From: Actinomycetota bacterium
GTDB taxonomy: Bacteria > Actinomycetota > UBA4738 > HRBIN12
Assembly (NCBI GenBank): GCA_050692695.1
Contig: JBOGVI010000149.1
Span: forward strand, 1-40,442
Direction of reading: 5' to 3'
Length of the DNA stretch: 40,442 bases
Part shown: one piece after another, positions 1 through 40,442 of the stretch
Layout of the letters: each line of letters starts with the position of its first letter
Position numbering within the stretch: the first letter of the stretch is position 1
Program-made: the position numbers and the translations under genes
The notes under the pieces: generated by a model
Seen by the model: the letters and a program-made list of their open reading frames with translations, nothing else
What the model was told of the DNA's origin: nothing
The model's database searches: none

Positions 1-489
1 GGCGTTCGCCGAGGTGTCCGGGATCGTGAGCTCCACCAGACCCACCCGGCCACCCTCCAGGCGGAGGATGCGCACCAGGTCGCCCACGGTCACCGCCTCC
101 TCCACCAACGCGGTGAGGAGGTGGGGGACGGAGACGGCCACGTCCACGCCCCACTGCTCGCTGAACATCCACTCGTTCCGGGGATGGTTCACCCGGGCCA
201 GAACCCGGGGCACGGCGTACTCCTGTTTCGCCAAGAGCGACGTGACCAGGTTGTCCTCGTCGTCACCGGTGGCGGCGACCACCACGTCGGCCGCCTTCAG
301 CTCGGCCTTCTCCAGGACCCACGGCTCGCAGGCGTCGCCCAGGAGGAAGTCCACGTCCGGGGCCCACTCCTTCGCCACCTCCAGCGTGGCTGGGTCCTGC
401 TCGATCACCAGGACGTCGTGGCCCCGAGTGGCCAGGTCTGACCCCAGGTACCGACCCACGGCCCCGGCGCCGGAGATCACCACGCGCAC
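1..489 (-). CDS. trkA: TrkA-like K+ transport NAD-binding (RCK) protein; C-terminus lies beyond the window edge
   Basis: Not in the ORF track because it is open at the window edge. Reverse translation from GTG (487-489) gives VRVVISGAGAVGRYLGSDLATRGHDVLVIEQD...DVVVAATGDDEDNLV, a GxGxxG Rossmann/RCK N-domain. It starts 2 nt after the TAG of the upstream trkA paralogue. Confidence 0.8.
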   Translation of the reverse strand, partial: MRVVISGAGAVGRYLGSDLATRGHDVLVIEQDPATLEVAKEWAPDVDFLLGDACEPWVLEKAELKAADVVVAATGDDEDNLVTSLLAKQEYAVPRVLARVNHPRNEWMFSEQWGVDVAVSVPHLLTALVEEAVTVGDLVRILRLEGGRVGLVELTIPDTSANA

Positions 490-491
490 GG

Positions 492-1151
492 CTAATGCTC
501 CCCCACGGGGGCCAGGATCTCGTCGAGGAGCTCCATCGCGTCCTTCTGGAGGATGAGCTGGACGATGTCGCCCTCCTTGAACGCGCTGGAGGCAACCGGG
601 ATGAACCCGTGTCCGCCCCGGTCCACCCCCACGACCAGGATCCTGCCGTCCGTGTTCATCGAGTTGACGGGGTGGCCGATCAGGTGATCGGGGACCTCGA
701 GCCGCATCCGGAACAGGTCACCGCCGGCCAGGCTCTCCTTGATCTCCTCACGGGGGTGCGACAGCATCAACAGGATCTGCTTCACGCCCCACGTCGTCGT
801 GGCCACCGTGGGGATGTTCAGCCGCTCGTAGATCTCGGCCCGGCGAGGGTCGTAGATGCGGGCGATGACCTTTGGCACGTGGTAGTACTCGCGGGCCACC
901 CGGGCGGAGACGATGTTCGAGTTGTCGCCGTTCGTCACTGACACGAAGGCGTCGGCCTCCTTGATACCGGCCTCGTCAAGGAGATCCCGGTCGAACCCCA
1001 GGCCGACCATGGTCCGGGCCTCGAACCCCGGGGGGAGCCGGTCGAAGGCCGAGGCCCGCTTGTCGATGATGGTGACCTCGTGCCCGGCCTTCCCGAGCTG
1101 GATGGTTAGCTCGGACCCGACCCGCCCGCAGCCGACGATGATGACCTTCAT
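492..1151 (-). CDS. trkA: TrkA K+ uptake regulatory protein (RCK_N + RCK_C)
   Basis: 219-aa ORF MKVIIVGCGRVGSELTIQLGKAGHEVTIIDK...DAFVSVTNGDNSNIV. It has a Rossmann GxGxxG motif and a C-terminal TrkA_C-like segment. It forms a tandem pair with the downstream paralogue, like the ceoB/ceoC arrangement. Confidence 0.9.
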   Translation of the reverse strand: MKVIIVGCGRVGSELTIQLGKAGHEVTIIDKRASAFDRLPPGFEARTMVGLGFDRDLLDEAGIKEADAFVSVTNGDNSNIVSARVAREYYHVPKVIARIYDPRRAEIYERLNIPTVATTTWGVKQILLMLSHPREEIKESLAGGDLFRMRLEVPDHLIGHPVNSMNTDGRILVVGVDRGGHGFIPVASSAFKEGDIVQLILQKDAMELLDEILAPVGEH

Positions 1152-1235
1152 CGAGCGGGTAGGTTAGCCCACGTCTGGGCCCCTCGCCTGCGGTTTCGGG
1201 CTCTCGCGGTCCTCCCGCTTTCACCAGCCGGGTCC

Positions 1236-1241
1236 TAGAAT
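1236..1241 (+). promoter_or_regulatory. Candidate -10 hexamer TAGAAT 7 nt upstream of the permease ATG (leaderless-type promoter)
   Basis: TAGAAT at 1236-1241 and ATG at 1249. No Shine-Dalgarno sequence lies between them. This spacing would put the transcription start at or next to the start codon, as is common in Actinobacteria. Confidence 0.35.
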
Positions 1242-1248
1242 CCGCGGG

Positions 1249-3576
1249 ATGGCCATCGCCTCGCAGACCGGCTCGCCGTTCGAGGTGCTGAAGCGCCTGT
1301 TGATCGGGCGCGCCCTCGCCACGCACAAGCAGGAGCACCAGCTCCTCCCCAAGTTCCTGGCTCTCCCGGTCTTCTCCTCCGACCCCTTGTCCTCGGTGGC
1401 GTACGCGACCGAGGAGATGATGCTGGTGCTGATCGCCGCGGGGGCCGGGGCGCTCAGGTTGAAGCTTCCGATCGCCACCGCCATCGCCATCCTGCTGGTG
1501 ATCGTGGTGACGTCGTACCGCCAGACCGTGCGAGCCTACCCCCGCGGCGGCGGGTCCTACATCGTGGCGAGGGAGAACCTGGGGACCATCCCGGGGCTGG
1601 TCGCCGCCGCGGCCATCCTGGCCGACTACGTGCTCACGGTGGCGGTGAGCGTCACGGCCGGGACCATCGCCATCACCTCCGCGGCGCCCGCCCTGGTCGA
1701 CCACAAGGTGGCCATGGCCATCGCCCTGGTCGCCTTCGTCACCTTGGTCAACCTCCGGGGCGTGAAAGAGGCGGGGATGCTCTTCGCATTCCCCACCTAC
1801 GGTTTCGTGGCCATGGTCTTCCTCATGCTGATCGTGGGGATGGTCCGATGCTTTGGCGGCTGTCCGACGGCGGCCACATCCACGTTGATCCTGGAGGATG
1901 TGACGGCGCTCAGCCTGTTCCTGGTGCTGAAGGCGTTCTCATCCGGCGCCACCGCCCTCACGGGGGTGGAGGCCATCGCGGACGGGGTCCAGGCCTTCCG
2001 GCGCCCTCAGGCGAAGAACGCGGCGAACACCCTGGCGGTCATGGCCGCCATCAGCATCTCGATGTTCTTGGGCATCACGCTGCTCGCCGGGTTGCTGGAG
2101 GTCCGCGTCACCCACGACATCGCCTCGTCGAAGTCGGTGCTGGCCCAGATCGGCGAGACCGTGTTCGGAGATGGCAGTCCCCTGTTCTACGTCCTCCAGG
2201 TCTTCACCGCCGGCATCCTTGTGCTCGCGGCGAACACGTCGTTCCAGGACTTCCCCCGCCTGTCCTCGATCCTGGCCCGGGACCGGTTCATGCCGTCCCA
2301 GTTCCGCAACCGAGGTGACCGGCTGGTGTTCTCGAACGGGGTGGTGGTGCTCGCGGCGCTGGCGTCGTTATTGATCTGGATCTTCGACGCGAACCTCACG
2401 AGCCTGATCCAGCTTTACGTGGTGGGCGTGTTCACCGCCTTCACGCTGTCCCAAGCCGGGATGGTCGTCCGGTGGGTCCGGACCAGGGCTGAGAAGTGGC
2501 GGCGGAGCGCGACCATCAACGGGATCGGGGCCACGGTCACCGGGGTGGTCCTCGTCATCGTGACCATAACGAAGTTCCTAGGAGGGGCGTGGATCGTGAT
2601 CGCGGCCATCCCCGTGATCGTGGCGTTCTTCCTCGCCGTCCACCGCCACTACGCCCGCGTGGGAGCGGCCTTGCGGGCCGGCCACCTGACGGCCAAGCAC
2701 GAGGCCCGGAACGTGTTCGTCGTCCTCGTCCGCGACCTCGGACCGGCCACCGTCGACGCCGTGGCCTACCTGCGCGCCATCCGGCCCGAGCAGGTGCGGC
2801 CGCTGTGGGTGGGACCGGCCGAGGAGTACCCATCGGCCGAGGTCGAATGGGCGGTGCGATGCCCGCGCCTGGGAGATCTGGAGTTGCTGCCCGCCGGCGA
2901 CGAACACCTCGTCCGAGAGTTGCGCCGGTACCTCCACAAGATCGAGCGGGACCCGGGCGACTTCGTGACCGTCATCGTCCCGGAGGTGCTGTCCGGGCGC
3001 TCGTGGCTTCAGTTCCTGCGGAACCGGTCGGCCCTGATGGTCAAGACCTCCCTCCTGTTCGAGGAAGGGATCGTGGTCACCGACATCCCCCTGCTTCCCG
3101 AGGAGCGTGCGGCGGCGGAGGCCCACGCTAAACGGCCGGTCGAACCCGAGCGGACGGTCGTCCTGATCCCAGTGTCGGGCATCCACGATGCGACGGTTCG
3201 GGCCGTGGTGTACGCCAAGTCCCTGAACCCGGCGGCCGTGGAAGGACTGTTCTTCGTGACCGATCCGGAGGAGGTGGAACCCATCATCGACGGATGGCAC
3301 GACAGGCACATGGATGTGCCGCTCATCCTGGTCGAGGCACCCTTCCGCGACCTGGGCGACCCGCTCCTTGCCGAGATCCGCAAGCACACGGACCGGCGAG
3401 ACACCATCGTCACCGTCGTTCTCCCCGAGCTGATCCCGGCCCACTGGTGGGAGAACCTGCTCCACAACCAGACGGCCTTCTACATCAAGCGGATGCTCCT
3501 GTTCGAGCCGAACGTGGTCGTGACGAGCGTCCCGGTCCACGTGCGGACGGCGACGCCCGCACCCACCTCGTCGTAA
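1249..3576 (+). CDS. APC-superfamily permease with a duplicated cytoplasmic C-terminal domain
   Basis: 775-aa ORF. The N-terminal ~470 aa are multi-TM (LPVFSSDPLSSVAYATEEMMLVL, typical of the actinobacterial APC permeases found next to trkA). The C-terminal ~290 aa form two ~130-aa repeats. The gene is divergent from the trkA pair. Confidence 0.85.
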   Translation: MAIASQTGSPFEVLKRLLIGRALATHKQEHQLLPKFLALPVFSSDPLSSVAYATEEMMLVLIAAGAGALRLKLPIATAIAILLVIVVTSYRQTVRAYPRGGGSYIVARENLGTIPGLVAAAAILADYVLTVAVSVTAGTIAITSAAPALVDHKVAMAIALVAFVTLVNLRGVKEAGMLFAFPTYGFVAMVFLMLIVGMVRCFGGCPTAATSTLILEDVTALSLFLVLKAFSSGATALTGVEAIADGVQAFRRPQAKNAANTLAVMAAISISMFLGITLLAGLLEVRVTHDIASSKSVLAQIGETVFGDGSPLFYVLQVFTAGILVLAANTSFQDFPRLSSILARDRFMPSQFRNRGDRLVFSNGVVVLAALASLLIWIFDANLTSLIQLYVVGVFTAFTLSQAGMVVRWVRTRAEKWRRSATINGIGATVTGVVLVIVTITKFLGGAWIVIAAIPVIVAFFLAVHRHYARVGAALRAGHLTAKHEARNVFVVLVRDLGPATVDAVAYLRAIRPEQVRPLWVGPAEEYPSAEVEWAVRCPRLGDLELLPAGDEHLVRELRRYLHKIERDPGDFVTVIVPEVLSGRSWLQFLRNRSALMVKTSLLFEEGIVVTDIPLLPEERAAAEAHAKRPVEPERTVVLIPVSGIHDATVRAVVYAKSLNPAAVEGLFFVTDPEEVEPIIDGWHDRHMDVPLILVEAPFRDLGDPLLAEIRKHTDRRDTIVTVVLPELIPAHWWENLLHNQTAFYIKRMLLFEPNVVVTSVPVHVRTATPAPTSS

Positions 3577-3585
3577 GGAGAAGTC

Positions 3586-4131
3586 ATGGATCGCGACGCC
3601 GCCATCGAGCTGTGCCGGGACCGGGCCGAGAAGGAGACCACCGTCCGCCACCTGATCTCCGTCGAAGGGGTGATGCGGGCCCTCGCTCGGCGGTTTGGGG
3701 AGGACGAGGGCCTGTGGGCGCTGACCGGGCTGTTCCACGACCTCGACCAGGACCAGACCCAGGACGACCCGGAGCAACACGCTCACCTCGCCGCCGAGTG
3801 GCTGCGGGAGGCCGGCGTGGACGAGCGCGTGGTGAACGGCGTGCTGGCCCACGCCCACGAGCGATACCGGACCGACCTGATGTCGAAGGCCGTGGTGAAC
3901 GCGGACGCGGTGGCGGGCCTCCTGGTGGCGGCGGCCCTGGTCCGCCCGGAGAAGGCTGCGGGCATGAAGGTGTCCTCGGTGAAGAAGAAGCTGAAGGAGA
4001 AGGCCTTCGCGCCCGGCGTGAACCGGGAGGAGGTCACGTCGGTTGAGCAGTCGATCGGGCTCCCCCTCGACGAGTTCATCGCCGTGGGGATCGAAGGCCT
4101 CCAGTCCGTGGCCCCCGAGATCGGGCTGTAG
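3586..4131 (+). CDS. HD-domain metal-dependent phosphohydrolase
   Basis: 181-aa ORF preceded by a strong SD (AAGGAGAAGTC-ATG). HD dyad in GLFHDLDQ, an upstream His (VRHLISVEGV) and a downstream LAHAHE. Confidence 0.75.
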   Translation: MDRDAAIELCRDRAEKETTVRHLISVEGVMRALARRFGEDEGLWALTGLFHDLDQDQTQDDPEQHAHLAAEWLREAGVDERVVNGVLAHAHERYRTDLMSKAVVNADAVAGLLVAAALVRPEKAAGMKVSSVKKKLKEKAFAPGVNREEVTSVEQSIGLPLDEFIAVGIEGLQSVAPEIGL

Positions 4132-4179
4132 GCGACGGGAGGCGGGCGCGGCCGCGGTCCGTGGGCTCGGCTCCGGACC

Positions 4180-4875
4180 TCAGCGAGCCAGGGTGTCCTC
4201 TTCCTTGGAGGGATCGGGGTCGTCCGCCGCGGTGTCCGTTGCGGGCACCGGTTGGGCCCGGAGATCGCGGACCCTCCGCCACACCCACCAGCCCACCGTT
4301 CCGACCACCGCCGCGGCGATCAGCCAGGAGAAGGGCTGGATGAACCGCTCCACCTGCTCCCACCGCTCCCCCAGCTTGTAGCCGAGGAACGCCAGCCCGA
4401 ACGTCCATGGCAGGCACCCCAGCAGGGTGTACAGGCTGAACTTCCAGAAGCTCATCCTGGCCACCCCCGCCGGCAGGCTGATGAACGTCCTGACCACCGG
4501 GAGGAGCCGCCCGAAGAACACCGCCTCGTGCCCGTACCGCTCGAACCAGTCGTGGGCCCGGTCGATCTCGTGGGGCCGCAGCAAGAGGTATCGGCCCCAC
4601 CGGTCGATGAGGGGCCGCCCTCCCACGTACCCCACCCAATACGCGAACCACGAACCCACCAGGTTGGCCACCGCCCCCACCACGCCCACCGCCACCAGGT
4701 CGAGCTGATGCTCGGGGGCCAGGAACGGGGCGCTCACCAGGGCCCCTCCGAACAGCATGGTGACCTCGCTGGGGATAGGGATACACGCGGATTCCAGCAC
4801 CATGAGGACGAAGATCGCGAGGTAGCCGTACTGTGCGACCTCGTCCGTGATGAACCTGCTGAGGATTCCGAGCAC
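4180..4875 (-). CDS. DedA/SNARE-associated family membrane protein
   Basis: 231-aa ORF with a GTG start. YGYLAIFVLMVLESACIPIPSEVTMLFGGAL and FFGRLLPVVRTFISLPAG are DedA signature stretches, and several TM helices are present. Confidence 0.85.
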   Translation of the reverse strand: MLGILSRFITDEVAQYGYLAIFVLMVLESACIPIPSEVTMLFGGALVSAPFLAPEHQLDLVAVGVVGAVANLVGSWFAYWVGYVGGRPLIDRWGRYLLLRPHEIDRAHDWFERYGHEAVFFGRLLPVVRTFISLPAGVARMSFWKFSLYTLLGCLPWTFGLAFLGYKLGERWEQVERFIQPFSWLIAAAVVGTVGWWVWRRVRDLRAQPVPATDTAADDPDPSKEEDTLAR

Positions 4876-5068
4876 GCGCCGACTCCGGGGGAGCGGGAAT
4901 GAACCGAGGGTATCACCGCGTTCGAAGGGGGCGGACCGCTCCGACCCTGCCCCGCGGCCGGAGCCATAATCCCCGGGACGACGGCGGGGGCTGGTACCCT
5001 GCGCCCGGATGCCGCCTCCGCCGGCCGGGCCTCCTGCCCCCCATCAGACGAATGGAAGCGATTGACGC

Positions 5069-7363
5069 ATGACAAAGACGCTGGTGGTCGTGGAATCGCC
5101 CACCAAGGCGAAGACCCTGGAGCGATACCTCGGCCCCGACTACACGGTTCGTGCCTCCTACGGGCACATCCGCGACCTGCCCAAGAGCAAGCTGGGCGTG
5201 GATACCGACCGGGAGTTCGAGCCCGAGTACGTGATCCCGGAGGCCTCGGAGAAGGCCGTCCGGGCCCTCCGCTCCGCCCACAAGAAGGCCGAGGAGCTGG
5301 TGCTGGCCACAGACTTCGACCGGGAGGGAGAGGCCATCGCCTACCACGTGGCCGAGGTCCTGAAGGTGGACCCGGCCACGGCCAAGCGGGTCACGTTCAC
5401 CGAGATCACCCGGGATGCCATCCTGGACGCCTTCCAGCACCCCCGGGCCATCGACCTCCGGCTCGTCGAGGCCCAGCAGGCCCGGCGGATCCTGGACCGG
5501 CTGGTGGGCTACCGGCTCTCGCCGGTCCTTTGGAAGAAGGTCCGCCCGGGGCTGTCGGCCGGCCGGGTTCAATCGGTGGCCCTCCGGCTCATCGTGGATC
5601 GGGAGCGAGACATCCAGGCCTTCGTTCCGGTCGAGTACTGGAGCGTTGACGTCCGCGTTACTCCCCAGGACGAGGAGGTGCCCTTCCTGGCCCGGCTGAT
5701 CGAGATCCCCCAGGGCAAGCTGGCGGCCTCGCCCGACAAGAAGGGCATCACCCTTTCCACCGAGGCGGACGCCGTGCGCCAGGTGGATCGGCTGGGCGTG
5801 GCCGGCTATCGGGTGTCGGAGGTTAGGGAGAAGGAGATCAAGCGGACCCCCGCGGCCCCCTTCACCACCTCCACCCTTCAGCAGGAGGCTGCCCGGAAGC
5901 TGGGGTTCGGAGCGCGAAGGACCATGCGCGTCGCCCAGCAGCTGTACGAGGGCATCGACCTCCCGGGCGAGGGACGGGTGGGTCTGATCACGTACATGCG
6001 GACCGACTCGAAGACCATCGCCGAGTCGGCCCTCCGGGAGATCGCGGAGGTCGTCCGGACCGAGTTCGGGGCGGCCTACGCCGTGAAGCAGCCTCGCCGA
6101 TACAAGACGAAGCAGCGAGGAGCGCAGGAGGCCCACGAGGCCATCCGGCCCACGTCGGCCATGCGCTCCCCCGACCGGGTGGCCGGAGCGCTGGACAGGG
6201 GCCAGTTCGCGCTGTACCGCCTGATCTGGCAGCGGACGGTGGCCTCGCAGATGGCCGAGGCCCGGTTCGACCAGGTCTCGGTGGACGTCGAGGCCACGGC
6301 GGGAGACGACCGGTACCTGCTTCGGGCCACCGGCCAGACCATGAAATTCGATGGGTTCCGCCGCGTGTACTTCGAGGGCCGCGACGACGCCGCCGACGAG
6401 GACGCGGAATCTGCGCTCCCCCGCCTCTCGGCCCAGCAGGTGCTCCGGCTCCTGGAGGTCCTGCCGGAACAGCACTTCACGCAGCCGCCCCCCCGGTTCA
6501 CCGAGGCCTCGTTGGTGAAAGCCCTGGAGGAGCTGGGTATCGGGCGCCCCTCGACGTACGCGTCCATCATCTGGACGCTCCAGGACCGCGGGTACGTCCG
6601 CCTGGAGGACAAGCGGTTCTTCCCCGAGGACGTCGGCGAGGTGGTGACCGATCTGCTGATCGAGTTCTTCCCCGACGTGGTCGACGTGAACTTCACCGCG
6701 AAGCTGGAGGAGGACCTTGACCAGATCGCCGAGGGCGCGATGGGGTGGGTGCAGGTCCTCGACGAGTTCTACGGGCCGTTCGAGCGGCTGCTGGAGAAGA
6801 ACGAGGAGGAGATCCAGCGATTCGAGGAGGTCCTGGACGAGCGCTGTCCGCTGTGTCCTCAGGAGGGCCGGGAGCCCGGCCAGCTCGTGATCAAGCTGGG
6901 CCGGTACGGGAAGTTCATCGGGTGTAGCAACTGGCCCGACTGCAGCTACATCCGCAACCTCGACGGGCAGGAGCGGAAGGAGCCCGAGATCCTCGAGGAG
7001 ACCTGCCCCGAATGCGGCCGCCCACTGGCGAAGAAGTCGGGGAGGTTCGGGCCCTTCATCGGATGCACCGGCTACCCCGAGTGCAAGTACATCAAGAAGG
7101 AGGAGCAGAAGACCGGGGTGAAGTGCCCGAAGTGCGGCCAGGGCGACCTCGTCGTGAAGCGGGCACGGCGGGGCAAGCGGGGAAGCGTGTTCTACGGCTG
7201 CAACCGGTACCCGGACTGCGACTTCACTGTGGGCCAGCGGCCCGTCCCCGAGGCCTGCCCGACCTGCGGCTCGCTCATGGTGCAGCAGAGGGACGGCAGT
7301 ACCAAGTGCACGAGCTGTGGCACGATCGTGGGAGCCGTGGCCGAGTCCGCAGCGGAGGGGTAG
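5069..7363 (+). CDS. topA: DNA topoisomerase I (type IA) with four C-terminal Cys4 zinc ribbons
   Basis: 764-aa ORF. TOPRIM N-terminus (LVVVESPTKAKTLERYLG, LATDFDREGEAIA), catalytic region (GLITYMRTDS) and four CxxC...CxxC modules at the C-terminus. Confidence 0.97.
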   Translation: MTKTLVVVESPTKAKTLERYLGPDYTVRASYGHIRDLPKSKLGVDTDREFEPEYVIPEASEKAVRALRSAHKKAEELVLATDFDREGEAIAYHVAEVLKVDPATAKRVTFTEITRDAILDAFQHPRAIDLRLVEAQQARRILDRLVGYRLSPVLWKKVRPGLSAGRVQSVALRLIVDRERDIQAFVPVEYWSVDVRVTPQDEEVPFLARLIEIPQGKLAASPDKKGITLSTEADAVRQVDRLGVAGYRVSEVREKEIKRTPAAPFTTSTLQQEAARKLGFGARRTMRVAQQLYEGIDLPGEGRVGLITYMRTDSKTIAESALREIAEVVRTEFGAAYAVKQPRRYKTKQRGAQEAHEAIRPTSAMRSPDRVAGALDRGQFALYRLIWQRTVASQMAEARFDQVSVDVEATAGDDRYLLRATGQTMKFDGFRRVYFEGRDDAADEDAESALPRLSAQQVLRLLEVLPEQHFTQPPPRFTEASLVKALEELGIGRPSTYASIIWTLQDRGYVRLEDKRFFPEDVGEVVTDLLIEFFPDVVDVNFTAKLEEDLDQIAEGAMGWVQVLDEFYGPFERLLEKNEEEIQRFEEVLDERCPLCPQEGREPGQLVIKLGRYGKFIGCSNWPDCSYIRNLDGQERKEPEILEETCPECGRPLAKKSGRFGPFIGCTGYPECKYIKKEEQKTGVKCPKCGQGDLVVKRARRGKRGSVFYGCNRYPDCDFTVGQRPVPEACPTCGSLMVQQRDGSTKCTSCGTIVGAVAESAAEG

Positions 7364-9385
7364 TTGTCGAGCATCGCCGAGGAGGTCGCACAGCTTCGCG
7401 GGACCAAGTCGGCGACCTTCAGGGACCTCCTGACCCGCCCCCCGTTCCCCCGGTTGCTGGCGGCGCAGACGGTCTCGTCGCTGGGCGACTGGGTCGGGTT
7501 CGTGGCCGTCGCGTCGCTCGTGGAGCGGCTGGGGGGAACCGTCGGCGCGTACGCGGTGGCCGGCGTGATGCTCGCCCGGATGCTTCCGTCGATCCTGTTC
7601 GGCCCGGTGGCCGGTGCCCTGGTCGACCGGTTCGATCGCAAGCGAATCATGATCACGGCCGACGTGACCCGGGGCGCGCTCTACGCCTCGATGCCGTTCC
7701 TGGGCAAGCTGTGGGCCATCTTCGCGGTGTCGTTCCTGATCGAGTCGCTCTCCCTGCTGTGGACGCCGGCCCGCGACGCCAGCCTGCCGAACCTCGTGCC
7801 CAGGCGACAGCTCGCCAACGCCAACTCGCTCGGACTTCTCTCGACCTACGGGACGCTCCCCCTGGGCGGGGCGATCTTCGCGTTCCTCGCGGGCACGTCG
7901 GGCCTGTTCCCGTACCTGAAGTTCCGACCCGAGTTCCTCGCGCTCTGGCTCGACGCCGGGACGTTCGGTTTCTCCGCCCTGATGATCAGCCGGATCCCTA
8001 TCCCCACCCCGCCCTCCAGGGCCGTGGGGAAGTTCGAGAGCTCCCATGTGTTGCGGGACATCGCCGAAGGGGTCCGGTTCCTCCGCCAGCATTCGCTCGC
8101 CTCGTCCATGACCGTGGGCATCGTCTCGGCGTTCAGCGCGGTCGGCGCCGTGCTCGCGCTGGGGCCGATCTTCGCCAGGACGACGCTCGCCTCGGGTGCG
8201 GCGGGCTGGGGACTCCTGGTCACGTCGTTCGGCATCGGCATGGGGATCGGGATGGCGTCCGTGAACAAGCTCGTCGAGTACGCCGAGCGCGACCGTCTGC
8301 TCGTGTGGTCGCTGGTCGCGGCGGCCGCGACCCTCTTGGTGCTTGCGGCGATGCCCACCATCGCGGGGGCGGCCGCGCTGACGGTGGTGCTGGGCTTTTT
8401 CTGTGGGGGGGCGTGGGTCTCGGGCTACGTCTTGCTCCAGGAGAACGTGGCCGACGAGTACCGCGGCCGCACGTTCGGGTCCCTCACCGTCCTGTCGCGG
8501 TTCGGCCTGTTCCTTTCGCTGGCGGGGTTCCCCGCCCTTGCCGGGCTGATCGGGTTGCACCATTTCGTGAGGGTGGGCGGGGTTGAGGTCGACCTGTCCG
8601 GTACCAGGGTCGCGCTGATGGTCGCCGGCCTGGGCGTCATCGTGGCCGCCGACGTGACCCGCAGGGGACTGAAGCGGTTCCGGGTGAGCCGGCCCAAGCC
8701 GCTCGCCCTCGTCCCCAAGCTGAAGCGGCCTCCCCGGCGGGGCATCTTCGTGGTGTTCGAGGGAGTCGAGGGCTCCGGCAAGGGCACGCAGATCCGCCTG
8801 GCCAAGGAGTGGCTGGAATCGGAGGGGACCGACGCCCTCGTGACGCGCGAGCCCGGCGGCACACAGGTGGGCGAGCGGCTGCGGGACCTCCTGCTCGGCC
8901 ACGACATCGGGCACATCGAGCCCCGGACCGAGGCCCTGCTGTTCGCGGCGAGCCGGGCCCAGCACGTGGCAAGCGTGATCCGGCCTGCGCTCGCCGAGGG
9001 CAAGGTGGTGATCTGCGACCGGTACATCGACTCCTCCGTCGCGTACCAGGGATGGGGCCGAGGGCTCGGCGAACAGGACGTCCTCACGCTCAACGTGTGG
9101 GCCACCCAGGGTCTGTTCCCGGACCTGGTGCTCCTCCTGCACGTGGAGCCGGAGGCTGGCCTGCTGCGCTCGTTGGAAGAGCCCGATCGGATCGAGATGG
9201 AGTCGGGGGACTTCCATGCCAAGGTGTCCAACGCCTACCTCAAGATCGCCGAGGAGCATCCGGAGCGGTTCGTGGTGATCGACTCGAGCGGCCCGCCACA
9301 AGAGGTGCACGAACGGGTGACGGAGGCCATGCGTCGCGTGCTGAAGGAGCGCGAGGAGGATGAGCGGGACGGTCGGGATGCGTGA
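7364..9385 (+). CDS. tmk: Bifunctional MFS transporter / thymidylate (dTMP) kinase fusion
   Basis: 673-aa ORF with a TTG start directly abutting the topA TAG; SD GGAGGGG at 7352-7358. The N-terminal ~450 aa are an MFS_3-like 12-TM protein (LAAQTVSSLGDW, GALVDRFDRKR). The C-terminal ~210 aa are Tmk (FVVFEGVEGSGKGTQ P-loop, TREPGGT, DRYIDSSVAYQG). Confidence 0.9.
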   Translation: MSSIAEEVAQLRGTKSATFRDLLTRPPFPRLLAAQTVSSLGDWVGFVAVASLVERLGGTVGAYAVAGVMLARMLPSILFGPVAGALVDRFDRKRIMITADVTRGALYASMPFLGKLWAIFAVSFLIESLSLLWTPARDASLPNLVPRRQLANANSLGLLSTYGTLPLGGAIFAFLAGTSGLFPYLKFRPEFLALWLDAGTFGFSALMISRIPIPTPPSRAVGKFESSHVLRDIAEGVRFLRQHSLASSMTVGIVSAFSAVGAVLALGPIFARTTLASGAAGWGLLVTSFGIGMGIGMASVNKLVEYAERDRLLVWSLVAAAATLLVLAAMPTIAGAAALTVVLGFFCGGAWVSGYVLLQENVADEYRGRTFGSLTVLSRFGLFLSLAGFPALAGLIGLHHFVRVGGVEVDLSGTRVALMVAGLGVIVAADVTRRGLKRFRVSRPKPLALVPKLKRPPRRGIFVVFEGVEGSGKGTQIRLAKEWLESEGTDALVTREPGGTQVGERLRDLLLGHDIGHIEPRTEALLFAASRAQHVASVIRPALAEGKVVICDRYIDSSVAYQGWGRGLGEQDVLTLNVWATQGLFPDLVLLLHVEPEAGLLRSLEEPDRIEMESGDFHAKVSNAYLKIAEEHPERFVVIDSSGPPQEVHERVTEAMRRVLKEREEDERDGRDA

Positions 9386-10496
9386 CTCAGCCGTCCTCGA
9401 CCGCGTGCCCGGCCAGGACCAGGCCATGGCCTTCCTCCGGCAGGCCGCGGCCCGGCCCCACCACGCCTACCTCCTGGCCGGGCCGGAGGGGTGCGGCAAG
9501 CAGCTCGCCGCTCGGGCGTTCGCCGCGGCCCTTCTGTGCGAGCGAGGTGGGTGCGGCGAGTGCCGCGACTGCCGGCTGGCTCTGGACGAACGCCACCCGA
9601 ACGAGTTCCTGGTCGAGCCGGAGGGGCGCGACATCCACGTAGACACCGTCCGCGAGGAGGTGTGGCACCCCGCCTACCGCACGGCGCCCGAGCCCGGGCG
9701 GAAGGTCTTCGTGATCCGGGAGGCCGACCGCCTGAACCCGGCAGCCGCCGACACGCTCCTCAAGGTCCTGGAGGAGCCCCCGGCCGACGCCGTCATCCTG
9801 TTGCTCTCGGCCCGCCCCCACGAACTCCCGGAGACGGTCCTGTCTCGGTGCCACGTGGTGACCTTCCGGCCGCTCGCCGAGGACTTCGTCGCGGAGACCC
9901 TGGCCGGCGAGGGGGTGGATCGCCCGCTGGCGATGCTCGCAGCCCGCCTGGCAGGGGGGAACCTGGGACGGGCCCGCCGCCTGGCCACCGGTGCCGACGG
10001 GCTCGCGTTCCGAGACGTGGGCATGGAGGCGCTTCGCCGCGCGGCCCCCGGTCCGCAGGGAGCGCTGGACGCCGCCGACCTCGTGCTGGAGGCGGCCGAG
10101 CGCTACAGGAAGGGGCTCAGGGATCAGCTCGACGTGGACCTGGCGCCCTTCCTGGACGAGCAGGGCAGACCAGAGGAGGTATACCGCGGCGCCATCCGTC
10201 GGCTGGAGGAACGGCACAAGCGGCGGGTCAAGCGGGCCGAGCGCGACTACGTGGACTGGGTGCTGCTCGCCGTCTCCGTCGCGCTCCGGGACCGCATCGT
10301 GGCGGCCGTCGGGGGAGGCGAGGATCTCGCCATCAACCTGGATCTTCGGGCCCAGGGGACGTCCGAGGTGGTCGTCGACGCACTGGGGCTTGGGGCGGTG
10401 GAGGAGGCCCGGGCGGCCCTGGCCGAAGAGCTGAACCTGAACCCCCGGCTGGTGCTGGAGCGGGCGTTCCTGCGGCTCGGCGGGGTGGCAGCCTAG
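9360..10496 (+). CDS. holB: DNA polymerase III delta-prime subunit
   Basis: 378-aa ORF. HAYLLAGPEGCGKQLAARAFAAALLCE... with a CGECRDCR zinc module, then KVFVIREADRLNPAAADTLLKVLEEPP. It overlaps the tmk 3' end. An alternative in-frame ATG lies at 9378. Confidence 0.9.
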   Translation: MSGTVGMRDSAVLDRVPGQDQAMAFLRQAAARPHHAYLLAGPEGCGKQLAARAFAAALLCERGGCGECRDCRLALDERHPNEFLVEPEGRDIHVDTVREEVWHPAYRTAPEPGRKVFVIREADRLNPAAADTLLKVLEEPPADAVILLLSARPHELPETVLSRCHVVTFRPLAEDFVAETLAGEGVDRPLAMLAARLAGGNLGRARRLATGADGLAFRDVGMEALRRAAPGPQGALDAADLVLEAAERYRKGLRDQLDVDLAPFLDEQGRPEEVYRGAIRRLEERHKRRVKRAERDYVDWVLLAVSVALRDRIVAAVGGGEDLAINLDLRAQGTSEVVVDALGLGAVEEARAALAEELNLNPRLVLERAFLRLGGVAA

Positions 10497-10584
10497 GGGG
10501 GTGGCCCCGCCGGGAAGTGGTGCTGGCATCACTGCCGTCCCGGCAAGGCCGGTGGCACGCTATTGGTGAAGGAGACTGCCCGAT

Positions 10585-10956
10585 ATGACGGTCCGAGTGC
10601 TCATCGTGGACGACCAGGGGCCGTTCCGGCAGGCTGCCCGGATGGTCGTGGAGGCCACCGACGGGTTCGAGGTCGTCGGGGAATCCGAGACCGGGGAGGA
10701 CTCGATCGGGAAAGCTCGCGAGCTCCACCCCGACCTGGTGCTGATGGACGTGAACCTGCCCGGGATCAACGGGCTGGACGCCACCAGGAAGATCCTGGAG
10801 GACTCGGGCAACCGGGTCGTGGTCCTGCTCCTCTCCACGTACGAGGAAGAGGAGTACGCGCCTCGGGCCGCCGAGTGCGGCGCCGCCGCCTACATCCCGA
10901 AGGCGGTGTTCGGGTCCGACCGGCTCGAGGCGGCCTGGGCCGCCGCCACCGGCTAG
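10585..10956 (+). CDS. Single-domain response regulator (receiver only, NarL-like subfamily)
   Basis: 123-aa ORF with SD GAAGGAG 10 nt upstream. Complete receiver residues are present: VDD, LMDVNLPG (phospho-Asp), LLST, IPK. No output domain precedes the stop. Confidence 0.85.
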   Translation: MTVRVLIVDDQGPFRQAARMVVEATDGFEVVGESETGEDSIGKARELHPDLVLMDVNLPGINGLDATRKILEDSGNRVVVLLLSTYEEEEYAPRAAECGAAAYIPKAVFGSDRLEAAWAAATG

Positions 10957-11753
10957 GTGACCGTGAACGTCTCCATGTGGCCGCCGGCGAAGTCCGCGGC
11001 CGTGTACTCGACGCCCGGCTCAAACTCGATCGTGAGGAAGACCGAGGCTCCGGGTGGGATCGTCTGCATCCCCCCGCGGAAGGTGACGGGCGGCTCGCCC
11101 GGATAGCCGCTCTCGATCCACGTGTCGACGTCCTCGACGGTCTTCCCGGCCTCGAACACGACCAGGATCAGCTCGTGGGGCTCGGTCCCGTCGTTTCGGA
11201 ATTCGACCACTTGCTCGCCGGGGGAGATGGCCGGGACCTGGAGTGCGTCCTCGGTGGCAGCGATGATGGCGTCCGGCTGGGGGAGCACCGCGCCCGTGTC
11301 GCCCGAGATCGAGAACACCTCGTACATCCCGAGCACGGCGTGGGGCGTCCCTTCCGGGTCGGGGAAGAAGCACAGGAACACGTAGGTGCCCGGGTCGAGC
11401 GTTCGGGTGACGATGGTGGATTCGCCCGGTGAGAGGCTCGGCACTCCGGCCACGTCCTCGAACCACCGGGGCGGCTCCCGCCCCGACTCGATCACCGCCT
11501 TCACGTCCGCCTCCGTCTTGCCCTCGTCGATCCGGCCGAAGGCGAACTCGTGGGGCAGCCCGCCGGTGTTGGTGAGGCGCATCGAGACGACGCCCCCGGT
11601 GACCTGGGCGGGCACGTCGAACGAGTACTCCGTGGCCGTGACCTCGACGGGCCGAAGCGTGGGGGTCCCAGGCCGGCCCGCCTCATCCCCGTCTCCGGCA
11701 CAGCCAGTGACGACCAGTGCGGCCACAGCCATCAGGACGTGCCGTCGTCTCAT
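10953..11753 (-). CDS. Secreted lipoprotein with two tandem cupredoxin-like domains
   Basis: I chose the internal ATG at 11753 (SD AAGGAGG 5 nt upstream) rather than the ORF-track start at 11834. The signal peptide plus lipobox is MRRRHVLMAVAALVVTGC. Domain 1 has His (GLPHEF) and C-x9-H-x4-M (CFFPDPEGTPHAVLGM). Domain 2 has His (EPHEL) and GGHM but no Cys. Confidence 0.7.
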   Translation of the reverse strand: MRRRHVLMAVAALVVTGCAGDGDEAGRPGTPTLRPVEVTATEYSFDVPAQVTGGVVSMRLTNTGGLPHEFAFGRIDEGKTEADVKAVIESGREPPRWFEDVAGVPSLSPGESTIVTRTLDPGTYVFLCFFPDPEGTPHAVLGMYEVFSISGDTGAVLPQPDAIIAATEDALQVPAISPGEQVVEFRNDGTEPHELILVVFEAGKTVEDVDTWIESGYPGEPPVTFRGGMQTIPPGASVFLTIEFEPGVEYTAADFAGGHMETFTVT

Positions 11754-11799
11754 CGCTTCCTCCTTGGTCCTTGCCCGGTTCTCCCGTATCTGGCCCGGT

Positions 11800-13911
11800 T
11801 CATTCCGCGGCCGGGCGCGGCCGGGCCCCCTCACGCGCGAGAACGCGACCCCGGATCGTCGTGCCGTGCCCCGGCTCCGATCGGATCTCGACCGTCCCGC
11901 CGATCGCCTCGACGCGGTCCGCCATGCTCTGGAGCCCGGTGCCGCTCGTCTCGGCCTCCGGGTCGAACCCCACGCCGTCGTCGGTCACGTCGAACCGCAG
12001 CTGCCCATCCTCCGCCGCCAGCCGCACCGACACCCGTGATGCCCTCGCGTACTTGGCCACGTTCGTGAGCGCCTCGAGCACGCAGAAGTAGACCGTCGAC
12101 TCCACGTCCTGCGGGTACCGGCCGACGCCGTGGCCATCGATCTCGACCGGCACGTTCGCCTTCCGTGCCTGGCCCTCGAGCGCGGCGACGAGACCCTTGT
12201 CGGAGAGCAGGGGCGGATAGATGCCCCGGGCCAGATCCCGGAGGTTCTGCATGGCGTCGTTCGCTTCGGCCTTGAGCTCGGCGGCCAGCGCCGCGGCCCG
12301 GTCCGGGTCCTTCCGCGTCAGCTGTTCCAGCAGCCGGAGCTTCACGGAGAGCGCTACGAGCTGCTGCTGCGCACCGTCGTGGATGTCGCGCTCGATCCGG
12401 CGGCGCTCCTGGTCTTGCGCCGCCACGATCCGCTGGCGCGACGCGCGGAGCTCTTCGATCAGTCGTACGTTGCGAAGCACCAGGCCGGCCTGGGAGGCGA
12501 GGTCCCGGACCAGCGCCTCCTTGGATGGGTTCATCGGATCGTTCGCGGGCATCGTCACCGAGACGGCGCCGAGGAGCTCGCCCTGGTGGCGTACGGGGAA
12601 CGCCGACGTCTGCGGCCCCAGGTCGGGCAGTTCCTCCCCCTGCATCCGGAGGGGCTTCCCGGCCCTCCCGCCGTCGGGCCAGGCGGCGGCGGGACGCAGT
12701 TCGGGGCCCACCCGGAGCCACACGATGGCCTCACTCGCCCCGGACCCCGCGGCCACGATCTGCGCCATCCGGGGCAGGACGTCGTCGGTCGAGTACGTCT
12801 CGGCCACGCGCTCGGAGAACTCGGAGAGGACCTCGTAGGGGGAGGCGCGCTCCCCGTAGACGAGCCGGTCCGCCAGGCGGCGGGCGGCCCGGCGGACCGG
12901 GTTGAAGGCGAGGGCCACGATGACCGCCGCGGCCAGCGAGAACAGGTCCGCCGACGTCCCGGCGGTCCCCCGGACGGCGAGGGGCACGGCGATGACGACG
13001 CCGAGGTAGACCAGCGCGATGAACGTCGCGAGCACGCCGGCCACGACCGTCTTCTTGACCACGATGTCGAGGTCGTACAGGCGATACCGGAACATCGCGA
13101 CGCCCGCCGCGAGCGGGATGCCGAGTCCGACCGTCAGGAAGAACAGGTAGAAGGAGATCTCGTTCAGGGGAGAGGTCTCGCCGAGGCCGATCCCCGTGAC
13201 GAGGAGGGCGAGGAAGAAGAACACGGCGATCGCTGCCCCGTAGGCGACCCACCGGATCTGTTGCCGCTCCTCCCGCCGTGCCCGTCGGAACCGGACGAAG
13301 AGCGCGGCCGCCGAGGCGAGCGTGGCCCCGATCGTTCCGAACGCAGCAACCGTGAGCACCGGACCGAGGAAGCGCTGGAGGCCCTCGATCGCGAGGGGGT
13401 TCGGGATGCTGACGCTGCCCACATCGAGCATCCGGGTCCTCACCCCGTCGGCCACGAGCCCGAGCCCGCCGAACCCGAACAGCGCCCAGGCCACGGGTCG
13501 CCACCGAGGCGAGGGGAGCGTCCCCGAGGGGAAGAGCAGGAACAGCAGGGGGATCGGCACGACGGCGAAGAAGATGGAGGTATCGGACACGAGCGCGGCG
13601 GCCCGGCCGAACGGCAGCGACCTGAGGGACGTCTCGAACGTGTAGGTGACGTACTCGGAGGCGAATCCATTGAGCAGGAAGGCCATCCCCGCGAGCATGA
13701 AGAGCCACCCGACCGGGTTGCGCGGGAATCGGGACGCGATCACCGCTCCGACCGTCGCGTACCCGGTCAGGATCACGACGGCGATCGGGATGAAGGGGAC
13801 GTCCTCCGAGAAGCTGCCGTTGCGGACGGTCAGGACCATCGTGACCGCGAGCAGGGCCAGCGTCGCGCCCCACAGGATCCAGGGTGTCCGGGAGCGGACT
13901 CCTCGACTCAT
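11800..13911 (-). CDS. Membrane sensor histidine kinase (multi-TM sensor, GAF-like linker, HisKA_3, HATPase_c)
   Basis: 703-aa ORF. About 8-10 TM helices at the N-terminus. H-box ERRRIERDIHDGAQQQLVAL. N box EALTNVAKYA. G boxes DDGVGFD and GTGLQSMADRVEAIGG. Confidence 0.9.
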   Translation of the reverse strand: MSRGVRSRTPWILWGATLALLAVTMVLTVRNGSFSEDVPFIPIAVVILTGYATVGAVIASRFPRNPVGWLFMLAGMAFLLNGFASEYVTYTFETSLRSLPFGRAAALVSDTSIFFAVVPIPLLFLLFPSGTLPSPRWRPVAWALFGFGGLGLVADGVRTRMLDVGSVSIPNPLAIEGLQRFLGPVLTVAAFGTIGATLASAAALFVRFRRARREERQQIRWVAYGAAIAVFFFLALLVTGIGLGETSPLNEISFYLFFLTVGLGIPLAAGVAMFRYRLYDLDIVVKKTVVAGVLATFIALVYLGVVIAVPLAVRGTAGTSADLFSLAAAVIVALAFNPVRRAARRLADRLVYGERASPYEVLSEFSERVAETYSTDDVLPRMAQIVAAGSGASEAIVWLRVGPELRPAAAWPDGGRAGKPLRMQGEELPDLGPQTSAFPVRHQGELLGAVSVTMPANDPMNPSKEALVRDLASQAGLVLRNVRLIEELRASRQRIVAAQDQERRRIERDIHDGAQQQLVALSVKLRLLEQLTRKDPDRAAALAAELKAEANDAMQNLRDLARGIYPPLLSDKGLVAALEGQARKANVPVEIDGHGVGRYPQDVESTVYFCVLEALTNVAKYARASRVSVRLAAEDGQLRFDVTDDGVGFDPEAETSGTGLQSMADRVEAIGGTVEIRSEPGHGTTIRGRVLAREGARPRPAAE

Positions 13912-14492
13912 CGACCGTCCACCCCGACGGTCGCCGGCACGCGGCCGGTGACCGTCGTGCCTCGGTTCGGGGCGCTTCGGATCTGGAGGGTTCCACCGAT
14001 TGCGTCGAGCCGGTCGGCCATGCCCTGGAGGCCGGTGCCGTAGGCGAGGGCAGAAGGGTCGAACCCCACTCCGTCGTCGGAGACCTCGAAGCTCAGACCC
14101 TGGTCGCCGGCCGAGAGCCGGACGGTCGCTTGCGTCGCGTTCGCGTACTTCGCCACGTTCTGAAGGGCCTCGAGGGTACAGAAGTAGACCGCCGTCTCCA
14201 CCTCCTGTGGGAACCGGCCCACGCCATCGACGAGCATGTCGGTTGGTACAGGAGACTTGCGAGCCTGGCTCTCCAGGGCAGCCGCCAATTCTCTGTCTGC
14301 CAGCAGTGGCGGGTAGATGCCGCGGGCCAGGTCACGGAGGTTCTCCAGGGCCTCGTCGGTCTCGCCCTGGAGCCGGCCCAGCATCTCCTTGGCCTTCGCC
14401 GGATCGCGGTCGGCCATCTGCTCGGCCAGTCGGAGTCTCACCGCCAACGCCACGAGCTGCTGCTGAGCCCCGTCGTGAAGGTTCCGCCCCAT
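13908..14492 (-). CDS. Sensorless truncated histidine kinase paralogue (partial H-box + HATPase_c only); possibly a gene remnant
   Basis: Only the last 194 codons of the 312-aa ORF look like protein: MGRNLHDGAQQQLVALAVRLRL...EALQNVAKYA...DDGVGFD...GTGLQGMADRLDAIGG. This part is about two-thirds identical by eye to the C-terminus of the downstream kinase. The upstream in-frame part is Arg/Pro/Gly junk. Its stop overlaps the next start as ATGA (13908-13911). Confidence 0.6.
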   Translation of the reverse strand: MGRNLHDGAQQQLVALAVRLRLAEQMADRDPAKAKEMLGRLQGETDEALENLRDLARGIYPPLLADRELAAALESQARKSPVPTDMLVDGVGRFPQEVETAVYFCTLEALQNVAKYANATQATVRLSAGDQGLSFEVSDDGVGFDPSALAYGTGLQGMADRLDAIGGTLQIRSAPNRGTTVTGRVPATVGVDGR

Positions 14493-14686
14493 GCCCGGAT
14501 TCTCGCCCTCTGCCCCTCGGCGCGGAAGGGTGCCGGCCGAACGGCCGGCGGGAGCTCCACCACCACGCCGGGGGTGCAAGCACCACCGGCTCGTCGGGCG
14601 GCTCTCTCCTCGAACCGTGGTGGCCGCCGGATGGGAAGGGGCCGGCCCGCGGCCTAGCGTCGGGGTCTCAGCGAGAGGAGGTTCCG

Positions 14687-15097
14687 ATGATCCGAAGGAT
14701 CCTGGTGGGGACCGATACCTCTGCCTCCGCGGATCTCGCGGTCGAGGCTGCGGCCGACCTGGCCCAAACCCACCAGGCCGAGCTCCTCGTGCTCTACGTG
14801 CGATCCGACCCCCCGATGCGTGACGCGGCCGACCCTCGCAAGCCACCGGACCCGGATCGCTACCTGTCCCGGATGACCGAGCGGTTCCCGACTCTTCGGA
14901 TCCGGAGTTGGAGCGAGCCCGGCGACCCGGCCGAACGGATCTGCGACGTGGCCGCCGAGGAGCGTGTGGACACGATCGTGGTCGGGAACCGAGGCGTGCA
15001 CGGCCCGAGGTGGCGGGTCCGCGAGAGCGTGCCGACCATGGTCGTGCGCCACGCCCCGTGCTCGGTCTTCATCGTGGACACTCGGGTGGCGCAGTGA
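14687..15097 (+). CDS. Universal stress protein (UspA family)
   Basis: I used the ATG at 14687 (SD GAGAGGAGG at 14673-14681) inside the 365-aa track ORF. MIRRILVGTDTSASADLAVEAA...DTIVVGNRGVHG...VVRHAPCSVFIV is the typical USP fold signature. Confidence 0.85.
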   Translation: MIRRILVGTDTSASADLAVEAAADLAQTHQAELLVLYVRSDPPMRDAADPRKPPDPDRYLSRMTERFPTLRIRSWSEPGDPAERICDVAAEERVDTIVVGNRGVHGPRWRVRESVPTMVVRHAPCSVFIVDTRVAQ

Positions 15098-15120
15098 CCG
15101 TGTCCGGTCGGGCTACCCGG

Positions 15121-15798
15121 TCAGCCCGCGGCGGGGTGCTCCGTCCCGCGGAAGAACGCGAGCACGGCCATCACCCGGCGGTGGACGTCGGTCTCCTCGG
15201 TCAGACCGAGCTTGTGGAACAGGGAGTTGATGTGCTTTTCTACGGCGCGCTCCGTGAGGAACAAGGACTTGGCGATAGCGGCGTTGTTCTTCCCCTGCGC
15301 CATGTGCCCGAGGACCTCCCGCTCCCGCTCGGTGAGCTGCGCGAGCGGCGAGTGGGCCATCCGGTCCTTCCGTGCGACCAGGGCCTCGACCACCTTGGGG
15401 TCGAGCACGGAGCCGCCCTTCGCCACCTCGGTGATGGCCCGGACCAGCTCGTCGAGATCGGCCACCCGTTCCTTGAGCAGGTACCCGAGGCCCGCGGCAC
15501 CGTCTTTCAGGAGGTCGTAGGCGTAGTCCTCCTCGGCGTACTGGGAGAGCACGACCACGCCGATCTCGGGATGCCCGGCCCGGATCCTTCGGGCCGCGTC
15601 GATCCCCTCCGTAGTGTTCGTGGGCGGCATGCGGATGTCGGTGAGGACGGCCTCGGGCGCGTGCTGTTCCACCGCCGCCAGCAGCTCGTCCAGGCTCGCG
15701 ACGGTGGCCACGAGCTGGATCTGGTCCGACGTCGTGAGCAGGGCGGCCGTCCCCTCGCGGACGAGATAGTTATCCTCCGCGAAGACCACGCGCACCAT
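15121..15798 (-). CDS. NarL/LuxR-family response regulator (REC + GerE HTH)
   Basis: The real start is MVRVVFAEDNYLVREG at 15798, and the 616-aa track ORF is an artefactual extension. Receiver residues are present (ED, TDIRMPP, LS, LLK). HTH is LTEREREVLGHMAQGKNNAAIAKSLFLTERAVEKHINSLFHKLG. Confidence 0.9.
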   Translation of the reverse strand: MVRVVFAEDNYLVREGTAALLTTSDQIQLVATVASLDELLAAVEQHAPEAVLTDIRMPPTNTTEGIDAARRIRAGHPEIGVVVLSQYAEEDYAYDLLKDGAAGLGYLLKERVADLDELVRAITEVAKGGSVLDPKVVEALVARKDRMAHSPLAQLTEREREVLGHMAQGKNNAAIAKSLFLTERAVEKHINSLFHKLGLTEETDVHRRVMAVLAFFRGTEHPAAG

Positions 15799-15843
15799 GG
15801 GCGGATGGTACACGCGCCCGAGACGTAGTTGGAGGGATGAGGG
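15799..15843. promoter_or_regulatory. 45-bp divergent control region between the two paralogous response-regulator genes
   Basis: Only 45 bp separate the two start codons. It contains the SD GGAGGG for the + gene. Both promoters must overlap here or lie inside the partner's coding sequence. Confidence 0.4.
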
Positions 15844-17118
15844 ATGAGCATCCGGGTCGTCCTGGGCGAGGACAACGTGCTGGTCCGTGAGGGGGTCCGG
15901 GCCCTCCTCGACTCGCATCAGGACATCGAGGTGGTTGGCGTCGCCGCCGACGCGCCCGCCCTGCTTGTCGCGGCCGAGGAGCACCGTCCCGACGTCGTGG
16001 TCACCGACATCAAGATGCCCCCAAACTTCCAGCTCGAGGGGATCGACTGCGCGCACGACCTTCGCTCGCGGCACCCCGGGATCGGCGTTGTGGTCCTCTC
16101 CTCCCACGACGACGAGGCATACGCCATCGCGCTCCTGGGCAAGGGCCAGAGTGGCCTGGCCTACCTGCTCAAGGACCGGATCGCCCAGGGCGACGAGCTG
16201 GTTCGAGCCATCCGCGAGGTCGCCGCGGGCGGGTCGGTCGTGGATCCTTTGATCGCGGAGCGCCTGTCCGGCCGCCGAGAGACCGAGGAGGACCGAGAGG
16301 TCCTCGACCTCATGGCCAAGGGTCATGGCTATGCGGAGATGGCCGAGGCCCTCGGTACCACCCAGGAGGCGGTGGACCGCCGGGTCACCGACCTGTTCCG
16401 GAGGCTCGCCGCGTTGGCCGAGGGCGGGGGGAGCGCCGCCGTCGACGAGATGAAGCGACTGCACGCGGCCGTCGTGGAGAAGGAGTCCTCGGCCCGCACC
16501 CTCCGTTCCTTCGTGCCCCAGCAGTTCGCGGCGAAGCTGGCTGCCGGCGGGGCGGCCGCCGAGCAACAGGAGGCCGAGGCCACCGTCCTGTTCTCCGACA
16601 TCCGCGGCTTCTCCGCTCTCGCCGAGCAGCTGTCGGCTCGGGAGATCGCCGACATCCTGGCCCGCCATCTCTCGGCCATGGCGGAGATCGTCGTGGCGCA
16701 CGGCGGCATGCTCGACAAGTTCGCGGGCGACGCGGTGATGGCGGTGTTCGGTGTCCCGGACCCCGCGCCGGATCACGCCGAGCGGGCCCTCCGGTGCGCC
16801 ATCGCCATGCAGGCTCGGCAGGCGGAGCTCAACCGGGACGGGTGGACGGAGACGCTGAGCGAGCTGGGGATGGGGATCGGCGTGAACACCGGCACCGTTG
16901 TGGCCGGGACCGTTGGCGGCGGCGGCCGGCTCGAGTACACGGTCGTGGGGGACGCCGTGAACATCGCGCAACGGCTCCAGAGCGAGGCCGACGGCGGCGA
17001 GATCATCGCCTCGGCGTCCACGGTGGCGGCGGCCCCGAGCATCGCGGCCGAGCCGATCGGGCCGCGCCCGGTGAAGGGGCGGAAGGATCCGGTCGACGTT
17101 TTCCGCGTAGTGAAATGA
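15844..17118 (+). CDS. Response regulator fused to a LuxR-type HTH and a class III adenylate/guanylate cyclase (REC-GerE-CYC)
   Basis: 424-aa uninterrupted ORF. REC: GEDNVLVREG, TDIKMPP, VVLSS, YLLK. HTH: REVLDLMAKGHGYAEMAEALGTTQEAVDRRVTDLFRRL. Cyclase: ATVLFSDIRGFS, LDKFAGDAVMAVFG, GIGVNTGTVVAG, VVGDAVNIAQRL. Confidence 0.9.
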   Translation: MSIRVVLGEDNVLVREGVRALLDSHQDIEVVGVAADAPALLVAAEEHRPDVVVTDIKMPPNFQLEGIDCAHDLRSRHPGIGVVVLSSHDDEAYAIALLGKGQSGLAYLLKDRIAQGDELVRAIREVAAGGSVVDPLIAERLSGRRETEEDREVLDLMAKGHGYAEMAEALGTTQEAVDRRVTDLFRRLAALAEGGGSAAVDEMKRLHAAVVEKESSARTLRSFVPQQFAAKLAAGGAAAEQQEAEATVLFSDIRGFSALAEQLSAREIADILARHLSAMAEIVVAHGGMLDKFAGDAVMAVFGVPDPAPDHAERALRCAIAMQARQAELNRDGWTETLSELGMGIGVNTGTVVAGTVGGGGRLEYTVVGDAVNIAQRLQSEADGGEIIASASTVAAAPSIAAEPIGPRPVKGRKDPVDVFRVVK

Positions 17119-17309
17119 CCAGGCCGAAAAGCGTGTTCCGTCGCGTGGAGCGGTGGTCGGTGGGGTTGGCCATGGGCGTTCTGGCCTTCGTCCTGGAGCG
17201 AGCCGTGGTCCGCTCGATCCGAAAGGGCGAGACCAAACCGAAGCCTCCCCAGCCGACCGCGATGAAGGGCACCGGTTCCGAGATCTCGCCTGCCGGGCCG
17301 GGAGACTAG
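17115..17309 (+). CDS. Hypothetical 64-aa single-pass membrane protein, translationally coupled to the cyclase gene
   Basis: The ATG at 17115 overlaps the cyclase TGA as ATGA. Sequence is MTRPKSVFRRVERWSVGLAMGVLAFVLERAVV, with one hydrophobic helix and then a Lys/Pro-rich tail. No recognisable family. Confidence 0.4.
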   Translation: MTRPKSVFRRVERWSVGLAMGVLAFVLERAVVRSIRKGETKPKPPQPTAMKGTGSEISPAGPGD

Positions 17310-17316
17310 CCCGGGT

Positions 17317-19413
17317 TTAGTTGCGGCGGAGCAGGTCCACGATCAGGCCCACCGTGAGCAGCCCGGCGAGGGCGCCGAACCCGACCGGGATCCAGTCGGA
17401 GACGCGCTCCGCGGCCACGGTGAGGCCGGTGGCGAGCACCGCGGCTCCCGCGGTAAGTCCCAGGGCCAATCGCCGCCCGGCCCGCCGGATCGTGTTCTCC
17501 AGCGACGCCGCCCGGAAGTTCACCTCGAGCTTCTGCCCGGGCCTCGCCCCGATCAGCCGCTCCACGGCCTCCACGATCCGCAGGAACCGGACCTTGATCC
17601 GCTGCGACTGGTAGAAGAGAGCTTTCGGGTCCAGCTTCGACCCCATTCCCGAGAGCACCTGCCGCATCAGGAACTTCCCGGCCACGTCGAACGGGTCGAG
17701 GTCCGGGTCCAGCTCGGCGGTAGCAAGCTGCATCTGCGCGAGCGCCTTGCCGGTCAACGCGAGCGACGCCGGCAGCGGCACGTCGTGACGGATGGCGATC
17801 TCCGTCATCTCCTGGAGGATTGGGCCGAGCCGGATGTCGGACAGGGAGGCCGTGCGGTACTTCGCCATCATCTCGCCGATCTCCGAGCTGAACCTGTCCG
17901 CGTCGAGATCGCTCCGGTCGATCGCCCCGGCCAGCATCAGCGTGACGTCGGTGAGGAACCCCACGTCCTCCTGCCAGAAGGCCATCAACAGGAGCATCAA
18001 CTCCTCGCGCATGTCGGCGCCGACCTCGCCCACCATGCCGAAGTCCAGGAAGTAGATGCGGTCGTTCCACCACATGAGGTTCCCCGGATGCGGGTCGGCG
18101 TGGAAGAACCCGTGCACGAGGATCTGCTTGTAGTAGCTCTCGAGCAGCTGGCGAGCCGCGTCCTTGCGCTCCGGTCCCTCCGGCGCCTTCGAGATCGGTC
18201 CGCCTTGGATCTCCTGCATCACCAGCAGGCGCGACGTCGACAGGTCGTCGTGGACGCCCGGCACCGACAGGCGCGGGTAGTCCCGGAGGACGTGGCTCAT
18301 CCGCTCGATGTTCGAGGCCTCCTGGCGGAAGTCGAGCTCGCGGTGGAGCGACGAGGACAGGTGCTCGAACACCGCGCCCATGTCGATCACCTGCTTCAGG
18401 CCTGGTCGGACGGAGACCTTCTCCGCGAACAGTTCGAGGAGGGCGAGGTCCTGCTCGATCTCCTCCCGGGCGGTGGGGCGCTGGACCTTGGCGACCACGC
18501 GCTCGCCGCCCGTCAGCGTGGCCCGGTGGACCTGGGCGATCGTCCCAGCGGCCATGGGCCGAGGGTCGATGGATTCGAACACGTCCTCCCAAGGCACGCC
18601 GAGCTCTTGCTCCATCACGTGAACCACTTCCTCTTCGGTGAGCGGCGGCACGTTGTCCTGGAGCGTCGCGAGCTCCTCGATGAACTCCGGGGGAAGGAGG
18701 TCGGGACGGGTCGAGAGCACCTGGCCGAGCTTGGCGAACGTCGGACCCAGCTCCTCCAGGGCGGAGCGGAGGTGCTTGGCCTGCTTGCGACGGCCGGTAG
18801 TTATCTCCTCGTCCGCCTTGCCGAACAGGGCCTTCACCCCGTGCTTCGTCATCACGGCCGCGATGCGCGCGCCTCGCGCCGCGAGGCGCGGCTCCGTCTC
18901 GGGGACCTCGCCCTCGCGGATGACCCGCGTGGTCCGAACGACCTGCGCCGTCACGCCGTCGGGCGAGAAGGTGTTGACGATGATCACCGTGCAGGTTGCG
19001 TTGTGCGAGATCCGGTTCGGGACGTTGCCGAGCAGGAACTCTTTCCGTCCGGCCATGCCCGCGTTGCCGACGACGAGGACGTCCGCTCGCTCTTGCTCCG
19101 ACGCTCGGACGATGGCCATGGCCGGATCGTCGTCCACGAGCACCAGGGACCGGGCCCGGTCCCCGGCCAGCTCGAACGCGAGCTTCTGGAGCTCGTCGGA
19201 GGCGGCTCCGGCCCGGGTACCCTCGGCCGCCCCGTACTCGGTTACGGCGGGGCTGGTGGGGACGACCACCTGGACCAGGAACAGCTCGGCGGCGTATCGG
19301 TCGGCGAGCGCCGCGGCCCATCCCACCGCGCGATCGGCGGTCTCGGAGCGGTCGGTGGCCACCATGACCCGAGAGACGCCGGGCGACGTGCGAGATGTGT
19401 TCTGGGCTGGCAT
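17317..19413 (-). CDS. USP domain fused to an ABC1/UbiB (AarF-type) atypical protein kinase with a C-terminal membrane anchor
   Basis: 698-aa ORF. The N-terminal ~150 aa are USP (RVMVATDRSETADRAVGWAA...VLVVGNAGMAGRKEFLLGNV...CTVIIV). Next comes ABC1 (LGPTFAKLGQVLSTRPDLLPPEFIEEL, AAGTIAQVHRA, HADPHPGNL, LDFGMVG). Two TM helices lie at the C-terminus. Confidence 0.9.
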   Translation of the reverse strand: MPAQNTSRTSPGVSRVMVATDRSETADRAVGWAAALADRYAAELFLVQVVVPTSPAVTEYGAAEGTRAGAASDELQKLAFELAGDRARSLVLVDDDPAMAIVRASEQERADVLVVGNAGMAGRKEFLLGNVPNRISHNATCTVIIVNTFSPDGVTAQVVRTTRVIREGEVPETEPRLAARGARIAAVMTKHGVKALFGKADEEITTGRRKQAKHLRSALEELGPTFAKLGQVLSTRPDLLPPEFIEELATLQDNVPPLTEEEVVHVMEQELGVPWEDVFESIDPRPMAAGTIAQVHRATLTGGERVVAKVQRPTAREEIEQDLALLELFAEKVSVRPGLKQVIDMGAVFEHLSSSLHRELDFRQEASNIERMSHVLRDYPRLSVPGVHDDLSTSRLLVMQEIQGGPISKAPEGPERKDAARQLLESYYKQILVHGFFHADPHPGNLMWWNDRIYFLDFGMVGEVGADMREELMLLLMAFWQEDVGFLTDVTLMLAGAIDRSDLDADRFSSEIGEMMAKYRTASLSDIRLGPILQEMTEIAIRHDVPLPASLALTGKALAQMQLATAELDPDLDPFDVAGKFLMRQVLSGMGSKLDPKALFYQSQRIKVRFLRIVEAVERLIGARPGQKLEVNFRAASLENTIRRAGRRLALGLTAGAAVLATGLTVAAERVSDWIPVGFGALAGLLTVGLIVDLLRRN

Positions 19414-19451
19414 GCCCTCGCATTATCCCTGCGGGTTGGCCAACGGACCAT

Positions 19452-19460
19452 TGGTAGACT
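19452..19460 (+). promoter_or_regulatory. Candidate extended -10 element (TGgTAGACT) for the tRNA-Thr gene
   Basis: TGG-TAGACT ends 10 nt before tRNA position 1. It lies in the 57-bp gap between the divergent USP-ABC1 start and the tRNA. No good -35 element. Confidence 0.35.
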
Positions 19461-19470
19461 CGGCCACGCC

Positions 19471-19547
19471 GCCGGAGTAGCTCAGCCTGGCAGAGCAACC
19501 GCCTCGTAAGTGGTAGGTCGAGGGTTCGAATCCCTCCTCCGGCTCCA
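19471..19547 (+). tRNA. tRNA-Thr (anticodon CGU), CCA encoded
   Basis: Hand-folded cloverleaf. Acceptor GCCGGAG/CTCCGGC. D arm GCTC-AGCCTGGCA-GAGC. Anticodon arm ACCGC-CTCGTAA-GTGGT (U33, CGT, A37). Variable loop AGGTC. T arm GAGGG-TTCGAAT-CCCTC. Discriminator T plus CCA. Total 77 nt. Confidence 0.9.
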
Positions 19548-19590
19548 ACTCCCGCGCGCGCAGCGAAGGCTCCTTGTTAGAATCGCCGCC

Positions 19591-20241
19591 GTGCTGCCCC
19601 AGGTCTCCATCAGTCCCAACGCGTCGCCGACGATCAACACCGGCGGGTGGGTGTACGGGATGGCCGTGCTGCTCGTGGTGCTGGGCATCGTGGTGACGCT
19701 CCTCATCGTGTTCGGGTACATGCGGTACGCGCCGAGGTTCCAACGCGCTGAGGGGGAGCCGAGGACGATGAAGGCGCCCCGCGTGCAGCCCGGCAAGGAG
19801 GTCCGGCGCCCGGTGAAGATCACCGGCGCGCCCGTGATCGCGCCGTCTCCCCTCGCGGCGGCCTCGGCGGCGCCGTCGGCGCCGGCGGCCTCTGCCGCTC
19901 GGGCTCCTTCGGCTGCCGCTTCAGCCCCGATCCCGGCGGCTGCACAGGGCACGGCTGGGGGTCCCCCGGCCGCCTCCGTCGCCGCCGAGGTGCCTGCTGC
20001 CCCTCCGCCCGCAGCCGAGGCCTCCGCTGCTCCCGCCCCCATCGCCGCACCCGCGGCCTCCGCTGCTCCGGCCGCCGCCGCTCCACCCGCGGCGGGCGAG
20101 CACAAGGAGGTCTCGCTCGACCAGGGGACGTTCGAGAAGACCCTGGCCGAGCTGCTGGAGAAGGGCACCGACCGCCGGGTGGCCGAGGGGCAAGCCCGGC
20201 GCGCCGCCTTGATCGCGGCGAGGAAGAAGGCCGGGGGCTAG
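19591..20241 (+). CDS. Hypothetical membrane-anchored Ala/Pro-rich protein
   Basis: The track ORF (19510) overlaps the tRNA, so a later start is needed: in-frame GTG at 19591 or ATG at 19660. One TM helix (WVYGMAVLLVVLGIVVTLLIVFGYM). Then ~90 aa of Ala/Pro/Ser low complexity and a charged helical C-terminus (TFEKTLAELLEKGTDRRVAEGQARRAAL). Confidence 0.5.
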   Translation: MLPQVSISPNASPTINTGGWVYGMAVLLVVLGIVVTLLIVFGYMRYAPRFQRAEGEPRTMKAPRVQPGKEVRRPVKITGAPVIAPSPLAAASAAPSAPAASAARAPSAAASAPIPAAAQGTAGGPPAASVAAEVPAAPPPAAEASAAPAPIAAPAASAAPAAAAPPAAGEHKEVSLDQGTFEKTLAELLEKGTDRRVAEGQARRAALIAARKKAGG

Positions 20242-20258
20242 GGCCCCTGGGAGTCCCC

Positions 20259-21329
20259 ATGGAGGCCGCCAAGGTCGACTGGTCCATGGGTTCGAACGCG
20301 GCCCGGTTGGTCGACTGGAGCACCGCCGCCGAGGTCGGTCGACGCGTGGGTGGGCCGGGTCCCCAGCTCCGGGCCATCGATCGGGCGCGCATGCGGGAGG
20401 ACCTCGCCGAGATCGTCCCGCACGCCGAGTCGCTCGTGTCCGAGTTCACGGGGCTGCCCGGGGGCGGGTTCCGCTCGCGGGCGTGGGCGATGTCCCGCGG
20501 GGAATGGGTCGGCAGGAACCTCCAGGGCCTCCAGCGCTTGCTCGAGCCGCTGGCCCGGCGGATCCTGGCGGCCAGCCGGCACCGTTCGGACCTGCGCCGC
20601 AAGGCCCTTGGGGCACAGATCGGCGCGCTGCTCGGGTACGTGTCCAGAAAGGTTCTCGGCCAGTACGACGTGTTCCTGCCCCCCGACGACGAGGGGCTGC
20701 TGTACTTCGTGGGGCCCAACCTGGCGGAGGCGGAGCGCCGGTTCGGGCTGCCGCCGCACGACTTCCGCCTGTGGGTGGCCCTCCACGAGGTCACCCACCG
20801 CGTCCAGTTCGCCGGAGCACCCTGGCTCCGTCAGTACCTGTCGGGACTGGTGGACGCGTACCTCGACACGGTGCAGCTCGACACCCGGCAGCTCGTCGAG
20901 CAGCTGAGGCGCGCGGCCGAGGAGGCTCGGGCGGGTGGCGAATGGCGGGGCGCCGGTGCGCTGTTCCTGCTGATGACGCCGGAGCAACGGGACTTGTTCC
21001 GCAAGATGCAGGCGACGATGTCGCTGCTCGAGGGCCACGCGTCCTTCGTCATGAACTCGGTTGCCGTTGGGCGGGTCCGGGACCTCGATCGGATGCGGAG
21101 GAGCCTGAAAGAGCGCCGGAGGGCCGGCGGTATGGAGCGGATCTTCCAGCGAGCCATCGGGTTCGAGTCCAAGATCCGCCAGTACGACGTCGGCGAGCTC
21201 TTCGTCCGGTCGGCCGTGGAACGGGCGGGGATGGACGCGTTCAACGTGGTGTGGAGGCGCGAGGAGCACCTGCCGACGATCGAGGAGATCGGGAGCCCCG
21301 AACGGTGGCTCGCACGGGTCAGGGGGTAA
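20259..21329 (+). CDS. Zinc-dependent metalloprotease of the DUF2342 family
   Basis: 356-aa ORF with HExxH in LWVALHEVTHRVQF. It occupies the conserved position immediately upstream of tilS-hpt-ftsH in Actinobacteria. Confidence 0.8.
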   Translation: MEAAKVDWSMGSNAARLVDWSTAAEVGRRVGGPGPQLRAIDRARMREDLAEIVPHAESLVSEFTGLPGGGFRSRAWAMSRGEWVGRNLQGLQRLLEPLARRILAASRHRSDLRRKALGAQIGALLGYVSRKVLGQYDVFLPPDDEGLLYFVGPNLAEAERRFGLPPHDFRLWVALHEVTHRVQFAGAPWLRQYLSGLVDAYLDTVQLDTRQLVEQLRRAAEEARAGGEWRGAGALFLLMTPEQRDLFRKMQATMSLLEGHASFVMNSVAVGRVRDLDRMRRSLKERRRAGGMERIFQRAIGFESKIRQYDVGELFVRSAVERAGMDAFNVVWRREEHLPTIEEIGSPERWLARVRG

Positions 21330-21346
21330 GGCCCCGCCCCCCGGCG

Positions 21347-22327
21347 GTGGCCCGAGTGCTCGAGCGGGTGAAGGCCACCGCCCGGACCCACCAGATGTTC
21401 CTCCCGGGGGAGGCCGTGCTGGTCGCGGTGTCCGGCGGCCCCGACTCGGTCTGCCTGTTGCATGCGCTGGTCGAGCTCCGCAGGTTGTTCCGGATCGACC
21501 CCGGCGTGTTCCACTTCGACCACCGGCTGCGGACCGACTCCGCCGAGGACGCCGAATACGTGCGGCGAACGGCTGACCGCCTCCGCCTTCCGTTCTTCCT
21601 GCGGAGCGCGGAGACCAGGCCCGATCACGGCGAGTCGCTGGAGGACTGGGCCCACCGCGCGCGGCTGGGCGGGCTCGCGCTCGCCATGCGCGAGGCCGGT
21701 GCAGCCCGAGGGGCCCTGGCCCACACCGCGGACGACCAGGCCGAGACGGTGCTCCTGGCACTGATCCGGGGCGGAGGACTCGACGCCGTGGCCGGCATCC
21801 GGCCGGCCCAGGGGCCGTTCGTCCGCCCGCTGATCGAGGTCTCGCGGGCGGAGGTCGAGGCGTTCTGCCGGGCCCGGCACCTCCGGCCCCGCCTGGATCC
21901 GACCAACCGCGACACCCACCTGCTCCGAAACGCCGTCCGGCTGAAGGTGCTGCCGGCACTGGAGCGGGCGGTGGGCCGGGACGTCCGTCCCACCCTGGCC
22001 CGGTCCGCGGCGCTGCTCCGGCGAGACGCCGACGAGCTCGAACGGCGGGCCACCGAGGCGCTCGTCGAGCTGCTGGAGGAGGAGCCGGAGGGCGTGCGGC
22101 TGCCCGCCACGCCCCTCGACACGCTGCCGGTCGCGATCTCGTCGCGGGTGGCCCGAGCGGCGGTGTACCGGTGCGGCGCCGTGCCGACCCAGGATGACGT
22201 CGACGGGATCCTGGACCTGGCGGCCGGCCGTCCGGGCCGTCGCCGGGACCTGACCGGCGGATTGCTGGCCGCTCGCGACAGGGAGTATGTTTCCATCTCT
22301 CGCACTTCCCCCGAGAGCCGGGTGTGA
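21347..22327 (+). CDS. tilS: tRNA(Ile)-lysidine synthase
   Basis: In-frame GTG at 21347 (alternative at 21356) inside a 614-aa track ORF whose N-terminal part is junk. PP-loop motif VLVAVSGGPDSVCLLHAL, then HFDHRLR and LAHTADDQAETVLL. Confidence 0.9.
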   Translation: MARVLERVKATARTHQMFLPGEAVLVAVSGGPDSVCLLHALVELRRLFRIDPGVFHFDHRLRTDSAEDAEYVRRTADRLRLPFFLRSAETRPDHGESLEDWAHRARLGGLALAMREAGAARGALAHTADDQAETVLLALIRGGGLDAVAGIRPAQGPFVRPLIEVSRAEVEAFCRARHLRPRLDPTNRDTHLLRNAVRLKVLPALERAVGRDVRPTLARSAALLRRDADELERRATEALVELLEEEPEGVRLPATPLDTLPVAISSRVARAAVYRCGAVPTQDDVDGILDLAAGRPGRRRDLTGGLLAARDREYVSISRTSPESRV

Positions 22328-22959
22328 AGGGGGGCGAGATGGAAGGCCGCATCGCACTGTCCGATCGCAATGACGCCGCGTCCACCTCCGTGGGCGAGCC
22401 GTTCGCCGAGGCCTACGATCGCGACATCGACAGGGTGCTGGTCACCAGGGAGCAGATCCAGGACAAGCTCCGGGAACTGGGCGGACTGATCACCGAGGAT
22501 TACGCGGGGCGAGACGTGCTGCTCGTGGGCGTGCTGAAAGGCGCGTTCGTGCTGATGGCCGACCTCGCGCGGTACATCCACCTGCCGGTGGAGTTCGACT
22601 TCATGGCGGTGGCCTCCTACGGTGCCGCCACACAGACCTCCGGCGTGGTGCGGATCCTGAAGGATCTCGACCATGACATCGAGGGCCGGGACGTCCTGCT
22701 GGTCGAGGACATCGTGGACTCTGGCCTGACCCTGAACTATCTGCTCAAGAACCTCCGAGGGCGGCGGCCGGCCACCCTGGAGGTCTGTGCGTTCCTCCAG
22801 AAGAAGGGGATCCAGCGGGTTCGTCTCGACATCCGGTACGTGGGGTTCGAGATCCCGCCCGACTTCGTGGTGGGCTACGGGCTGGACTTCGCGGAGAAGT
22901 TCCGCAACCTGCCGTACATCGCCACCCTGAAGCCGGAGGCCTACGGCGAGGGCCACTGA
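22324..22959 (+). CDS. hpt: Hypoxanthine-guanine phosphoribosyltransferase
   Basis: LVGVLKGAFVLMADLAR, FMAVASYG, and the PRPP-binding motif VLLVEDIVDSGLTL. The GTG at 22324 overlaps the tilS stop. The alternative ATG at 22339 has a better SD (AAGGGG). Confidence 0.92.
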   Translation: MKGGEMEGRIALSDRNDAASTSVGEPFAEAYDRDIDRVLVTREQIQDKLRELGGLITEDYAGRDVLLVGVLKGAFVLMADLARYIHLPVEFDFMAVASYGAATQTSGVVRILKDLDHDIEGRDVLLVEDIVDSGLTLNYLLKNLRGRRPATLEVCAFLQKKGIQRVRLDIRYVGFEIPPDFVVGYGLDFAEKFRNLPYIATLKPEAYGEGH

Positions 22960-22996
22960 CCCGGAACGCCGGGGCGGACCCGCCCGTCCAAGGGCC

Positions 22997-23377
22997 ATGA
23001 AACGGAGCGCGTCACTCTCGATCCTCATCCTGATCCTCGCGGCATGCGCGAACCGCGCCGCTCCCTCGGCTGATTCCGGGGTCCGGGGCATCGTGCTCCT
23101 CGGTCCGACCTGTCCGGTGGTGACCGAGGAGAGCCCCTGTCCCGATACGCCACTTGCGGACACCGAGATCCAGGTGCTCCGGGGAGGCGATGAGGAGGCG
23201 AGCGTTCGGTCCGCGGACGATGGCCGGTTCGCGGTGGCGCTCAAGCCCGGCCACTACGTGCTCCAGGCGATGGTCGAAGCGGGCGGCCCCGGGATGTTCG
23301 CGAAGCCCCTGGAGGTCGACGTGAGCGCGAACGCGTGGGTCGACGTGACCGTTTCGGTGGACACCGGGATCCGCTAG
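22997..23377 (+). CDS. Small secreted lipoprotein (carboxypeptidase-regulatory-like beta-sandwich?)
   Basis: 126-aa ORF. Signal peptide plus lipobox MKRSASLSILILILAAC. A Cys pair CPVVTEESPC. DGRFAVALKPGHYVLQA resembles CarboxypepD_reg-type domains. Confidence 0.55.
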   Translation: MKRSASLSILILILAACANRAAPSADSGVRGIVLLGPTCPVVTEESPCPDTPLADTEIQVLRGGDEEASVRSADDGRFAVALKPGHYVLQAMVEAGGPGMFAKPLEVDVSANAWVDVTVSVDTGIR

Positions 23378-23461
23378 TCGGGGGAACGGCCGAACAACAC
23401 CCCTGTGCTACCATCGCCGAGGGCCAAGCGCGGGTGATGGCGCGAGGCCCCGAAGCATCTC

Positions 23462-23489
23462 CGCGGTCGGTACGACGCGGTCGGCACGA
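23462..23489 (+). repeat. Tandem 14-nt direct repeat CGCGGTCGG(T/C)ACGA x2 in the ftsH upstream region
   Basis: Read directly: 23462-23475 is cgcggtcggtacga and 23476-23489 is cgcggtcggcacga, with one mismatch. It is followed by GGAGcgcCTCC (23492-23502). The ftsH ATG is at 23532. Confidence 0.9.
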
Positions 23490-23531
23490 AAGGAGCGCCT
23501 CCTGGCCCCGCCCGAATCCCCCTACCGCCGG

Positions 23532-25424
23532 ATGATCCGAGGGCCGGCCGTGTACATCCTGCTCGTCCTGCTCGGGTTGTGGCTGTTCGTGCTGCTCGCC
23601 GGCCGGGGCACCCAGGCCGAGCCCCTGAAGTTCAGCGAGTTCCAGGCTCTGCTGGAGCAGGACCGGGTCGCCACCGCCACGTTCCTCGAAGGCGACCAGA
23701 AGATCCGGGGTGAGCTCACCGGTGGGGTCTCCTACGAGGTGAGCTACCCAGCGGCGGTGCAAGAAGCGCTGATCGAGCAGCTCGAGGCCAACGGTGCTGA
23801 ATTCAACATCGATCCCCAGAACGGTTCGGCCATCCTGTCCTTCCTGCTCCAGCTGATCCCGGTTGTGCTGATCATCGGGGCGTTCATCTGGATCATGAAC
23901 CAGTCGCAGGGGGCCGGCGGGGGTCGGGTCATGCAGTTCGGCAAGGCCCGAGCCAAGGTGGTCTCCAAGGACCAGCCCAAGACCACCTTCGCCGACGTGG
24001 CCGGGGTTGACGAGGCCATCGAAGAGCTCCAAGAGGTCAAGGAGTACCTCCAGAACCCGGCCAAGTTCCAGGCCATGGGAGCGAAGATCCCCCGGGGGGT
24101 GCTGTTGTTCGGCCCGCCCGGGGCCGGCAAGACGCTGCTGGCGCGGGCCGTGGCCGGCGAGGCCGGCGTGCCGTTCTACTCCATCTCCGGCTCGGACTTC
24201 GTCGAGATGTTCGTCGGCGTCGGGGCGGCGCGCGTCCGCGACCTGTTCGAACAGGCAAAGCAGAACGCTCCGGCCATCGTGTTCATCGACGAGATCGACG
24301 CGGTGGGCCGGCACCGAGGCGCGGGGTTGGGCGGCGGCCACGACGAGCGCGAGCAGACCCTGAACCAGCTGCTCGTCGAGATGGACGGGTTCGACCAGCG
24401 GACCGCGGTGATCCTGATGGCCGCCACCAACCGGCCCGACATCCTGGACCCCGCGCTGCTTCGGCCGGGACGGTTCGACCGGCACGTCGTGATCGACCGG
24501 CCCGACCTGGAGGGGCGGAAAAGCATCCTGAAGGTCCACGCCCGGGGCAAGCCCTTCGACGAGACCGTGGAGCTCGATACCGTCGCCCGTCGCACCCCGG
24601 GGTTCACCGGCGCCGACCTTGCGAACGTGGTCAACGAGGCTGCGCTGCTCGCGGCGCGGTGGGCCAAGAAGGCCATCGGGATGAAGGAGGTCGAGGAGGC
24701 CATCGACCGCGTCATGGCCGGGCCGGAGCGAAAGACCCGGGTCATGAGCGAGCGCGAGAAGCGCGTGATCGCCTACCACGAGTCCGGCCACGCGCTCGTC
24801 GCCCACGTCCTTCCGAACACCGACCCGGTGCACAAGATCTCCGTCATCCCCAGGGGACGCGCGCTCGGGTACACGCTCACGCTGCCCGAGGAGGACAAGT
24901 TCCTGATGACCCGGGAGGGGCTGTCGGACGAGCTGGCCATGATGCTCGGTGGCCGTGTGGCCGAGGAGCTGATCGTCGGCGACATCACCACGGGGGCGGC
25001 GAACGACATCGAGCGGGCCACGAAGGTGGCGCGGCAGATGGTCACCGAGTATGGCATGTCGGACTCGATCGGGCCGCTCACGCTGGGGCAGAAGCAGCAC
25101 GAGGTGTTCCTGGGGCGCGACTTCGCGACACAGCCCGACTACTCGGACCAGGTGGCCTTCGAGATCGACAACGAGGTCCGGTTGATCATCGACCAGGCCC
25201 ACGACGAGGCCCTGGAGATCCTCCAGGAGCGCCGGGCCAAGCTCGACCAGATCGCGGCGCTTCTGATCGAGCGCGAGACCATCGAGAAGAGCGACGTGGA
25301 ACGACTCCTCGCCGACGTCCCGAAGCGGCCGCAGCGGGACCAGTCGGTGCGGGGAGCCGGCCTCGCGGTGTCGCGGCGCGCCGTCCGCGCGCAGAAGGAG
25401 CAGGGACCGGGCTCGCTGCGCTGA
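23532..25424 (+). CDS. ftsH: ATP-dependent zinc metalloprotease FtsH
   Basis: 630-aa ORF with N-terminal TM helices. Walker [19 protein letters not shown], Walker [11 protein letters not shown], second region of homology, and the zinc motif HESGHAL. Confidence 0.97.
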
Positions 25425-25432
25425 GCCCGTTC

Positions 25433-25438
25433 TAGACT
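25433..25438 (+). promoter_or_regulatory. Candidate -10 hexamer TAGACT 10 nt upstream of the HAD hydrolase ATG
   Basis: TAGACT sits in the 24-bp ftsH-HAD gap with no SD. It would give a leaderless or near-leaderless transcript. Confidence 0.25.
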
Positions 25439-25448
25439 TGGCGCCGCC

Positions 25449-26111
25449 ATGGCCGACCGGTGGGCCACCTTCGACTGCTACGGAACGCTTATCGATTGGA
25501 TGTCCGGCATCCGGGACGCGCTCTCCGAGCTGTGGCCGGAGCGCGACACGGAGCTGCTGCTCGGCGCGTATCACGAGATCGAGCCGGAAGTGCAGCGGGG
25601 CCGGTCCATCCCCTATCGGCAGGTGCTGACCGAAGGGCTGGAGCGACTGGCGCACCGGGAGGGGCTGGAGCTCGAGGACGACGACCGGGCGGCGCTGGCG
25701 GATTCCCTCCCGACGTGGCCTCCGTTCCGGGAGGTCCCGTCGACCTCAGCGGAGCTGCGCGAGCGCGGATGGAAGCTGGCCGTCCTGTCGAACACCGACC
25801 CCGACCTGCTCGACGCGTCGTTGTCACTGATCGGGGCACCGGTGGACCTGCGGATCACGGCGGCCGAGGCCGGTTCGTACAAGCCCGCCCCCGGCCACTG
25901 GGACCGGTTCTTCGAGGCGACGAAGGCCGACCGCTCGCGGCACGTGCACGTAGCCGCGTCGCTGTTCCACGACATCGCGCCGTGTCGCGACCTCGGGTTG
26001 ACAGCGGTGTGGATCAACCGGCTGGGGGAGACCTCGGAGCTGCCTCGAGCGGCCGAGCTGCCGACATTGGCGGCTCTTCCCGAGACCGTTGATCTCTTGG
26101 TCCCCCGGTAG
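25449..26111 (+). CDS. HAD-superfamily hydrolase (haloacid dehalogenase type II-like)
   Basis: 220-aa ORF. Motif I is [10 protein letters not shown], motif II is VLSNTD, and a C-terminal VAASLFHDI acidic motif is present. Confidence 0.8.
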
Positions 26112-26121
26112 AGTGAGGGCC

Positions 26122-26694
26122 ATGGACGAGGTCGACCGCAAGAAGATCGAGGAGGGCGTCCGACTGATCCTGGAGGGGATCGGCGACGACCCTGAGCGCG
26201 AGGGCATCAAGGAAACGCCACGCCGCGTCGCGGACATGTACGACGAGATCTTCTCCGGCGTGGGCGTCGACCCCACCCCCGTCGCGACCGTCGTCCCCGG
26301 AGCCAACTTCGACGAGATGATCATGGTGAAGGACATCCCCCTGCAGTCTCTCTGTGAACATCATCTCCTTCCGTTCAACGGGAAGGCCCACGTCGCGTAC
26401 ATCCCGAACAAGGACGGGCGCATCACCGGCCTGTCGAAGATCGCGCGGGTCGTGGACATCCTGTCCAAGCGCCCGCAGGTCCAGGAACGGCTCACCACAG
26501 AGATCGCCGACACGATCGACGATGCGCTGAAGCCGCGCGGGGTGTTCGTGATGATCGAGGCCGAGCACCTGTGCATGACGATGCGCGGCGTGAAGAAGCC
26601 CGGCTCGCTCACCGTGACGTCGGCGGTCCGCGGGCTGTTTCGCTCGGACGCCCGGACCCGCCAGGAGGCGCTCAGCCACATCGGCAAGAGCTAG
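26122..26694 (+). CDS. folE: GTP cyclohydrolase I
   Basis: I used the ATG at 26122 (SD GAGTGAGGG). Motifs: [42 protein letters not shown] and [12 protein letters not shown]. Confidence 0.93.
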
Positions 26695-26699
26695 AGCGG

Positions 26700-27235
26700 C
26701 TACCGAACGTGGAGGTAGTACAGCATCCCTTCGAAGTCCGGCTGTTCTGAAGCCCGCACGAAGCTGAGGGCCTCCAGGCATCGGATCGACCCTTCGTTGT
26801 CGGGCTCGACCCCAGCGCCGAATACCTGGATGTCGGCGACCTCGGGGCGGTCCAGCACCGCGCGAGCCATTGCCTTGCAGTACCCCTGTCTCCAGCTGAG
26901 CGGGTCGACGACGAAAGCCAGGCTGATTCGGGAAGCTCGATGGCATCGAGGATGATCGGGCCTTCGGGGCCCTCACCGCATAGATCGTCCACCGATCGTC
27001 GGTCTCCCCACGATCAGCCCGACGGCTTCCTCCACATCGAAGGCGACCCAGTCGAACCGTCCCGTCACCATCGCCCCTCGAAACTCGGTCCCCGGCGGCT
27101 GTGCCATCAGGCGGAACTCGCGGGCGGGCCATTCCCGTCCGCCGAGCCTGCTCTGAACCTCTGGTCGTCGAACCACCGTTCGACCAGCGGCAGATGCTCG
27201 GGTTCGAACGGGACCAGCTCGACGTGCACATTCAC
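26700..27235 (-). pseudogene. GNAT-family N-acetyltransferase pseudogene (at least three frame disruptions)
   Basis: A GTG start at 27235 with an intact SD (AAGAGGAGG) gives VNVHVELVPFEPEHLPLVERWFDD. The reading frame must then switch at least three times. Segments: EVQSRLGGREWPAREF...VAFDVEEAVGLIVG, then GEGPEGPIILDAIELPES, then LAFVVDPLSWRQGYCKAMARAVL...VEPDNEGSIRCLEALSFV...MLYYLHVR-stop at 26700. In-frame stops terminate each segment. Confidence 0.6.
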
Positions 27236-27406
27236 TGTGGCCTCCTCTTGCTCTCTCGCCCCAGCCACTCGATCGATGGGTGGGAGAGGAGGCCCCCTGG
27301 CGCCCGCAGCTACACGGGCTAGGTCCGCCAATGAGCGTGAGCGGAACAGGTGCACCCAGGGTGGCATGGCTCGTTCGTCCGGTCAATCGGACGCGGCACG
27401 ATCCTG

Positions 27407-27433
27407 GGAACCCCGTTCACATCTCGGCCGGTC
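27407..27433 (+). promoter_or_regulatory. Candidate ECF-type promoter (GGAAC ... GTC) upstream of the sigma factor gene
   Basis: GGAAC at 27407-27411 and cgGTCc at 27429-27434, about 12-20 nt before the candidate GTG starts. This is the pattern expected for autoregulated ECF sigma genes, but the spacer is slightly long. Confidence 0.25.
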
Positions 27434-27445
27434 CTTCCTCCTGTA

Positions 27446-27931
27446 GTGGAGAGGGTGCGAGAGGCGCCGGCGGGCCTGCGCCGAGAGGACGATCTCGAGC
27501 GCCTGTACCGGGAGCAGGGGGGCCGGATGTGGCGCGCGGTGCTTGCGTTCGCCGGCGACCCGGAGGTTGCGAGCGATGCCGTGGCCGAGGCCTTCGCCCA
27601 GGCGCTGAGGAGGGGTGACCAGATCCGTGACCCGGAGCGGTGGCTGTGGCGGGCGGCGTTCCGGATCGCGGCCGGGGATCTGAAGGAGCGCGGGCGTCGA
27701 GTGCCGGCGGTCGTGGAGGAGTCCTACGAGATGGAGGAGCCGGCCCGCGAGCTGGTGGCGGCGCTCGCGAAGCTCTCGGACAAGCAGCGGTCGGCGGTGG
27801 TGCTGCACCACGCCGCTGGGTACCCGGTGAGCGAGGTCGCGGAGATCATCGGATCGACTTCGGCGGCCGTCCGGGTGCATCTGATGCGGGCGCGGCGACG
27901 CCTTCGCGAGCTGCTGGAGGACGAGGGATGA
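27446..27931 (+). CDS. ECF (group 4) RNA polymerase sigma-70 family factor
   Basis: Region 2 is LERLYREQGGRMWRAVLAFAGDPEVASDAVAEAF. Region 4 is LSDKQRSAVVLHHAAGYPVSEVAEIIGSTSAAVRVHLMRARRRL. The start is uncertain: GTG at 27446 or 27455, and the track ORF starts at GTG 27350. Confidence 0.8.
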   Translation: MERVREAPAGLRREDDLERLYREQGGRMWRAVLAFAGDPEVASDAVAEAFAQALRRGDQIRDPERWLWRAAFRIAAGDLKERGRRVPAVVEESYEMEEPARELVAALAKLSDKQRSAVVLHHAAGYPVSEVAEIIGSTSAAVRVHLMRARRRLRELLEDEG

Positions 27932-29535
27932 AGCTCGCGGAGCGCTTCGAGACGCTCGGCCGAACCCGAACGCCGGACCTCTGGCCCGAAGTGGTCCGCC
28001 GCGAACCGCGGCCACTCTCGCTTGAAGTGCAGCAGAGGCACCGGGCCCTGACCGCCGCCCTGGCCCTCGCGGTTGCCATGGCGGCGATCGGGCTTACCTT
28101 TCGCGCGTTCGTTGGGACCGGGGAGCGCAGCCCGGTCTCAACACAAGAGCCGGACATCTCTATCCCGCAGCTGTATCCACACGTGACGTCCACAGTCCGG
28201 GTTGGCTCGGAGGGTGGAGCGGTACTCTTCGCCTTCGACAGTGTGTGGGTCACGACACGCGATGACGTCGGGGCAGGATACGTGGTTCGCGTCGACCCAG
28301 CGACCAACGGTGTGGTCGCTCGCGTCCCAGTGGACGCGGTCCCGGGCTGGGAGGGCGGAGGCGGGGGTCTGGCCGCAGGAGCGGGCTCGATCTGGGTGAC
28401 CGGCGGGGGCCGGTTCTCCGGCGGTGCGTCCGGGGCCCTCCTGCACCGGATCGACGCTCGGTCGAACGATGTCCAGGCGACGATCGTGCTCGACCAAGGG
28501 CGGTATTCCCATGGACAGGACGTCACGGTCTCGGACGACGCGGTCTGGGTGGTCCTATCCGCAGACGATGGCGAGGGTGCCCGTGACTTCGTCGCGAAGG
28601 TCGCTCCGGCGACGAACGAGGTCGTCGCCAAGATCCCGCTCGAGCACCAGTGGGCTCATTGGATCGCAACCACAGGGGATCGTGTCGTCGTTCTCGAACA
28701 TCGAACGTTCGGCGAGGGGAACCGCGCGGGGGTCTTCACCACGATCGACGCCAGGACGAACGAGGTCGTCGCCAGCGTGGAGCCGGACCTGCACGGACCC
28801 GCGTGGGGACTGGCTCTATGGGGCGACCAGGTGTGGACTGACGCTGGGGGGTGGGAGCTCGCCGGTGTTGATCCGCTCACTGGCGATGCTGTGCCGTTCG
28901 ATACCGTGCTCGCGGTTTCCTTCGAGGGCTTGGCAGTCGGCGAAGGCGGCATCTGGTTCGTGGGATACAACTCCAACGCCAAGAACGAGCGACCCGTCAC
29001 CATCAACCGTCTGAACCCCAATACCAGAATGATCGACGTGTCGGTCGAGACTCCACTCACACGAGGAGGCTCGATCGCCGTGGGCGGCGGGGCGGTCTGG
29101 CACATGGGCTTGTACCCGGGCGATCTGACCCGCATCGACCTTGCTCCGCCCGCCCGGGAGAACGTCGACGGCCATGAGGCCGGCTTCGTCGCGCCGCTGG
29201 TCGCTCGGTTCATGCAGGCGCGAATCGAAGGGTTCGGTGCGGGCCAATACGTGACCGGTGGCGGCCTCGATGCATGGACCTCCGGCCTGGAGCCCCTCTA
29301 CAGCCCGAAGGGGGTCCGTTACGAGAGCTTCGCCATCGTCTTCGTCGACGACCTGGGGAACGGGACCTACGAGGTCGGCACCCGGATGTTCGGGGCTCTC
29401 ATGGACGGCGAAGACGAGTGGTTCACCGAGCCCCTCTTCGAGGAAACACTGTTCGTGGGCCCGGGAGAAGGCCTGGATGGCGAACAGCACGCTCTCCTCG
29501 TCACGGGTGGGCGGTCCGGCTTGGTGGGCCCGTGA
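27928..29535 (+). CDS. Single-pass membrane protein with an extracytoplasmic 7-bladed beta-propeller; putative anti-sigma or sigma-associated sensor
   Basis: The ATG at 27928 overlaps the sigma stop as ATGA. There is a short cytoplasmic N-terminus (PDLWPEVVRREP), a TM helix (ALTAALALAVAMAAIGLTF) and seven repeats of the form xxVWVxx...RIDxxTNxVVAxI. A ~140-aa C-terminal domain follows. Confidence 0.7.
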   Translation: MKLAERFETLGRTRTPDLWPEVVRREPRPLSLEVQQRHRALTAALALAVAMAAIGLTFRAFVGTGERSPVSTQEPDISIPQLYPHVTSTVRVGSEGGAVLFAFDSVWVTTRDDVGAGYVVRVDPATNGVVARVPVDAVPGWEGGGGGLAAGAGSIWVTGGGRFSGGASGALLHRIDARSNDVQATIVLDQGRYSHGQDVTVSDDAVWVVLSADDGEGARDFVAKVAPATNEVVAKIPLEHQWAHWIATTGDRVVVLEHRTFGEGNRAGVFTTIDARTNEVVASVEPDLHGPAWGLALWGDQVWTDAGGWELAGVDPLTGDAVPFDTVLAVSFEGLAVGEGGIWFVGYNSNAKNERPVTINRLNPNTRMIDVSVETPLTRGGSIAVGGGAVWHMGLYPGDLTRIDLAPPARENVDGHEAGFVAPLVARFMQARIEGFGAGQYVTGGGLDAWTSGLEPLYSPKGVRYESFAIVFVDDLGNGTYEVGTRMFGALMDGEDEWFTEPLFEETLFVGPGEGLDGEQHALLVTGGRSGLVGP

Positions 29536-29661
29536 CAAGAAGGGGAATCAACGCGGACGGATGACCGGTTCGCCTTCGAGCGAGCTGCGGCGGCTTCAAG
29601 GGTGCCGGTCCTGCGCCCGCCCGCGCCGCTGACCGCTGCTTGAGGTGGATCCGCCCCAGCC

Positions 29662-30900
29662 TCAACCGAATCCCGGGCGGAGATGGAGGCCGCTTTGACC
29701 ATCCTCTGAGCGGACAGCCAGGACCTGGTGGACCTGGGTCCGACCGGCCTCGAAGTTCAACGCCGACGCCGCCATGTACAGCCGCCAGATGCGAGCCCGG
29801 GCCGCTCCTGCCTCTGCCGTAGCCCGGCCCCAGTTCGCCTCAAGATTGCGGACCCATGCCCGCAGCGTGAGCGCGTAGTGCTCCCGCAGGCTCTCCACGT
29901 GCCGGACCTCAAACCCGGCGCGCTGGATCGTCGACACGACGCTTCCAACCTCATGCAGCTCGCCGTCGGGGAACACGTAGGCGTCGATGAAGCTGTGCCT
30001 AGCGAACCGTGCGCGGCGTCCCGGCGGCCGGCTGATGCCGTGGTTCAGCAGCCGCCCTCCCGGCGGGAGGAGGGAGTACAGCCGTCCGAAGTACCCCGCG
30101 AGCTGCGACAGGCCGACGTGTTCGAACATCCCGATCGAGGAGATGACGTCGTAGGGGCCGTCCCGGACGTCCCGGTAGTCCTGGAGACGGACCTCGACCC
30201 GGTCGGCGAGGCCGGACTCAGCAACGGCCTTCGCCGCCCACTCGGCCTGCCGTCGGGAGATGGTGACGCCGACCGCGGTAACGCCGTGGTGGGTCGCGGC
30301 ATGCATGACCATCCCGCCCCACCCGCACCCCACGTCGAGCAGCCGCATGCCGGGCCGCAGCCCGAGCTTCAGGCAGGCCAGCTCGTGCTTCGCGGCCTGG
30401 GCGTCCTCGAGCGGCACCGAGGGGTCGGCCCACACGGCGCACGAGTAGGTCATCGAGGGGCCGAGGACGAGCCCGTAGAACACGTTCGACACGTCGTAGT
30501 GGTGGGCGATGGCCGCGGAGTCCCGCTCCTTCGAGTGCCGCCTGCCGCGGAGCCTGGCCTCCTCGGGCGGGGGAGGTAGCGGTCGAAGCGCGGACGGTCC
30601 GAGCAGGCGAAGGACACCCACCCACTCGCGAGGTCCGAGACGCGCCCCGGGCAACCGATCGCGGAGGGCCGAGAGGGCCGCGTAGATGTCGCCCTCCACG
30701 TCGAGCTCCCCGGCCACGTAGGCGCGGCCCAGGCCGAGCTCGCCGGGTGCGGTCAGCAGTCGCCGAAGCACTCGCTGGGACCGGACCACGAGGGTGGCCG
30801 AGGCGTCGGCCGGACCGAGCCGGCTGCCGTCGTACGCCCGGATGCCGACCGGGAGGTCGGGTCCCAGGATCCGTTCCAGGAGGGGGGCCAGCCTCGTCAC
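29662..30900 (-). CDS. cfa: Cyclopropane-fatty-acyl-phospholipid synthase family SAM-dependent methyltransferase
   Basis: I used the GTG at 30900; the 735-aa track ORF runs antisense into folP. Motifs: HYDVSNVFYGLVLGPSMTYSCAVW, the SAM motif LLDVGCGWGGMVMHAA, SIGMFEHVG and HYALTLRAW. Confidence 0.88.
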   Translation of the reverse strand: MTRLAPLLERILGPDLPVGIRAYDGSRLGPADASATLVVRSQRVLRRLLTAPGELGLGRAYVAGELDVEGDIYAALSALRDRLPGARLGPREWVGVLRLLGPSALRPLPPPPEEARLRGRRHSKERDSAAIAHHYDVSNVFYGLVLGPSMTYSCAVWADPSVPLEDAQAAKHELACLKLGLRPGMRLLDVGCGWGGMVMHAATHHGVTAVGVTISRRQAEWAAKAVAESGLADRVEVRLQDYRDVRDGPYDVISSIGMFEHVGLSQLAGYFGRLYSLLPPGGRLLNHGISRPPGRRARFARHSFIDAYVFPDGELHEVGSVVSTIQRAGFEVRHVESLREHYALTLRAWVRNLEANWGRATAEAGAARARIWRLYMAASALNFEAGRTQVHQVLAVRSEDGQSGLHLRPGFG

Positions 30901-30936
30901 CCAAGGAGTGTATGTCGCCCCGGCTACGATGGAGTC

Positions 30937-31791
30937 GTGACCGACGGCAAGCTCGTGTGGCGGGTCGGAGAACGTGCGCTGGATTGCTCCGAGCGGACCC
31001 TCGTCATGGGCATCCTGAACGTCACGCCCGACTCGTTCTCCGATGGCGGGCGGTTCCTCGACCCGGGGGCGGCGACGAAGCACGGCCTCCGGATCGTCGG
31101 CGAGGGCGCCGACATCGTCGACGTGGGGGGCGAGTCCACCCGGCCCGGATCGGACCCCGTCTCGGCGGAGGAGGAACGCGACCATGTGCTCCCCGTGATC
31201 GAGACGCTGGCGTCGAAGGTGTCCGTTCCCATTTCCATCGATACCCGGAAGCCTTCGGTGGCCAAGGCCGCGCTGGATGCCGGCGCCACCATCGTGAACG
31301 ACATCTCCGGCGGACGTGACCAGGAGATGTTCGACGTGGTTCGCGAGGCGGGAGCCGGGATGGTCCTCATGCACATGAAGGGCGAGCCCAAGACGATGCA
31401 GGAGGCCCCCCTCTATGACGACGTCGTCGAGGAAGTCCACGAGTTCTTGGGCGAGCGGATCGAGGCGGCGGCGTTCGCCGGCATCGAGCCTGAGTGCCTG
31501 TGCATCGACCCCGGCATCGGTTTCGGCAAGGACCTCCAGCACAACCTCACGCTGATGCACCACCTGGACGCGCTGCTCGACCTGGGCCGGCCGGTCCTCG
31601 TCGGCCCATCCCGCAAGCGGTTCATCGGGACGCTGCTCGACCTCCCCGACGACCAGCGGGTCGAGGGGACGGCCGGCGCTGTGGCCTGGCTCGTCGCCCG
31701 GGGCGCGCGCATCGTGCGCGTGCACGACGTGAAGGAGATGGTCCGCGTGGTCCGGGTGGTCGACGCGATCGCGCGGGCCGGGCGGCGGTGA
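30937..31791 (+). CDS. folP: Dihydropteroate synthase
   Basis: 284-aa ORF. Motifs: VMGILNVTPDSFSDGG, DIVDVGGESTRPG, SIDT, NDISG and DPGIGFGK. Confidence 0.93.
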   Translation: MTDGKLVWRVGERALDCSERTLVMGILNVTPDSFSDGGRFLDPGAATKHGLRIVGEGADIVDVGGESTRPGSDPVSAEEERDHVLPVIETLASKVSVPISIDTRKPSVAKAALDAGATIVNDISGGRDQEMFDVVREAGAGMVLMHMKGEPKTMQEAPLYDDVVEEVHEFLGERIEAAAFAGIEPECLCIDPGIGFGKDLQHNLTLMHHLDALLDLGRPVLVGPSRKRFIGTLLDLPDDQRVEGTAGAVAWLVARGARIVRVHDVKEMVRVVRVVDAIARAGRR

Positions 31792-32684
31792 CCGACCTCG
31801 AGAAGAGACGGGTCCGCGTCTCCGCCGGCGAGATCGCTTACGTCGAGGAGGGCGACGCTCAGAACCCACCGATCGTCTTCCTGCACGGGTTCCCGACGTC
31901 CTCTTTCCTGTGGCGGGAGTTCGTGCCGCTGTTCGCGCCGTGGACGTACGTGGTCGCCCCGGACCTGCTCGGCTGCGGCGACTCCGGCCGGTCGGAGGAC
32001 GCCGACCTCCACATCCGGGCCCAGGCCGGGTACGTCCGGGAGCTTCTCATGGAACTCGGCATCGACCGGTTGGCCGCGGTCGGCCATGGCCACGGCGGTG
32101 GCATCGCTCAACTCCTTGCGCTCGAGGGAGGAGTGGAGGCACTGGTGCTGATCGATTCGGTCGCGTTCGACGCGTGGCCCGGCGAAGGAACGAGACGCCT
32201 GCAACGCCTCCCAAAGTACGAGCGCACCGAGGACGTCGTCCGGACGGCGTTCGAGGCGTTCCTCGATGAGGCGATCGAGCATCCGGAGCGCCGTACCGAC
32301 GAGGTCCGCGCCGAGTACGTTCGGCCGTTCCTGGGCGAACGGGGCGTGCGCTCCTTCTTCCGTGGGATCGGTGCGGCAGACGGGCTCGGCCTGGCCGGGA
32401 GGGAGGAGGACCTCGGGAAGCTCACGTGCCCCACCCTCATCCTGTGGGGTGAGACCGATCCCTACTTCCCAGCTAAGGTGGCCGAGCGCCTGAACGAGGC
32501 CATCCTCACCTCCAGCCTGGCGCTCCTCCCCGGCTGCTCTCACCTGCTCCCCGAGGACGCCCCGGAGACCATCGGGCCGCTCATGTTCGACTATCTTCGG
32601 TCCAGGTACCTGGGCCGGCCGCACTCGCACGGCGAGCCGGGGGCCGTGCCGATCAGCTTGGAGCGGCGCCCGCCCGACCGGTAG
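31788..32684 (+). CDS. Alpha/beta-hydrolase fold protein (haloalkane dehalogenase/epoxide hydrolase-like) with a substituted nucleophile
   Basis: The GTG at 31788 overlaps the folP TGA as GTGA. FLHGFPTSSFLWREFVP is the HGxPTSSxLWR signature. At the nucleophile elbow the sequence is AVGHGHGGG where HDWG or GxSxG is expected. The C-terminal His is retained (PGCSHLLPEDAP). Confidence 0.8.
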   Translation: MTDLEKRRVRVSAGEIAYVEEGDAQNPPIVFLHGFPTSSFLWREFVPLFAPWTYVVAPDLLGCGDSGRSEDADLHIRAQAGYVRELLMELGIDRLAAVGHGHGGGIAQLLALEGGVEALVLIDSVAFDAWPGEGTRRLQRLPKYERTEDVVRTAFEAFLDEAIEHPERRTDEVRAEYVRPFLGERGVRSFFRGIGAADGLGLAGREEDLGKLTCPTLILWGETDPYFPAKVAERLNEAILTSSLALLPGCSHLLPEDAPETIGPLMFDYLRSRYLGRPHSHGEPGAVPISLERRPPDR

Positions 32685-32694
32685 GGGAGGGGGC

Positions 32695-33051
32695 GTGACG
32701 ACGTCGAGGCTGTTCCTGACGGGCATCACGGCCGCCGGACGCCACGGGGCGAACCCCGGCGAGAAGGACCGGCCCCAGGACTTCGTGGTCGACCTCGACG
32801 TCGAAGTGGAGGTCACCGGCGACCGGATCGGAGGGACGGCCGACTACCGGAAGCTCGTGCAGACCGCGCGCGGTGTGGTGGCGAGCGAGTCCTTCGACCT
32901 GTTGGAGTCGCTGGCCGCAGCGGTGGCCCGGGCCGTGGCACATCGCGACGGCGTCGTGCGCGCCACGGCCATCGTCCACAAGCCGACCGCTGCGCGTTCG
33001 AACGAGTTACAAGGGGTCGCGGCCGCGGCCACCGTCCAATCGGATGGCTGA
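32695..33051 (+). CDS. folB: Dihydroneopterin aldolase
   Basis: 118-aa ORF with a GTG start. LTGITAAGRHGANPGEKDRPQDFVVDL and TADYRKL are FolB-like. It is in the conserved position between folP and folK. Confidence 0.88.
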   Translation: MTTSRLFLTGITAAGRHGANPGEKDRPQDFVVDLDVEVEVTGDRIGGTADYRKLVQTARGVVASESFDLLESLAAAVARAVAHRDGVVRATAIVHKPTAARSNELQGVAAAATVQSDG

Positions 33052-33063
33052 CCTCGGGGCGCC

Positions 33064-33570
33064 ATGGGGACCACCGCGTACCTGGGGCTCGGGTCAAACC
33101 TCGGTGATCGTCTGGCGAACCTCCAGCGCGCCGTGGAGCTCCTTGCGGCGCAACCGGGTCTGAAGGTCGTCCGGTCCTCGCGCGTGTACGAGACCGACCC
33201 GGTGGGCGGCCCGCCCCAGCCCGATTACCTGAACGCGGTCGTCGAAGTGGAGACCAGCGTGTCACCGCGCGAGCTCCTGAACGTGTGCATGGAGGTCGAA
33301 CGGGGATTTGGGCGGGTTCGGGACGAGCGGTGGGGCCCACGGACCATCGACATCGACGTGCTGACCTACGACGAGGAGGAGGTCGACGACCCGGACCTTA
33401 CCGTGCCACATCCCCGGATGCACCAGCGGGGTTTCGTGCTGGTACCTCTCATCGAGCTCGGCGCGGACCCCGTGCTGCCGGGGGGGAGGCGCCTCTCCAC
33501 GATTCGGCTGGGACCCGGGGCCGTGCTGGGAGTACGCCCCTTCGCCCCCCCGCTCGAGGTCCCGGGGTGA
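33064..33570 (+). CDS. folK: 2-amino-4-hydroxy-6-hydroxymethyldihydropteridine pyrophosphokinase
   Basis: 168-aa ORF. Motifs: AYLGLGSNLGDR, SRVYETDPVGGPPQPDYLNAVV, RWGPRTIDIDVL and VPHPRMHQRGFVLVPL. Confidence 0.9.
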   Translation: MGTTAYLGLGSNLGDRLANLQRAVELLAAQPGLKVVRSSRVYETDPVGGPPQPDYLNAVVEVETSVSPRELLNVCMEVERGFGRVRDERWGPRTIDIDVLTYDEEEVDDPDLTVPHPRMHQRGFVLVPLIELGADPVLPGGRRLSTIRLGPGAVLGVRPFAPPLEVPG

Positions 33571-33606
33571 CCGCCGGCGTCAAGCGTATGGCTCGGCTTC
33601 CCTAGT

Positions 33607-33615
33607 TGGGATACT
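33607..33615 (+). promoter_or_regulatory. Candidate extended -10 (TGgGATACT) 7 nt upstream of the DUF2520 gene ATG (leaderless-type)
   Basis: TGG-GATACT at 33607-33615 and ATG at 33623, with no SD in between. Confidence 0.3.
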
Positions 33616-33622
33616 CGCGGCC

Positions 33623-34495
33623 ATGAACGTGGCGGTGATCGGCGCCGGTCGAGTGGGGACTGCCCTGGCGGAGCTGCTCACGGGTGCCAGCTATCCCGAG
33701 ACGTATGCGATCGTCGCGATCTCTGGTCGGCAGGCTACGATCGAGCGGGCCGATCGCTACCTCGGCATGTCTCCGGTTTCGTCCGAAGAAGCCGCCTCCA
33801 TGGCTGAGCTGGTCCTGATCTGTACCCCGGACGACGTCATAGCCTCCTTGTGTGCCGAGATGGCGGCGGCGGGGTGCTTCCGCGAGGGCCAGTGGGTAGC
33901 GCACGTCTCCGGCGCCACCGGTCTCGAGGCTCTCGCGGCAGCGTCTGATTCTGGTGCGGGGATCCTCAGTCTCCATCCTCTGCAAACGTTTCCAAGCGTG
34001 GAAGCGGCGCTTGCGCGAATCCCCGGAAGCGGGATGGCGATCACGGCGCACAGGGAGGAGGGCTTCGTACTGGGGGAGCGTGTTGCCCGGTCGATCGACG
34101 CGCGGCCCTTCAGGTTGGCCGACGAGGCCAAGCCGCTGTACCACGCGGCGGCCGTGTTCGCTTCCAACTACCTGGTGGCCACGACCGCCCTGGCCGAAGA
34201 GCTGTTCCAGGAAGCTGGGCTGGATCAACCAGTCGAACTGTTCATGCCGCTCCAGCGGGCCACCTTGGAGAACATCGCCAACATGGGACCGGCGCTCGCG
34301 CTCACGGGTCCCGCCGTGCGGGGAGACGTGGGAACCGTGGCGAAGAACCTGGAGGCTTTGGCGAAGCATGCCCCTGCGGCAGTCCTTCCGTACGTGGTGA
34401 TGGCCGACGTGGCCCTCGATCTCGCGGAACGCTCCGGGCGCCTCTCACCGGAGGAGCGCGCGGCCGTGCAGGAGGTGCTGGCCCGGTGGAGGTGA
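33623..34495 (+). CDS. Rossmann-fold oxidoreductase, DUF2520 family (ketopantoate-reductase-like)
   Basis: 290-aa ORF. N-terminal dinucleotide fold MNVAVIGAGRVGTALA. It sits immediately upstream of, and overlapping, panC, as in many Actinobacteria. Confidence 0.7.
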   Translation: MNVAVIGAGRVGTALAELLTGASYPETYAIVAISGRQATIERADRYLGMSPVSSEEAASMAELVLICTPDDVIASLCAEMAAAGCFREGQWVAHVSGATGLEALAAASDSGAGILSLHPLQTFPSVEAALARIPGSGMAITAHREEGFVLGERVARSIDARPFRLADEAKPLYHAAAVFASNYLVATTALAEELFQEAGLDQPVELFMPLQRATLENIANMGPALALTGPAVRGDVGTVAKNLEALAKHAPAAVLPYVVMADVALDLAERSGRLSPEERAAVQEVLARWR

Positions 34496-35337
34496 CCCGC
34501 ACGGTCGCCGAGGCCCGAAAGGCCTGCGACGCAGCACGTTCGGCCGGACGAAGCGTGGGTTTCATCCCGACGATGGGGGCGTTCCACGAAGGCCACCTCT
34601 CGTTGATCCGCAGGGCTCGTGGGGAACGAGACTCGGTGGTGGTCTCGATCTTCGTGAACCCGCTCCAGTTCGGGCCGGGCGAGGATCTCGCCCGGTACCC
34701 TCGGGACGAGGATCGAGACCTGGCCGCGGCCGAGGAGCTCGGCGTCGACATGGTGTTCGCCCCGAGCGTCGAGGAGATGTACCCGGGCGGAGAGCCCGAG
34801 GTGACGGTCGACCCCGGCCCGCTCGGCGAGCGGCTGGAGGGCGCCAGCCGGCTCGGACATTTCCGTGGAGTCGCCACCGTTGTGGCCAAGTTGTTGCACG
34901 TGATCGGTCCGTCCCGGGCCTACTTCGGCGAGAAGGACGCGCAGCAGCTCGCGGTGATCCGGCGGATGGTGCTCGACCTCGCCTACCCGGTCGAGGTGGT
35001 GGGATGTCCCATCGTCCGGGAGCCCAGCGGCCTGGCCATGTCGTCCCGCAACGCTTACCTCACCCCCGGGCAGCGGGACGCCGCCGGTTGCCTGTTCCTC
35101 GCGCTTTCCGAGGCTGCCCAGATGGCCCGATCCGGCGAGCGGGACGCGGCGAAGCTGGTTGCTGCGATGGCCCGGGAGATCGGCGCGACCCGCGAGGCGC
35201 GCTTGGACTACGCGGCCGTCGTTGACGAGGAGACCTTCCAGGACGTCGCAGAGATCACCCGACCGGCCAAGGCCCTGGTGGCCGCCCGGTTCGGCGACAC
35301 CCGACTCATCGACAGCCTCCTGCTCCCAGTGCTCTGA
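34486..35337 (+). CDS. panC: Pantoate--beta-alanine ligase
   Basis: 283-aa ORF. Motifs: GFIPTMGAFHEGHLSLIR, SIFVNPLQFGPGEDL, HFRGVATVV, YFGEKDAQQL and SSRN. Confidence 0.93.
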   Translation: MEVTRTVAEARKACDAARSAGRSVGFIPTMGAFHEGHLSLIRRARGERDSVVVSIFVNPLQFGPGEDLARYPRDEDRDLAAAEELGVDMVFAPSVEEMYPGGEPEVTVDPGPLGERLEGASRLGHFRGVATVVAKLLHVIGPSRAYFGEKDAQQLAVIRRMVLDLAYPVEVVGCPIVREPSGLAMSSRNAYLTPGQRDAAGCLFLALSEAAQMARSGERDAAKLVAAMAREIGATREARLDYAAVVDEETFQDVAEITRPAKALVAARFGDTRLIDSLLLPVL

Positions 35338-35441
35338 CGCGAGCGGCACCGTGTGTGGCGAGGCCGCAGCCGCGAGGCCAGCGTGTCGCAAGCCCCTTGG
35401 TGGGCGAGAATGGGCCGACTCGCGGTGGAGGTGACGGGCAC

Positions 35442-36296
35442 GTGCTGCTCGCGATCAACGTCGGAAACACGAACACGGTCCTCGGGGTCTTCGGCGGCTC
35501 CGAGCTCAAGTGGTCATGGCGCATGTCCACGCAGCCGGAACGCACCGCCGACGAGCTGGCGGTCATCTTCGGCGGGTTCCTCGAGCAGCACGACCTGTCG
35601 TTCTCCCGGCAGATCACCGGGGTCGTGATCGCCTCGGTGGTCCCCACCTCCACCAGAGCCCTCCGCGAGATGACCGAGCGGTACTTCAGCTTCCCGGCGG
35701 TTGTGGTCGAGCCCGGCACCCGGACCGGCATCCCCATCCTCACCGACAACCCTCGAGAGGTGGGGGCCGACCGGATCGTGAACGCGCTGGCCGCCTACGA
35801 CCGGTACGGCGGGCCCTGCATCGTGATCGACTTCGGCACCGCCACGACCTTCGATGCCGTCTCGGCGAAGGGCGAGTTCCTGGGCGGCGCCATCGCCCCC
35901 GGCGTGCAGGTCTCGAACGAAGCGCTTTCGTCGGCCACGGCCCGCCTGCCCCAGGTCGAGCTGCAGCCGCCGAAATCGGTGGTGGGCAAGAACACGGTGG
36001 AGGCGATCCAGTCGGGCCTGGTGTTCGGCGCCGCAGCCGAGACCGACGGGATCGTCGAACGGATGACGGCCGACCTGGGCGAGTCGGCCACGGTGGTTGC
36101 GACCGGCGGCCTGGCCCCGGTCGTCGTCCCCTCCTGCCGGAACGTCGATCACCATGACGAGTGGCTGACGCTCGAGGGGCTTCGACTGGTCTTCGAGAGG
36201 AACGTCGGGCCACCCGGGGAGCTCGAGGGGGGAGCTCGCGCCGAGGCGCACCAGCCGGGGAGGGGTGGCGAGCGGACCCCTCGACAATCCGGATGA
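35442..36296 (+). CDS. coaX: Type III pantothenate kinase
   Basis: I used the in-frame GTG at 35442. Motifs: LLAINVGNTNTVLGVF, GADRIVNALAA, VIDFGTATTFD and VVATGGLA. There is a ~35-aa non-conserved C-terminal tail, and the stop overlaps the lysS ATG. Confidence 0.9.
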   Translation: MLLAINVGNTNTVLGVFGGSELKWSWRMSTQPERTADELAVIFGGFLEQHDLSFSRQITGVVIASVVPTSTRALREMTERYFSFPAVVVEPGTRTGIPILTDNPREVGADRIVNALAAYDRYGGPCIVIDFGTATTFDAVSAKGEFLGGAIAPGVQVSNEALSSATARLPQVELQPPKSVVGKNTVEAIQSGLVFGAAAETDGIVERMTADLGESATVVATGGLAPVVVPSCRNVDHHDEWLTLEGLRLVFERNVGPPGELEGGARAEAHQPGRGGERTPRQSG

Positions 36297-37804
36297 GTGA
36301 GGAGGGGTTCCGAGAACGGGAGGTCCTCCGAGCGCGGCGGGAGAGCCTGGAACGGCTGCGAGGCAAGGGGATCGAGCCCTTCGCCCTGAACCTCGAATCC
36401 GTGCTCGGTGTCCGCGAGCCCCACCGCATCGAGGGCGTCCGCGAGGAGTTCGCGGCTCTCGGCCCCGGCGAGCTCCGTCCCGACGTGCGCACGGTGGCCG
36501 GGCGGATCGTCCTCAAGCGGGACATGGGCAAGCTGAAGTTCCTCGTGATCCGGGACCGATCCGCCGACATCCAGTTGGTGTGCAACCAGCGAGACGCGGA
36601 GCCGGCCGTGTTCCAGCTCCTGGACGAGGTCGACCTGGGGGACATCGTCGGAGCCATCGGCCGTGTGGGGACCACGAAGAAGGGCGAGCTGTCGCTCTTC
36701 GTGCAGCGGCTCGCGATCCTGTCGAAGGCCCTGCGACCGTGGCCGGAGAAGTGGCACGGCCTTCGCGACCCGGACCTCCAGCAACGCCGGCGGTACCTCC
36801 AGCTCGCCACGGACCTCGACTCCCGGGGGATCGTCGAGGCTCGGGCCAAGACCCTGAACGCCTTCCGTACGCACCTCGACGGGCGGGGGTTCGTCGAGGT
36901 GGAGACGCCGGTCCTTCACGGGACGGCTGGGGGAGCCATCGCCCGGCCGTTCGTCACGCACCACCGGGCGCTGGACGTCGACCTGAACCTGCGGATCGCC
37001 CTGGAGCTGTACCTGAAGCGGCTCCTGATCGGAGGGCTGGAACGCGTCTACGAGATCGGCCGGAACTTCCGGAACGAGGGGATCGACCGGGACCACAACC
37101 CCGAGTTCACGATGCTCGAGGTGTACCAGGCCTACGCCGACTACGAGACGATGATGGAGCTTGGCAGGGGGCTGGTGCGCGCGGCGGCCCAGGCCGTGCG
37201 GGGCTCGCTCAGGTTCGCCTACCAGAGCCGCGAGATGGACCTGGAGGGAGATTGGCCCCGAGTCACGGTGCTCGGCTCGGTGTCGGAGGCGACGGGCGAA
37301 GAGATCACGCTTGACCGCCCAGACCTTGGGAGGATCGCCGAGCGTCACCGCATCGACGTCCACCCGACCTGGGGCCCGGGCAAGATCGTCCTCGAGCTGT
37401 TCGAGAAGCTCGTGGAGCACGATCTGTGGAACCCGACGTTCGTGCTCGACTTCCCGCGGGAGGTGTCGCCGCTCGCCCGACCCCACCGCTCGGAGCCGGG
37501 GGTCGTCGAGCACTACGACCTGGTCATGGCGGGGATGGAGATCATCCCGGCCTACTCCGAGTTGTCCGACCCCGACGAGCAACGGGCGAGCTTCGAGATC
37601 CAAGCCGAGGCCCGGCGGAAGGGCGAGGAGGAGACCCATCCGGTGGACGAGGACTTCCTGCTGGCTCTGGAGCACGGGATGCCGCCGGCCGGTGGGCTGG
37701 GCCTCGGCGTGGACCGGCTCCTGATGATCTTGGCCGACGTCCCCTCGATCCGGGACGTGATCCTGTTCCCCCACCTCCGGCCCGAAGAGGGCCGGGACGA
37801 CTGA
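36293..37804 (+). CDS. lysS: Lysine--tRNA ligase (class II)
   Basis: The ATG at 36293 overlaps the coaX stop as ATGA. Motifs: FVEVETPVL, RVYEIGRNFRNEGIDRDHNPEFTMLE, and motif 3 GMPPAGGLGLGVDRLLM. Confidence 0.95.
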   Translation: MSEEGFREREVLRARRESLERLRGKGIEPFALNLESVLGVREPHRIEGVREEFAALGPGELRPDVRTVAGRIVLKRDMGKLKFLVIRDRSADIQLVCNQRDAEPAVFQLLDEVDLGDIVGAIGRVGTTKKGELSLFVQRLAILSKALRPWPEKWHGLRDPDLQQRRRYLQLATDLDSRGIVEARAKTLNAFRTHLDGRGFVEVETPVLHGTAGGAIARPFVTHHRALDVDLNLRIALELYLKRLLIGGLERVYEIGRNFRNEGIDRDHNPEFTMLEVYQAYADYETMMELGRGLVRAAAQAVRGSLRFAYQSREMDLEGDWPRVTVLGSVSEATGEEITLDRPDLGRIAERHRIDVHPTWGPGKIVLELFEKLVEHDLWNPTFVLDFPREVSPLARPHRSEPGVVEHYDLVMAGMEIIPAYSELSDPDEQRASFEIQAEARRKGEEETHPVDEDFLLALEHGMPPAGGLGLGVDRLLMILADVPSIRDVILFPHLRPEEGRDD

Positions 37805-37813
37805 GCCGCGTGT

Positions 37814-38200
37814 TCAGCCCGGTGCGTCTTCGGCGGTGACCGCGGCCTCGTGGAGCACGATCACCAGATCCTCCAGGGTCACACCCTTGGCCAGGAACCC
37901 GGAGGCCCCCGCCAGGAAGGCCTCCCGCTCCACCCCCGGGTCGGCATGGGCCGTCAGGATCACCACGGGCAGGTCCGGCCGGGACCTGTGGATCTGCCGC
38001 ATGGCCTCGATCCCGTCCAGGTCGGGCATGGAGAGGTCCATGATCACCAGGTCGGGGTGGAGGGTCCTGGCCTGTTCGGTGGCGGCCACTCCCCCGCTGG
38101 CCTCCCCGGCCACCTCGATGCTCCCCACCATCCTCAGGGCGGACGAGAGTGCCCGGCGAAACGCCGGGTGGTCGTCGACGACTAGCACCCGCAACGTCAT
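37814..38200 (-). CDS. Single-domain response regulator (receiver only, NarL-like subfamily)
   Basis: 128-aa ORF with SD AGGAG upstream of the ATG at 38200. Motifs: VVDDHP, IMDLSMPD, ILTAH and LAKG. No output domain. It is antisense to the flanking lysS and clpC. Confidence 0.85.
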   Translation of the reverse strand: MTLRVLVVDDHPAFRRALSSALRMVGSIEVAGEASGGVAATEQARTLHPDLVIMDLSMPDLDGIEAMRQIHRSRPDLPVVILTAHADPGVEREAFLAGASGFLAKGVTLEDLVIVLHEAAVTAEDAPG

Positions 38201-38576
38201 CGTCTCCTAACGGGGAAGACCAGGGGGAAGGCGCTTGTGGTCTCGCGACAAGAATCCTGCCCGAGGGTCGGGATACCGTAAACGGGCCGTTCGGGGGAAC
38301 TTGGGTAGCCTCGGCGGGTGATGGGGTCGCCGGCCGTAGGGCTCATCCCGGGGGCCTCGCGTTCCGAATAACCCTATGGAAGGCGTGGTTTGGACGGGTA
38401 GGGTGTGAACGTGGACTTTCGGGCGTATCAGGGGGGAGGGGTATACTTGCCCTCGTGGGGCGCTCGGAGGCGCGCAGAGGGCGCCTGGGGGTGCCCGACA
38501 TGCCTCGGGGGTAGGACGGAGTCCGGTGATCCCCGGGGCACATCGATAGACGGGCCCAGGCCCGGAGGACGCTGAC
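38201..38576. other. 376-bp non-coding region: divergent promoters of the receiver gene and clpC, plus a long structured-looking clpC leader
   Basis: This is the longest non-coding stretch in the window. It has many G4-G6 runs, a lower-GC patch (ttccgaataaccctatggaagg), a near-consensus -10 TATACT at 38442-38447, and complementary segments GTGCCC...GGGCAC downstream. The two track ORFs here look like junk. Confidence 0.5.

Positions 38577-40442
<1,866 letters not shown>

What the first reader, a model, noticed from the sequence alone, without database searches (positions are those of the whole stretch)
10585..19413. Compact two-component / cyclase / USP / ABC1-kinase signalling island between holB and tRNA-Thr
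Nine genes on alternating strands, with stop-start or stop-stop overlaps and gaps of 0-46 bp (the largest is a 194-bp divergent gap). In order they are:
- a receiver-only protein
- a tandem-cupredoxin lipoprotein
- a membrane HisKA_3 kinase
- a sensorless kinase paralogue
- a USP
- a NarL regulator
- a REC-LuxR-cyclase fusion
- a 64-aa membrane peptide
- a USP-ABC1 kinase fusion

Both flanks are universally conserved housekeeping genes, so this block is accessory to the backbone.

The content suggests one circuit:
- A redox or copper cue is sensed by the lipoprotein plus kinase.
- Phosphotransfer branches to three receivers.
- One receiver is a cyclase.
- The two USP domains are candidate cNMP readers. 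Both are of the nucleotide-binding type, with G-x2-G-x9-(G/E)-(S/N) motifs, and the mycobacterial USP Rv1636 is a known cAMP binder.
- One USP domain would gate an atypical kinase.

I am not aware of a described system with this composition.
Basis: partly seen in the sequence, partly recalled or inferred. Interest (0 to 1): 0.72.

Follow-up and report, generated by a model that had tools for sequence, protein, structure and literature searches.

The report
Multi-kinase relay driving a cAMP-making regulator
Between two housekeeping genes, an uncultured soil actinobacterium carries a conserved signalling module in which membrane sensor kinases most likely feed three receiver proteins, one of them a gene regulator fused to a cAMP-making enzyme; this is a new variant of two-component signalling, not a new kind of system.

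Summary
The nine genes and nearly all domain calls are real. Gene 4 is a truncated kinase remnant, and the cyclase's "LuxR" part shows only through homology to its neighbour.

The block is not a strain-level accessory island. With uniform GC and no mobility genes, it fills the holB–tRNA-Thr interval in 80 species-level genomes of one uncultured Actinomycetota lineage.

- **Fixed core:** USP, a NarL-type regulator and a REC-HTH-cyclase.
- **Variable flanks:** 0–6 tandem, fast-diverging membrane HisKA_3 kinases.

In a distant clade (cyclase 44–48% identical, other genomic contexts) the cyclase again travels with this kinase type, a NarL regulator and a gene-1-like receiver. In some members that receiver is fused to the cyclase.

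The supported unit is therefore kinase(s) plus three receivers, one an apparently active class IIIb adenylyl cyclase, plus a small membrane protein that ends the operon. The cupredoxin lipoprotein is species-specific. The USP and USP-UbiB genes are neighbours only within this lineage, and nothing tested here supports them reading cAMP.

Verdict: first reading partly supported; new variant of a known kind; moderate interest.

The parts
10585..10956 (+). Gene 1: stand-alone NarL-type receiver (123 aa). By eye it has the acidic pair, D54, T/S and K. Belongs to the module.
   Evidence: Pfam Response_reg 80 bits. Follows holB in 25/28 lineage loci. 55% identical to the C-terminal REC fused to the cyclase in P0246. 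Fused or adjacent in 14/22 distant-clade loci. dN/dS 0.20.
10953..11753 (-). Gene 2: tandem-cupredoxin lipoprotein. Domain 1 has a type-1 Cu ligand set. Species-specific passenger transcribed downstream of the kinase.
   Evidence: Lipobox C18 and H68/C128/H138/M143 are invariant in 22 homologues. AF2 pLDDT 84. Foldseek hits to multicopper oxidases and Cu nitrite reductases, prob 1.0. Present only in L001 among 80 loci. Elsewhere it follows an abhydrolase gene.
11800..13911 (-). Gene 3: sensor histidine kinase with about 9 TM helices, GAF, HisKA_3 and HATPase_c (703 aa).
   Evidence: Pfam. Hydropathy. Member of a tandemly expanded family with 0-6 copies per locus, cores about 61% and sensors about 39% identical. 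dN/dS 0.21.
13908..14492 (-). Gene 4: N-terminally truncated kinase paralogue (DHp+CA only, His at residue 6). Probably a remnant; function uncertain.
   Evidence: 62% identical to the gene 3 core. No coding signal upstream of 14492. Sister genome L001 replaces 14170-14488 with 43 nt (net -276 nt, in frame), which removes the H-box. The retained C-terminus has dN/dS 0.13.
14570..14660 (+). Conserved upstream region of the USP gene: GTGSTGGC-type repeats (intact copy at 14615-14628) and a TAGCGT -10-like hexamer at 14655-14660. Candidate operator/promoter.
   Evidence: Alignment of 59 USP upstream regions. The repeat pair occurs mostly upstream of the USP gene, one copy per locus, in 17 lineage loci (L030 and a second site in L031 lie elsewhere). 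Sequence read.
14687..15097 (+). Gene 5: single-domain USP (136 aa from the ATG with a GAGGAGG SD). Nucleotide-binding type, G-x2-G-x9-E-S. Lineage-specific fixed neighbour of the core.
   Evidence: Pfam Usp 91 bits. Adjacent at fixed spacing in 57/72 loci and within 2.2 kb in 61/69. Absent from distant-clade loci. PDB hits are generic USPs; Rv1636 E=1e-6. dN/dS 0.15.
15121..15798 (-). Gene 6: NarL-family response regulator (REC+GerE), divergent from the cyclase gene. Likely leaderless: the minus-strand TACCAT (plus-strand coordinates 15805-15810) lies 6 nt upstream of the ATG.
   Evidence: Pfam. Next to the cyclase in 73/75 loci. 55-63% identical homologues near the cyclase in the distant clade. 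Conserved hexamer. dN/dS 0.09.
15844..17118 (+). Gene 7: complete NarL-type regulator (REC 1-127, HTH about 148-191), a long helix with a cyclase-transducer-like motif (LRSFVPQQFAAKL, 220-232), and a class IIIb adenylyl cyclase domain (241-424).
   Evidence: Pfam. 49% identical to gene 6 over 196 aa. PDB: VraR, DevR and NarL for the N-terminus; Cya2 and CyaB for the C-terminus. D252, K292, D296, T366, N373 and R377 are invariant. AF2 model. dN/dS 0.07.
17115..17309 (+). Gene 8: conserved 64-aa single-TM protein, the last gene of the cyclase(-kinase) operon. Candidate small membrane modulator of the kinases.
   Evidence: Conserved RR(V/I)ERWxVG...AFVLEK motif in 54 sequences. Starts no more than 36 bp after the preceding same-strand kinase or cyclase gene in 31/50 loci. 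dN/dS 0.12.
17317..19413 (-). Gene 9: USP-UbiB/ABC1 atypical kinase with two C-terminal TM helices. Anchored to tRNA-Thr. Its link to the module is not established.
   Evidence: Pfam ABC1 219 bits and Usp 89 bits. TIGR01982 scores 321, below its 488 cut-off. TM helices. Within 10 kb downstream in 43/53 loci. tRNA-Thr lies downstream in 15/15 loci checked (immediate adjacency seen where gene coordinates are known, window and L081/L082). In the distant clade only one USP-less ABC1 gene, in L102.
19471..19547 (+). tRNA-Thr(CGT): downstream boundary of the interval.
   Evidence: ARAGORN, Rfam, conserved in related loci.

Best explanation
This is a branched two-component relay with a second-messenger output.

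Components and proposed flow:
- One or more polytopic membrane HisKA_3 kinases act as sensors. Here there is one intact copy, gene 3; relatives carry up to six diversified tandem copies. The cue is unknown and probably sensed within or at the membrane.
- The kinases phosphorylate three NarL-type receivers: a stand-alone receiver (gene 1, a likely phosphate sink or connector), a classical NarL transcription factor (gene 6), and that factor's paralogue (gene 7).
- Gene 7 has kept its HTH and carries a class IIIb adenylyl cyclase behind a coiled-coil/transducer helix.
- Phosphorylation would release and dimerise the HTH end of gene 7 and so align two cyclase domains. The same cue would then drive both transcription and cAMP synthesis.
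- The 64-aa membrane protein (gene 8) closes the cyclase(-kinase) operon and may modulate the kinases.

Other genes:
- The USP (gene 5) is a fixed neighbour within the lineage, with its own conserved upstream element. It is most simply a regulated stress gene, as with USPs beside DosR-type systems.
- USP-UbiB (gene 9) and the cupredoxin lipoprotein (gene 2) are neighbours without demonstrated coupling.

Shown: domains, catalytic residues, paralogy, synteny, fusion. Inferred: who phosphorylates whom, the activation mechanism, and the roles of the USP and the small protein.
For: - Domains and motifs.
- Gene 7 is a paralogue of gene 6 through the HTH.
- In 80 species-level genomes the NarL regulator is adjacent in 73/75, a kinase lies directly downstream of the cyclase on the same strand in 41/67, and there are 0-6 kinases per locus.
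- An independent distant clade, in other genomic contexts, keeps cyclase + kinase (17/22), gene-1-like REC (14/22; fused in P0246, L086-L094) and NarL regulator.
- All nine genes are under purifying selection, dN/dS 0.07-0.32.
- The small protein is tightly coupled to the preceding gene.
Against: - No phosphotransfer, cyclase activity or expression data exist.
- All loci come from metagenome assemblies of uncultured organisms.
- Within the lineage, synteny could partly reflect shared ancestry.
- In this window the only intact kinase is on the opposite strand, 1.9 kb from the core, and the slot right after the cyclase is empty.
- The NarL regulator is found in only about a third of distant-clade loci, many of which are short.
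- Pfam does not recognise the HTH of gene 7 as GerE, so DNA binding by the fusion is uncertain.
Confidence: 0.6

Rival explanations
1. The cupredoxin lipoprotein plus kinase sense copper or redox, the cyclase makes cAMP, and the two USP domains read cAMP, one of them gating the UbiB/ABC1 kinase.
For: - The lipoprotein gene lies 46 bp downstream of the kinase gene on the same strand, and its type-1 Cu ligands are invariant.
- The USP is adjacent to the core in 57/72 lineage loci, and USP-ABC1 lies within 10 kb in 43/53.
- Both USPs keep the G-x2-G-x9-(G/E)-(S/N) nucleotide motif (read from the sequence), and gene 5 keeps the Gly equivalents of Rv1636 G10/G113.
- An ABC1 kinase gene sits beside the NarL regulator in one distant locus, L102.
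Against: - The lipoprotein is in 1 of 80 related loci; its family elsewhere follows an abhydrolase gene.
- The distant-clade loci have no USP, and an ABC1 gene appears in only 1 of them.
- USP-ABC1 stays next to tRNA-Thr while its distance to the cyclase ranges from 1.3 to 8 kb.
- PDB similarity of the USP is generic; Rv1636 is not the best hit.
- The USP of gene 9 has Ala at the G10-equivalent position.
Confidence: 0.12
2. Hot-spot accumulation. The holB-tRNA-Thr interval is a permissive, recombination-prone slot in which signalling genes pile up. Only conventional kinase-regulator pairs are functionally linked, and the cyclase, stand-alone receiver, USPs and UbiB act independently.
For: - Content between the anchors varies widely: 0-6 kinases, kinase remnants, and unrelated genes such as an M36 peptidase and SnoaL proteins.
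- The interval is tRNA-adjacent.
- The same kinase family and other cyclases are scattered elsewhere in these genomes.
Against: - The USP-NarL-cyclase trio keeps fixed spacing in 56/72 loci despite variable flanks.
- Cyclase + kinase + gene-1-like REC (+ NarL) recur in a distant clade outside this interval, and the REC is physically fused to the cyclase in some.
- The divergent NarL and cyclase genes are paralogues sharing a 35-50 bp control region.
Confidence: 0.15
3. A DosRST-like dormancy/redox system. USP + NarL-type regulator + GAF-HisKA_3 kinase mirror Rv3134c-DevR-DevS, so the cue is oxygen/NO/CO or redox sensed by the GAF domain, with cAMP as an added output.
For: - The kinase has GAF (24.8 bits) ahead of HisKA_3.
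- DevR (3c3w) is among the PDB relatives of the gene 7 N-terminus.
- The USP gene is fixed beside the regulator and has a conserved upstream element.
- The Rv3134c-devR-devS operon layout is from my own knowledge, not tested here.
Against: - The kinase is polytopic with one weak GAF, not a soluble tandem-GAF haem protein.
- DevR is not the closest relative. NCBIfam gives only sub-threshold hits to MadR/MctR/NarL models.
- The conserved upstream element does not resemble the DosR palindrome as I recall it.
- Haem ligands were not examined.
Confidence: 0.1

Closest known systems
NarL/HisKA_3-class two-component systems with several kinases converging on one regulator (DosS/DosT-DosR of Mycobacterium; KinA-E to Spo0F of Bacillus, from my own knowledge)
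   Same: HisKA_3 kinases with a GAF domain, NarL-type receivers with a GerE HTH, a USP gene beside the regulator, and several kinases per regulator.
   Different: - The kinases are polytopic membrane proteins in tandem arrays of up to six fast-diverging copies.
- There are three receivers, including a cyclase fusion.
- There is no evidence of haem sensing.
Receiver-regulated class III adenylyl cyclases (receiver-cyclase fusions such as cyanobacterial CyaC and Dictyostelium ACR; catalytic domain closest to P. aeruginosa CyaB, 3r5g, and Synechocystis Cya2, 2w01)
   Same: - A phospho-receiver lies upstream of a homodimeric class III cyclase.
- Lys/Thr specificity pair and all catalytic residues as in class IIIb adenylyl cyclases.
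- A helical transducer motif precedes the catalytic domain.
   Different: - The input is a complete NarL-type regulator, REC plus conserved HTH, paralogous to the neighbouring transcription factor.
- Only about four 50%-identity clusters with this full-length architecture appear among the 150 best-scoring of 1.84 billion representatives.
Cyclase-LuxR proteins of mycobacteria (Rv0386, Rv1358, Rv2488c; the 'CHD+LuxR' sub-family in PMC3466318)
   Same: A class III cyclase and a LuxR-type HTH in one polypeptide in Actinobacteria.
   Different: - Those have the cyclase at the N-terminus, an AAA/TPR middle and a C-terminal HTH, with no receiver.
- Here the order is REC-HTH-cyclase, under two-component control.
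Rv1636/MSMEG_3811 cAMP-binding USP, and the c-di-AMP-binding USP domain of KdpD (PMC11107214, PMC4686210)
   Same: A USP fold with a Gly-rich nucleotide pocket. These give precedents for USP domains reading cyclic nucleotides, and for a USP domain fused to a kinase.
   Different: - There is no specific sequence affinity to Rv1636 (E about 1e-6, behind generic USPs).
- The lineage lies outside the reported taxonomic range.
- No binding data exist.
UbiB/ABC1 (COQ8) atypical kinases
   Same: ABC1 domain at 219 bits; KxGQ, catalytic Lys, HxDxxxxN and DFG motifs seen by eye; C-terminal TM helices.
   Different: An N-terminal USP domain. The protein scores below the UbiB equivalog cut-off (321 vs 488 bits). 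I found no paper describing a USP-UbiB fusion.

Membership tests
Two-component system, HisKA_3/NarL class | Kinase with a HisKA_3 H-box His and HATPase_c N/G boxes | tested here: met
   Gene 3: HisKA_3 58 bits, HATPase_c 50 bits. HDGAQQQ, EALTNVAKYA, DDGVGFD and GTGLQ boxes read in the sequence.
Two-component system, HisKA_3/NarL class | Receiver domains with the phospho-acceptor Asp and conserved T/S and K | tested here: met
   Response_reg at 59-80 bits in genes 1, 6 and 7. D55, S86 and K110 of gene 7 are invariant in 15 homologues. Equivalent residues were read in genes 1 and 6.
Two-component system, HisKA_3/NarL class | Phosphotransfer from the kinase to the receivers | not testable with these tools
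   Needs biochemistry. Only co-localisation and the fusion support it.
LuxR/GerE HTH (claimed for the cyclase fusion) | Significant match to the GerE model | tested here: not met
   No GerE hit at E<0.01. Sigma70_r4_2 scores 22 bits, below its 25.7 cut-off.
LuxR/GerE HTH (claimed for the cyclase fusion) | Homology through the HTH to bona fide NarL-family regulators | tested here: met
   49% identity to gene 6 over residues 3-188, E=8e-57. Alignments to VraR 1-191, DevR 2-208 and NarL 8-197. Helices at 148-158, 163-170 and 174-191 in the AF2 model.
Class III (IIIb) adenylyl cyclase | Two metal Asp, substrate Lys and Thr/Asp, transition-state Asn and Arg | tested here: met
   D252, D296, K292, T366, N373 and R377 are invariant. 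They align to CyaB (Lys/Thr) and differ from the Cya2 guanylyl cyclase (Glu/Gly). Foldseek to 3r5g: rmsd 1.5, TM 0.9.
Class III (IIIb) adenylyl cyclase | cAMP synthesis, regulated by receiver phosphorylation | not testable with these tools
   Enzyme assay required.
Rv1636-type cAMP-binding USP | USP fold with Gly at the positions contacting ribose and cyclic phosphate (G10, G113/114) | tested here: inconclusive
   Gene 5 has both Gly (VGTD, VVGNRG). The USP of gene 9 has Ala at the first position (VATD). These Gly are also common in ATP-binding USPs.
Rv1636-type cAMP-binding USP | Closest relatives are Rv1636/MSMEG_3811; reported range is Mycobacterium, Corynebacterium and Nocardia | tested here: not met
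   The best PDB hits are 3s3t and 2pfs. Rv1636 scores E=1.4e-6 over 55 residues. The range statement is in PMC11107214.
Rv1636-type cAMP-binding USP | Preferential cAMP binding over ATP | not testable with these tools
   ITC, BLI or DRaCALA required.
UbiB/ABC1 atypical kinase | ABC1 domain above the Pfam cut-off | tested here: met
   PF03109 at 219 bits against a 22.9 cut-off.
UbiB/ABC1 atypical kinase | Equivalog of UbiB (TIGR01982 / NF003404) | tested here: not met
   321 bits vs a 488 cut-off, and 247 vs 667. It is a family member, not a UbiB orthologue.
Cupredoxin (type-1 copper) protein | Cupredoxin fold and His-Cys-His-Met ligand set | tested here: met
   Ligands are invariant in domain 1. 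Two beta-sandwich domains, pLDDT 84. Foldseek multicopper oxidase hits at prob 1.0. Pfam alone is sub-threshold, 21 vs 27 bits. Domain 2 lacks the Cys, the second His and the Met.
Genomic (accessory/mobile) island | Atypical composition, mobility genes, patchy presence among relatives | tested here: not met
   GC is 0.69-0.73, as in the flanks. All ORFs are accounted for, with no integrase or transposase. The block is present in 80 species-level genomes. Only tRNA adjacency fits.
DosRST (DevRS) system | Soluble kinase with tandem GAF domains, the first binding haem | tested here: not met
   About 9 TM helices and a single weak GAF. Haem ligands were not examined.

The most novel reading that the evidence does not exclude
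In a widespread uncultured soil Actinomycetota lineage, a fast-evolving battery of up to six membrane kinases converges on a twin pair of regulators. One of the pair has become a DNA-binding adenylyl cyclase. The cAMP it makes is read locally by USP folds: the fixed neighbour USP, and the USP domain that gates a UbiB-type lipid/quinone kinase. That would extend cAMP-sensing USPs beyond mycobacteria and give UbiB kinases their first known second-messenger input.
Probability: 0.12. Interest if true: 0.72.

Novelty: new variant of a known kind. Interest (0 to 1): 0.45.

Why it matters
- **Dual output from one cue.** The module converts a two-component signal into transcription and cAMP at once, using a regulator that kept its HTH when it gained a cyclase. 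This architecture is absent from the 2012 census of actinobacterial LuxR proteins and is rare among 1.84 billion representative proteins.
- **Kinase turnover in progress.** The flanking kinase arrays hold 0-6 copies, with cores about 61% and sensors about 39% identical, plus remnants at several stages of decay. They show how sensor kinases are born, diversify and die around a fixed set of receivers.
- **Ecological reach.** The lineage is abundant in soil metagenomes, so the module is probably a major input to cAMP signalling in organisms that have never been cultured.
- **Two testable side issues.** Does the HTH of the fusion still bind DNA? Does any USP here read cAMP?

Tried and rejected
- **Pfam GerE in the cyclase:** no hit. 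I replaced this test with pairwise and PDB homology.
- **Intergenic NarL-cyclase alignment for a palindromic operator:** it showed only a TACCAT -10-like hexamer 6 nt from the NarL ATG, and no shared operator.
- **Consensus promoter/terminator scan:** uninformative in this 70% GC DNA.
- **Rfam:** only the tRNA.
- **NCBIfam:** only sub-threshold hits, so no named orthologues.
- **Literature searches** for receiver-cyclase fusions, USP-UbiB fusions and HisKA_3/cyclase in Actinobacteria found no description of this composite. The library lacks most subscription journals, so absence is weak evidence.
- **The kinase GAF domain as a cNMP reader:** considered, but I saw no NKFDE-type motif in the sequence (by eye) and did not pursue it.
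- **Lineage naming:** not achieved beyond 'uncultured Actinomycetota/Actinomycetes'.
- **Contexts of P0244 and P0248:** these came from the representative library and could not be looked up. P0246 was used instead for the single metagenome scan.
- **First H-box regular expression:** it failed and was corrected.

Full report
**Source and gene calls**

The window is a 40,442-bp contig of an NCBI metagenome-assembled 'Actinomycetota bacterium': the cyclase protein matches P0001 at 100%. GC is about 70% and flat across the finding.

GC3 frame analysis and ORF listing with Pfam give nine genes between holB (9360-10496) and tRNA-Thr(CGT) (19471-19547):

| Gene | Product | Coordinates |
|---|---|---|
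| 1 | Receiver only | 10585-10956 (+) |
| 2 | Lipoprotein | 10953-11753 (-) |
| 3 | 703-aa kinase: about 9 TM helices, GAF, HisKA_3, HATPase_c | 11800-13911 (-) |
| 4 | 194-aa HisKA_3-HATPase ORF | 13908-14492 (-) |
| 5 | USP | 14687-15097 (+) |
| 6 | REC-GerE regulator | 15121-15798 (-) |
| 7 | REC-...-Guanylate_cyc protein | 15844-17118 (+) |
| 8 | 64-aa single-TM protein | 17115-17309 (+) |
| 9 | USP-ABC1 protein with two C-terminal TM helices | 17317-19413 (-) |

Between this window and a sister genome (L001), all nine genes have dN/dS of 0.07-0.32. So all nine are real genes, or were until recently.

**Corrections to individual calls**

- *The 'LuxR' part of the cyclase.* Pfam does not see it. 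It is nevertheless real. Residues 3-188 are 49% identical to the neighbouring NarL regulator through the whole HTH. The N-terminal 190-204 residues align end to end with VraR, DevR and NarL. Gene 7 is therefore a complete NarL-type regulator, paralogous to gene 6, with a cyclase added.
- *The cyclase domain.* It is closest to P. aeruginosa CyaB and Synechocystis Cya2. It has Lys292/Thr366 where the Cya2 guanylyl cyclase has Glu/Gly. It also keeps D252, D296, N373 and R377, all invariant in 15 homologues. This is the signature of an active class IIIb adenylyl cyclase.
- *The linker.* A long helix (196-234) carries LRSFVPQQFAAKL. This fits the cyclase-transducer pattern as I recall it, and it links the HTH to the catalytic domain.
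- *The lipoprotein.* It really is a tandem cupredoxin. Lipobox Cys18 and a His68/Cys128/His138/Met143 set are invariant. The model is confident and matches multicopper oxidases and Cu nitrite reductases.
- *Gene 4.* It is a truncation, not a designed sensorless kinase. It starts 5 residues before the phospho-His, and upstream of it there is no coding signal. In L001 the stretch 14170-14488 is replaced by 43 nt, which leaves only the ATPase half. The replacement is in frame and the retained part has dN/dS 0.13, so a residual function cannot be excluded.

**Conservation within the lineage**

A scan of one genome per GTDB species found 80 loci with the cyclase at 70-99% identity. All are uncultured Actinomycetota MAGs, mostly from soil. 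tblastn with the window's proteins gave these counts:

| Arrangement | Loci |
|---|---|
| NarL regulator divergent and adjacent to the cyclase | 73/75 |
| USP at fixed spacing | 57/72 |
| Whole trio (USP, NarL, cyclase) | 56/72 |
| Stand-alone receiver directly after holB | 25/28 |
| USP-ABC1 within 10 kb downstream | 43/53 |
| tRNA-Thr(CGT) downstream of the cyclase/USP-ABC1 region | 15/15 checked |

Between these anchors the content varies. There are 0-6 kinases of the gene 3 type, in head-to-tail arrays about 2.1 kb apart. They lie on the minus strand upstream of the USP, and on the plus strand directly after the cyclase in 41/67 loci.

Paralogues within a locus are about 61% identical in the kinase core but only about 39% in the membrane sensor. 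Short kinase-derived ORFs occur in many loci. Some of these may be frameshifts in long-read assemblies.

The 64-aa protein is conserved. It starts no more than 36 bp after the preceding same-strand kinase or cyclase gene in 31/50 loci. It is therefore the last gene of the cyclase(-kinase) operon rather than a partner of USP-ABC1.

The cupredoxin lipoprotein occurs only in the sister genome. Elsewhere its small family (170 proteins) follows a hydrolase gene.

With flat GC, no mobility genes and presence in 80 species, the block is a lineage-wide fixture of the topA-tmk-holB ... tilS-hpt-ftsH-fol housekeeping region. It is not a strain-level accessory island.

**Test beyond shared ancestry**

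Among the 150 best-scoring of 1.84 billion 50%-identity representatives, only about four clusters align to the whole REC-HTH-cyclase protein. One of them, P0246 (43% identical), carries an extra C-terminal receiver. That receiver is 55% identical to gene 1 but only 29% identical to the protein's own N-terminal receiver. This is a Rosetta-stone fusion linking gene 1 to gene 7.

A metagenome scan with P0246 gave 80 further loci, with the cyclase 44-48% identical to the window's. None of them lies near holB. In the 22 loci with at least 3.3 kb downstream:

- A polytopic HisKA_3 kinase is present in 17, mostly downstream of the cyclase on the same strand; in L133 and L137 it lies upstream on the opposite strand.
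- A gene-1-like receiver is fused or adjacent in 14.
- A NarL regulator 55-63% identical to gene 6 is present in 7, plus 4 more upstream.

These calls were confirmed by Pfam in L087, L102 and L136. No USP and no 64-aa protein were found. A USP-less ABC1 kinase gene appears once, beside the NarL regulator in L102.

The unit that keeps together across clades and genomic contexts is therefore kinase + REC-HTH-cyclase + stand-alone receiver + NarL regulator.

**Mechanism**

The best-supported reading is a branched relay. Membrane kinases phosphorylate three NarL-type receivers. One is a phosphate sink or connector, one is a transcription factor, and one is that factor's paralogue, whose phosphorylation-driven dimerisation would align two cyclase domains through the helix and transducer segment.

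The following steps are inferred, not shown:
- the kinase-receiver pairings;
- the activation mechanism;
- DNA binding by the fusion;
- the roles of the small protein and of the USP.

The USP has its own conserved upstream element: GTGSTGGC-type repeats about two helical turns apart, then a TANNNT hexamer and a strong SD. This fits a regulated target gene. The NarL gene has a conserved TACCAT 6 nt upstream of its ATG, which suggests a leaderless transcript.

**The USP-cAMP idea**

Both USP domains are of the nucleotide-binding type. Gene 5 keeps the Gly residues that contact cAMP in MSMEG_3811 and Rv1636. Those residues are not specific to cAMP binders, however.

The closest solved relatives are generic USPs. 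[quoted passage not shown] The distant clade lacks USP neighbours altogether.

The idea is not excluded, and the KdpD USP domain binding c-di-AMP is a precedent. Nothing here supports it beyond lineage-level adjacency.

**Comparison and verdict**

The parts belong to known families. These are HisKA_3/NarL two-component systems, class IIIb cyclases, USPs, UbiB/ABC1 kinases (below the UbiB equivalog cut-off) and cupredoxins.

The closest systems are multi-kinase NarL-class relays such as DosST-DosR and receiver-regulated cyclases. The mycobacterial cyclase-LuxR proteins have the opposite domain order and no receiver.

I found no description of the REC-HTH-cyclase architecture or of this module, though the library is incomplete.

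I rate it a new variant of a known kind and of moderate interest.

Noticed in passing
window 7364-9385 (+): Thymidylate kinase is fused to an N-terminal MFS transporter domain (673 aa). The same fusion is called in related genomes (L081, L082).
   Followed up: partly
window 15796-15810: On the minus strand a conserved TACCAT hexamer lies 6 nt upstream of the NarL regulator's ATG in nearly all 70+ loci. There is no SD, which suggests a leaderless mRNA. The cyclase gene on the other strand has a normal GGAGGG SD.
   Followed up: partly
window 14570-14660; e.g. L010 8787-8816: A conserved direct-repeat element (GTGSTGGC ... GTGGTGGC, about 22 bp apart) occurs, one copy per locus in most, upstream of the USP gene (L030 and a second site in L031 lie elsewhere). 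In the window the upstream repeat is degenerate and displaced. Two distant-clade loci (L105, L119) have the pair about 0.8 kb downstream of the cyclase.
   Followed up: partly
L001 3418-3460 vs window 14170-14488: The sister genome replaces 319 nt of gene 4 with 43 unrelated nt. The net change of -276 nt keeps the reading frame while deleting the H-box. The shared ATG and upstream sequence show the N-terminal truncation is older than this event.
   Followed up: yes
L082 2183-2506; L102 11341-11913; L014, L019, L025, L026, L031, L038, L071 (one search list): Short kinase-derived ORFs (ATPase-only or DHp-only) recur beside the module in many genomes, including right after the cyclase in distant-clade loci. 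They may be decay products, assembly frameshifts, or functional mini-proteins.
   Followed up: no
L085 1-14819: Elsewhere in a related genome, 15 kb holds three further 700-aa HisKA_3 kinases, a cyclase-AAA-TPR protein, a hydrolase-cyclase fusion and the cupredoxin lipoprotein. This kinase family and class III cyclases are expanded genome-wide in the lineage.
   Followed up: no
L082 11299-12102, and about 17 other loci (gap of about 700-860 bp): An uncharacterised gene of about 267 aa with no Pfam hit sits between the cyclase or kinase and the 64-aa protein in a subset of genomes.
   Followed up: no
window 37814-38200 (-): A second stand-alone receiver gene (Response_reg 103 bits) lies between lysS and the last ORF of the window, far from any kinase gene.
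   Followed up: no
window 27350-30900: An ECF-type sigma factor (27350-27931) is followed by about 3 kb for which my GC3 filter called no confident gene. It contains long ORFs on both strands (27640-29535 +, 29662-31869 -).
   Followed up: no
L102 13091-14764 (-): In one distant-clade locus an ABC1 kinase gene without a detectable USP domain lies directly next to the NarL regulator and the gene-1-like receiver. This is the only hint outside the lineage of an ABC1 link.
   Followed up: partly

What the first reader, a model, noticed from the sequence alone, without database searches (positions are those of the whole stretch)
15121..17118. A complete NarL-type response regulator with a class III cyclase appended (REC-LuxR_HTH-CYC), head-to-head with its unfused paralogue
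A single uninterrupted 424-codon ORF reads as three domains:
- a receiver with all phospho-acceptor residues
- a full GerE/LuxR HTH (REVLDLMAKGHGYAEMAEALGTTQEAVDRRVTDLFRRL)
- a class III cyclase domain that keeps both metal-binding Asp residues (LFSDIRGFS, KFAGDAVMAVFG) and the Asn/Arg pair (GDAVNIAQRL), so it looks catalytically competent

The architectures I recall are REC-cyclase and cyclase-ATPase-LuxR (M. tuberculosis Rv0386 type). I do not recall a DNA-binding response regulator carrying a cyclase after its HTH.

Its start codon is 45 bp from that of a divergent canonical NarL regulator. The REC and linker of that regulator are roughly half identical by eye (EDNxLVREG, TDIxMPP, EGID, HPxIGVVVLS, GLxYLLK, DELVRAIxEVAxGGSVxDP). 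The pair therefore looks like a duplication in which one copy gained the cyclase. The two probably compete for the same kinase and/or the same operator in the 45-bp spacer.
Basis: partly seen in the sequence, partly recalled or inferred. Interest (0 to 1): 0.75.

Follow-up and report, generated by a model that had tools for sequence, protein, structure and literature searches.

The report
Response regulator with adenylyl cyclase output
This gene encodes a two-component response regulator whose output is a cAMP-making enzyme, joined through a degraded remnant of a DNA-binding domain that probably now serves as a mechanical linker; the family is common in uncultured Actinomycetota but I found no description of it.

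Summary
The 424-codon ORF (15844-17118, +) is real and lies 45 bp head-to-head with a canonical NarL-type regulator (15121-15798, -; 49% identical over residues 3-188). The receiver and the class III cyclase are intact. All phospho-site and catalytic residues are 100% conserved in 71 species, and Lys292/Thr366 predict ATP as substrate.

The middle module is not a full GerE HTH. It is clearly homologous to one (HHalign E 1e-57) and keeps the three-helix core. It fails Pfam GerE (14.4 vs 23.5 bits), lacks helix alpha-10, and is acidic (-3.5 vs +0.6 in the NarL neighbours). In the larger sister clade its recognition-helix surface is not conserved. After it come a helix of exactly 26 residues in 71/71 members and a cyclase-transducer element.

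Most likely mechanism: a HisKA_3 kinase phosphorylates Asp55, the signal passes through the vestigial HTH, coiled coil and CTE, and cAMP synthesis changes.

The architecture is not rare: over 6000 clusters, at least 591 genome hits, and cultured genera. In the sister clade the gene sits beside a cNMP-binding protein in 46/56 loci. The NarL/fused split is an ancient paralogy. The spacer's only conserved block resembles a -10 box. Verdict: new variant of a known kind, of moderate interest.

The parts
15844..17118 (+). Gene for the REC / vestigial-HTH / signalling helix-CTE / class III cyclase protein (424 aa)
   Evidence: ORF. Pfam REC and Guanylate_cyc. Identical to an NCBI MAG Actinomycetota protein on a 40442-bp contig.
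15844..16224 (+). NarL-family receiver domain (residues 1-127); phospho-acceptor Asp55
   Evidence: Pfam 7e-16. NCBIfam NarL-type models align over residues 3-188. E9/D10/D55/S86/Y107/K110 are 100% conserved. AF2 alpha/beta fold.
16246..16422 (+). Linker helix plus GerE-derived three-helix HTH-like module (residues 135-193), degenerate and without alpha-10
   Evidence: GerE scores 14.4 bits, below the cut-off. HHalign to NarL neighbours gives 100% probability through residue 190. Foldseek returns LuxR/GerE DNA-binding domains at 0.8-1.0 A over 38-41 columns. Net charge is -3.5 against +0.6.
16435..16542 (+). Signalling helix (residues 198-223) and short cyclase-transducer-element helix (226-233)
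   Evidence: AF2 helices. A199 to P225 is exactly 26 residues in 71/71 members. The model superimposes on the linker-CTE of 6fht, 5o5k and bPAC. The CTE concept is from PMC5995499.
16564..17109 (+). Class III cyclase catalytic domain (residues 241-422); predicted adenylyl cyclase with a Lys292/Thr366 pair
   Evidence: Pfam 2e-27. PDB best matches are Cya2 and CyaB at 1e-34 and 5e-32. Foldseek to CyaB gives TM 0.90. Catalytic residues are invariant.
15121..15798 (-). Divergent canonical NarL-type response regulator (225 aa), an ancient paralogue
   Evidence: Pfam REC plus GerE at 6e-15. 49% identical to the fused protein. Head-to-head in 20/20 clade-A loci. Its recognition helix is 100% conserved in 44 orthologues.
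15799..15843 (.). 45-bp divergent spacer. It contains a -10-like TACCAT (15805-15810, minus strand) 6 nt upstream of the NarL ATG, and a GGAGG (15831-15835) 8 nt upstream of the cyclase-gene ATG.
   Evidence: Sequence. Comparison of 24 spacers. No inverted repeat and no sigma-70 consensus.
11800..13911 (-). Membrane GAF-HisKA_3-HATPase_c histidine kinase, candidate phosphodonor
   Evidence: Pfam. Orthologue of the upstream kinase in L001, L002 and L004.
13908..14522 (-). Sensor-less HisKA_3 plus HATPase_c kinase core; a truncated second kinase or a free-standing core
   Evidence: Pfam. 61-62% identical to the C-terminal ~190 aa of both L001 kinases.
14690..15097 (+). Single-domain universal stress protein, a conserved neighbour in clade A
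   Evidence: tblastn synteny. PDB USP matches.
17115..17309 (+). 64-aa ORF whose start overlaps the cyclase-gene stop (ATGA); one hydrophobic stretch
   Evidence: Sequence. A called gene at the same position in L003, and small ORFs at the operon end in L001, L002 and L004. No family match.
17317..19413 (-). Usp-ABC1/UbiB-type kinase fusion, a conserved flanking gene in clade A
   Evidence: Pfam. Synteny.

Best explanation
The gene encodes an enzymatic response regulator that converts a two-component phosphorylation signal into cAMP.

Proposed mechanism, with shown and inferred steps marked:
1. A HisKA_3 histidine kinase phosphorylates Asp55 of a NarL-family receiver. Candidates in this window are the GAF kinase at 11800-13911 and possibly the kinase core at 13908-14522; in most relatives a kinase gene lies directly downstream. 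The partnership is inferred.
2. The former GerE/LuxR DNA-binding domain has lost helix alpha-10 and its basic character (shown). It now acts mainly as a rigid three-helix adaptor, possibly latching onto the receiver as in inactive NarL (inferred).
3. It passes the change to a fixed-length 26-residue helix that pairs with its partner as a coiled coil, and then through a cyclase-transducer element. The fixed length and the helices are shown; the dimer is inferred.
4. This repositions the two catalytic domains of an obligate homodimeric class III cyclase, which makes cAMP from ATP (substrate pair Lys292/Thr366). The residues are shown; activity and the sign of regulation are inferred.

The protein is one arm of a branched module. 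The other arm is the divergent, canonical NarL-type transcription factor. In the sister clade the cAMP is probably read by an adjacent cNMP-binding protein.
For: - Domains and residues. REC and cyclase residues are 100% conserved in 71 species; K292 is 95% and T366 100% conserved in the window's clade.
- Homology of residues 2-190 to the NarL neighbours: HHalign probability 100%, E 1e-57, ending before alpha-10.
- The tri-helical GerE core fold is retained: Foldseek top hits are all LuxR-type DNA-binding domains, at 0.8-1.0 A over 38-41 columns and about 4.8 A once alpha-10 is included.
- Degeneration of the HTH: GerE scores 14.4 bits against 57.3 in the paralogue, and reaches E<=0.01 in 7/71 members. 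Net charge is -3.5 and -2.7 in the two fused clades against +0.6 and +0.3 in the NarL neighbours. The NarL neighbours' recognition helix is 100% conserved. In clade B the equivalent positions 178-183 are variable and small or acidic.
- Signalling helix and CTE: helices 198-223 and 226-233. The length is exactly 26 aa in 71/71 members, and the REEQGE..LSRLLPGG block is ~100% conserved in clade B. The model superimposes on the linker-CTE of PaaC, Cya and bPAC. The CTE mechanism is described in PMC5995499.
- Genomic coupling: a HisKA_3 kinase lies directly downstream in most clade-A loci, and a kinase is present in clade-B operons. A cNMP-binding protein is in 46/56 clade-B loci and is divergent within 1.3 kb upstream in 36/55.
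Against: - No biochemical data exist. Neither phosphotransfer nor the sign of regulation (activation or inhibition) can be derived from sequence.
- The linker region of the monomer model has low confidence (pLDDT 53-60), and no dimer model could be made.
- In the window's own clade the recognition helix is conserved (D178 and T182 100%, R179 75%, R180 65%). It resembles the neighbour's E-K-H, so residual DNA binding is not excluded.
Confidence: 0.68

Rival explanations
1. Bifunctional regulator. The HTH still binds DNA, at the same operator as the NarL paralogue. HTH dimerisation on DNA assembles the cyclase dimer, so the protein is both a transcription factor and a cyclase and competes with its paralogue.
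For: - The tri-helical GerE core is retained.
- Sub-threshold Sigma70_r4_2 and HTH_28 hits occur.
- In clade A the recognition helix is conserved and chemically similar to the neighbour's (E178-K-H against D178-R-R).
- The genes are head-to-head in 20/20 clade-A loci.
Against: - GerE is below threshold and alpha-10, the DNA-bound dimerisation helix of NarL/DosR-type domains, is absent.
- R175, 100% conserved in the neighbours, is Glu in the fused protein, and N182 is Thr.
- The module has a net charge of -3.5.
- Clade B keeps the module with a non-conserved, acidic helix surface, so the module is maintained without DNA-contact conservation.
- The spacer has no conserved palindrome. It varies from 32 to 80 bp, and its only conserved block fits a -10 box.
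Confidence: 0.17
2. The cyclase makes a nucleotide other than cAMP (cGMP, or a mixed or pyrimidine product). Alternatively it is regulated mainly by bicarbonate or CO2, as other class IIIb enzymes are, with the receiver only modulating.
For: - The best sequence match is the guanylyl cyclase Cya2.
- The sister clade replaces the substrate Lys with Gln in 100% of 51 members. From my own knowledge, this recalls the Gln/Asn pair of Rv0386; PMC3466318 says only that Rv0386 has an alternative substrate-binding mechanism.
- From my own knowledge, a Lys/Thr pair is typical of bicarbonate-responsive class IIIb enzymes such as CyaB and CyaC.
Against: - The window protein has Lys292, where Cya2 has Glu (alignment), and Thr366, as in the adenylyl cyclase CyaB of P. 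aeruginosa.
- The engineered E488K change converts Cya2 to an adenylyl cyclase (PMC5995499).
Confidence: 0.1
3. Artefactual fusion: a misassembly or a missed stop or frameshift joins a NarL regulator to a separate cyclase gene.
For: None found. One relative, P0011, carries an internal duplication that looks like an assembly error.
Against: - The same collinear ORF of about 425 aa occurs in over 6000 clusters and in 71 of the 80 best genome loci from independent projects, including isolate genomes.
- GC3 is 0.91 across the whole ORF.
- The junction length is invariant.
Confidence: 0.01

Closest known systems
Receiver-cyclase response regulators and REC-containing class III adenylyl cyclases (for example cyanobacterial CyaC; from my own knowledge also Myxococcus CyaB and the REC-cyclase class in censuses of response-regulator outputs)
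   Same: A phospho-accepting receiver is coupled to a class III catalytic domain in one polypeptide. The CyaC catalytic domain is a close structural match (1wc1, TM about 0.84). The output is a cyclic nucleotide rather than transcription.
   Different: Here the receiver is of the NarL subfamily. It is separated from the cyclase by a vestigial GerE-type three-helix module and a fixed 26-residue helix plus CTE. No solved chain combines REC and cyclase in this way, and I found no description in the searchable literature.
NarL/FixJ-family response regulators (NarL, DosR/DevR, VraR, LiaR, DesR), including the adjacent paralogue
   Same: Residues 2-190 are homologous along their whole length (HHalign E 1e-57; VraR and DevR matches). 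The phospho-site is the same, the HisKA_3 kinase context is the same, and the tri-helical HTH core is shared.
   Different: GerE is below the Pfam threshold. Helix alpha-10 is replaced by a long helix leading into a cyclase. The module is acidic, and key conserved recognition-helix residues of the neighbours (R175, N182) are changed.
Coiled-coil/CTE-coupled class III cyclases (bPAC and OaPAC, mycobacterial Cya/Rv1625c, phytochrome-cyclase PaaC)
   Same: An N-terminal sensor connects through a dimeric helix and a short CTE helix to the cyclase core. The model aligns over 216-235 columns including that region. Length invariance of the helix fits register-dependent signalling, as discussed in PMC5995499.
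   Different: The input is a phosphorylated receiver acting through an ex-DNA-binding domain, not a BLUF, membrane or phytochrome module. The motif RSFVP / SRLLPGG stands in place of the FGRY-type CTE motif quoted for Cya2.
M. tuberculosis Rv0386-type cyclases (cyclase - ATPase - LuxR HTH)
   Same: They combine a class III cyclase and a LuxR-type HTH in one actinobacterial protein (PMC3466318).
   Different: The domain order is opposite, there is no receiver, and an ATPase module lies between the domains. The LuxR domain there is recognised by standard domain models, since the census counts these proteins as LuxR regulators. The two are not homologous as architectures.

Membership tests
Response regulator receiver, NarL/FixJ subfamily | Receiver domain detected by profile | tested here: met
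   Pfam Response_reg 58.8 bits against a cut-off of 30.2. 71/71 family members hit.
Response regulator receiver, NarL/FixJ subfamily | Acidic pair, phospho-acceptor Asp, Thr/Ser, aromatic switch residue and Lys | tested here: met
   E9/D10, D55, S86, Y107 and K110 are 100% conserved in 71 sequences.
Response regulator receiver, NarL/FixJ subfamily | C-terminal GerE/LuxR output domain at family threshold | tested here: not met
   GerE scores 14.4 bits against a cut-off of 23.5. NCBIfam NarL-type equivalogs score 67-104 bits against cut-offs of 250-300.
Response regulator receiver, NarL/FixJ subfamily | HisKA_3-type kinase partner encoded nearby | tested here: met
   HisKA_3 kinase at 11800-13911 and a kinase core at 13908-14522. 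A kinase lies directly downstream in relatives. That HisKA_3 kinases pair with NarL-type regulators is established knowledge.
Response regulator receiver, NarL/FixJ subfamily | Phosphotransfer from a kinase to Asp55 | not testable with these tools
   Needs biochemistry.
GerE/LuxR_C-type HTH DNA-binding domain (PF00196) | Score at or above the Pfam gathering threshold | tested here: not met
   14.4 bits, E 0.03, profile positions 4-46 of 57. 7/71 members reach E<=0.01.
GerE/LuxR_C-type HTH DNA-binding domain (PF00196) | Homology to bona fide members | tested here: met
   HHalign probability 100% through residue 190 against the NarL-neighbour family. BLASTP gives 49% identity through residue 188.
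GerE/LuxR_C-type HTH DNA-binding domain (PF00196) | Tri-helical HTH core fold | tested here: met
   Foldseek top hits are VraR, LiaR, DosR, NarL, RcsB, GerE and ComA, with rmsd 0.8-1.0 A over 38-41 columns. E-values are weak (0.2-1.3) because the domain is small.
GerE/LuxR_C-type HTH DNA-binding domain (PF00196) | Fourth helix (alpha-10) that completes the domain and mediates dimerisation on DNA | tested here: not met
   No sequence counterpart to NarL residues 200-225. Structural alignments that include it degrade to about 4.8 A. A GGGS loop and a 26-residue helix follow instead.
GerE/LuxR_C-type HTH DNA-binding domain (PF00196) | Conserved, basic DNA-contact surface on the recognition helix | tested here: inconclusive
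   Clade A has E175, D178, R179, R180 and T182 conserved, but the module's net charge is -3.5. Clade B is variable and acidic. The NarL neighbours have R175, E178, K179, H180 and N182 at 100%.
GerE/LuxR_C-type HTH DNA-binding domain (PF00196) | Sequence-specific DNA binding | not testable with these tools
   Needs EMSA or DAP-seq.
Class III nucleotidyl cyclase (PF00211), subclass IIIb-like adenylyl cyclase | Catalytic domain detected by profile and fold | tested here: met
   Pfam 96.2 bits against a cut-off of 21.9. Cya2 and CyaB match at 1e-34 and 5e-32. Foldseek to CyaB gives TM 0.90 and rmsd 1.7 A.
Class III nucleotidyl cyclase (PF00211), subclass IIIb-like adenylyl cyclase | Two metal-binding Asp residues and the transition-state Asn and Arg | tested here: met
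   D252, D296, N373 and R377 are invariant in 71 sequences.
Class III nucleotidyl cyclase (PF00211), subclass IIIb-like adenylyl cyclase | Adenine-specifying Lys, with Thr in place of Asp as the second substrate residue (IIIb signature; definition from my own knowledge of Linder and Schultz's classification) | tested here: met
   K292 aligns with the CyaB DKF Lys and the Cya2 Glu. T366 aligns with the CyaB YTIIG Thr (alignments).
Class III nucleotidyl cyclase (PF00211), subclass IIIb-like adenylyl cyclase | N-terminal cyclase-transducer element | tested here: inconclusive
   A helix-turn-short-helix lies at 198-233 with Pro225 invariant. Structural alignment extends into the linker-CTE of 6fht, 5o5k and bPAC. 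No CTE profile was available, and the motif differs from FGRY.
Class III nucleotidyl cyclase (PF00211), subclass IIIb-like adenylyl cyclase | Homodimeric active enzyme producing cAMP | not testable with these tools
   Needs an enzyme assay. No multimer prediction was available.
Rv0386-type cyclase-ATPase-LuxR proteins | N-terminal cyclase, central NTPase module, C-terminal LuxR HTH | tested here: not met
   The order here is REC, HTH-like, cyclase, with no ATPase domain.

The most novel reading that the evidence does not exclude
In the window's clade the vestigial HTH still recognises DNA. It keeps a conserved D-R-R-V-T recognition helix similar to its neighbour's E-K-H-I-N. The protein would then be a DNA-tethered, phosphorylation-gated cyclase: operator-templated dimerisation of two HTH modules would zip the 26-residue helices and switch on cAMP synthesis at a specific chromosomal site. 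That would directly couple promoter occupancy to second-messenger production and compete with the paralogous NarL regulator.
Probability: 0.12. Interest if true: 0.8.

Novelty: new variant of a known kind. Interest (0 to 1): 0.5.

Why it matters
The family is a widespread route from two-component sensing to cAMP in Actinomycetota, and I found no description of it. It is especially common in soil and uncultured lineages, in Acidimicrobiia and in Streptosporangiales.

It is also a clean natural example of a DNA-binding domain being kept as an allosteric connector after losing its DNA-binding features. The fixed 26-residue helix makes it a good system for studying how receiver phosphorylation is transmitted to a dimeric enzyme through a coiled coil and CTE.

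The conserved pairing suggests a testable three-tier pathway: kinase, then cyclase regulator, then cNMP receptor. The pairing is with a canonical NarL regulator in the window's clade, and with a cNMP-binding protein of unknown effector function plus an ABC/FtsX transporter in the sister clade.

On the practical side, current annotation (REC plus cyclase only) misses the middle module in every member examined.

Tried and rejected
1. Pfam and NCBIfam on the whole protein and on the isolated middle segment. GerE is below threshold, so 'complete GerE HTH' was rejected.
2. My first argument, that the canonical recognition-helix Lys is replaced by Asp178, was weakened and dropped as decisive. The genuine NarL neighbours also carry an acidic residue there (E178), followed by K-H. 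The case against DNA binding therefore rests on net charge, loss of alpha-10, R175E and N182T, and clade-B variability.
3. Recent local duplication was rejected by NJ bootstrap. An earlier Biopython attempt timed out, and a first distance formula gave NaNs.
4. A shared operator in the spacer was not found. There is no inverted repeat and no sigma-70 consensus. Spacer length and sequence are variable except for a -10-like block.
5. The Usp neighbour as a cAMP receptor remains speculative. It matches Rv1636/MSMEG_3811 only weakly (E about 1e-6). [quoted passage not shown]
6. No cNMP-binding, ABC or FtsX homologue of the clade-B operon is in the window.
7. Five literature searches found no paper on a REC-HTH-cyclase architecture. 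The 2006 response-regulator census is not in the held library. The actinobacterial LuxR census text I searched mentions only the CHD+LuxR sub-family, restricted to Mycobacterium.
8. Assembly artefact was rejected.
9. No dimer prediction was possible with the tools, so coiled-coil pairing remains an inference.
Full report
**1. Observation**

The window is a 70% G+C contig. It is identical to an NCBI MAG contig of an Actinomycetota bacterium, since protein P0001 is 100% identical and its contig is 40442 bp long.

- ORF 15844..17118 (+) is 424 codons and uninterrupted. An in-frame stop lies two codons upstream, and GGAGG sits 8 nt before the ATG.
- On the other strand, 15121..15798 encodes a 225-aa regulator with Response_reg and GerE (6e-15).
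- The two start codons are separated by exactly 45 bp.
- The two proteins are 49% identical over residues 3-188.
- GC3 of the long ORF is 0.91 throughout.

**2. Domains**

- Pfam gives Response_reg (residues 6-110, 7e-16) and Guanylate_cyc (241-415, 2e-27).
- NCBIfam full-length NarL-type models (MctR, MadR, NarL) align over residues 3-188/190 but score far below their cut-offs.
- For the middle segment, GerE scores 14.4 bits (E 0.03; cut-off 23.5) and covers profile positions 4-46 of 57. The unfused paralogue scores 57.3 bits.
- A profile-profile comparison of the fused family with the NarL-neighbour family gives probability 100% and E 1e-57. It aligns fused 2-190 with NarL 1-199 of 225. Homology therefore runs through the recognition helix and stops before helix alpha-10.
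- The full-length AlphaFold2 model (pLDDT 79.9) shows these elements:
  - a receiver (1-127)
  - helices 135-141, 148-158, 163-170 and 174-193
  - a GGGS loop
  - a long helix 198-223
  - a short helix 226-233
  - the cyclase (242-422)
- A model of residues 128-240 alone retrieves only LuxR/GerE-type DNA-binding domains from the PDB (VraR, LiaR, DosR, NarL, RcsB, GerE, ComA). Superpositions are 0.8-1.0 A over 38-41 columns, the three-helix core. They worsen to about 4.8 A over the 59-61 columns that include alpha-10.
- Conclusion: the module is GerE-derived with the core fold retained, but it is degenerate and lacks the fourth helix.

**3. Cyclase**

- The best solved relatives are Cya2 (2w01), its phytochrome fusion (6fht) and P. 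aeruginosa CyaB (3r5g). Foldseek to CyaB gives TM 0.90.
- From the printed alignments, Lys292 aligns with the CyaB Lys and the Cya2 Glu. Thr366 aligns with the CyaB Thr.
- D252, D296, N373 and R377 are invariant.
- By the accepted residue code for class III cyclases (my own knowledge), this predicts an ATP-specific, class IIIb-like homodimeric enzyme.
- The model's long helix and short helix superimpose on the linker and cyclase-transducer element of structures crystallised with it. Alignments span 233-235 columns for 6fht, 216-223 for 5o5k and about 230 for bPAC, against about 185 for core-only structures.
- The role of the coiled coil and CTE in regulating the cyclase dimer is described in PMC5995499.

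**4. The family**

- The word-indexed search returned 6685 clusters at E<=1e-10. The best 120 are all full-length (query coverage 96-100%), 415-442 aa apart from one 506-aa outlier (P0011), 71-100% identical, and annotated only as REC plus cyclase.
- The exhaustive search of 50%-identity representatives found only a few full-length clusters (73, 50, 47 and 43% identity). The family is therefore abundant but compact.
Of the best 80 loci, 71 encode one collinear match to residues about 3-422.
- The members fall into two clades.
  - Clade A is the window's clade: uncultured 'Actinomycetota/Actinomycetes' MAGs.
  - Clade B includes Acidimicrobiales, Microthrixaceae, Ilumatobacteraceae, Streptosporangiaceae, Nocardioidaceae, one Dormibacteria MAG, and the cultured Planotetraspora thailandica and Spongisporangium articulatum.
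- Scanned one by one, 71/71 members have REC and cyclase. Only 7/71 reach GerE at E<=0.01.

**5. What is and is not conserved in the middle**

- Fold-determining positions of the HTH are conserved in both clades: L153/L154, A158, G160, A167, V181, L184/F185, L188/A189.
- In clade B (51 species) the recognition-helix surface is variable and small or acidic: positions 178-180 are A/D/N, A/D/T and A/E/D, and position 182 is Glu in 94%.
- The genuine NarL neighbours (44 sequences from both clades) have a 100% conserved recognition helix: R175-A-V-E178-K179-H180-x-N182.
- The window's clade has E175-A-V-D178-R-R-V-T182, with D178 and T182 at 100%. This partly resembles the neighbours but reverses R175 and loses N182.
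- Net charge of the module is -3.5 (clade A) and -2.7 (clade B), against +0.6 and +0.3 for the neighbours.
- The segment A199 to P225 is exactly 26 residues in 71/71 members. In clade B the spacings F185 to P225 (40 residues) and P225 to D252 (28 residues) are also invariant. The block R-E-E-Q-G-E-x-L-S-R-L-L-P-G-G is about 100% conserved in clade B.
- Hydrophobic residues at 203, 206, 210, 220 and 224 follow a heptad pattern.
- This pattern is what one expects of a rigid, register-sensitive signalling connector, not of a DNA-binding surface.

**6. Genomic context**

- The window is core actinobacterial chromosome: topA, an MFS-tmk fusion and holB (holB by synteny with L001/L002) upstream; ftsH, folE, folP, folK, panC, coaX and lysS, with tilS and hpt by synteny, downstream.
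- In all 20 clade-A loci with enough sequence, a NarL gene lies head-to-head within 200 bp. The order is kinase(s), Usp, NarL(-), cyclase regulator(+), then Usp-ABC1(-).
- In most clade-A loci one or more HisKA_3 kinases directly follow the cyclase gene, for example at a distance of 9 bp or overlapping in L001 and L002.
- The window and its closest relatives (L003, L004, L008, L025) lack that kinase. The window instead has a sensor-less HisKA_3/HATPase core at 13908-14522, next to the full GAF kinase at 11800-13911.
- In clade B the gene heads an operon with an ABC ATPase (35/44 loci), FtsX permeases and a HisKA_3 kinase. Often there is also a NarL regulator that is 55-63% identical to the window's neighbour.
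- A ~340-aa protein with a C-terminal cyclic-nucleotide-binding domain is present in 46/56 clade-B loci. It is divergent within 1.3 kb upstream in 36/55. This is strong guilt-by-association evidence that the output is a cyclic nucleotide read locally.
- The window contains no such protein.

**7. Evolution**

NJ trees of the REC plus HTH region, rooted with the window's two stand-alone receivers, give these bootstrap values:

| Grouping | Bootstrap |
|---|---|
| NarL neighbours of both clades together | 89% |
| Fused clade A | 96% |
| Fused clade B | 89% |
| Fused protein plus its own neighbour | 0% |
| All fused proteins together | 44% (unresolved) |

The fused/unfused split therefore predates the A/B radiation. 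It is an ancient paralogy, not a recent local duplication.

**8. The spacer**

- Across 24 clade-A loci the spacer is 32-80 bp and varies in sequence, except for one block abutting the NarL start: cat|GCGCGGATGGTACAC.
- On the NarL strand this block reads TA(C/G)(C/G)AT and ends 6 nt before the ATG. The invariant letters are T-A-N-N-N-T.
- By my own knowledge of actinobacterial promoters, this fits a -10 element for a leaderless mRNA.
- There is no inverted repeat in the spacer and no sigma-70 consensus.
- The cyclase gene has a Shine-Dalgarno sequence, so its promoter must overlap the NarL 5' region.
- I found nothing that looks like a shared operator.

**9. Mechanism**

Shown:
- an intact receiver, an intact cyclase active site and a retained tri-helical core
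- loss of alpha-10 and of basic character
- an invariant helix length
- kinase and cNMP-receptor neighbours

Inferred:
- A HisKA_3 kinase phosphorylates Asp55.
- Receiver rearrangement or dimerisation, established for NarL-family regulators such as VraR, LiaR and DesR, is transmitted through the vestigial HTH to a parallel coiled coil and the CTE.
- This sets the geometry of the catalytic homodimer and hence cAMP synthesis.
- The sign of regulation is unknown.

The main rival is a bifunctional DNA-binding cyclase. It is disfavoured but not excluded for clade A.

**10. Comparison and novelty**

- Receiver-cyclase regulators and CTE-coupled cyclases are known kinds. NarL regulators are textbook.
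- What differs here is the embedded, decayed GerE module used as a connector, and the conserved branched module with a NarL paralogue (clade A) or with a CNB protein and an ABC/FtsX system (clade B).
- I found no paper describing this. The parts of the actinobacterial LuxR census that I searched mention cyclase-LuxR proteins only as the Mycobacterium-restricted CHD+LuxR group.
- Thousands of members are already in databases under generic names. The protein is therefore a member of a large uncharacterised family, and the architecture is a new variant of a known kind rather than something categorically new.

Noticed in passing
window 13908-14522 (-): A sensor-less histidine-kinase core (HisKA_3 plus HATPase_c, about 200 aa) lies immediately upstream of the full GAF kinase and overlaps its start. 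It is 61-62% identical to the C-terminal ~190 aa of both kinases of L001. In L004 and L025 a full-length second kinase sits next to the first, upstream of Usp. It could be a truncated pseudogene or a free-standing constitutive kinase.
   Followed up: partly
window 17115-17309 (+): A 64-aa ORF with one hydrophobic stretch has a start codon that overlaps the cyclase-gene stop (ATGA), which suggests translational coupling. The same gene is called in L003, and 58-69-aa ORFs end the operon in L001, L002 and L004. It has no family match. A terminator-like hairpin at 17298-17314 overlaps its end.
   Followed up: partly
window 7364-9385 (+): A single 673-aa ORF fuses an MFS transporter (MFS_1/MFS_3) to thymidylate kinase. 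The same fusion is present in L002 (670 aa).
   Followed up: no
window 17317-19413 (-): A universal-stress-protein domain is fused to an ABC1/UbiB-type atypical kinase (698 aa). It is a conserved neighbour of the locus in nearly all clade-A genomes.
   Followed up: no
window 15805-15810 (-), and the spacers of L001-L028: A conserved TANNNT hexamer (TACCAT, TACGAT or TAGCAT) ends 6 nt upstream of the NarL ATG in about 24 genomes. It is a candidate -10 box for a leaderless transcript.
   Followed up: partly
clade-B loci L029-L087 (for example L045:5548-6843, L059:5548-6906): All 51 clade-B cyclases have Met-Gln in place of Asp-Lys at the substrate-specifying position (GTVMQFVGD). The other catalytic residues are intact. 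This may mean altered or relaxed nucleotide specificity.
   Followed up: no
L006:5806-6825 (-), with homologues in 46 of 56 clade-B loci: A ~340-aa protein has a C-terminal cyclic-nucleotide-binding domain (residues about 230-330). Its 230-residue N-terminal region matches no Pfam, NCBIfam or PDB family. It is usually divergent from the cyclase-regulator gene.
   Followed up: partly
protein P0126 (561 aa): One divergent family member carries an additional C-terminal receiver domain after the cyclase.
   Followed up: no
protein P0011 (506 aa): This relative has an internal tandem duplication of receiver residues about 24-97. It is probably an assembly artefact in a 2.8-kb contig.
   Followed up: no
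window 10585-10956 (+) and 37814-38200 (-): Two stand-alone receiver-domain proteins (123 and 128 aa) are present. The first is conserved next to holB in L001 and L002 (80% identical to the L001 copy).
   Followed up: no
window 27350-27931 (+) and 27640-29535 (+): A protein with sigma-70 region 4 domains typical of ECF sigma factors (Sigma70_r4_2 2e-13; the Sigma70_ECF model itself is just below its cut-off) is followed or overlapped by a 631-aa ORF with no Pfam match. The second ORF could be an anti-sigma factor or a spurious frame.
   Followed up: no

Follow-up and report, generated by a model that had tools for sequence, protein, structure and literature searches.

A universal stress protein domain coupled to a UbiB-family protein, fused or as adjacent genes, in Actinomycetota

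We analyzed a 40,442-nucleotide stretch of an Actinomycetota MAG (contig JBOGVI010000149.1), hereafter the window, with a focus on a minus-strand gene that joins a universal stress protein (USP) domain to an ABC1/UbiB kinase-like domain. This gene, P0001 or USP-UbiB, consists of one uninterrupted open reading frame (ORF) with an ATG start, encoding 698 amino acids with zero internal stops. Its parts and immediate upstream features are as follows:

19471..19547, plus strand: tRNA-Thr(CGU), called by ARAGORN, divergent and 57 nt from the start codon
19422..19427, minus strand: -10-like box GATAAT, read directly, 8 nt ahead of the ATG
17317..19413, minus strand: whole USP-UbiB gene P0001 (single ORF; Pfam Usp and ABC1; full-length orthologues)
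18976..19374, minus strand: USP domain, residues 14-146 (PF00582, E 4e-25; same coordinates in a genome scan)
18895..18966, minus strand: disordered variable linker, residues ~150-173, ~25 residues (pLDDT <50 in both models)
18664..18894, minus strand: UbiB-specific N-terminal helical extension with KxGQ, residues ~174-250 (model helices 174-248)
17962..18663, minus strand: ABC1 kinase-like core, residues 251-484 (PF03109, E 6e-65; same coordinates in a genome scan)
17410..17472, minus strand: predicted transmembrane (TM) helix 1, residues ~648-668 (Kyte-Doolittle 19-mer >1.5; model helix 636-667)
17329..17394, minus strand: predicted TM helix 2, residues ~674-695 (Kyte-Doolittle 19-mer up to 2.1; model helix 674-695)

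A preliminary description of this DNA had proposed a USP domain, an ABC1/UbiB domain and two TM helices on one protein. This architecture was right, with Pfam matches, motifs and a single frame placing all parts on one gene, and every motif quoted in the description was located in the 698-aa protein. GC3 was uniform at 0.89-0.96 across the USP, linker, ABC1 and TM parts, all in one frame, with a coding-like 0.96 in the linker. USP-UbiB is a single gene, not two. An annotation artefact, with either two genes or a real start downstream of the USP part, is almost certainly the wrong explanation: in-frame ATG/GTG codons do occur at residues 154, 187, 188 and 193, and split USP and UbiB versions are known in other lineages, but the window contains no stop codon or frame change, the internal starts lack Shine-Dalgarno-like sequences ahead of them, the linker GC3 is typical of coding sequence, the single frame is kept in >100 genomes and a conserved -10-like box lies immediately ahead of the annotated start. 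When checked, the possibility raised earlier of a true start after the USP part yielded no indication of an internal start. A longer ORF of 730 amino acids (17306..19498) was rejected as spurious, lying in another frame and overlapping the tRNA.

Most orthologous loci feature a cATAATGCg/GATGATGCG box 5-12 nt ahead of the start. Because a consensus sigma-70 promoter scan of positions 17000-19700 called no promoter, we infer the -10-like element purely from this cross-locus conservation, and take it to suggest an mRNA with no leader, or a very short one, from the annotated ATG. The tRNA-Thr(CGU) gene was also found upstream in most loci of families f1 and f3.

The USP domain (residues 14-146) was recognized by Pfam with 89.3 bits against a cut-off of 24, so that the N-terminus does match USP profiles, a point on which the preliminary description had made its reading depend. 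Its ATD at residues 19-21 and G116-x2-G119-x9-G129-N130 (VVGNAGMAGRKEFLLGNV) form a putative nucleotide-binding-type motif. In alignment A2, comprising 45 sequences with identities down to 42%, T20/D21, G116 and G119 never vary, and G129 shows >=90% conservation; the glycine motif noted earlier is thus kept across this set. The final motif position is an invariant Asn130, where classical ATP-binding USPs carry Ser or Thr, and the USP ligand could therefore differ. The best PDB sequence matches were TTHA0895, Rv1636 (second-best with E 3e-8, behind an ATP-type USP) and TeaD (3hgm), while Foldseek with the N-terminal part returned TeaD, MSMEG_3811, MJ0577 and TTHA0895 (TM 0.7-0.79). The domain shares its fold and the ATD and G-x2-G-x9-G motifs with these members of the UspFG/MJ0577 class (MJ0577, TTHA0895, TeaD and Rv1636/MSMEG_3811), but is distinguished from them by the Asn in place of Ser/Thr, by its own signature LLGNV(P/A)NRxxH and by its coupling to UbiB, covalently or by operon. 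The closest functional analogy is TeaD, an ATP-binding USP described as an ATP-dependent regulator of the membrane transporter TeaABC; as one of the best sequence and fold matches, it offers a possible precedent for a USP that regulates a membrane machine. We regard the USP part as a candidate for ligand-gated control of UbiB.

Alternatively, the USP part might no longer sense a ligand and might serve for dimerization or docking, bringing UbiB dimers together or recruiting partners. USPs are typically dimers, the Ser/Thr of the third motif is replaced by Asn, and N133, R134 and H137, which are conserved after the motif and modelled on helix alpha-4, could belong to an interface rather than a pocket. 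We consider such a pure scaffold unlikely, however, since the conservation of T20/D21, G116, G119 and G129 down to 42% identity is expected of a preserved nucleotide pocket, and alignment to TTHA0895 and Rv1636 identifies these as the positions used by ATP-binding USPs.

Following the USP domain, the linker is the least conserved region among 94 orthologues. In the same set, the UbiB-specific extension is near-invariant, and its KLGQ (residues 228-231) aligns with the KxGQ region of Rv3197. The ABC1 core scored 219.3 bits against a Pfam cut-off of 22.9 and contains the expected series of motifs, with an A-rich loop (AAGTIAQVH, 288-296), VAKVQ with K309, HADPHPGN (438-445) and DFG (457-459). 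K309, HADPHPGN and D457 are invariant in the 45-sequence alignment, and the catalytic residues are also conserved in the 94 orthologues. Both the KxGQ extension and an Ala-rich loop in place of the Gly-rich loop are present and invariant. Hydrophobic 19-mers are confined to the two predicted C-terminal TM helices (~648-668 and 674-695).

AlphaFold2 modelling from the 45-sequence alignment (mean pLDDT 80.3) predicted a USP fold of canonical form, disorder in the linker at residues 150-173, a UbiB fold with core pLDDT values of 85-97, and two terminal helices. An earlier model, built from 30 sequences of >=66% identity, had a mean pLDDT of 69.5 and left the USP nucleotide loop and helix unmodelled; we judge this poor loop to be probably an artefact of alignment depth, as the deeper alignment to 42% identity restored the fold. 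Neither AlphaFold2 model contained a confident USP-UbiB interface (pTM 0.56-0.60). The pLDDT of <50 at residues 150-173, with a pTM of 0.60 in the 45-sequence model, points to a flexible tether between the two parts.

Foldseek with the C-terminal part retrieved COQ8A (5i35; E 4e-17, TMt 0.74), MSMEG_1954 (TMt 0.75) and Rv3197. By sequence, the nearest solved structures were Rv3197/MABP-1 (5yjz, E 1e-34) and then MSMEG_1954 (9e-31). These two proteins (5yjz, 7cy2) are likewise UbiB-fold ATPases of Actinomycetota, but lack a USP domain and belong to a clade separate from USP-UbiB. With E. coli UbiB, Coq8 and COQ8A/B, the protein has the KxGQ extension, Ala-rich loop, catalytic Lys, HxDxHxGN and DFG Asp all in common, and with bacterial UbiB also the C-terminal TM hairpin. 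Unlike UbiB, Coq8 and COQ8A/B, it features an extra N-terminal USP domain and stays far under the UbiB equivalog cut-offs. TIGR01982 (UbiB) gave 321.4 bits against an equivalog cut-off of 487.55 and NF003404 gave 246.8 bits against 667, with a match spanning positions 48-513 of 529; with both scores well under their cut-offs, the protein is therefore not a UbiB of ubiquinone synthesis.

It is very improbable that USP-UbiB is a true protein kinase, with an ABC1 domain that phosphorylates the tethered USP or other proteins and a USP that is substrate rather than regulator: the kinase-like catalytic residues are all intact, but so are the fully conserved KxGQ extension and Ala-rich loop, features that in COQ8 disfavour protein substrates. 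In favour of a kinase count a plant ABC1K reported as a Mn2+-dependent protein kinase (PMC8956952) and the phosphoproteins among USPs (cited in PMC1262709), and against it the description of COQ8A/B as ATPases, not trans kinases (PMC13418538).

The host MAG, 86.5% complete, has no true UbiB paralogue besides USP-UbiB. In this assembly, MenA reached 225 bits against a cut-off of 102, while the best match to proteobacterial-type UbiA (TIGR01474) remained at 92 bits against 275. The host, already taken for a menaquinone user in the preliminary description, appears to use menaquinone, and ubiquinone is therefore an unlikely substrate. By analogy and from the genome's quinone genes, menaquinone would be the candidate UbiB substrate.

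Within the window's class, full-length orthologues of the fusion were present in 177 of 201 genomes (~88%), each in a single frame and with 58-97% identity, and in 96 of the 109 high-quality genomes. About 12% of the class genomes lack a USP-UbiB gene, which is therefore dispensable. The fusion also occurs in other Actinomycetota lineages, with a second radiation labelled Solirubrobacterales; among the best 150 representatives at 50% identity, no fusion from another phylum appeared, the known proteobacterial one included.

In the sister lineage represented by family f18, at least nine genomes have a USP gene with its own stop codon, directly after which the orthologous UbiB gene begins. In these split versions, the stop codon and new start fall at the linker position, and the USPs carry the signature of the fused domain, GNxGMSxRKEFLLGNVPNRVSH. 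Phylogenetic analysis separated all USP-associated UbiBs, fused or split, from unfused UbiBs as one clade of 43 rows (support 100/100). Identities range from 42 to 97% within this USP-coupled clade and reach only 30-38% to unfused actinobacterial UbiBs. The separate adjacent genes of f18 and the single clade therefore identify USP and UbiB as a conserved two-part module, encoded either by one fused gene or by two neighbouring genes in tight coupling. The split pair in the sister lineage and the common clade are new in this analysis.

An MsbA-like ABC exporter gene lies directly upstream on the same strand in six f18 loci and overlaps the USP gene in one of them (L034), which we count in favour of a lipid or other hydrophobic cargo. 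The exporter ahead of the split pair would also suit a xenobiotic-binding ATPase resembling MABP-1, with a UbiB part that binds hydrophobic antibiotics or small molecules and contributes to tolerance, perhaps together with the exporter. MABP-1, a macrolide-binding ATPase giving inducible resistance (PMC6208485, PMC8696161), is the top solved-structure sequence match of USP-UbiB, with MSMEG_1954 second. We nevertheless give this assignment little credence, as the MABP-1 profile NF050082 stayed under its cut-off of 800 bits with a score of 120, TIGR01982 is a far better match (321 bits), the C-terminal TM hairpin region matched in USP-UbiB is missing from MABP-1 and no exporter lies near the USP-UbiB gene within the window.

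USP-UbiB in the window's class is usually located beside an island of signalling genes, comprising a GAF-kinase, a NarL-type regulator, a further USP and a receiver-cyclase. In the window, these are:

15844..17118, plus strand: receiver - degenerate HTH - class III cyclase gene (Pfam Response_reg and Guanylate_cyc), convergent with USP-UbiB, 198 nt away
15121..15828, minus strand: NarL/LuxR-type response regulator (Pfam Response_reg and GerE)
14654..15097, plus strand: stand-alone USP of another subfamily, G-x2-G-x9-E-S (Pfam Usp, E 2e-25)
11800..13911, minus strand: GAF-HisKA_3-HATPase histidine kinase of DevS/NarX-type architecture (Pfam)

The preliminary description had drawn on the convergence with the cyclase gene and on a stand-alone USP 2 kb away. 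Both were borne out, the latter at 2.2 kb from the 3' end of USP-UbiB. The stand-alone USP has, however, lost the third glycine of its now degenerate motif and is 32% identical to the fused USP; the two represent different subfamilies, which weakens the contextual reading given earlier. The GAF-HisKA_3 kinase has one to three paralogues in the same island of relatives. In gene content, the island resembles the mycobacterial DosR/DevRS dormancy locus (Rv3134c with devR-devS), which likewise combines GAF-HisKA_3 kinases with a NarL-type regulator and a USP gene; a DosR-box search gave no positive. Upstream of the stand-alone USP, relatives have a conserved palindrome, GGTGC-N2-GCACC; a small number of loci (L011-L013) also have it ahead of USP-UbiB. 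The window's single exact copy lies at 14573-14584 and a copy with one mismatch at 10519-10530; neither stands ahead of the USP-UbiB gene, and the total count is at chance level. This absence and the chance-level count leave a shared operator, and co-regulation through it, unsupported.

The proximity of the cyclase raises the possibility of a cAMP-gated UbiB, in which the USP would be a cAMP receptor like Rv1636/MSMEG_3811 that reads the receiver-cyclase output and places UbiB under two-component control. Besides the distance of 198 nt, the adjacency survives rearrangement in five families (L019, L020 and L022 lack the ftsH-side neighbours and keep the island genes), Rv1636 and cAMP-bound MSMEG_3811 rank among the top USP matches by sequence and fold, and the genomes concerned contain many class III cyclases. 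The receiver-cyclase orthologue, however, adjoins the fusion in families f1, f2, f3, f4 and f7 only and is unlinked or absent in f5, f6, f8, f18, f49 and f79; no cyclase was found near the fused or split genes of f18, f49 and f79. At the genome level, the fusion occurs without the orthologue (G029, G037, G260) or unlinked to it (G028, G039), and the orthologue occurs in genomes without the fusion (G018, G032). The co-occurrence with class III cyclases proposed for checking in the preliminary description is thus not obligate, genomes with just one of the two ruling this out, and since each gene occurs alone, cAMP gating is unsupported. In addition, the ATP-binding USPs TTHA0895, TeaD and MJ0577 match the fused domain equally well or better. 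The cAMP-binding USP class (Rv1636/MSMEG_3811 type) is confined to three genera (PMC11107214). We regard cAMP gating as quite improbable; the island suggests participation in the same stress programme rather than obligate biochemical coupling.

Our preferred reading of the whole, held with moderate confidence, is a UbiB-family ATPase that is held on the membrane and controlled by an ATP-type USP. The UbiB part would face the cytoplasm, with the C-terminal two-helix hairpin holding the protein on the membrane and the flexible linker of ~25 residues tethering the UbiB N-terminus to the USP domain. By analogy to COQ8 and E. coli UbiB, ATP hydrolysis might power the binding and extraction of hydrophobic prenyl-lipids from the membrane, most likely menaquinone or its precursors. 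In COQ8, an ATPase that draws CoQ intermediates out of membranes, ATP hydrolysis gates the pocket (PMC13418538). The G-x2-G-x9-G-N pocket of the USP part may bind an adenine nucleotide, ATP being the most likely one, and the USP part, probably as a dimer, may then dock on or release the KxGQ extension that would cover the UbiB active site. We propose that UbiB activity could thereby be set by the energy or stress state of the cell.

The UbiB/COQ8 family is old, almost universal and relevant to disease, and we know of no upstream control of its ATPase activity. The USP-coupled clade also touches the question of what UbiB proteins do in bacteria without ubiquinone. In a bolder scenario, the USP would be the receptor for cAMP from the adjacent two-component-controlled cyclase, or for another alarmone, and would switch the sole UbiB ATPase, such that a redox/hypoxia-type kinase island reprogrammes menaquinone or prenyl-lipid handling in dormancy. 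We hold this for a long shot; if such a receptor for a signalling nucleotide were real, a UbiB-family protein would for the first time have a defined upstream regulator. As a large natural clade in which a USP is either joined to UbiB in one protein or encoded by the gene just upstream, these proteins offer a genetically separable regulator-enzyme pair, with a fused form suited to cis assays and a split form suited to trans reconstitution. USP domains, the outputs of which are mostly obscure biochemically, would gain an enzyme as a defined partner. What makes the system valuable is this experimental handle rather than surprise, the architecture being already present in databases.

The Usp-ABC1 fusion is indeed catalogued and not rare. 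Existing entries carry the name 'Universal stress protein (Usp):ABC1 family', more than 120 clusters at 90% identity contain both Usp and ABC1, and the architecture survey of Krupa and Srinivasan 2005 lists a Usp-ABC1 protein of Nitrosomonas europaea (PMC1262709). The N. europaea fusion and the database entries have the identical domain order, N-terminal Usp followed by ABC1, and are bare architecture listings with no function given. A literature search found no functional study of a Usp-ABC1 fusion; of the earlier proviso that the fusion might prove widespread and already functionally explained, the first half therefore applies and the second does not. The records of class members are Actinomycetota MAGs, and uncultured soil Actinomycetota commonly carry the combination.

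The USP-UbiB gene (window 17317..19413, minus strand) is genuine and well conserved. The preliminary description of a single gene joining a USP to an ABC1/UbiB domain was borne out by an uninterrupted, stop-free ORF encoding 698 residues from an ATG and by Pfam matches to both domains, the N-terminal part included. All motifs quoted earlier were recovered in place, as were two C-terminal hydrophobic segments.

Domains and motifs of the USP-UbiB protein (residue numbers)
14-146: Usp domain (Pfam, E 4e-25)
19-21: USP motif ATD
116-130: USP motif G116-x2-G119-x9-G129-N130
228-231: UbiB motif KLGQ
251-484: ABC1 domain (Pfam, E 6e-65)
288-296: UbiB motif AAGTIAQVH
309: UbiB motif K309
438-445: UbiB motif HADPHPGN
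457-459: UbiB motif DFG
~648-668 and ~674-695: the sole two strongly hydrophobic stretches

Weaker Pfam matches to APH and RIO overlie the same kinase-like core, and the top NCBIfam model was TIGR01982 (UbiB; 321 bits, below the equivalog cut-off of 487.55). We consider it very unlikely that the protein is a true protein kinase. An internal true start, which would have made two genes of one, was not supported: a single frame runs throughout, with GC3 values of 0.89 (USP), 0.96 (linker), 0.93 (ABC1) and 0.93 (TM part), and no ribosome-binding-like sequence was found 5' of internal in-frame start codons. An annotation artefact is hardly credible. A -10-like box, GATAAT (19422-19427, minus strand), ends 8 nt 5' of the ATG, and cATAATGCg/GATGATGCG boxes lie 5-12 nt 5' of the start in most orthologous loci (L011-L018 and L026), which suggests a leaderless or nearly leaderless transcript from the annotated start that would necessarily include the USP part. 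Because a generic promoter scan made no call at this box, we only infer this transcript. A 730-aa ORF (17306..19498) in a different frame was rejected; it extends into the tRNA-Thr(CGU) gene (19471-19547).

Usp and ABC1 domains co-occur in >120 clusters at 90% identity, with 73-97% identity to our protein, and many of these clusters already carry a JGI double name spanning both domains. In the class of the source genome (one order, eight families), 177/201 sampled genomes, and 96/109 of those of high quality, carry the fusion at full length in a single frame. In two same-genus genomes, the gene lies in several pieces and differing frames (G004:C10:38235-40312 and G008:C232:3463-4568), which probably reflects frameshifts in assembly or recent decay. 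Among 400 sampled genomes of the phylum, the fusion was also seen in two further families (f49 and f79) and in part of the sister lineage f18. All other actinobacterial UbiB homologues (30-38% identical) aligned only over residues ~175-697 and are, therefore, unfused. A second radiation of fused proteins shows 42-47% identity to ours. Some of its records bear the label Solirubrobacterales, and one of these has the name 'Universal stress protein (Usp):ABC1 family'. All carrier records were metagenome-assembled genomes (MAGs), with no cultured carrier found among them. Krupa and Srinivasan 2005 (PMC1262709) had already listed a Nitrosomonas europaea protein in which a Usp domain precedes ABC1. 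The concern that the fusion might be widespread and functionally explained thus held in its first half only, as full-text literature searches found no functional paper; the architecture is catalogued but unstudied.

At least nine f18 genomes contain an orthologous UbiB gene (47-57% identity) with no fused USP, and in every one a USP gene lies directly upstream on the same strand. In three of these cases, the USP frame stops and UbiB resumes in-frame a few codons on; in the remaining cases, the frames differ. Split USPs and the fused domain have the signature GNxGMSxRKEFLLGNVPNRVSH in common. In a maximum-likelihood tree of UbiB parts, all USP-associated proteins, fused and split, form one clade with 100/100 support versus unfused outgroups. 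The f18 split genes constitute a single subclade, while G028 (f5), another split case, is nested among fused proteins, so that the fused or split state changed at least twice. This pattern of fused versus adjacent genes is classic evidence that USP and UbiB would work together physically. New in this analysis are the comparison of fused and split genes as evidence for a USP-UbiB module, and the definition of this clade with its signature motif. At six f18 loci (L034, L035, L038, L039, L040 and L042), the conserved upstream neighbor, in place of the gene island downstream of the fusion in the window, is an MsbA-like ABC exporter gene (ABC_membrane and ABC_tran) on the strand of the split genes. 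The exporter and USP genes of L034 share an overlap of 8 nt. The exporter-USP-UbiB arrangement (L034: 9689-13648) looks like an operon.

Conservation was assessed in 94 fused orthologues and in 45 sequences reaching 42% identity. Invariant in both sets were every UbiB catalytic position and USP residues T20, D21, G116, G119, M120, R123, F126-L128, N130, N133, R134 and H137, with G129 conserved at ≥90%; the linker was the least conserved stretch of the fused orthologues. ATP-binding USPs carry Ser or Thr at the last motif position, whereas this residue in the fused USP is an Asn without exception. The pocket has thus been retained, perhaps with a specificity of its own; that the USP is a ligand-independent scaffold seems unlikely. 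A first AlphaFold2 model from a shallow alignment was poor. The second, using the 45 sequences, reached a mean pLDDT of 80.3 and comprises a canonical five-stranded USP with low confidence confined to the nucleotide loop 121-129, a disordered linker (150-173), the UbiB N-terminal helical extension (174-248), a kinase-like core at pLDDT 85-97 and two long C-terminal helices. Since the pTM is 0.60 and the linker is disordered, the model does not predict how the USP is placed relative to UbiB. Foldseek against the PDB, in agreement with sequence searches, matched the N-terminal part to TeaD, cAMP-bound MSMEG_3811, MJ0577 and TTHA0895 (TM 0.7-0.79) and the C-terminal part to COQ8A (TM 0.74), Rv3197/MABP-1 and MSMEG_1954. 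The protein scored 120 with NF050082 (MABP-1; cut-off 800), and a MABP-1-like role in xenobiotic binding appears improbable.

What the analysis establishes is a single gene whose product has two domains, both intact and conserved, together with a membrane anchor and a flexible tether; USP and UbiB form a conserved module. USPs regulating membrane machinery have a precedent in TeaD. The source genome, a 2.9-Mb MAG of 86.5% completeness, contains MenA above cut-off, no UbiA above cut-off and no detected futalosine-pathway MqnA/D, supporting the premise of a menaquinone user. Its only true ABC1 gene is USP-UbiB; three other matches are weak and partial, to kinase-like cores. COQ8 hydrolyses ATP, extracting prenyl-quinone intermediates and acting as their chaperone, and access to its pocket is gated by ATP (PMC13418538). 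By analogy with this family, we favor on balance a reading in which the UbiB part would act at the membrane on prenyl lipids, of the menaquinone type or others, and the USP part would bind an adenine nucleotide and modulate the tethered KxGQ N-terminal extension of UbiB. The gene gives a practical way into the study of UbiB regulation, with no surprise in its architecture.

Genes around USP-UbiB (window coordinates)
Past tRNA-Thr, upstream side: Zincin_2, hpt and ftsH
57 nt upstream, divergent: tRNA-Thr
First downstream, 15844-17118 (+), convergent: receiver - degenerate HTH - class III cyclase gene
Second downstream: NarL-type regulator
Third downstream, 14654-15097 (+): stand-alone USP
Fourth downstream, 13908-14846 (-): kinase fragment, HisKA_3 and HATPase_c alone, no sensor region
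Fifth downstream: full-length GAF-HisKA_3 histidine kinase

The convergent cyclase gene and the nearby second USP were, thus, both as first described. The stand-alone USP is 32% identical to the fused domain, so the two are not recent duplicates, and has a degenerate motif (G-x2-G-x9-E-S) with the third glycine replaced. This downstream island adjoins USP-UbiB in five families (f1, f2, f3, f4 and f7), even where ftsH-side neighbors are gone and the order is rearranged: in L022, USP-UbiB lies between regulator and kinase on one strand, and in L019, USP-UbiB and the stand-alone USP are divergently oriented. The island was not found near USP-UbiB in f5, f6, f8, f18, f49 and f79 loci. As island and exporter are each limited to some families, the USP is the sole universal partner of this UbiB. 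Co-occurrence with the class III cyclase proved non-obligate: the fusion occurs without an orthologous receiver-cyclase (G029, G037 and G260), unlinked to it (G028 and G039) or is missing where the cyclase is present (G018 and G032). Showing that the link is lineage-specific is a further addition of this analysis. Gating of UbiB by cAMP from the neighboring cyclase appears improbable, as the two genes occur independently and cAMP-binding USPs are reported to be taxonomically restricted (PMC11107214).

Genomes of the class are very rich in class III cyclase-domain genes: G029 and G039 gave at least 20 matches with E < 1e-20, and most of these lie in open frames longer than 1000 aa. Relatives have one to three full-length paralogous kinases at the position of the kinase fragment. 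In the 198-nt cyclase/USP-UbiB gap, a terminator-like GC hairpin with a T-rich tail (17298-17314, plus strand) overlaps the end of a 64-aa ORF (17115-17309) without a Pfam match. A perfect palindrome, GGTGCAAGCACC (14573-14584), lies ~70 nt 5' of the stand-alone USP gene, and its GGTGC-N2-GCACC element is kept at this site in most orthologous loci; the window as a whole has no more copies than chance would give. It may be an operator for the island's NarL-type regulator. A copy with one mismatch (10519-10530) lies 55 nt 5' of a receiver-only gene at 10585.
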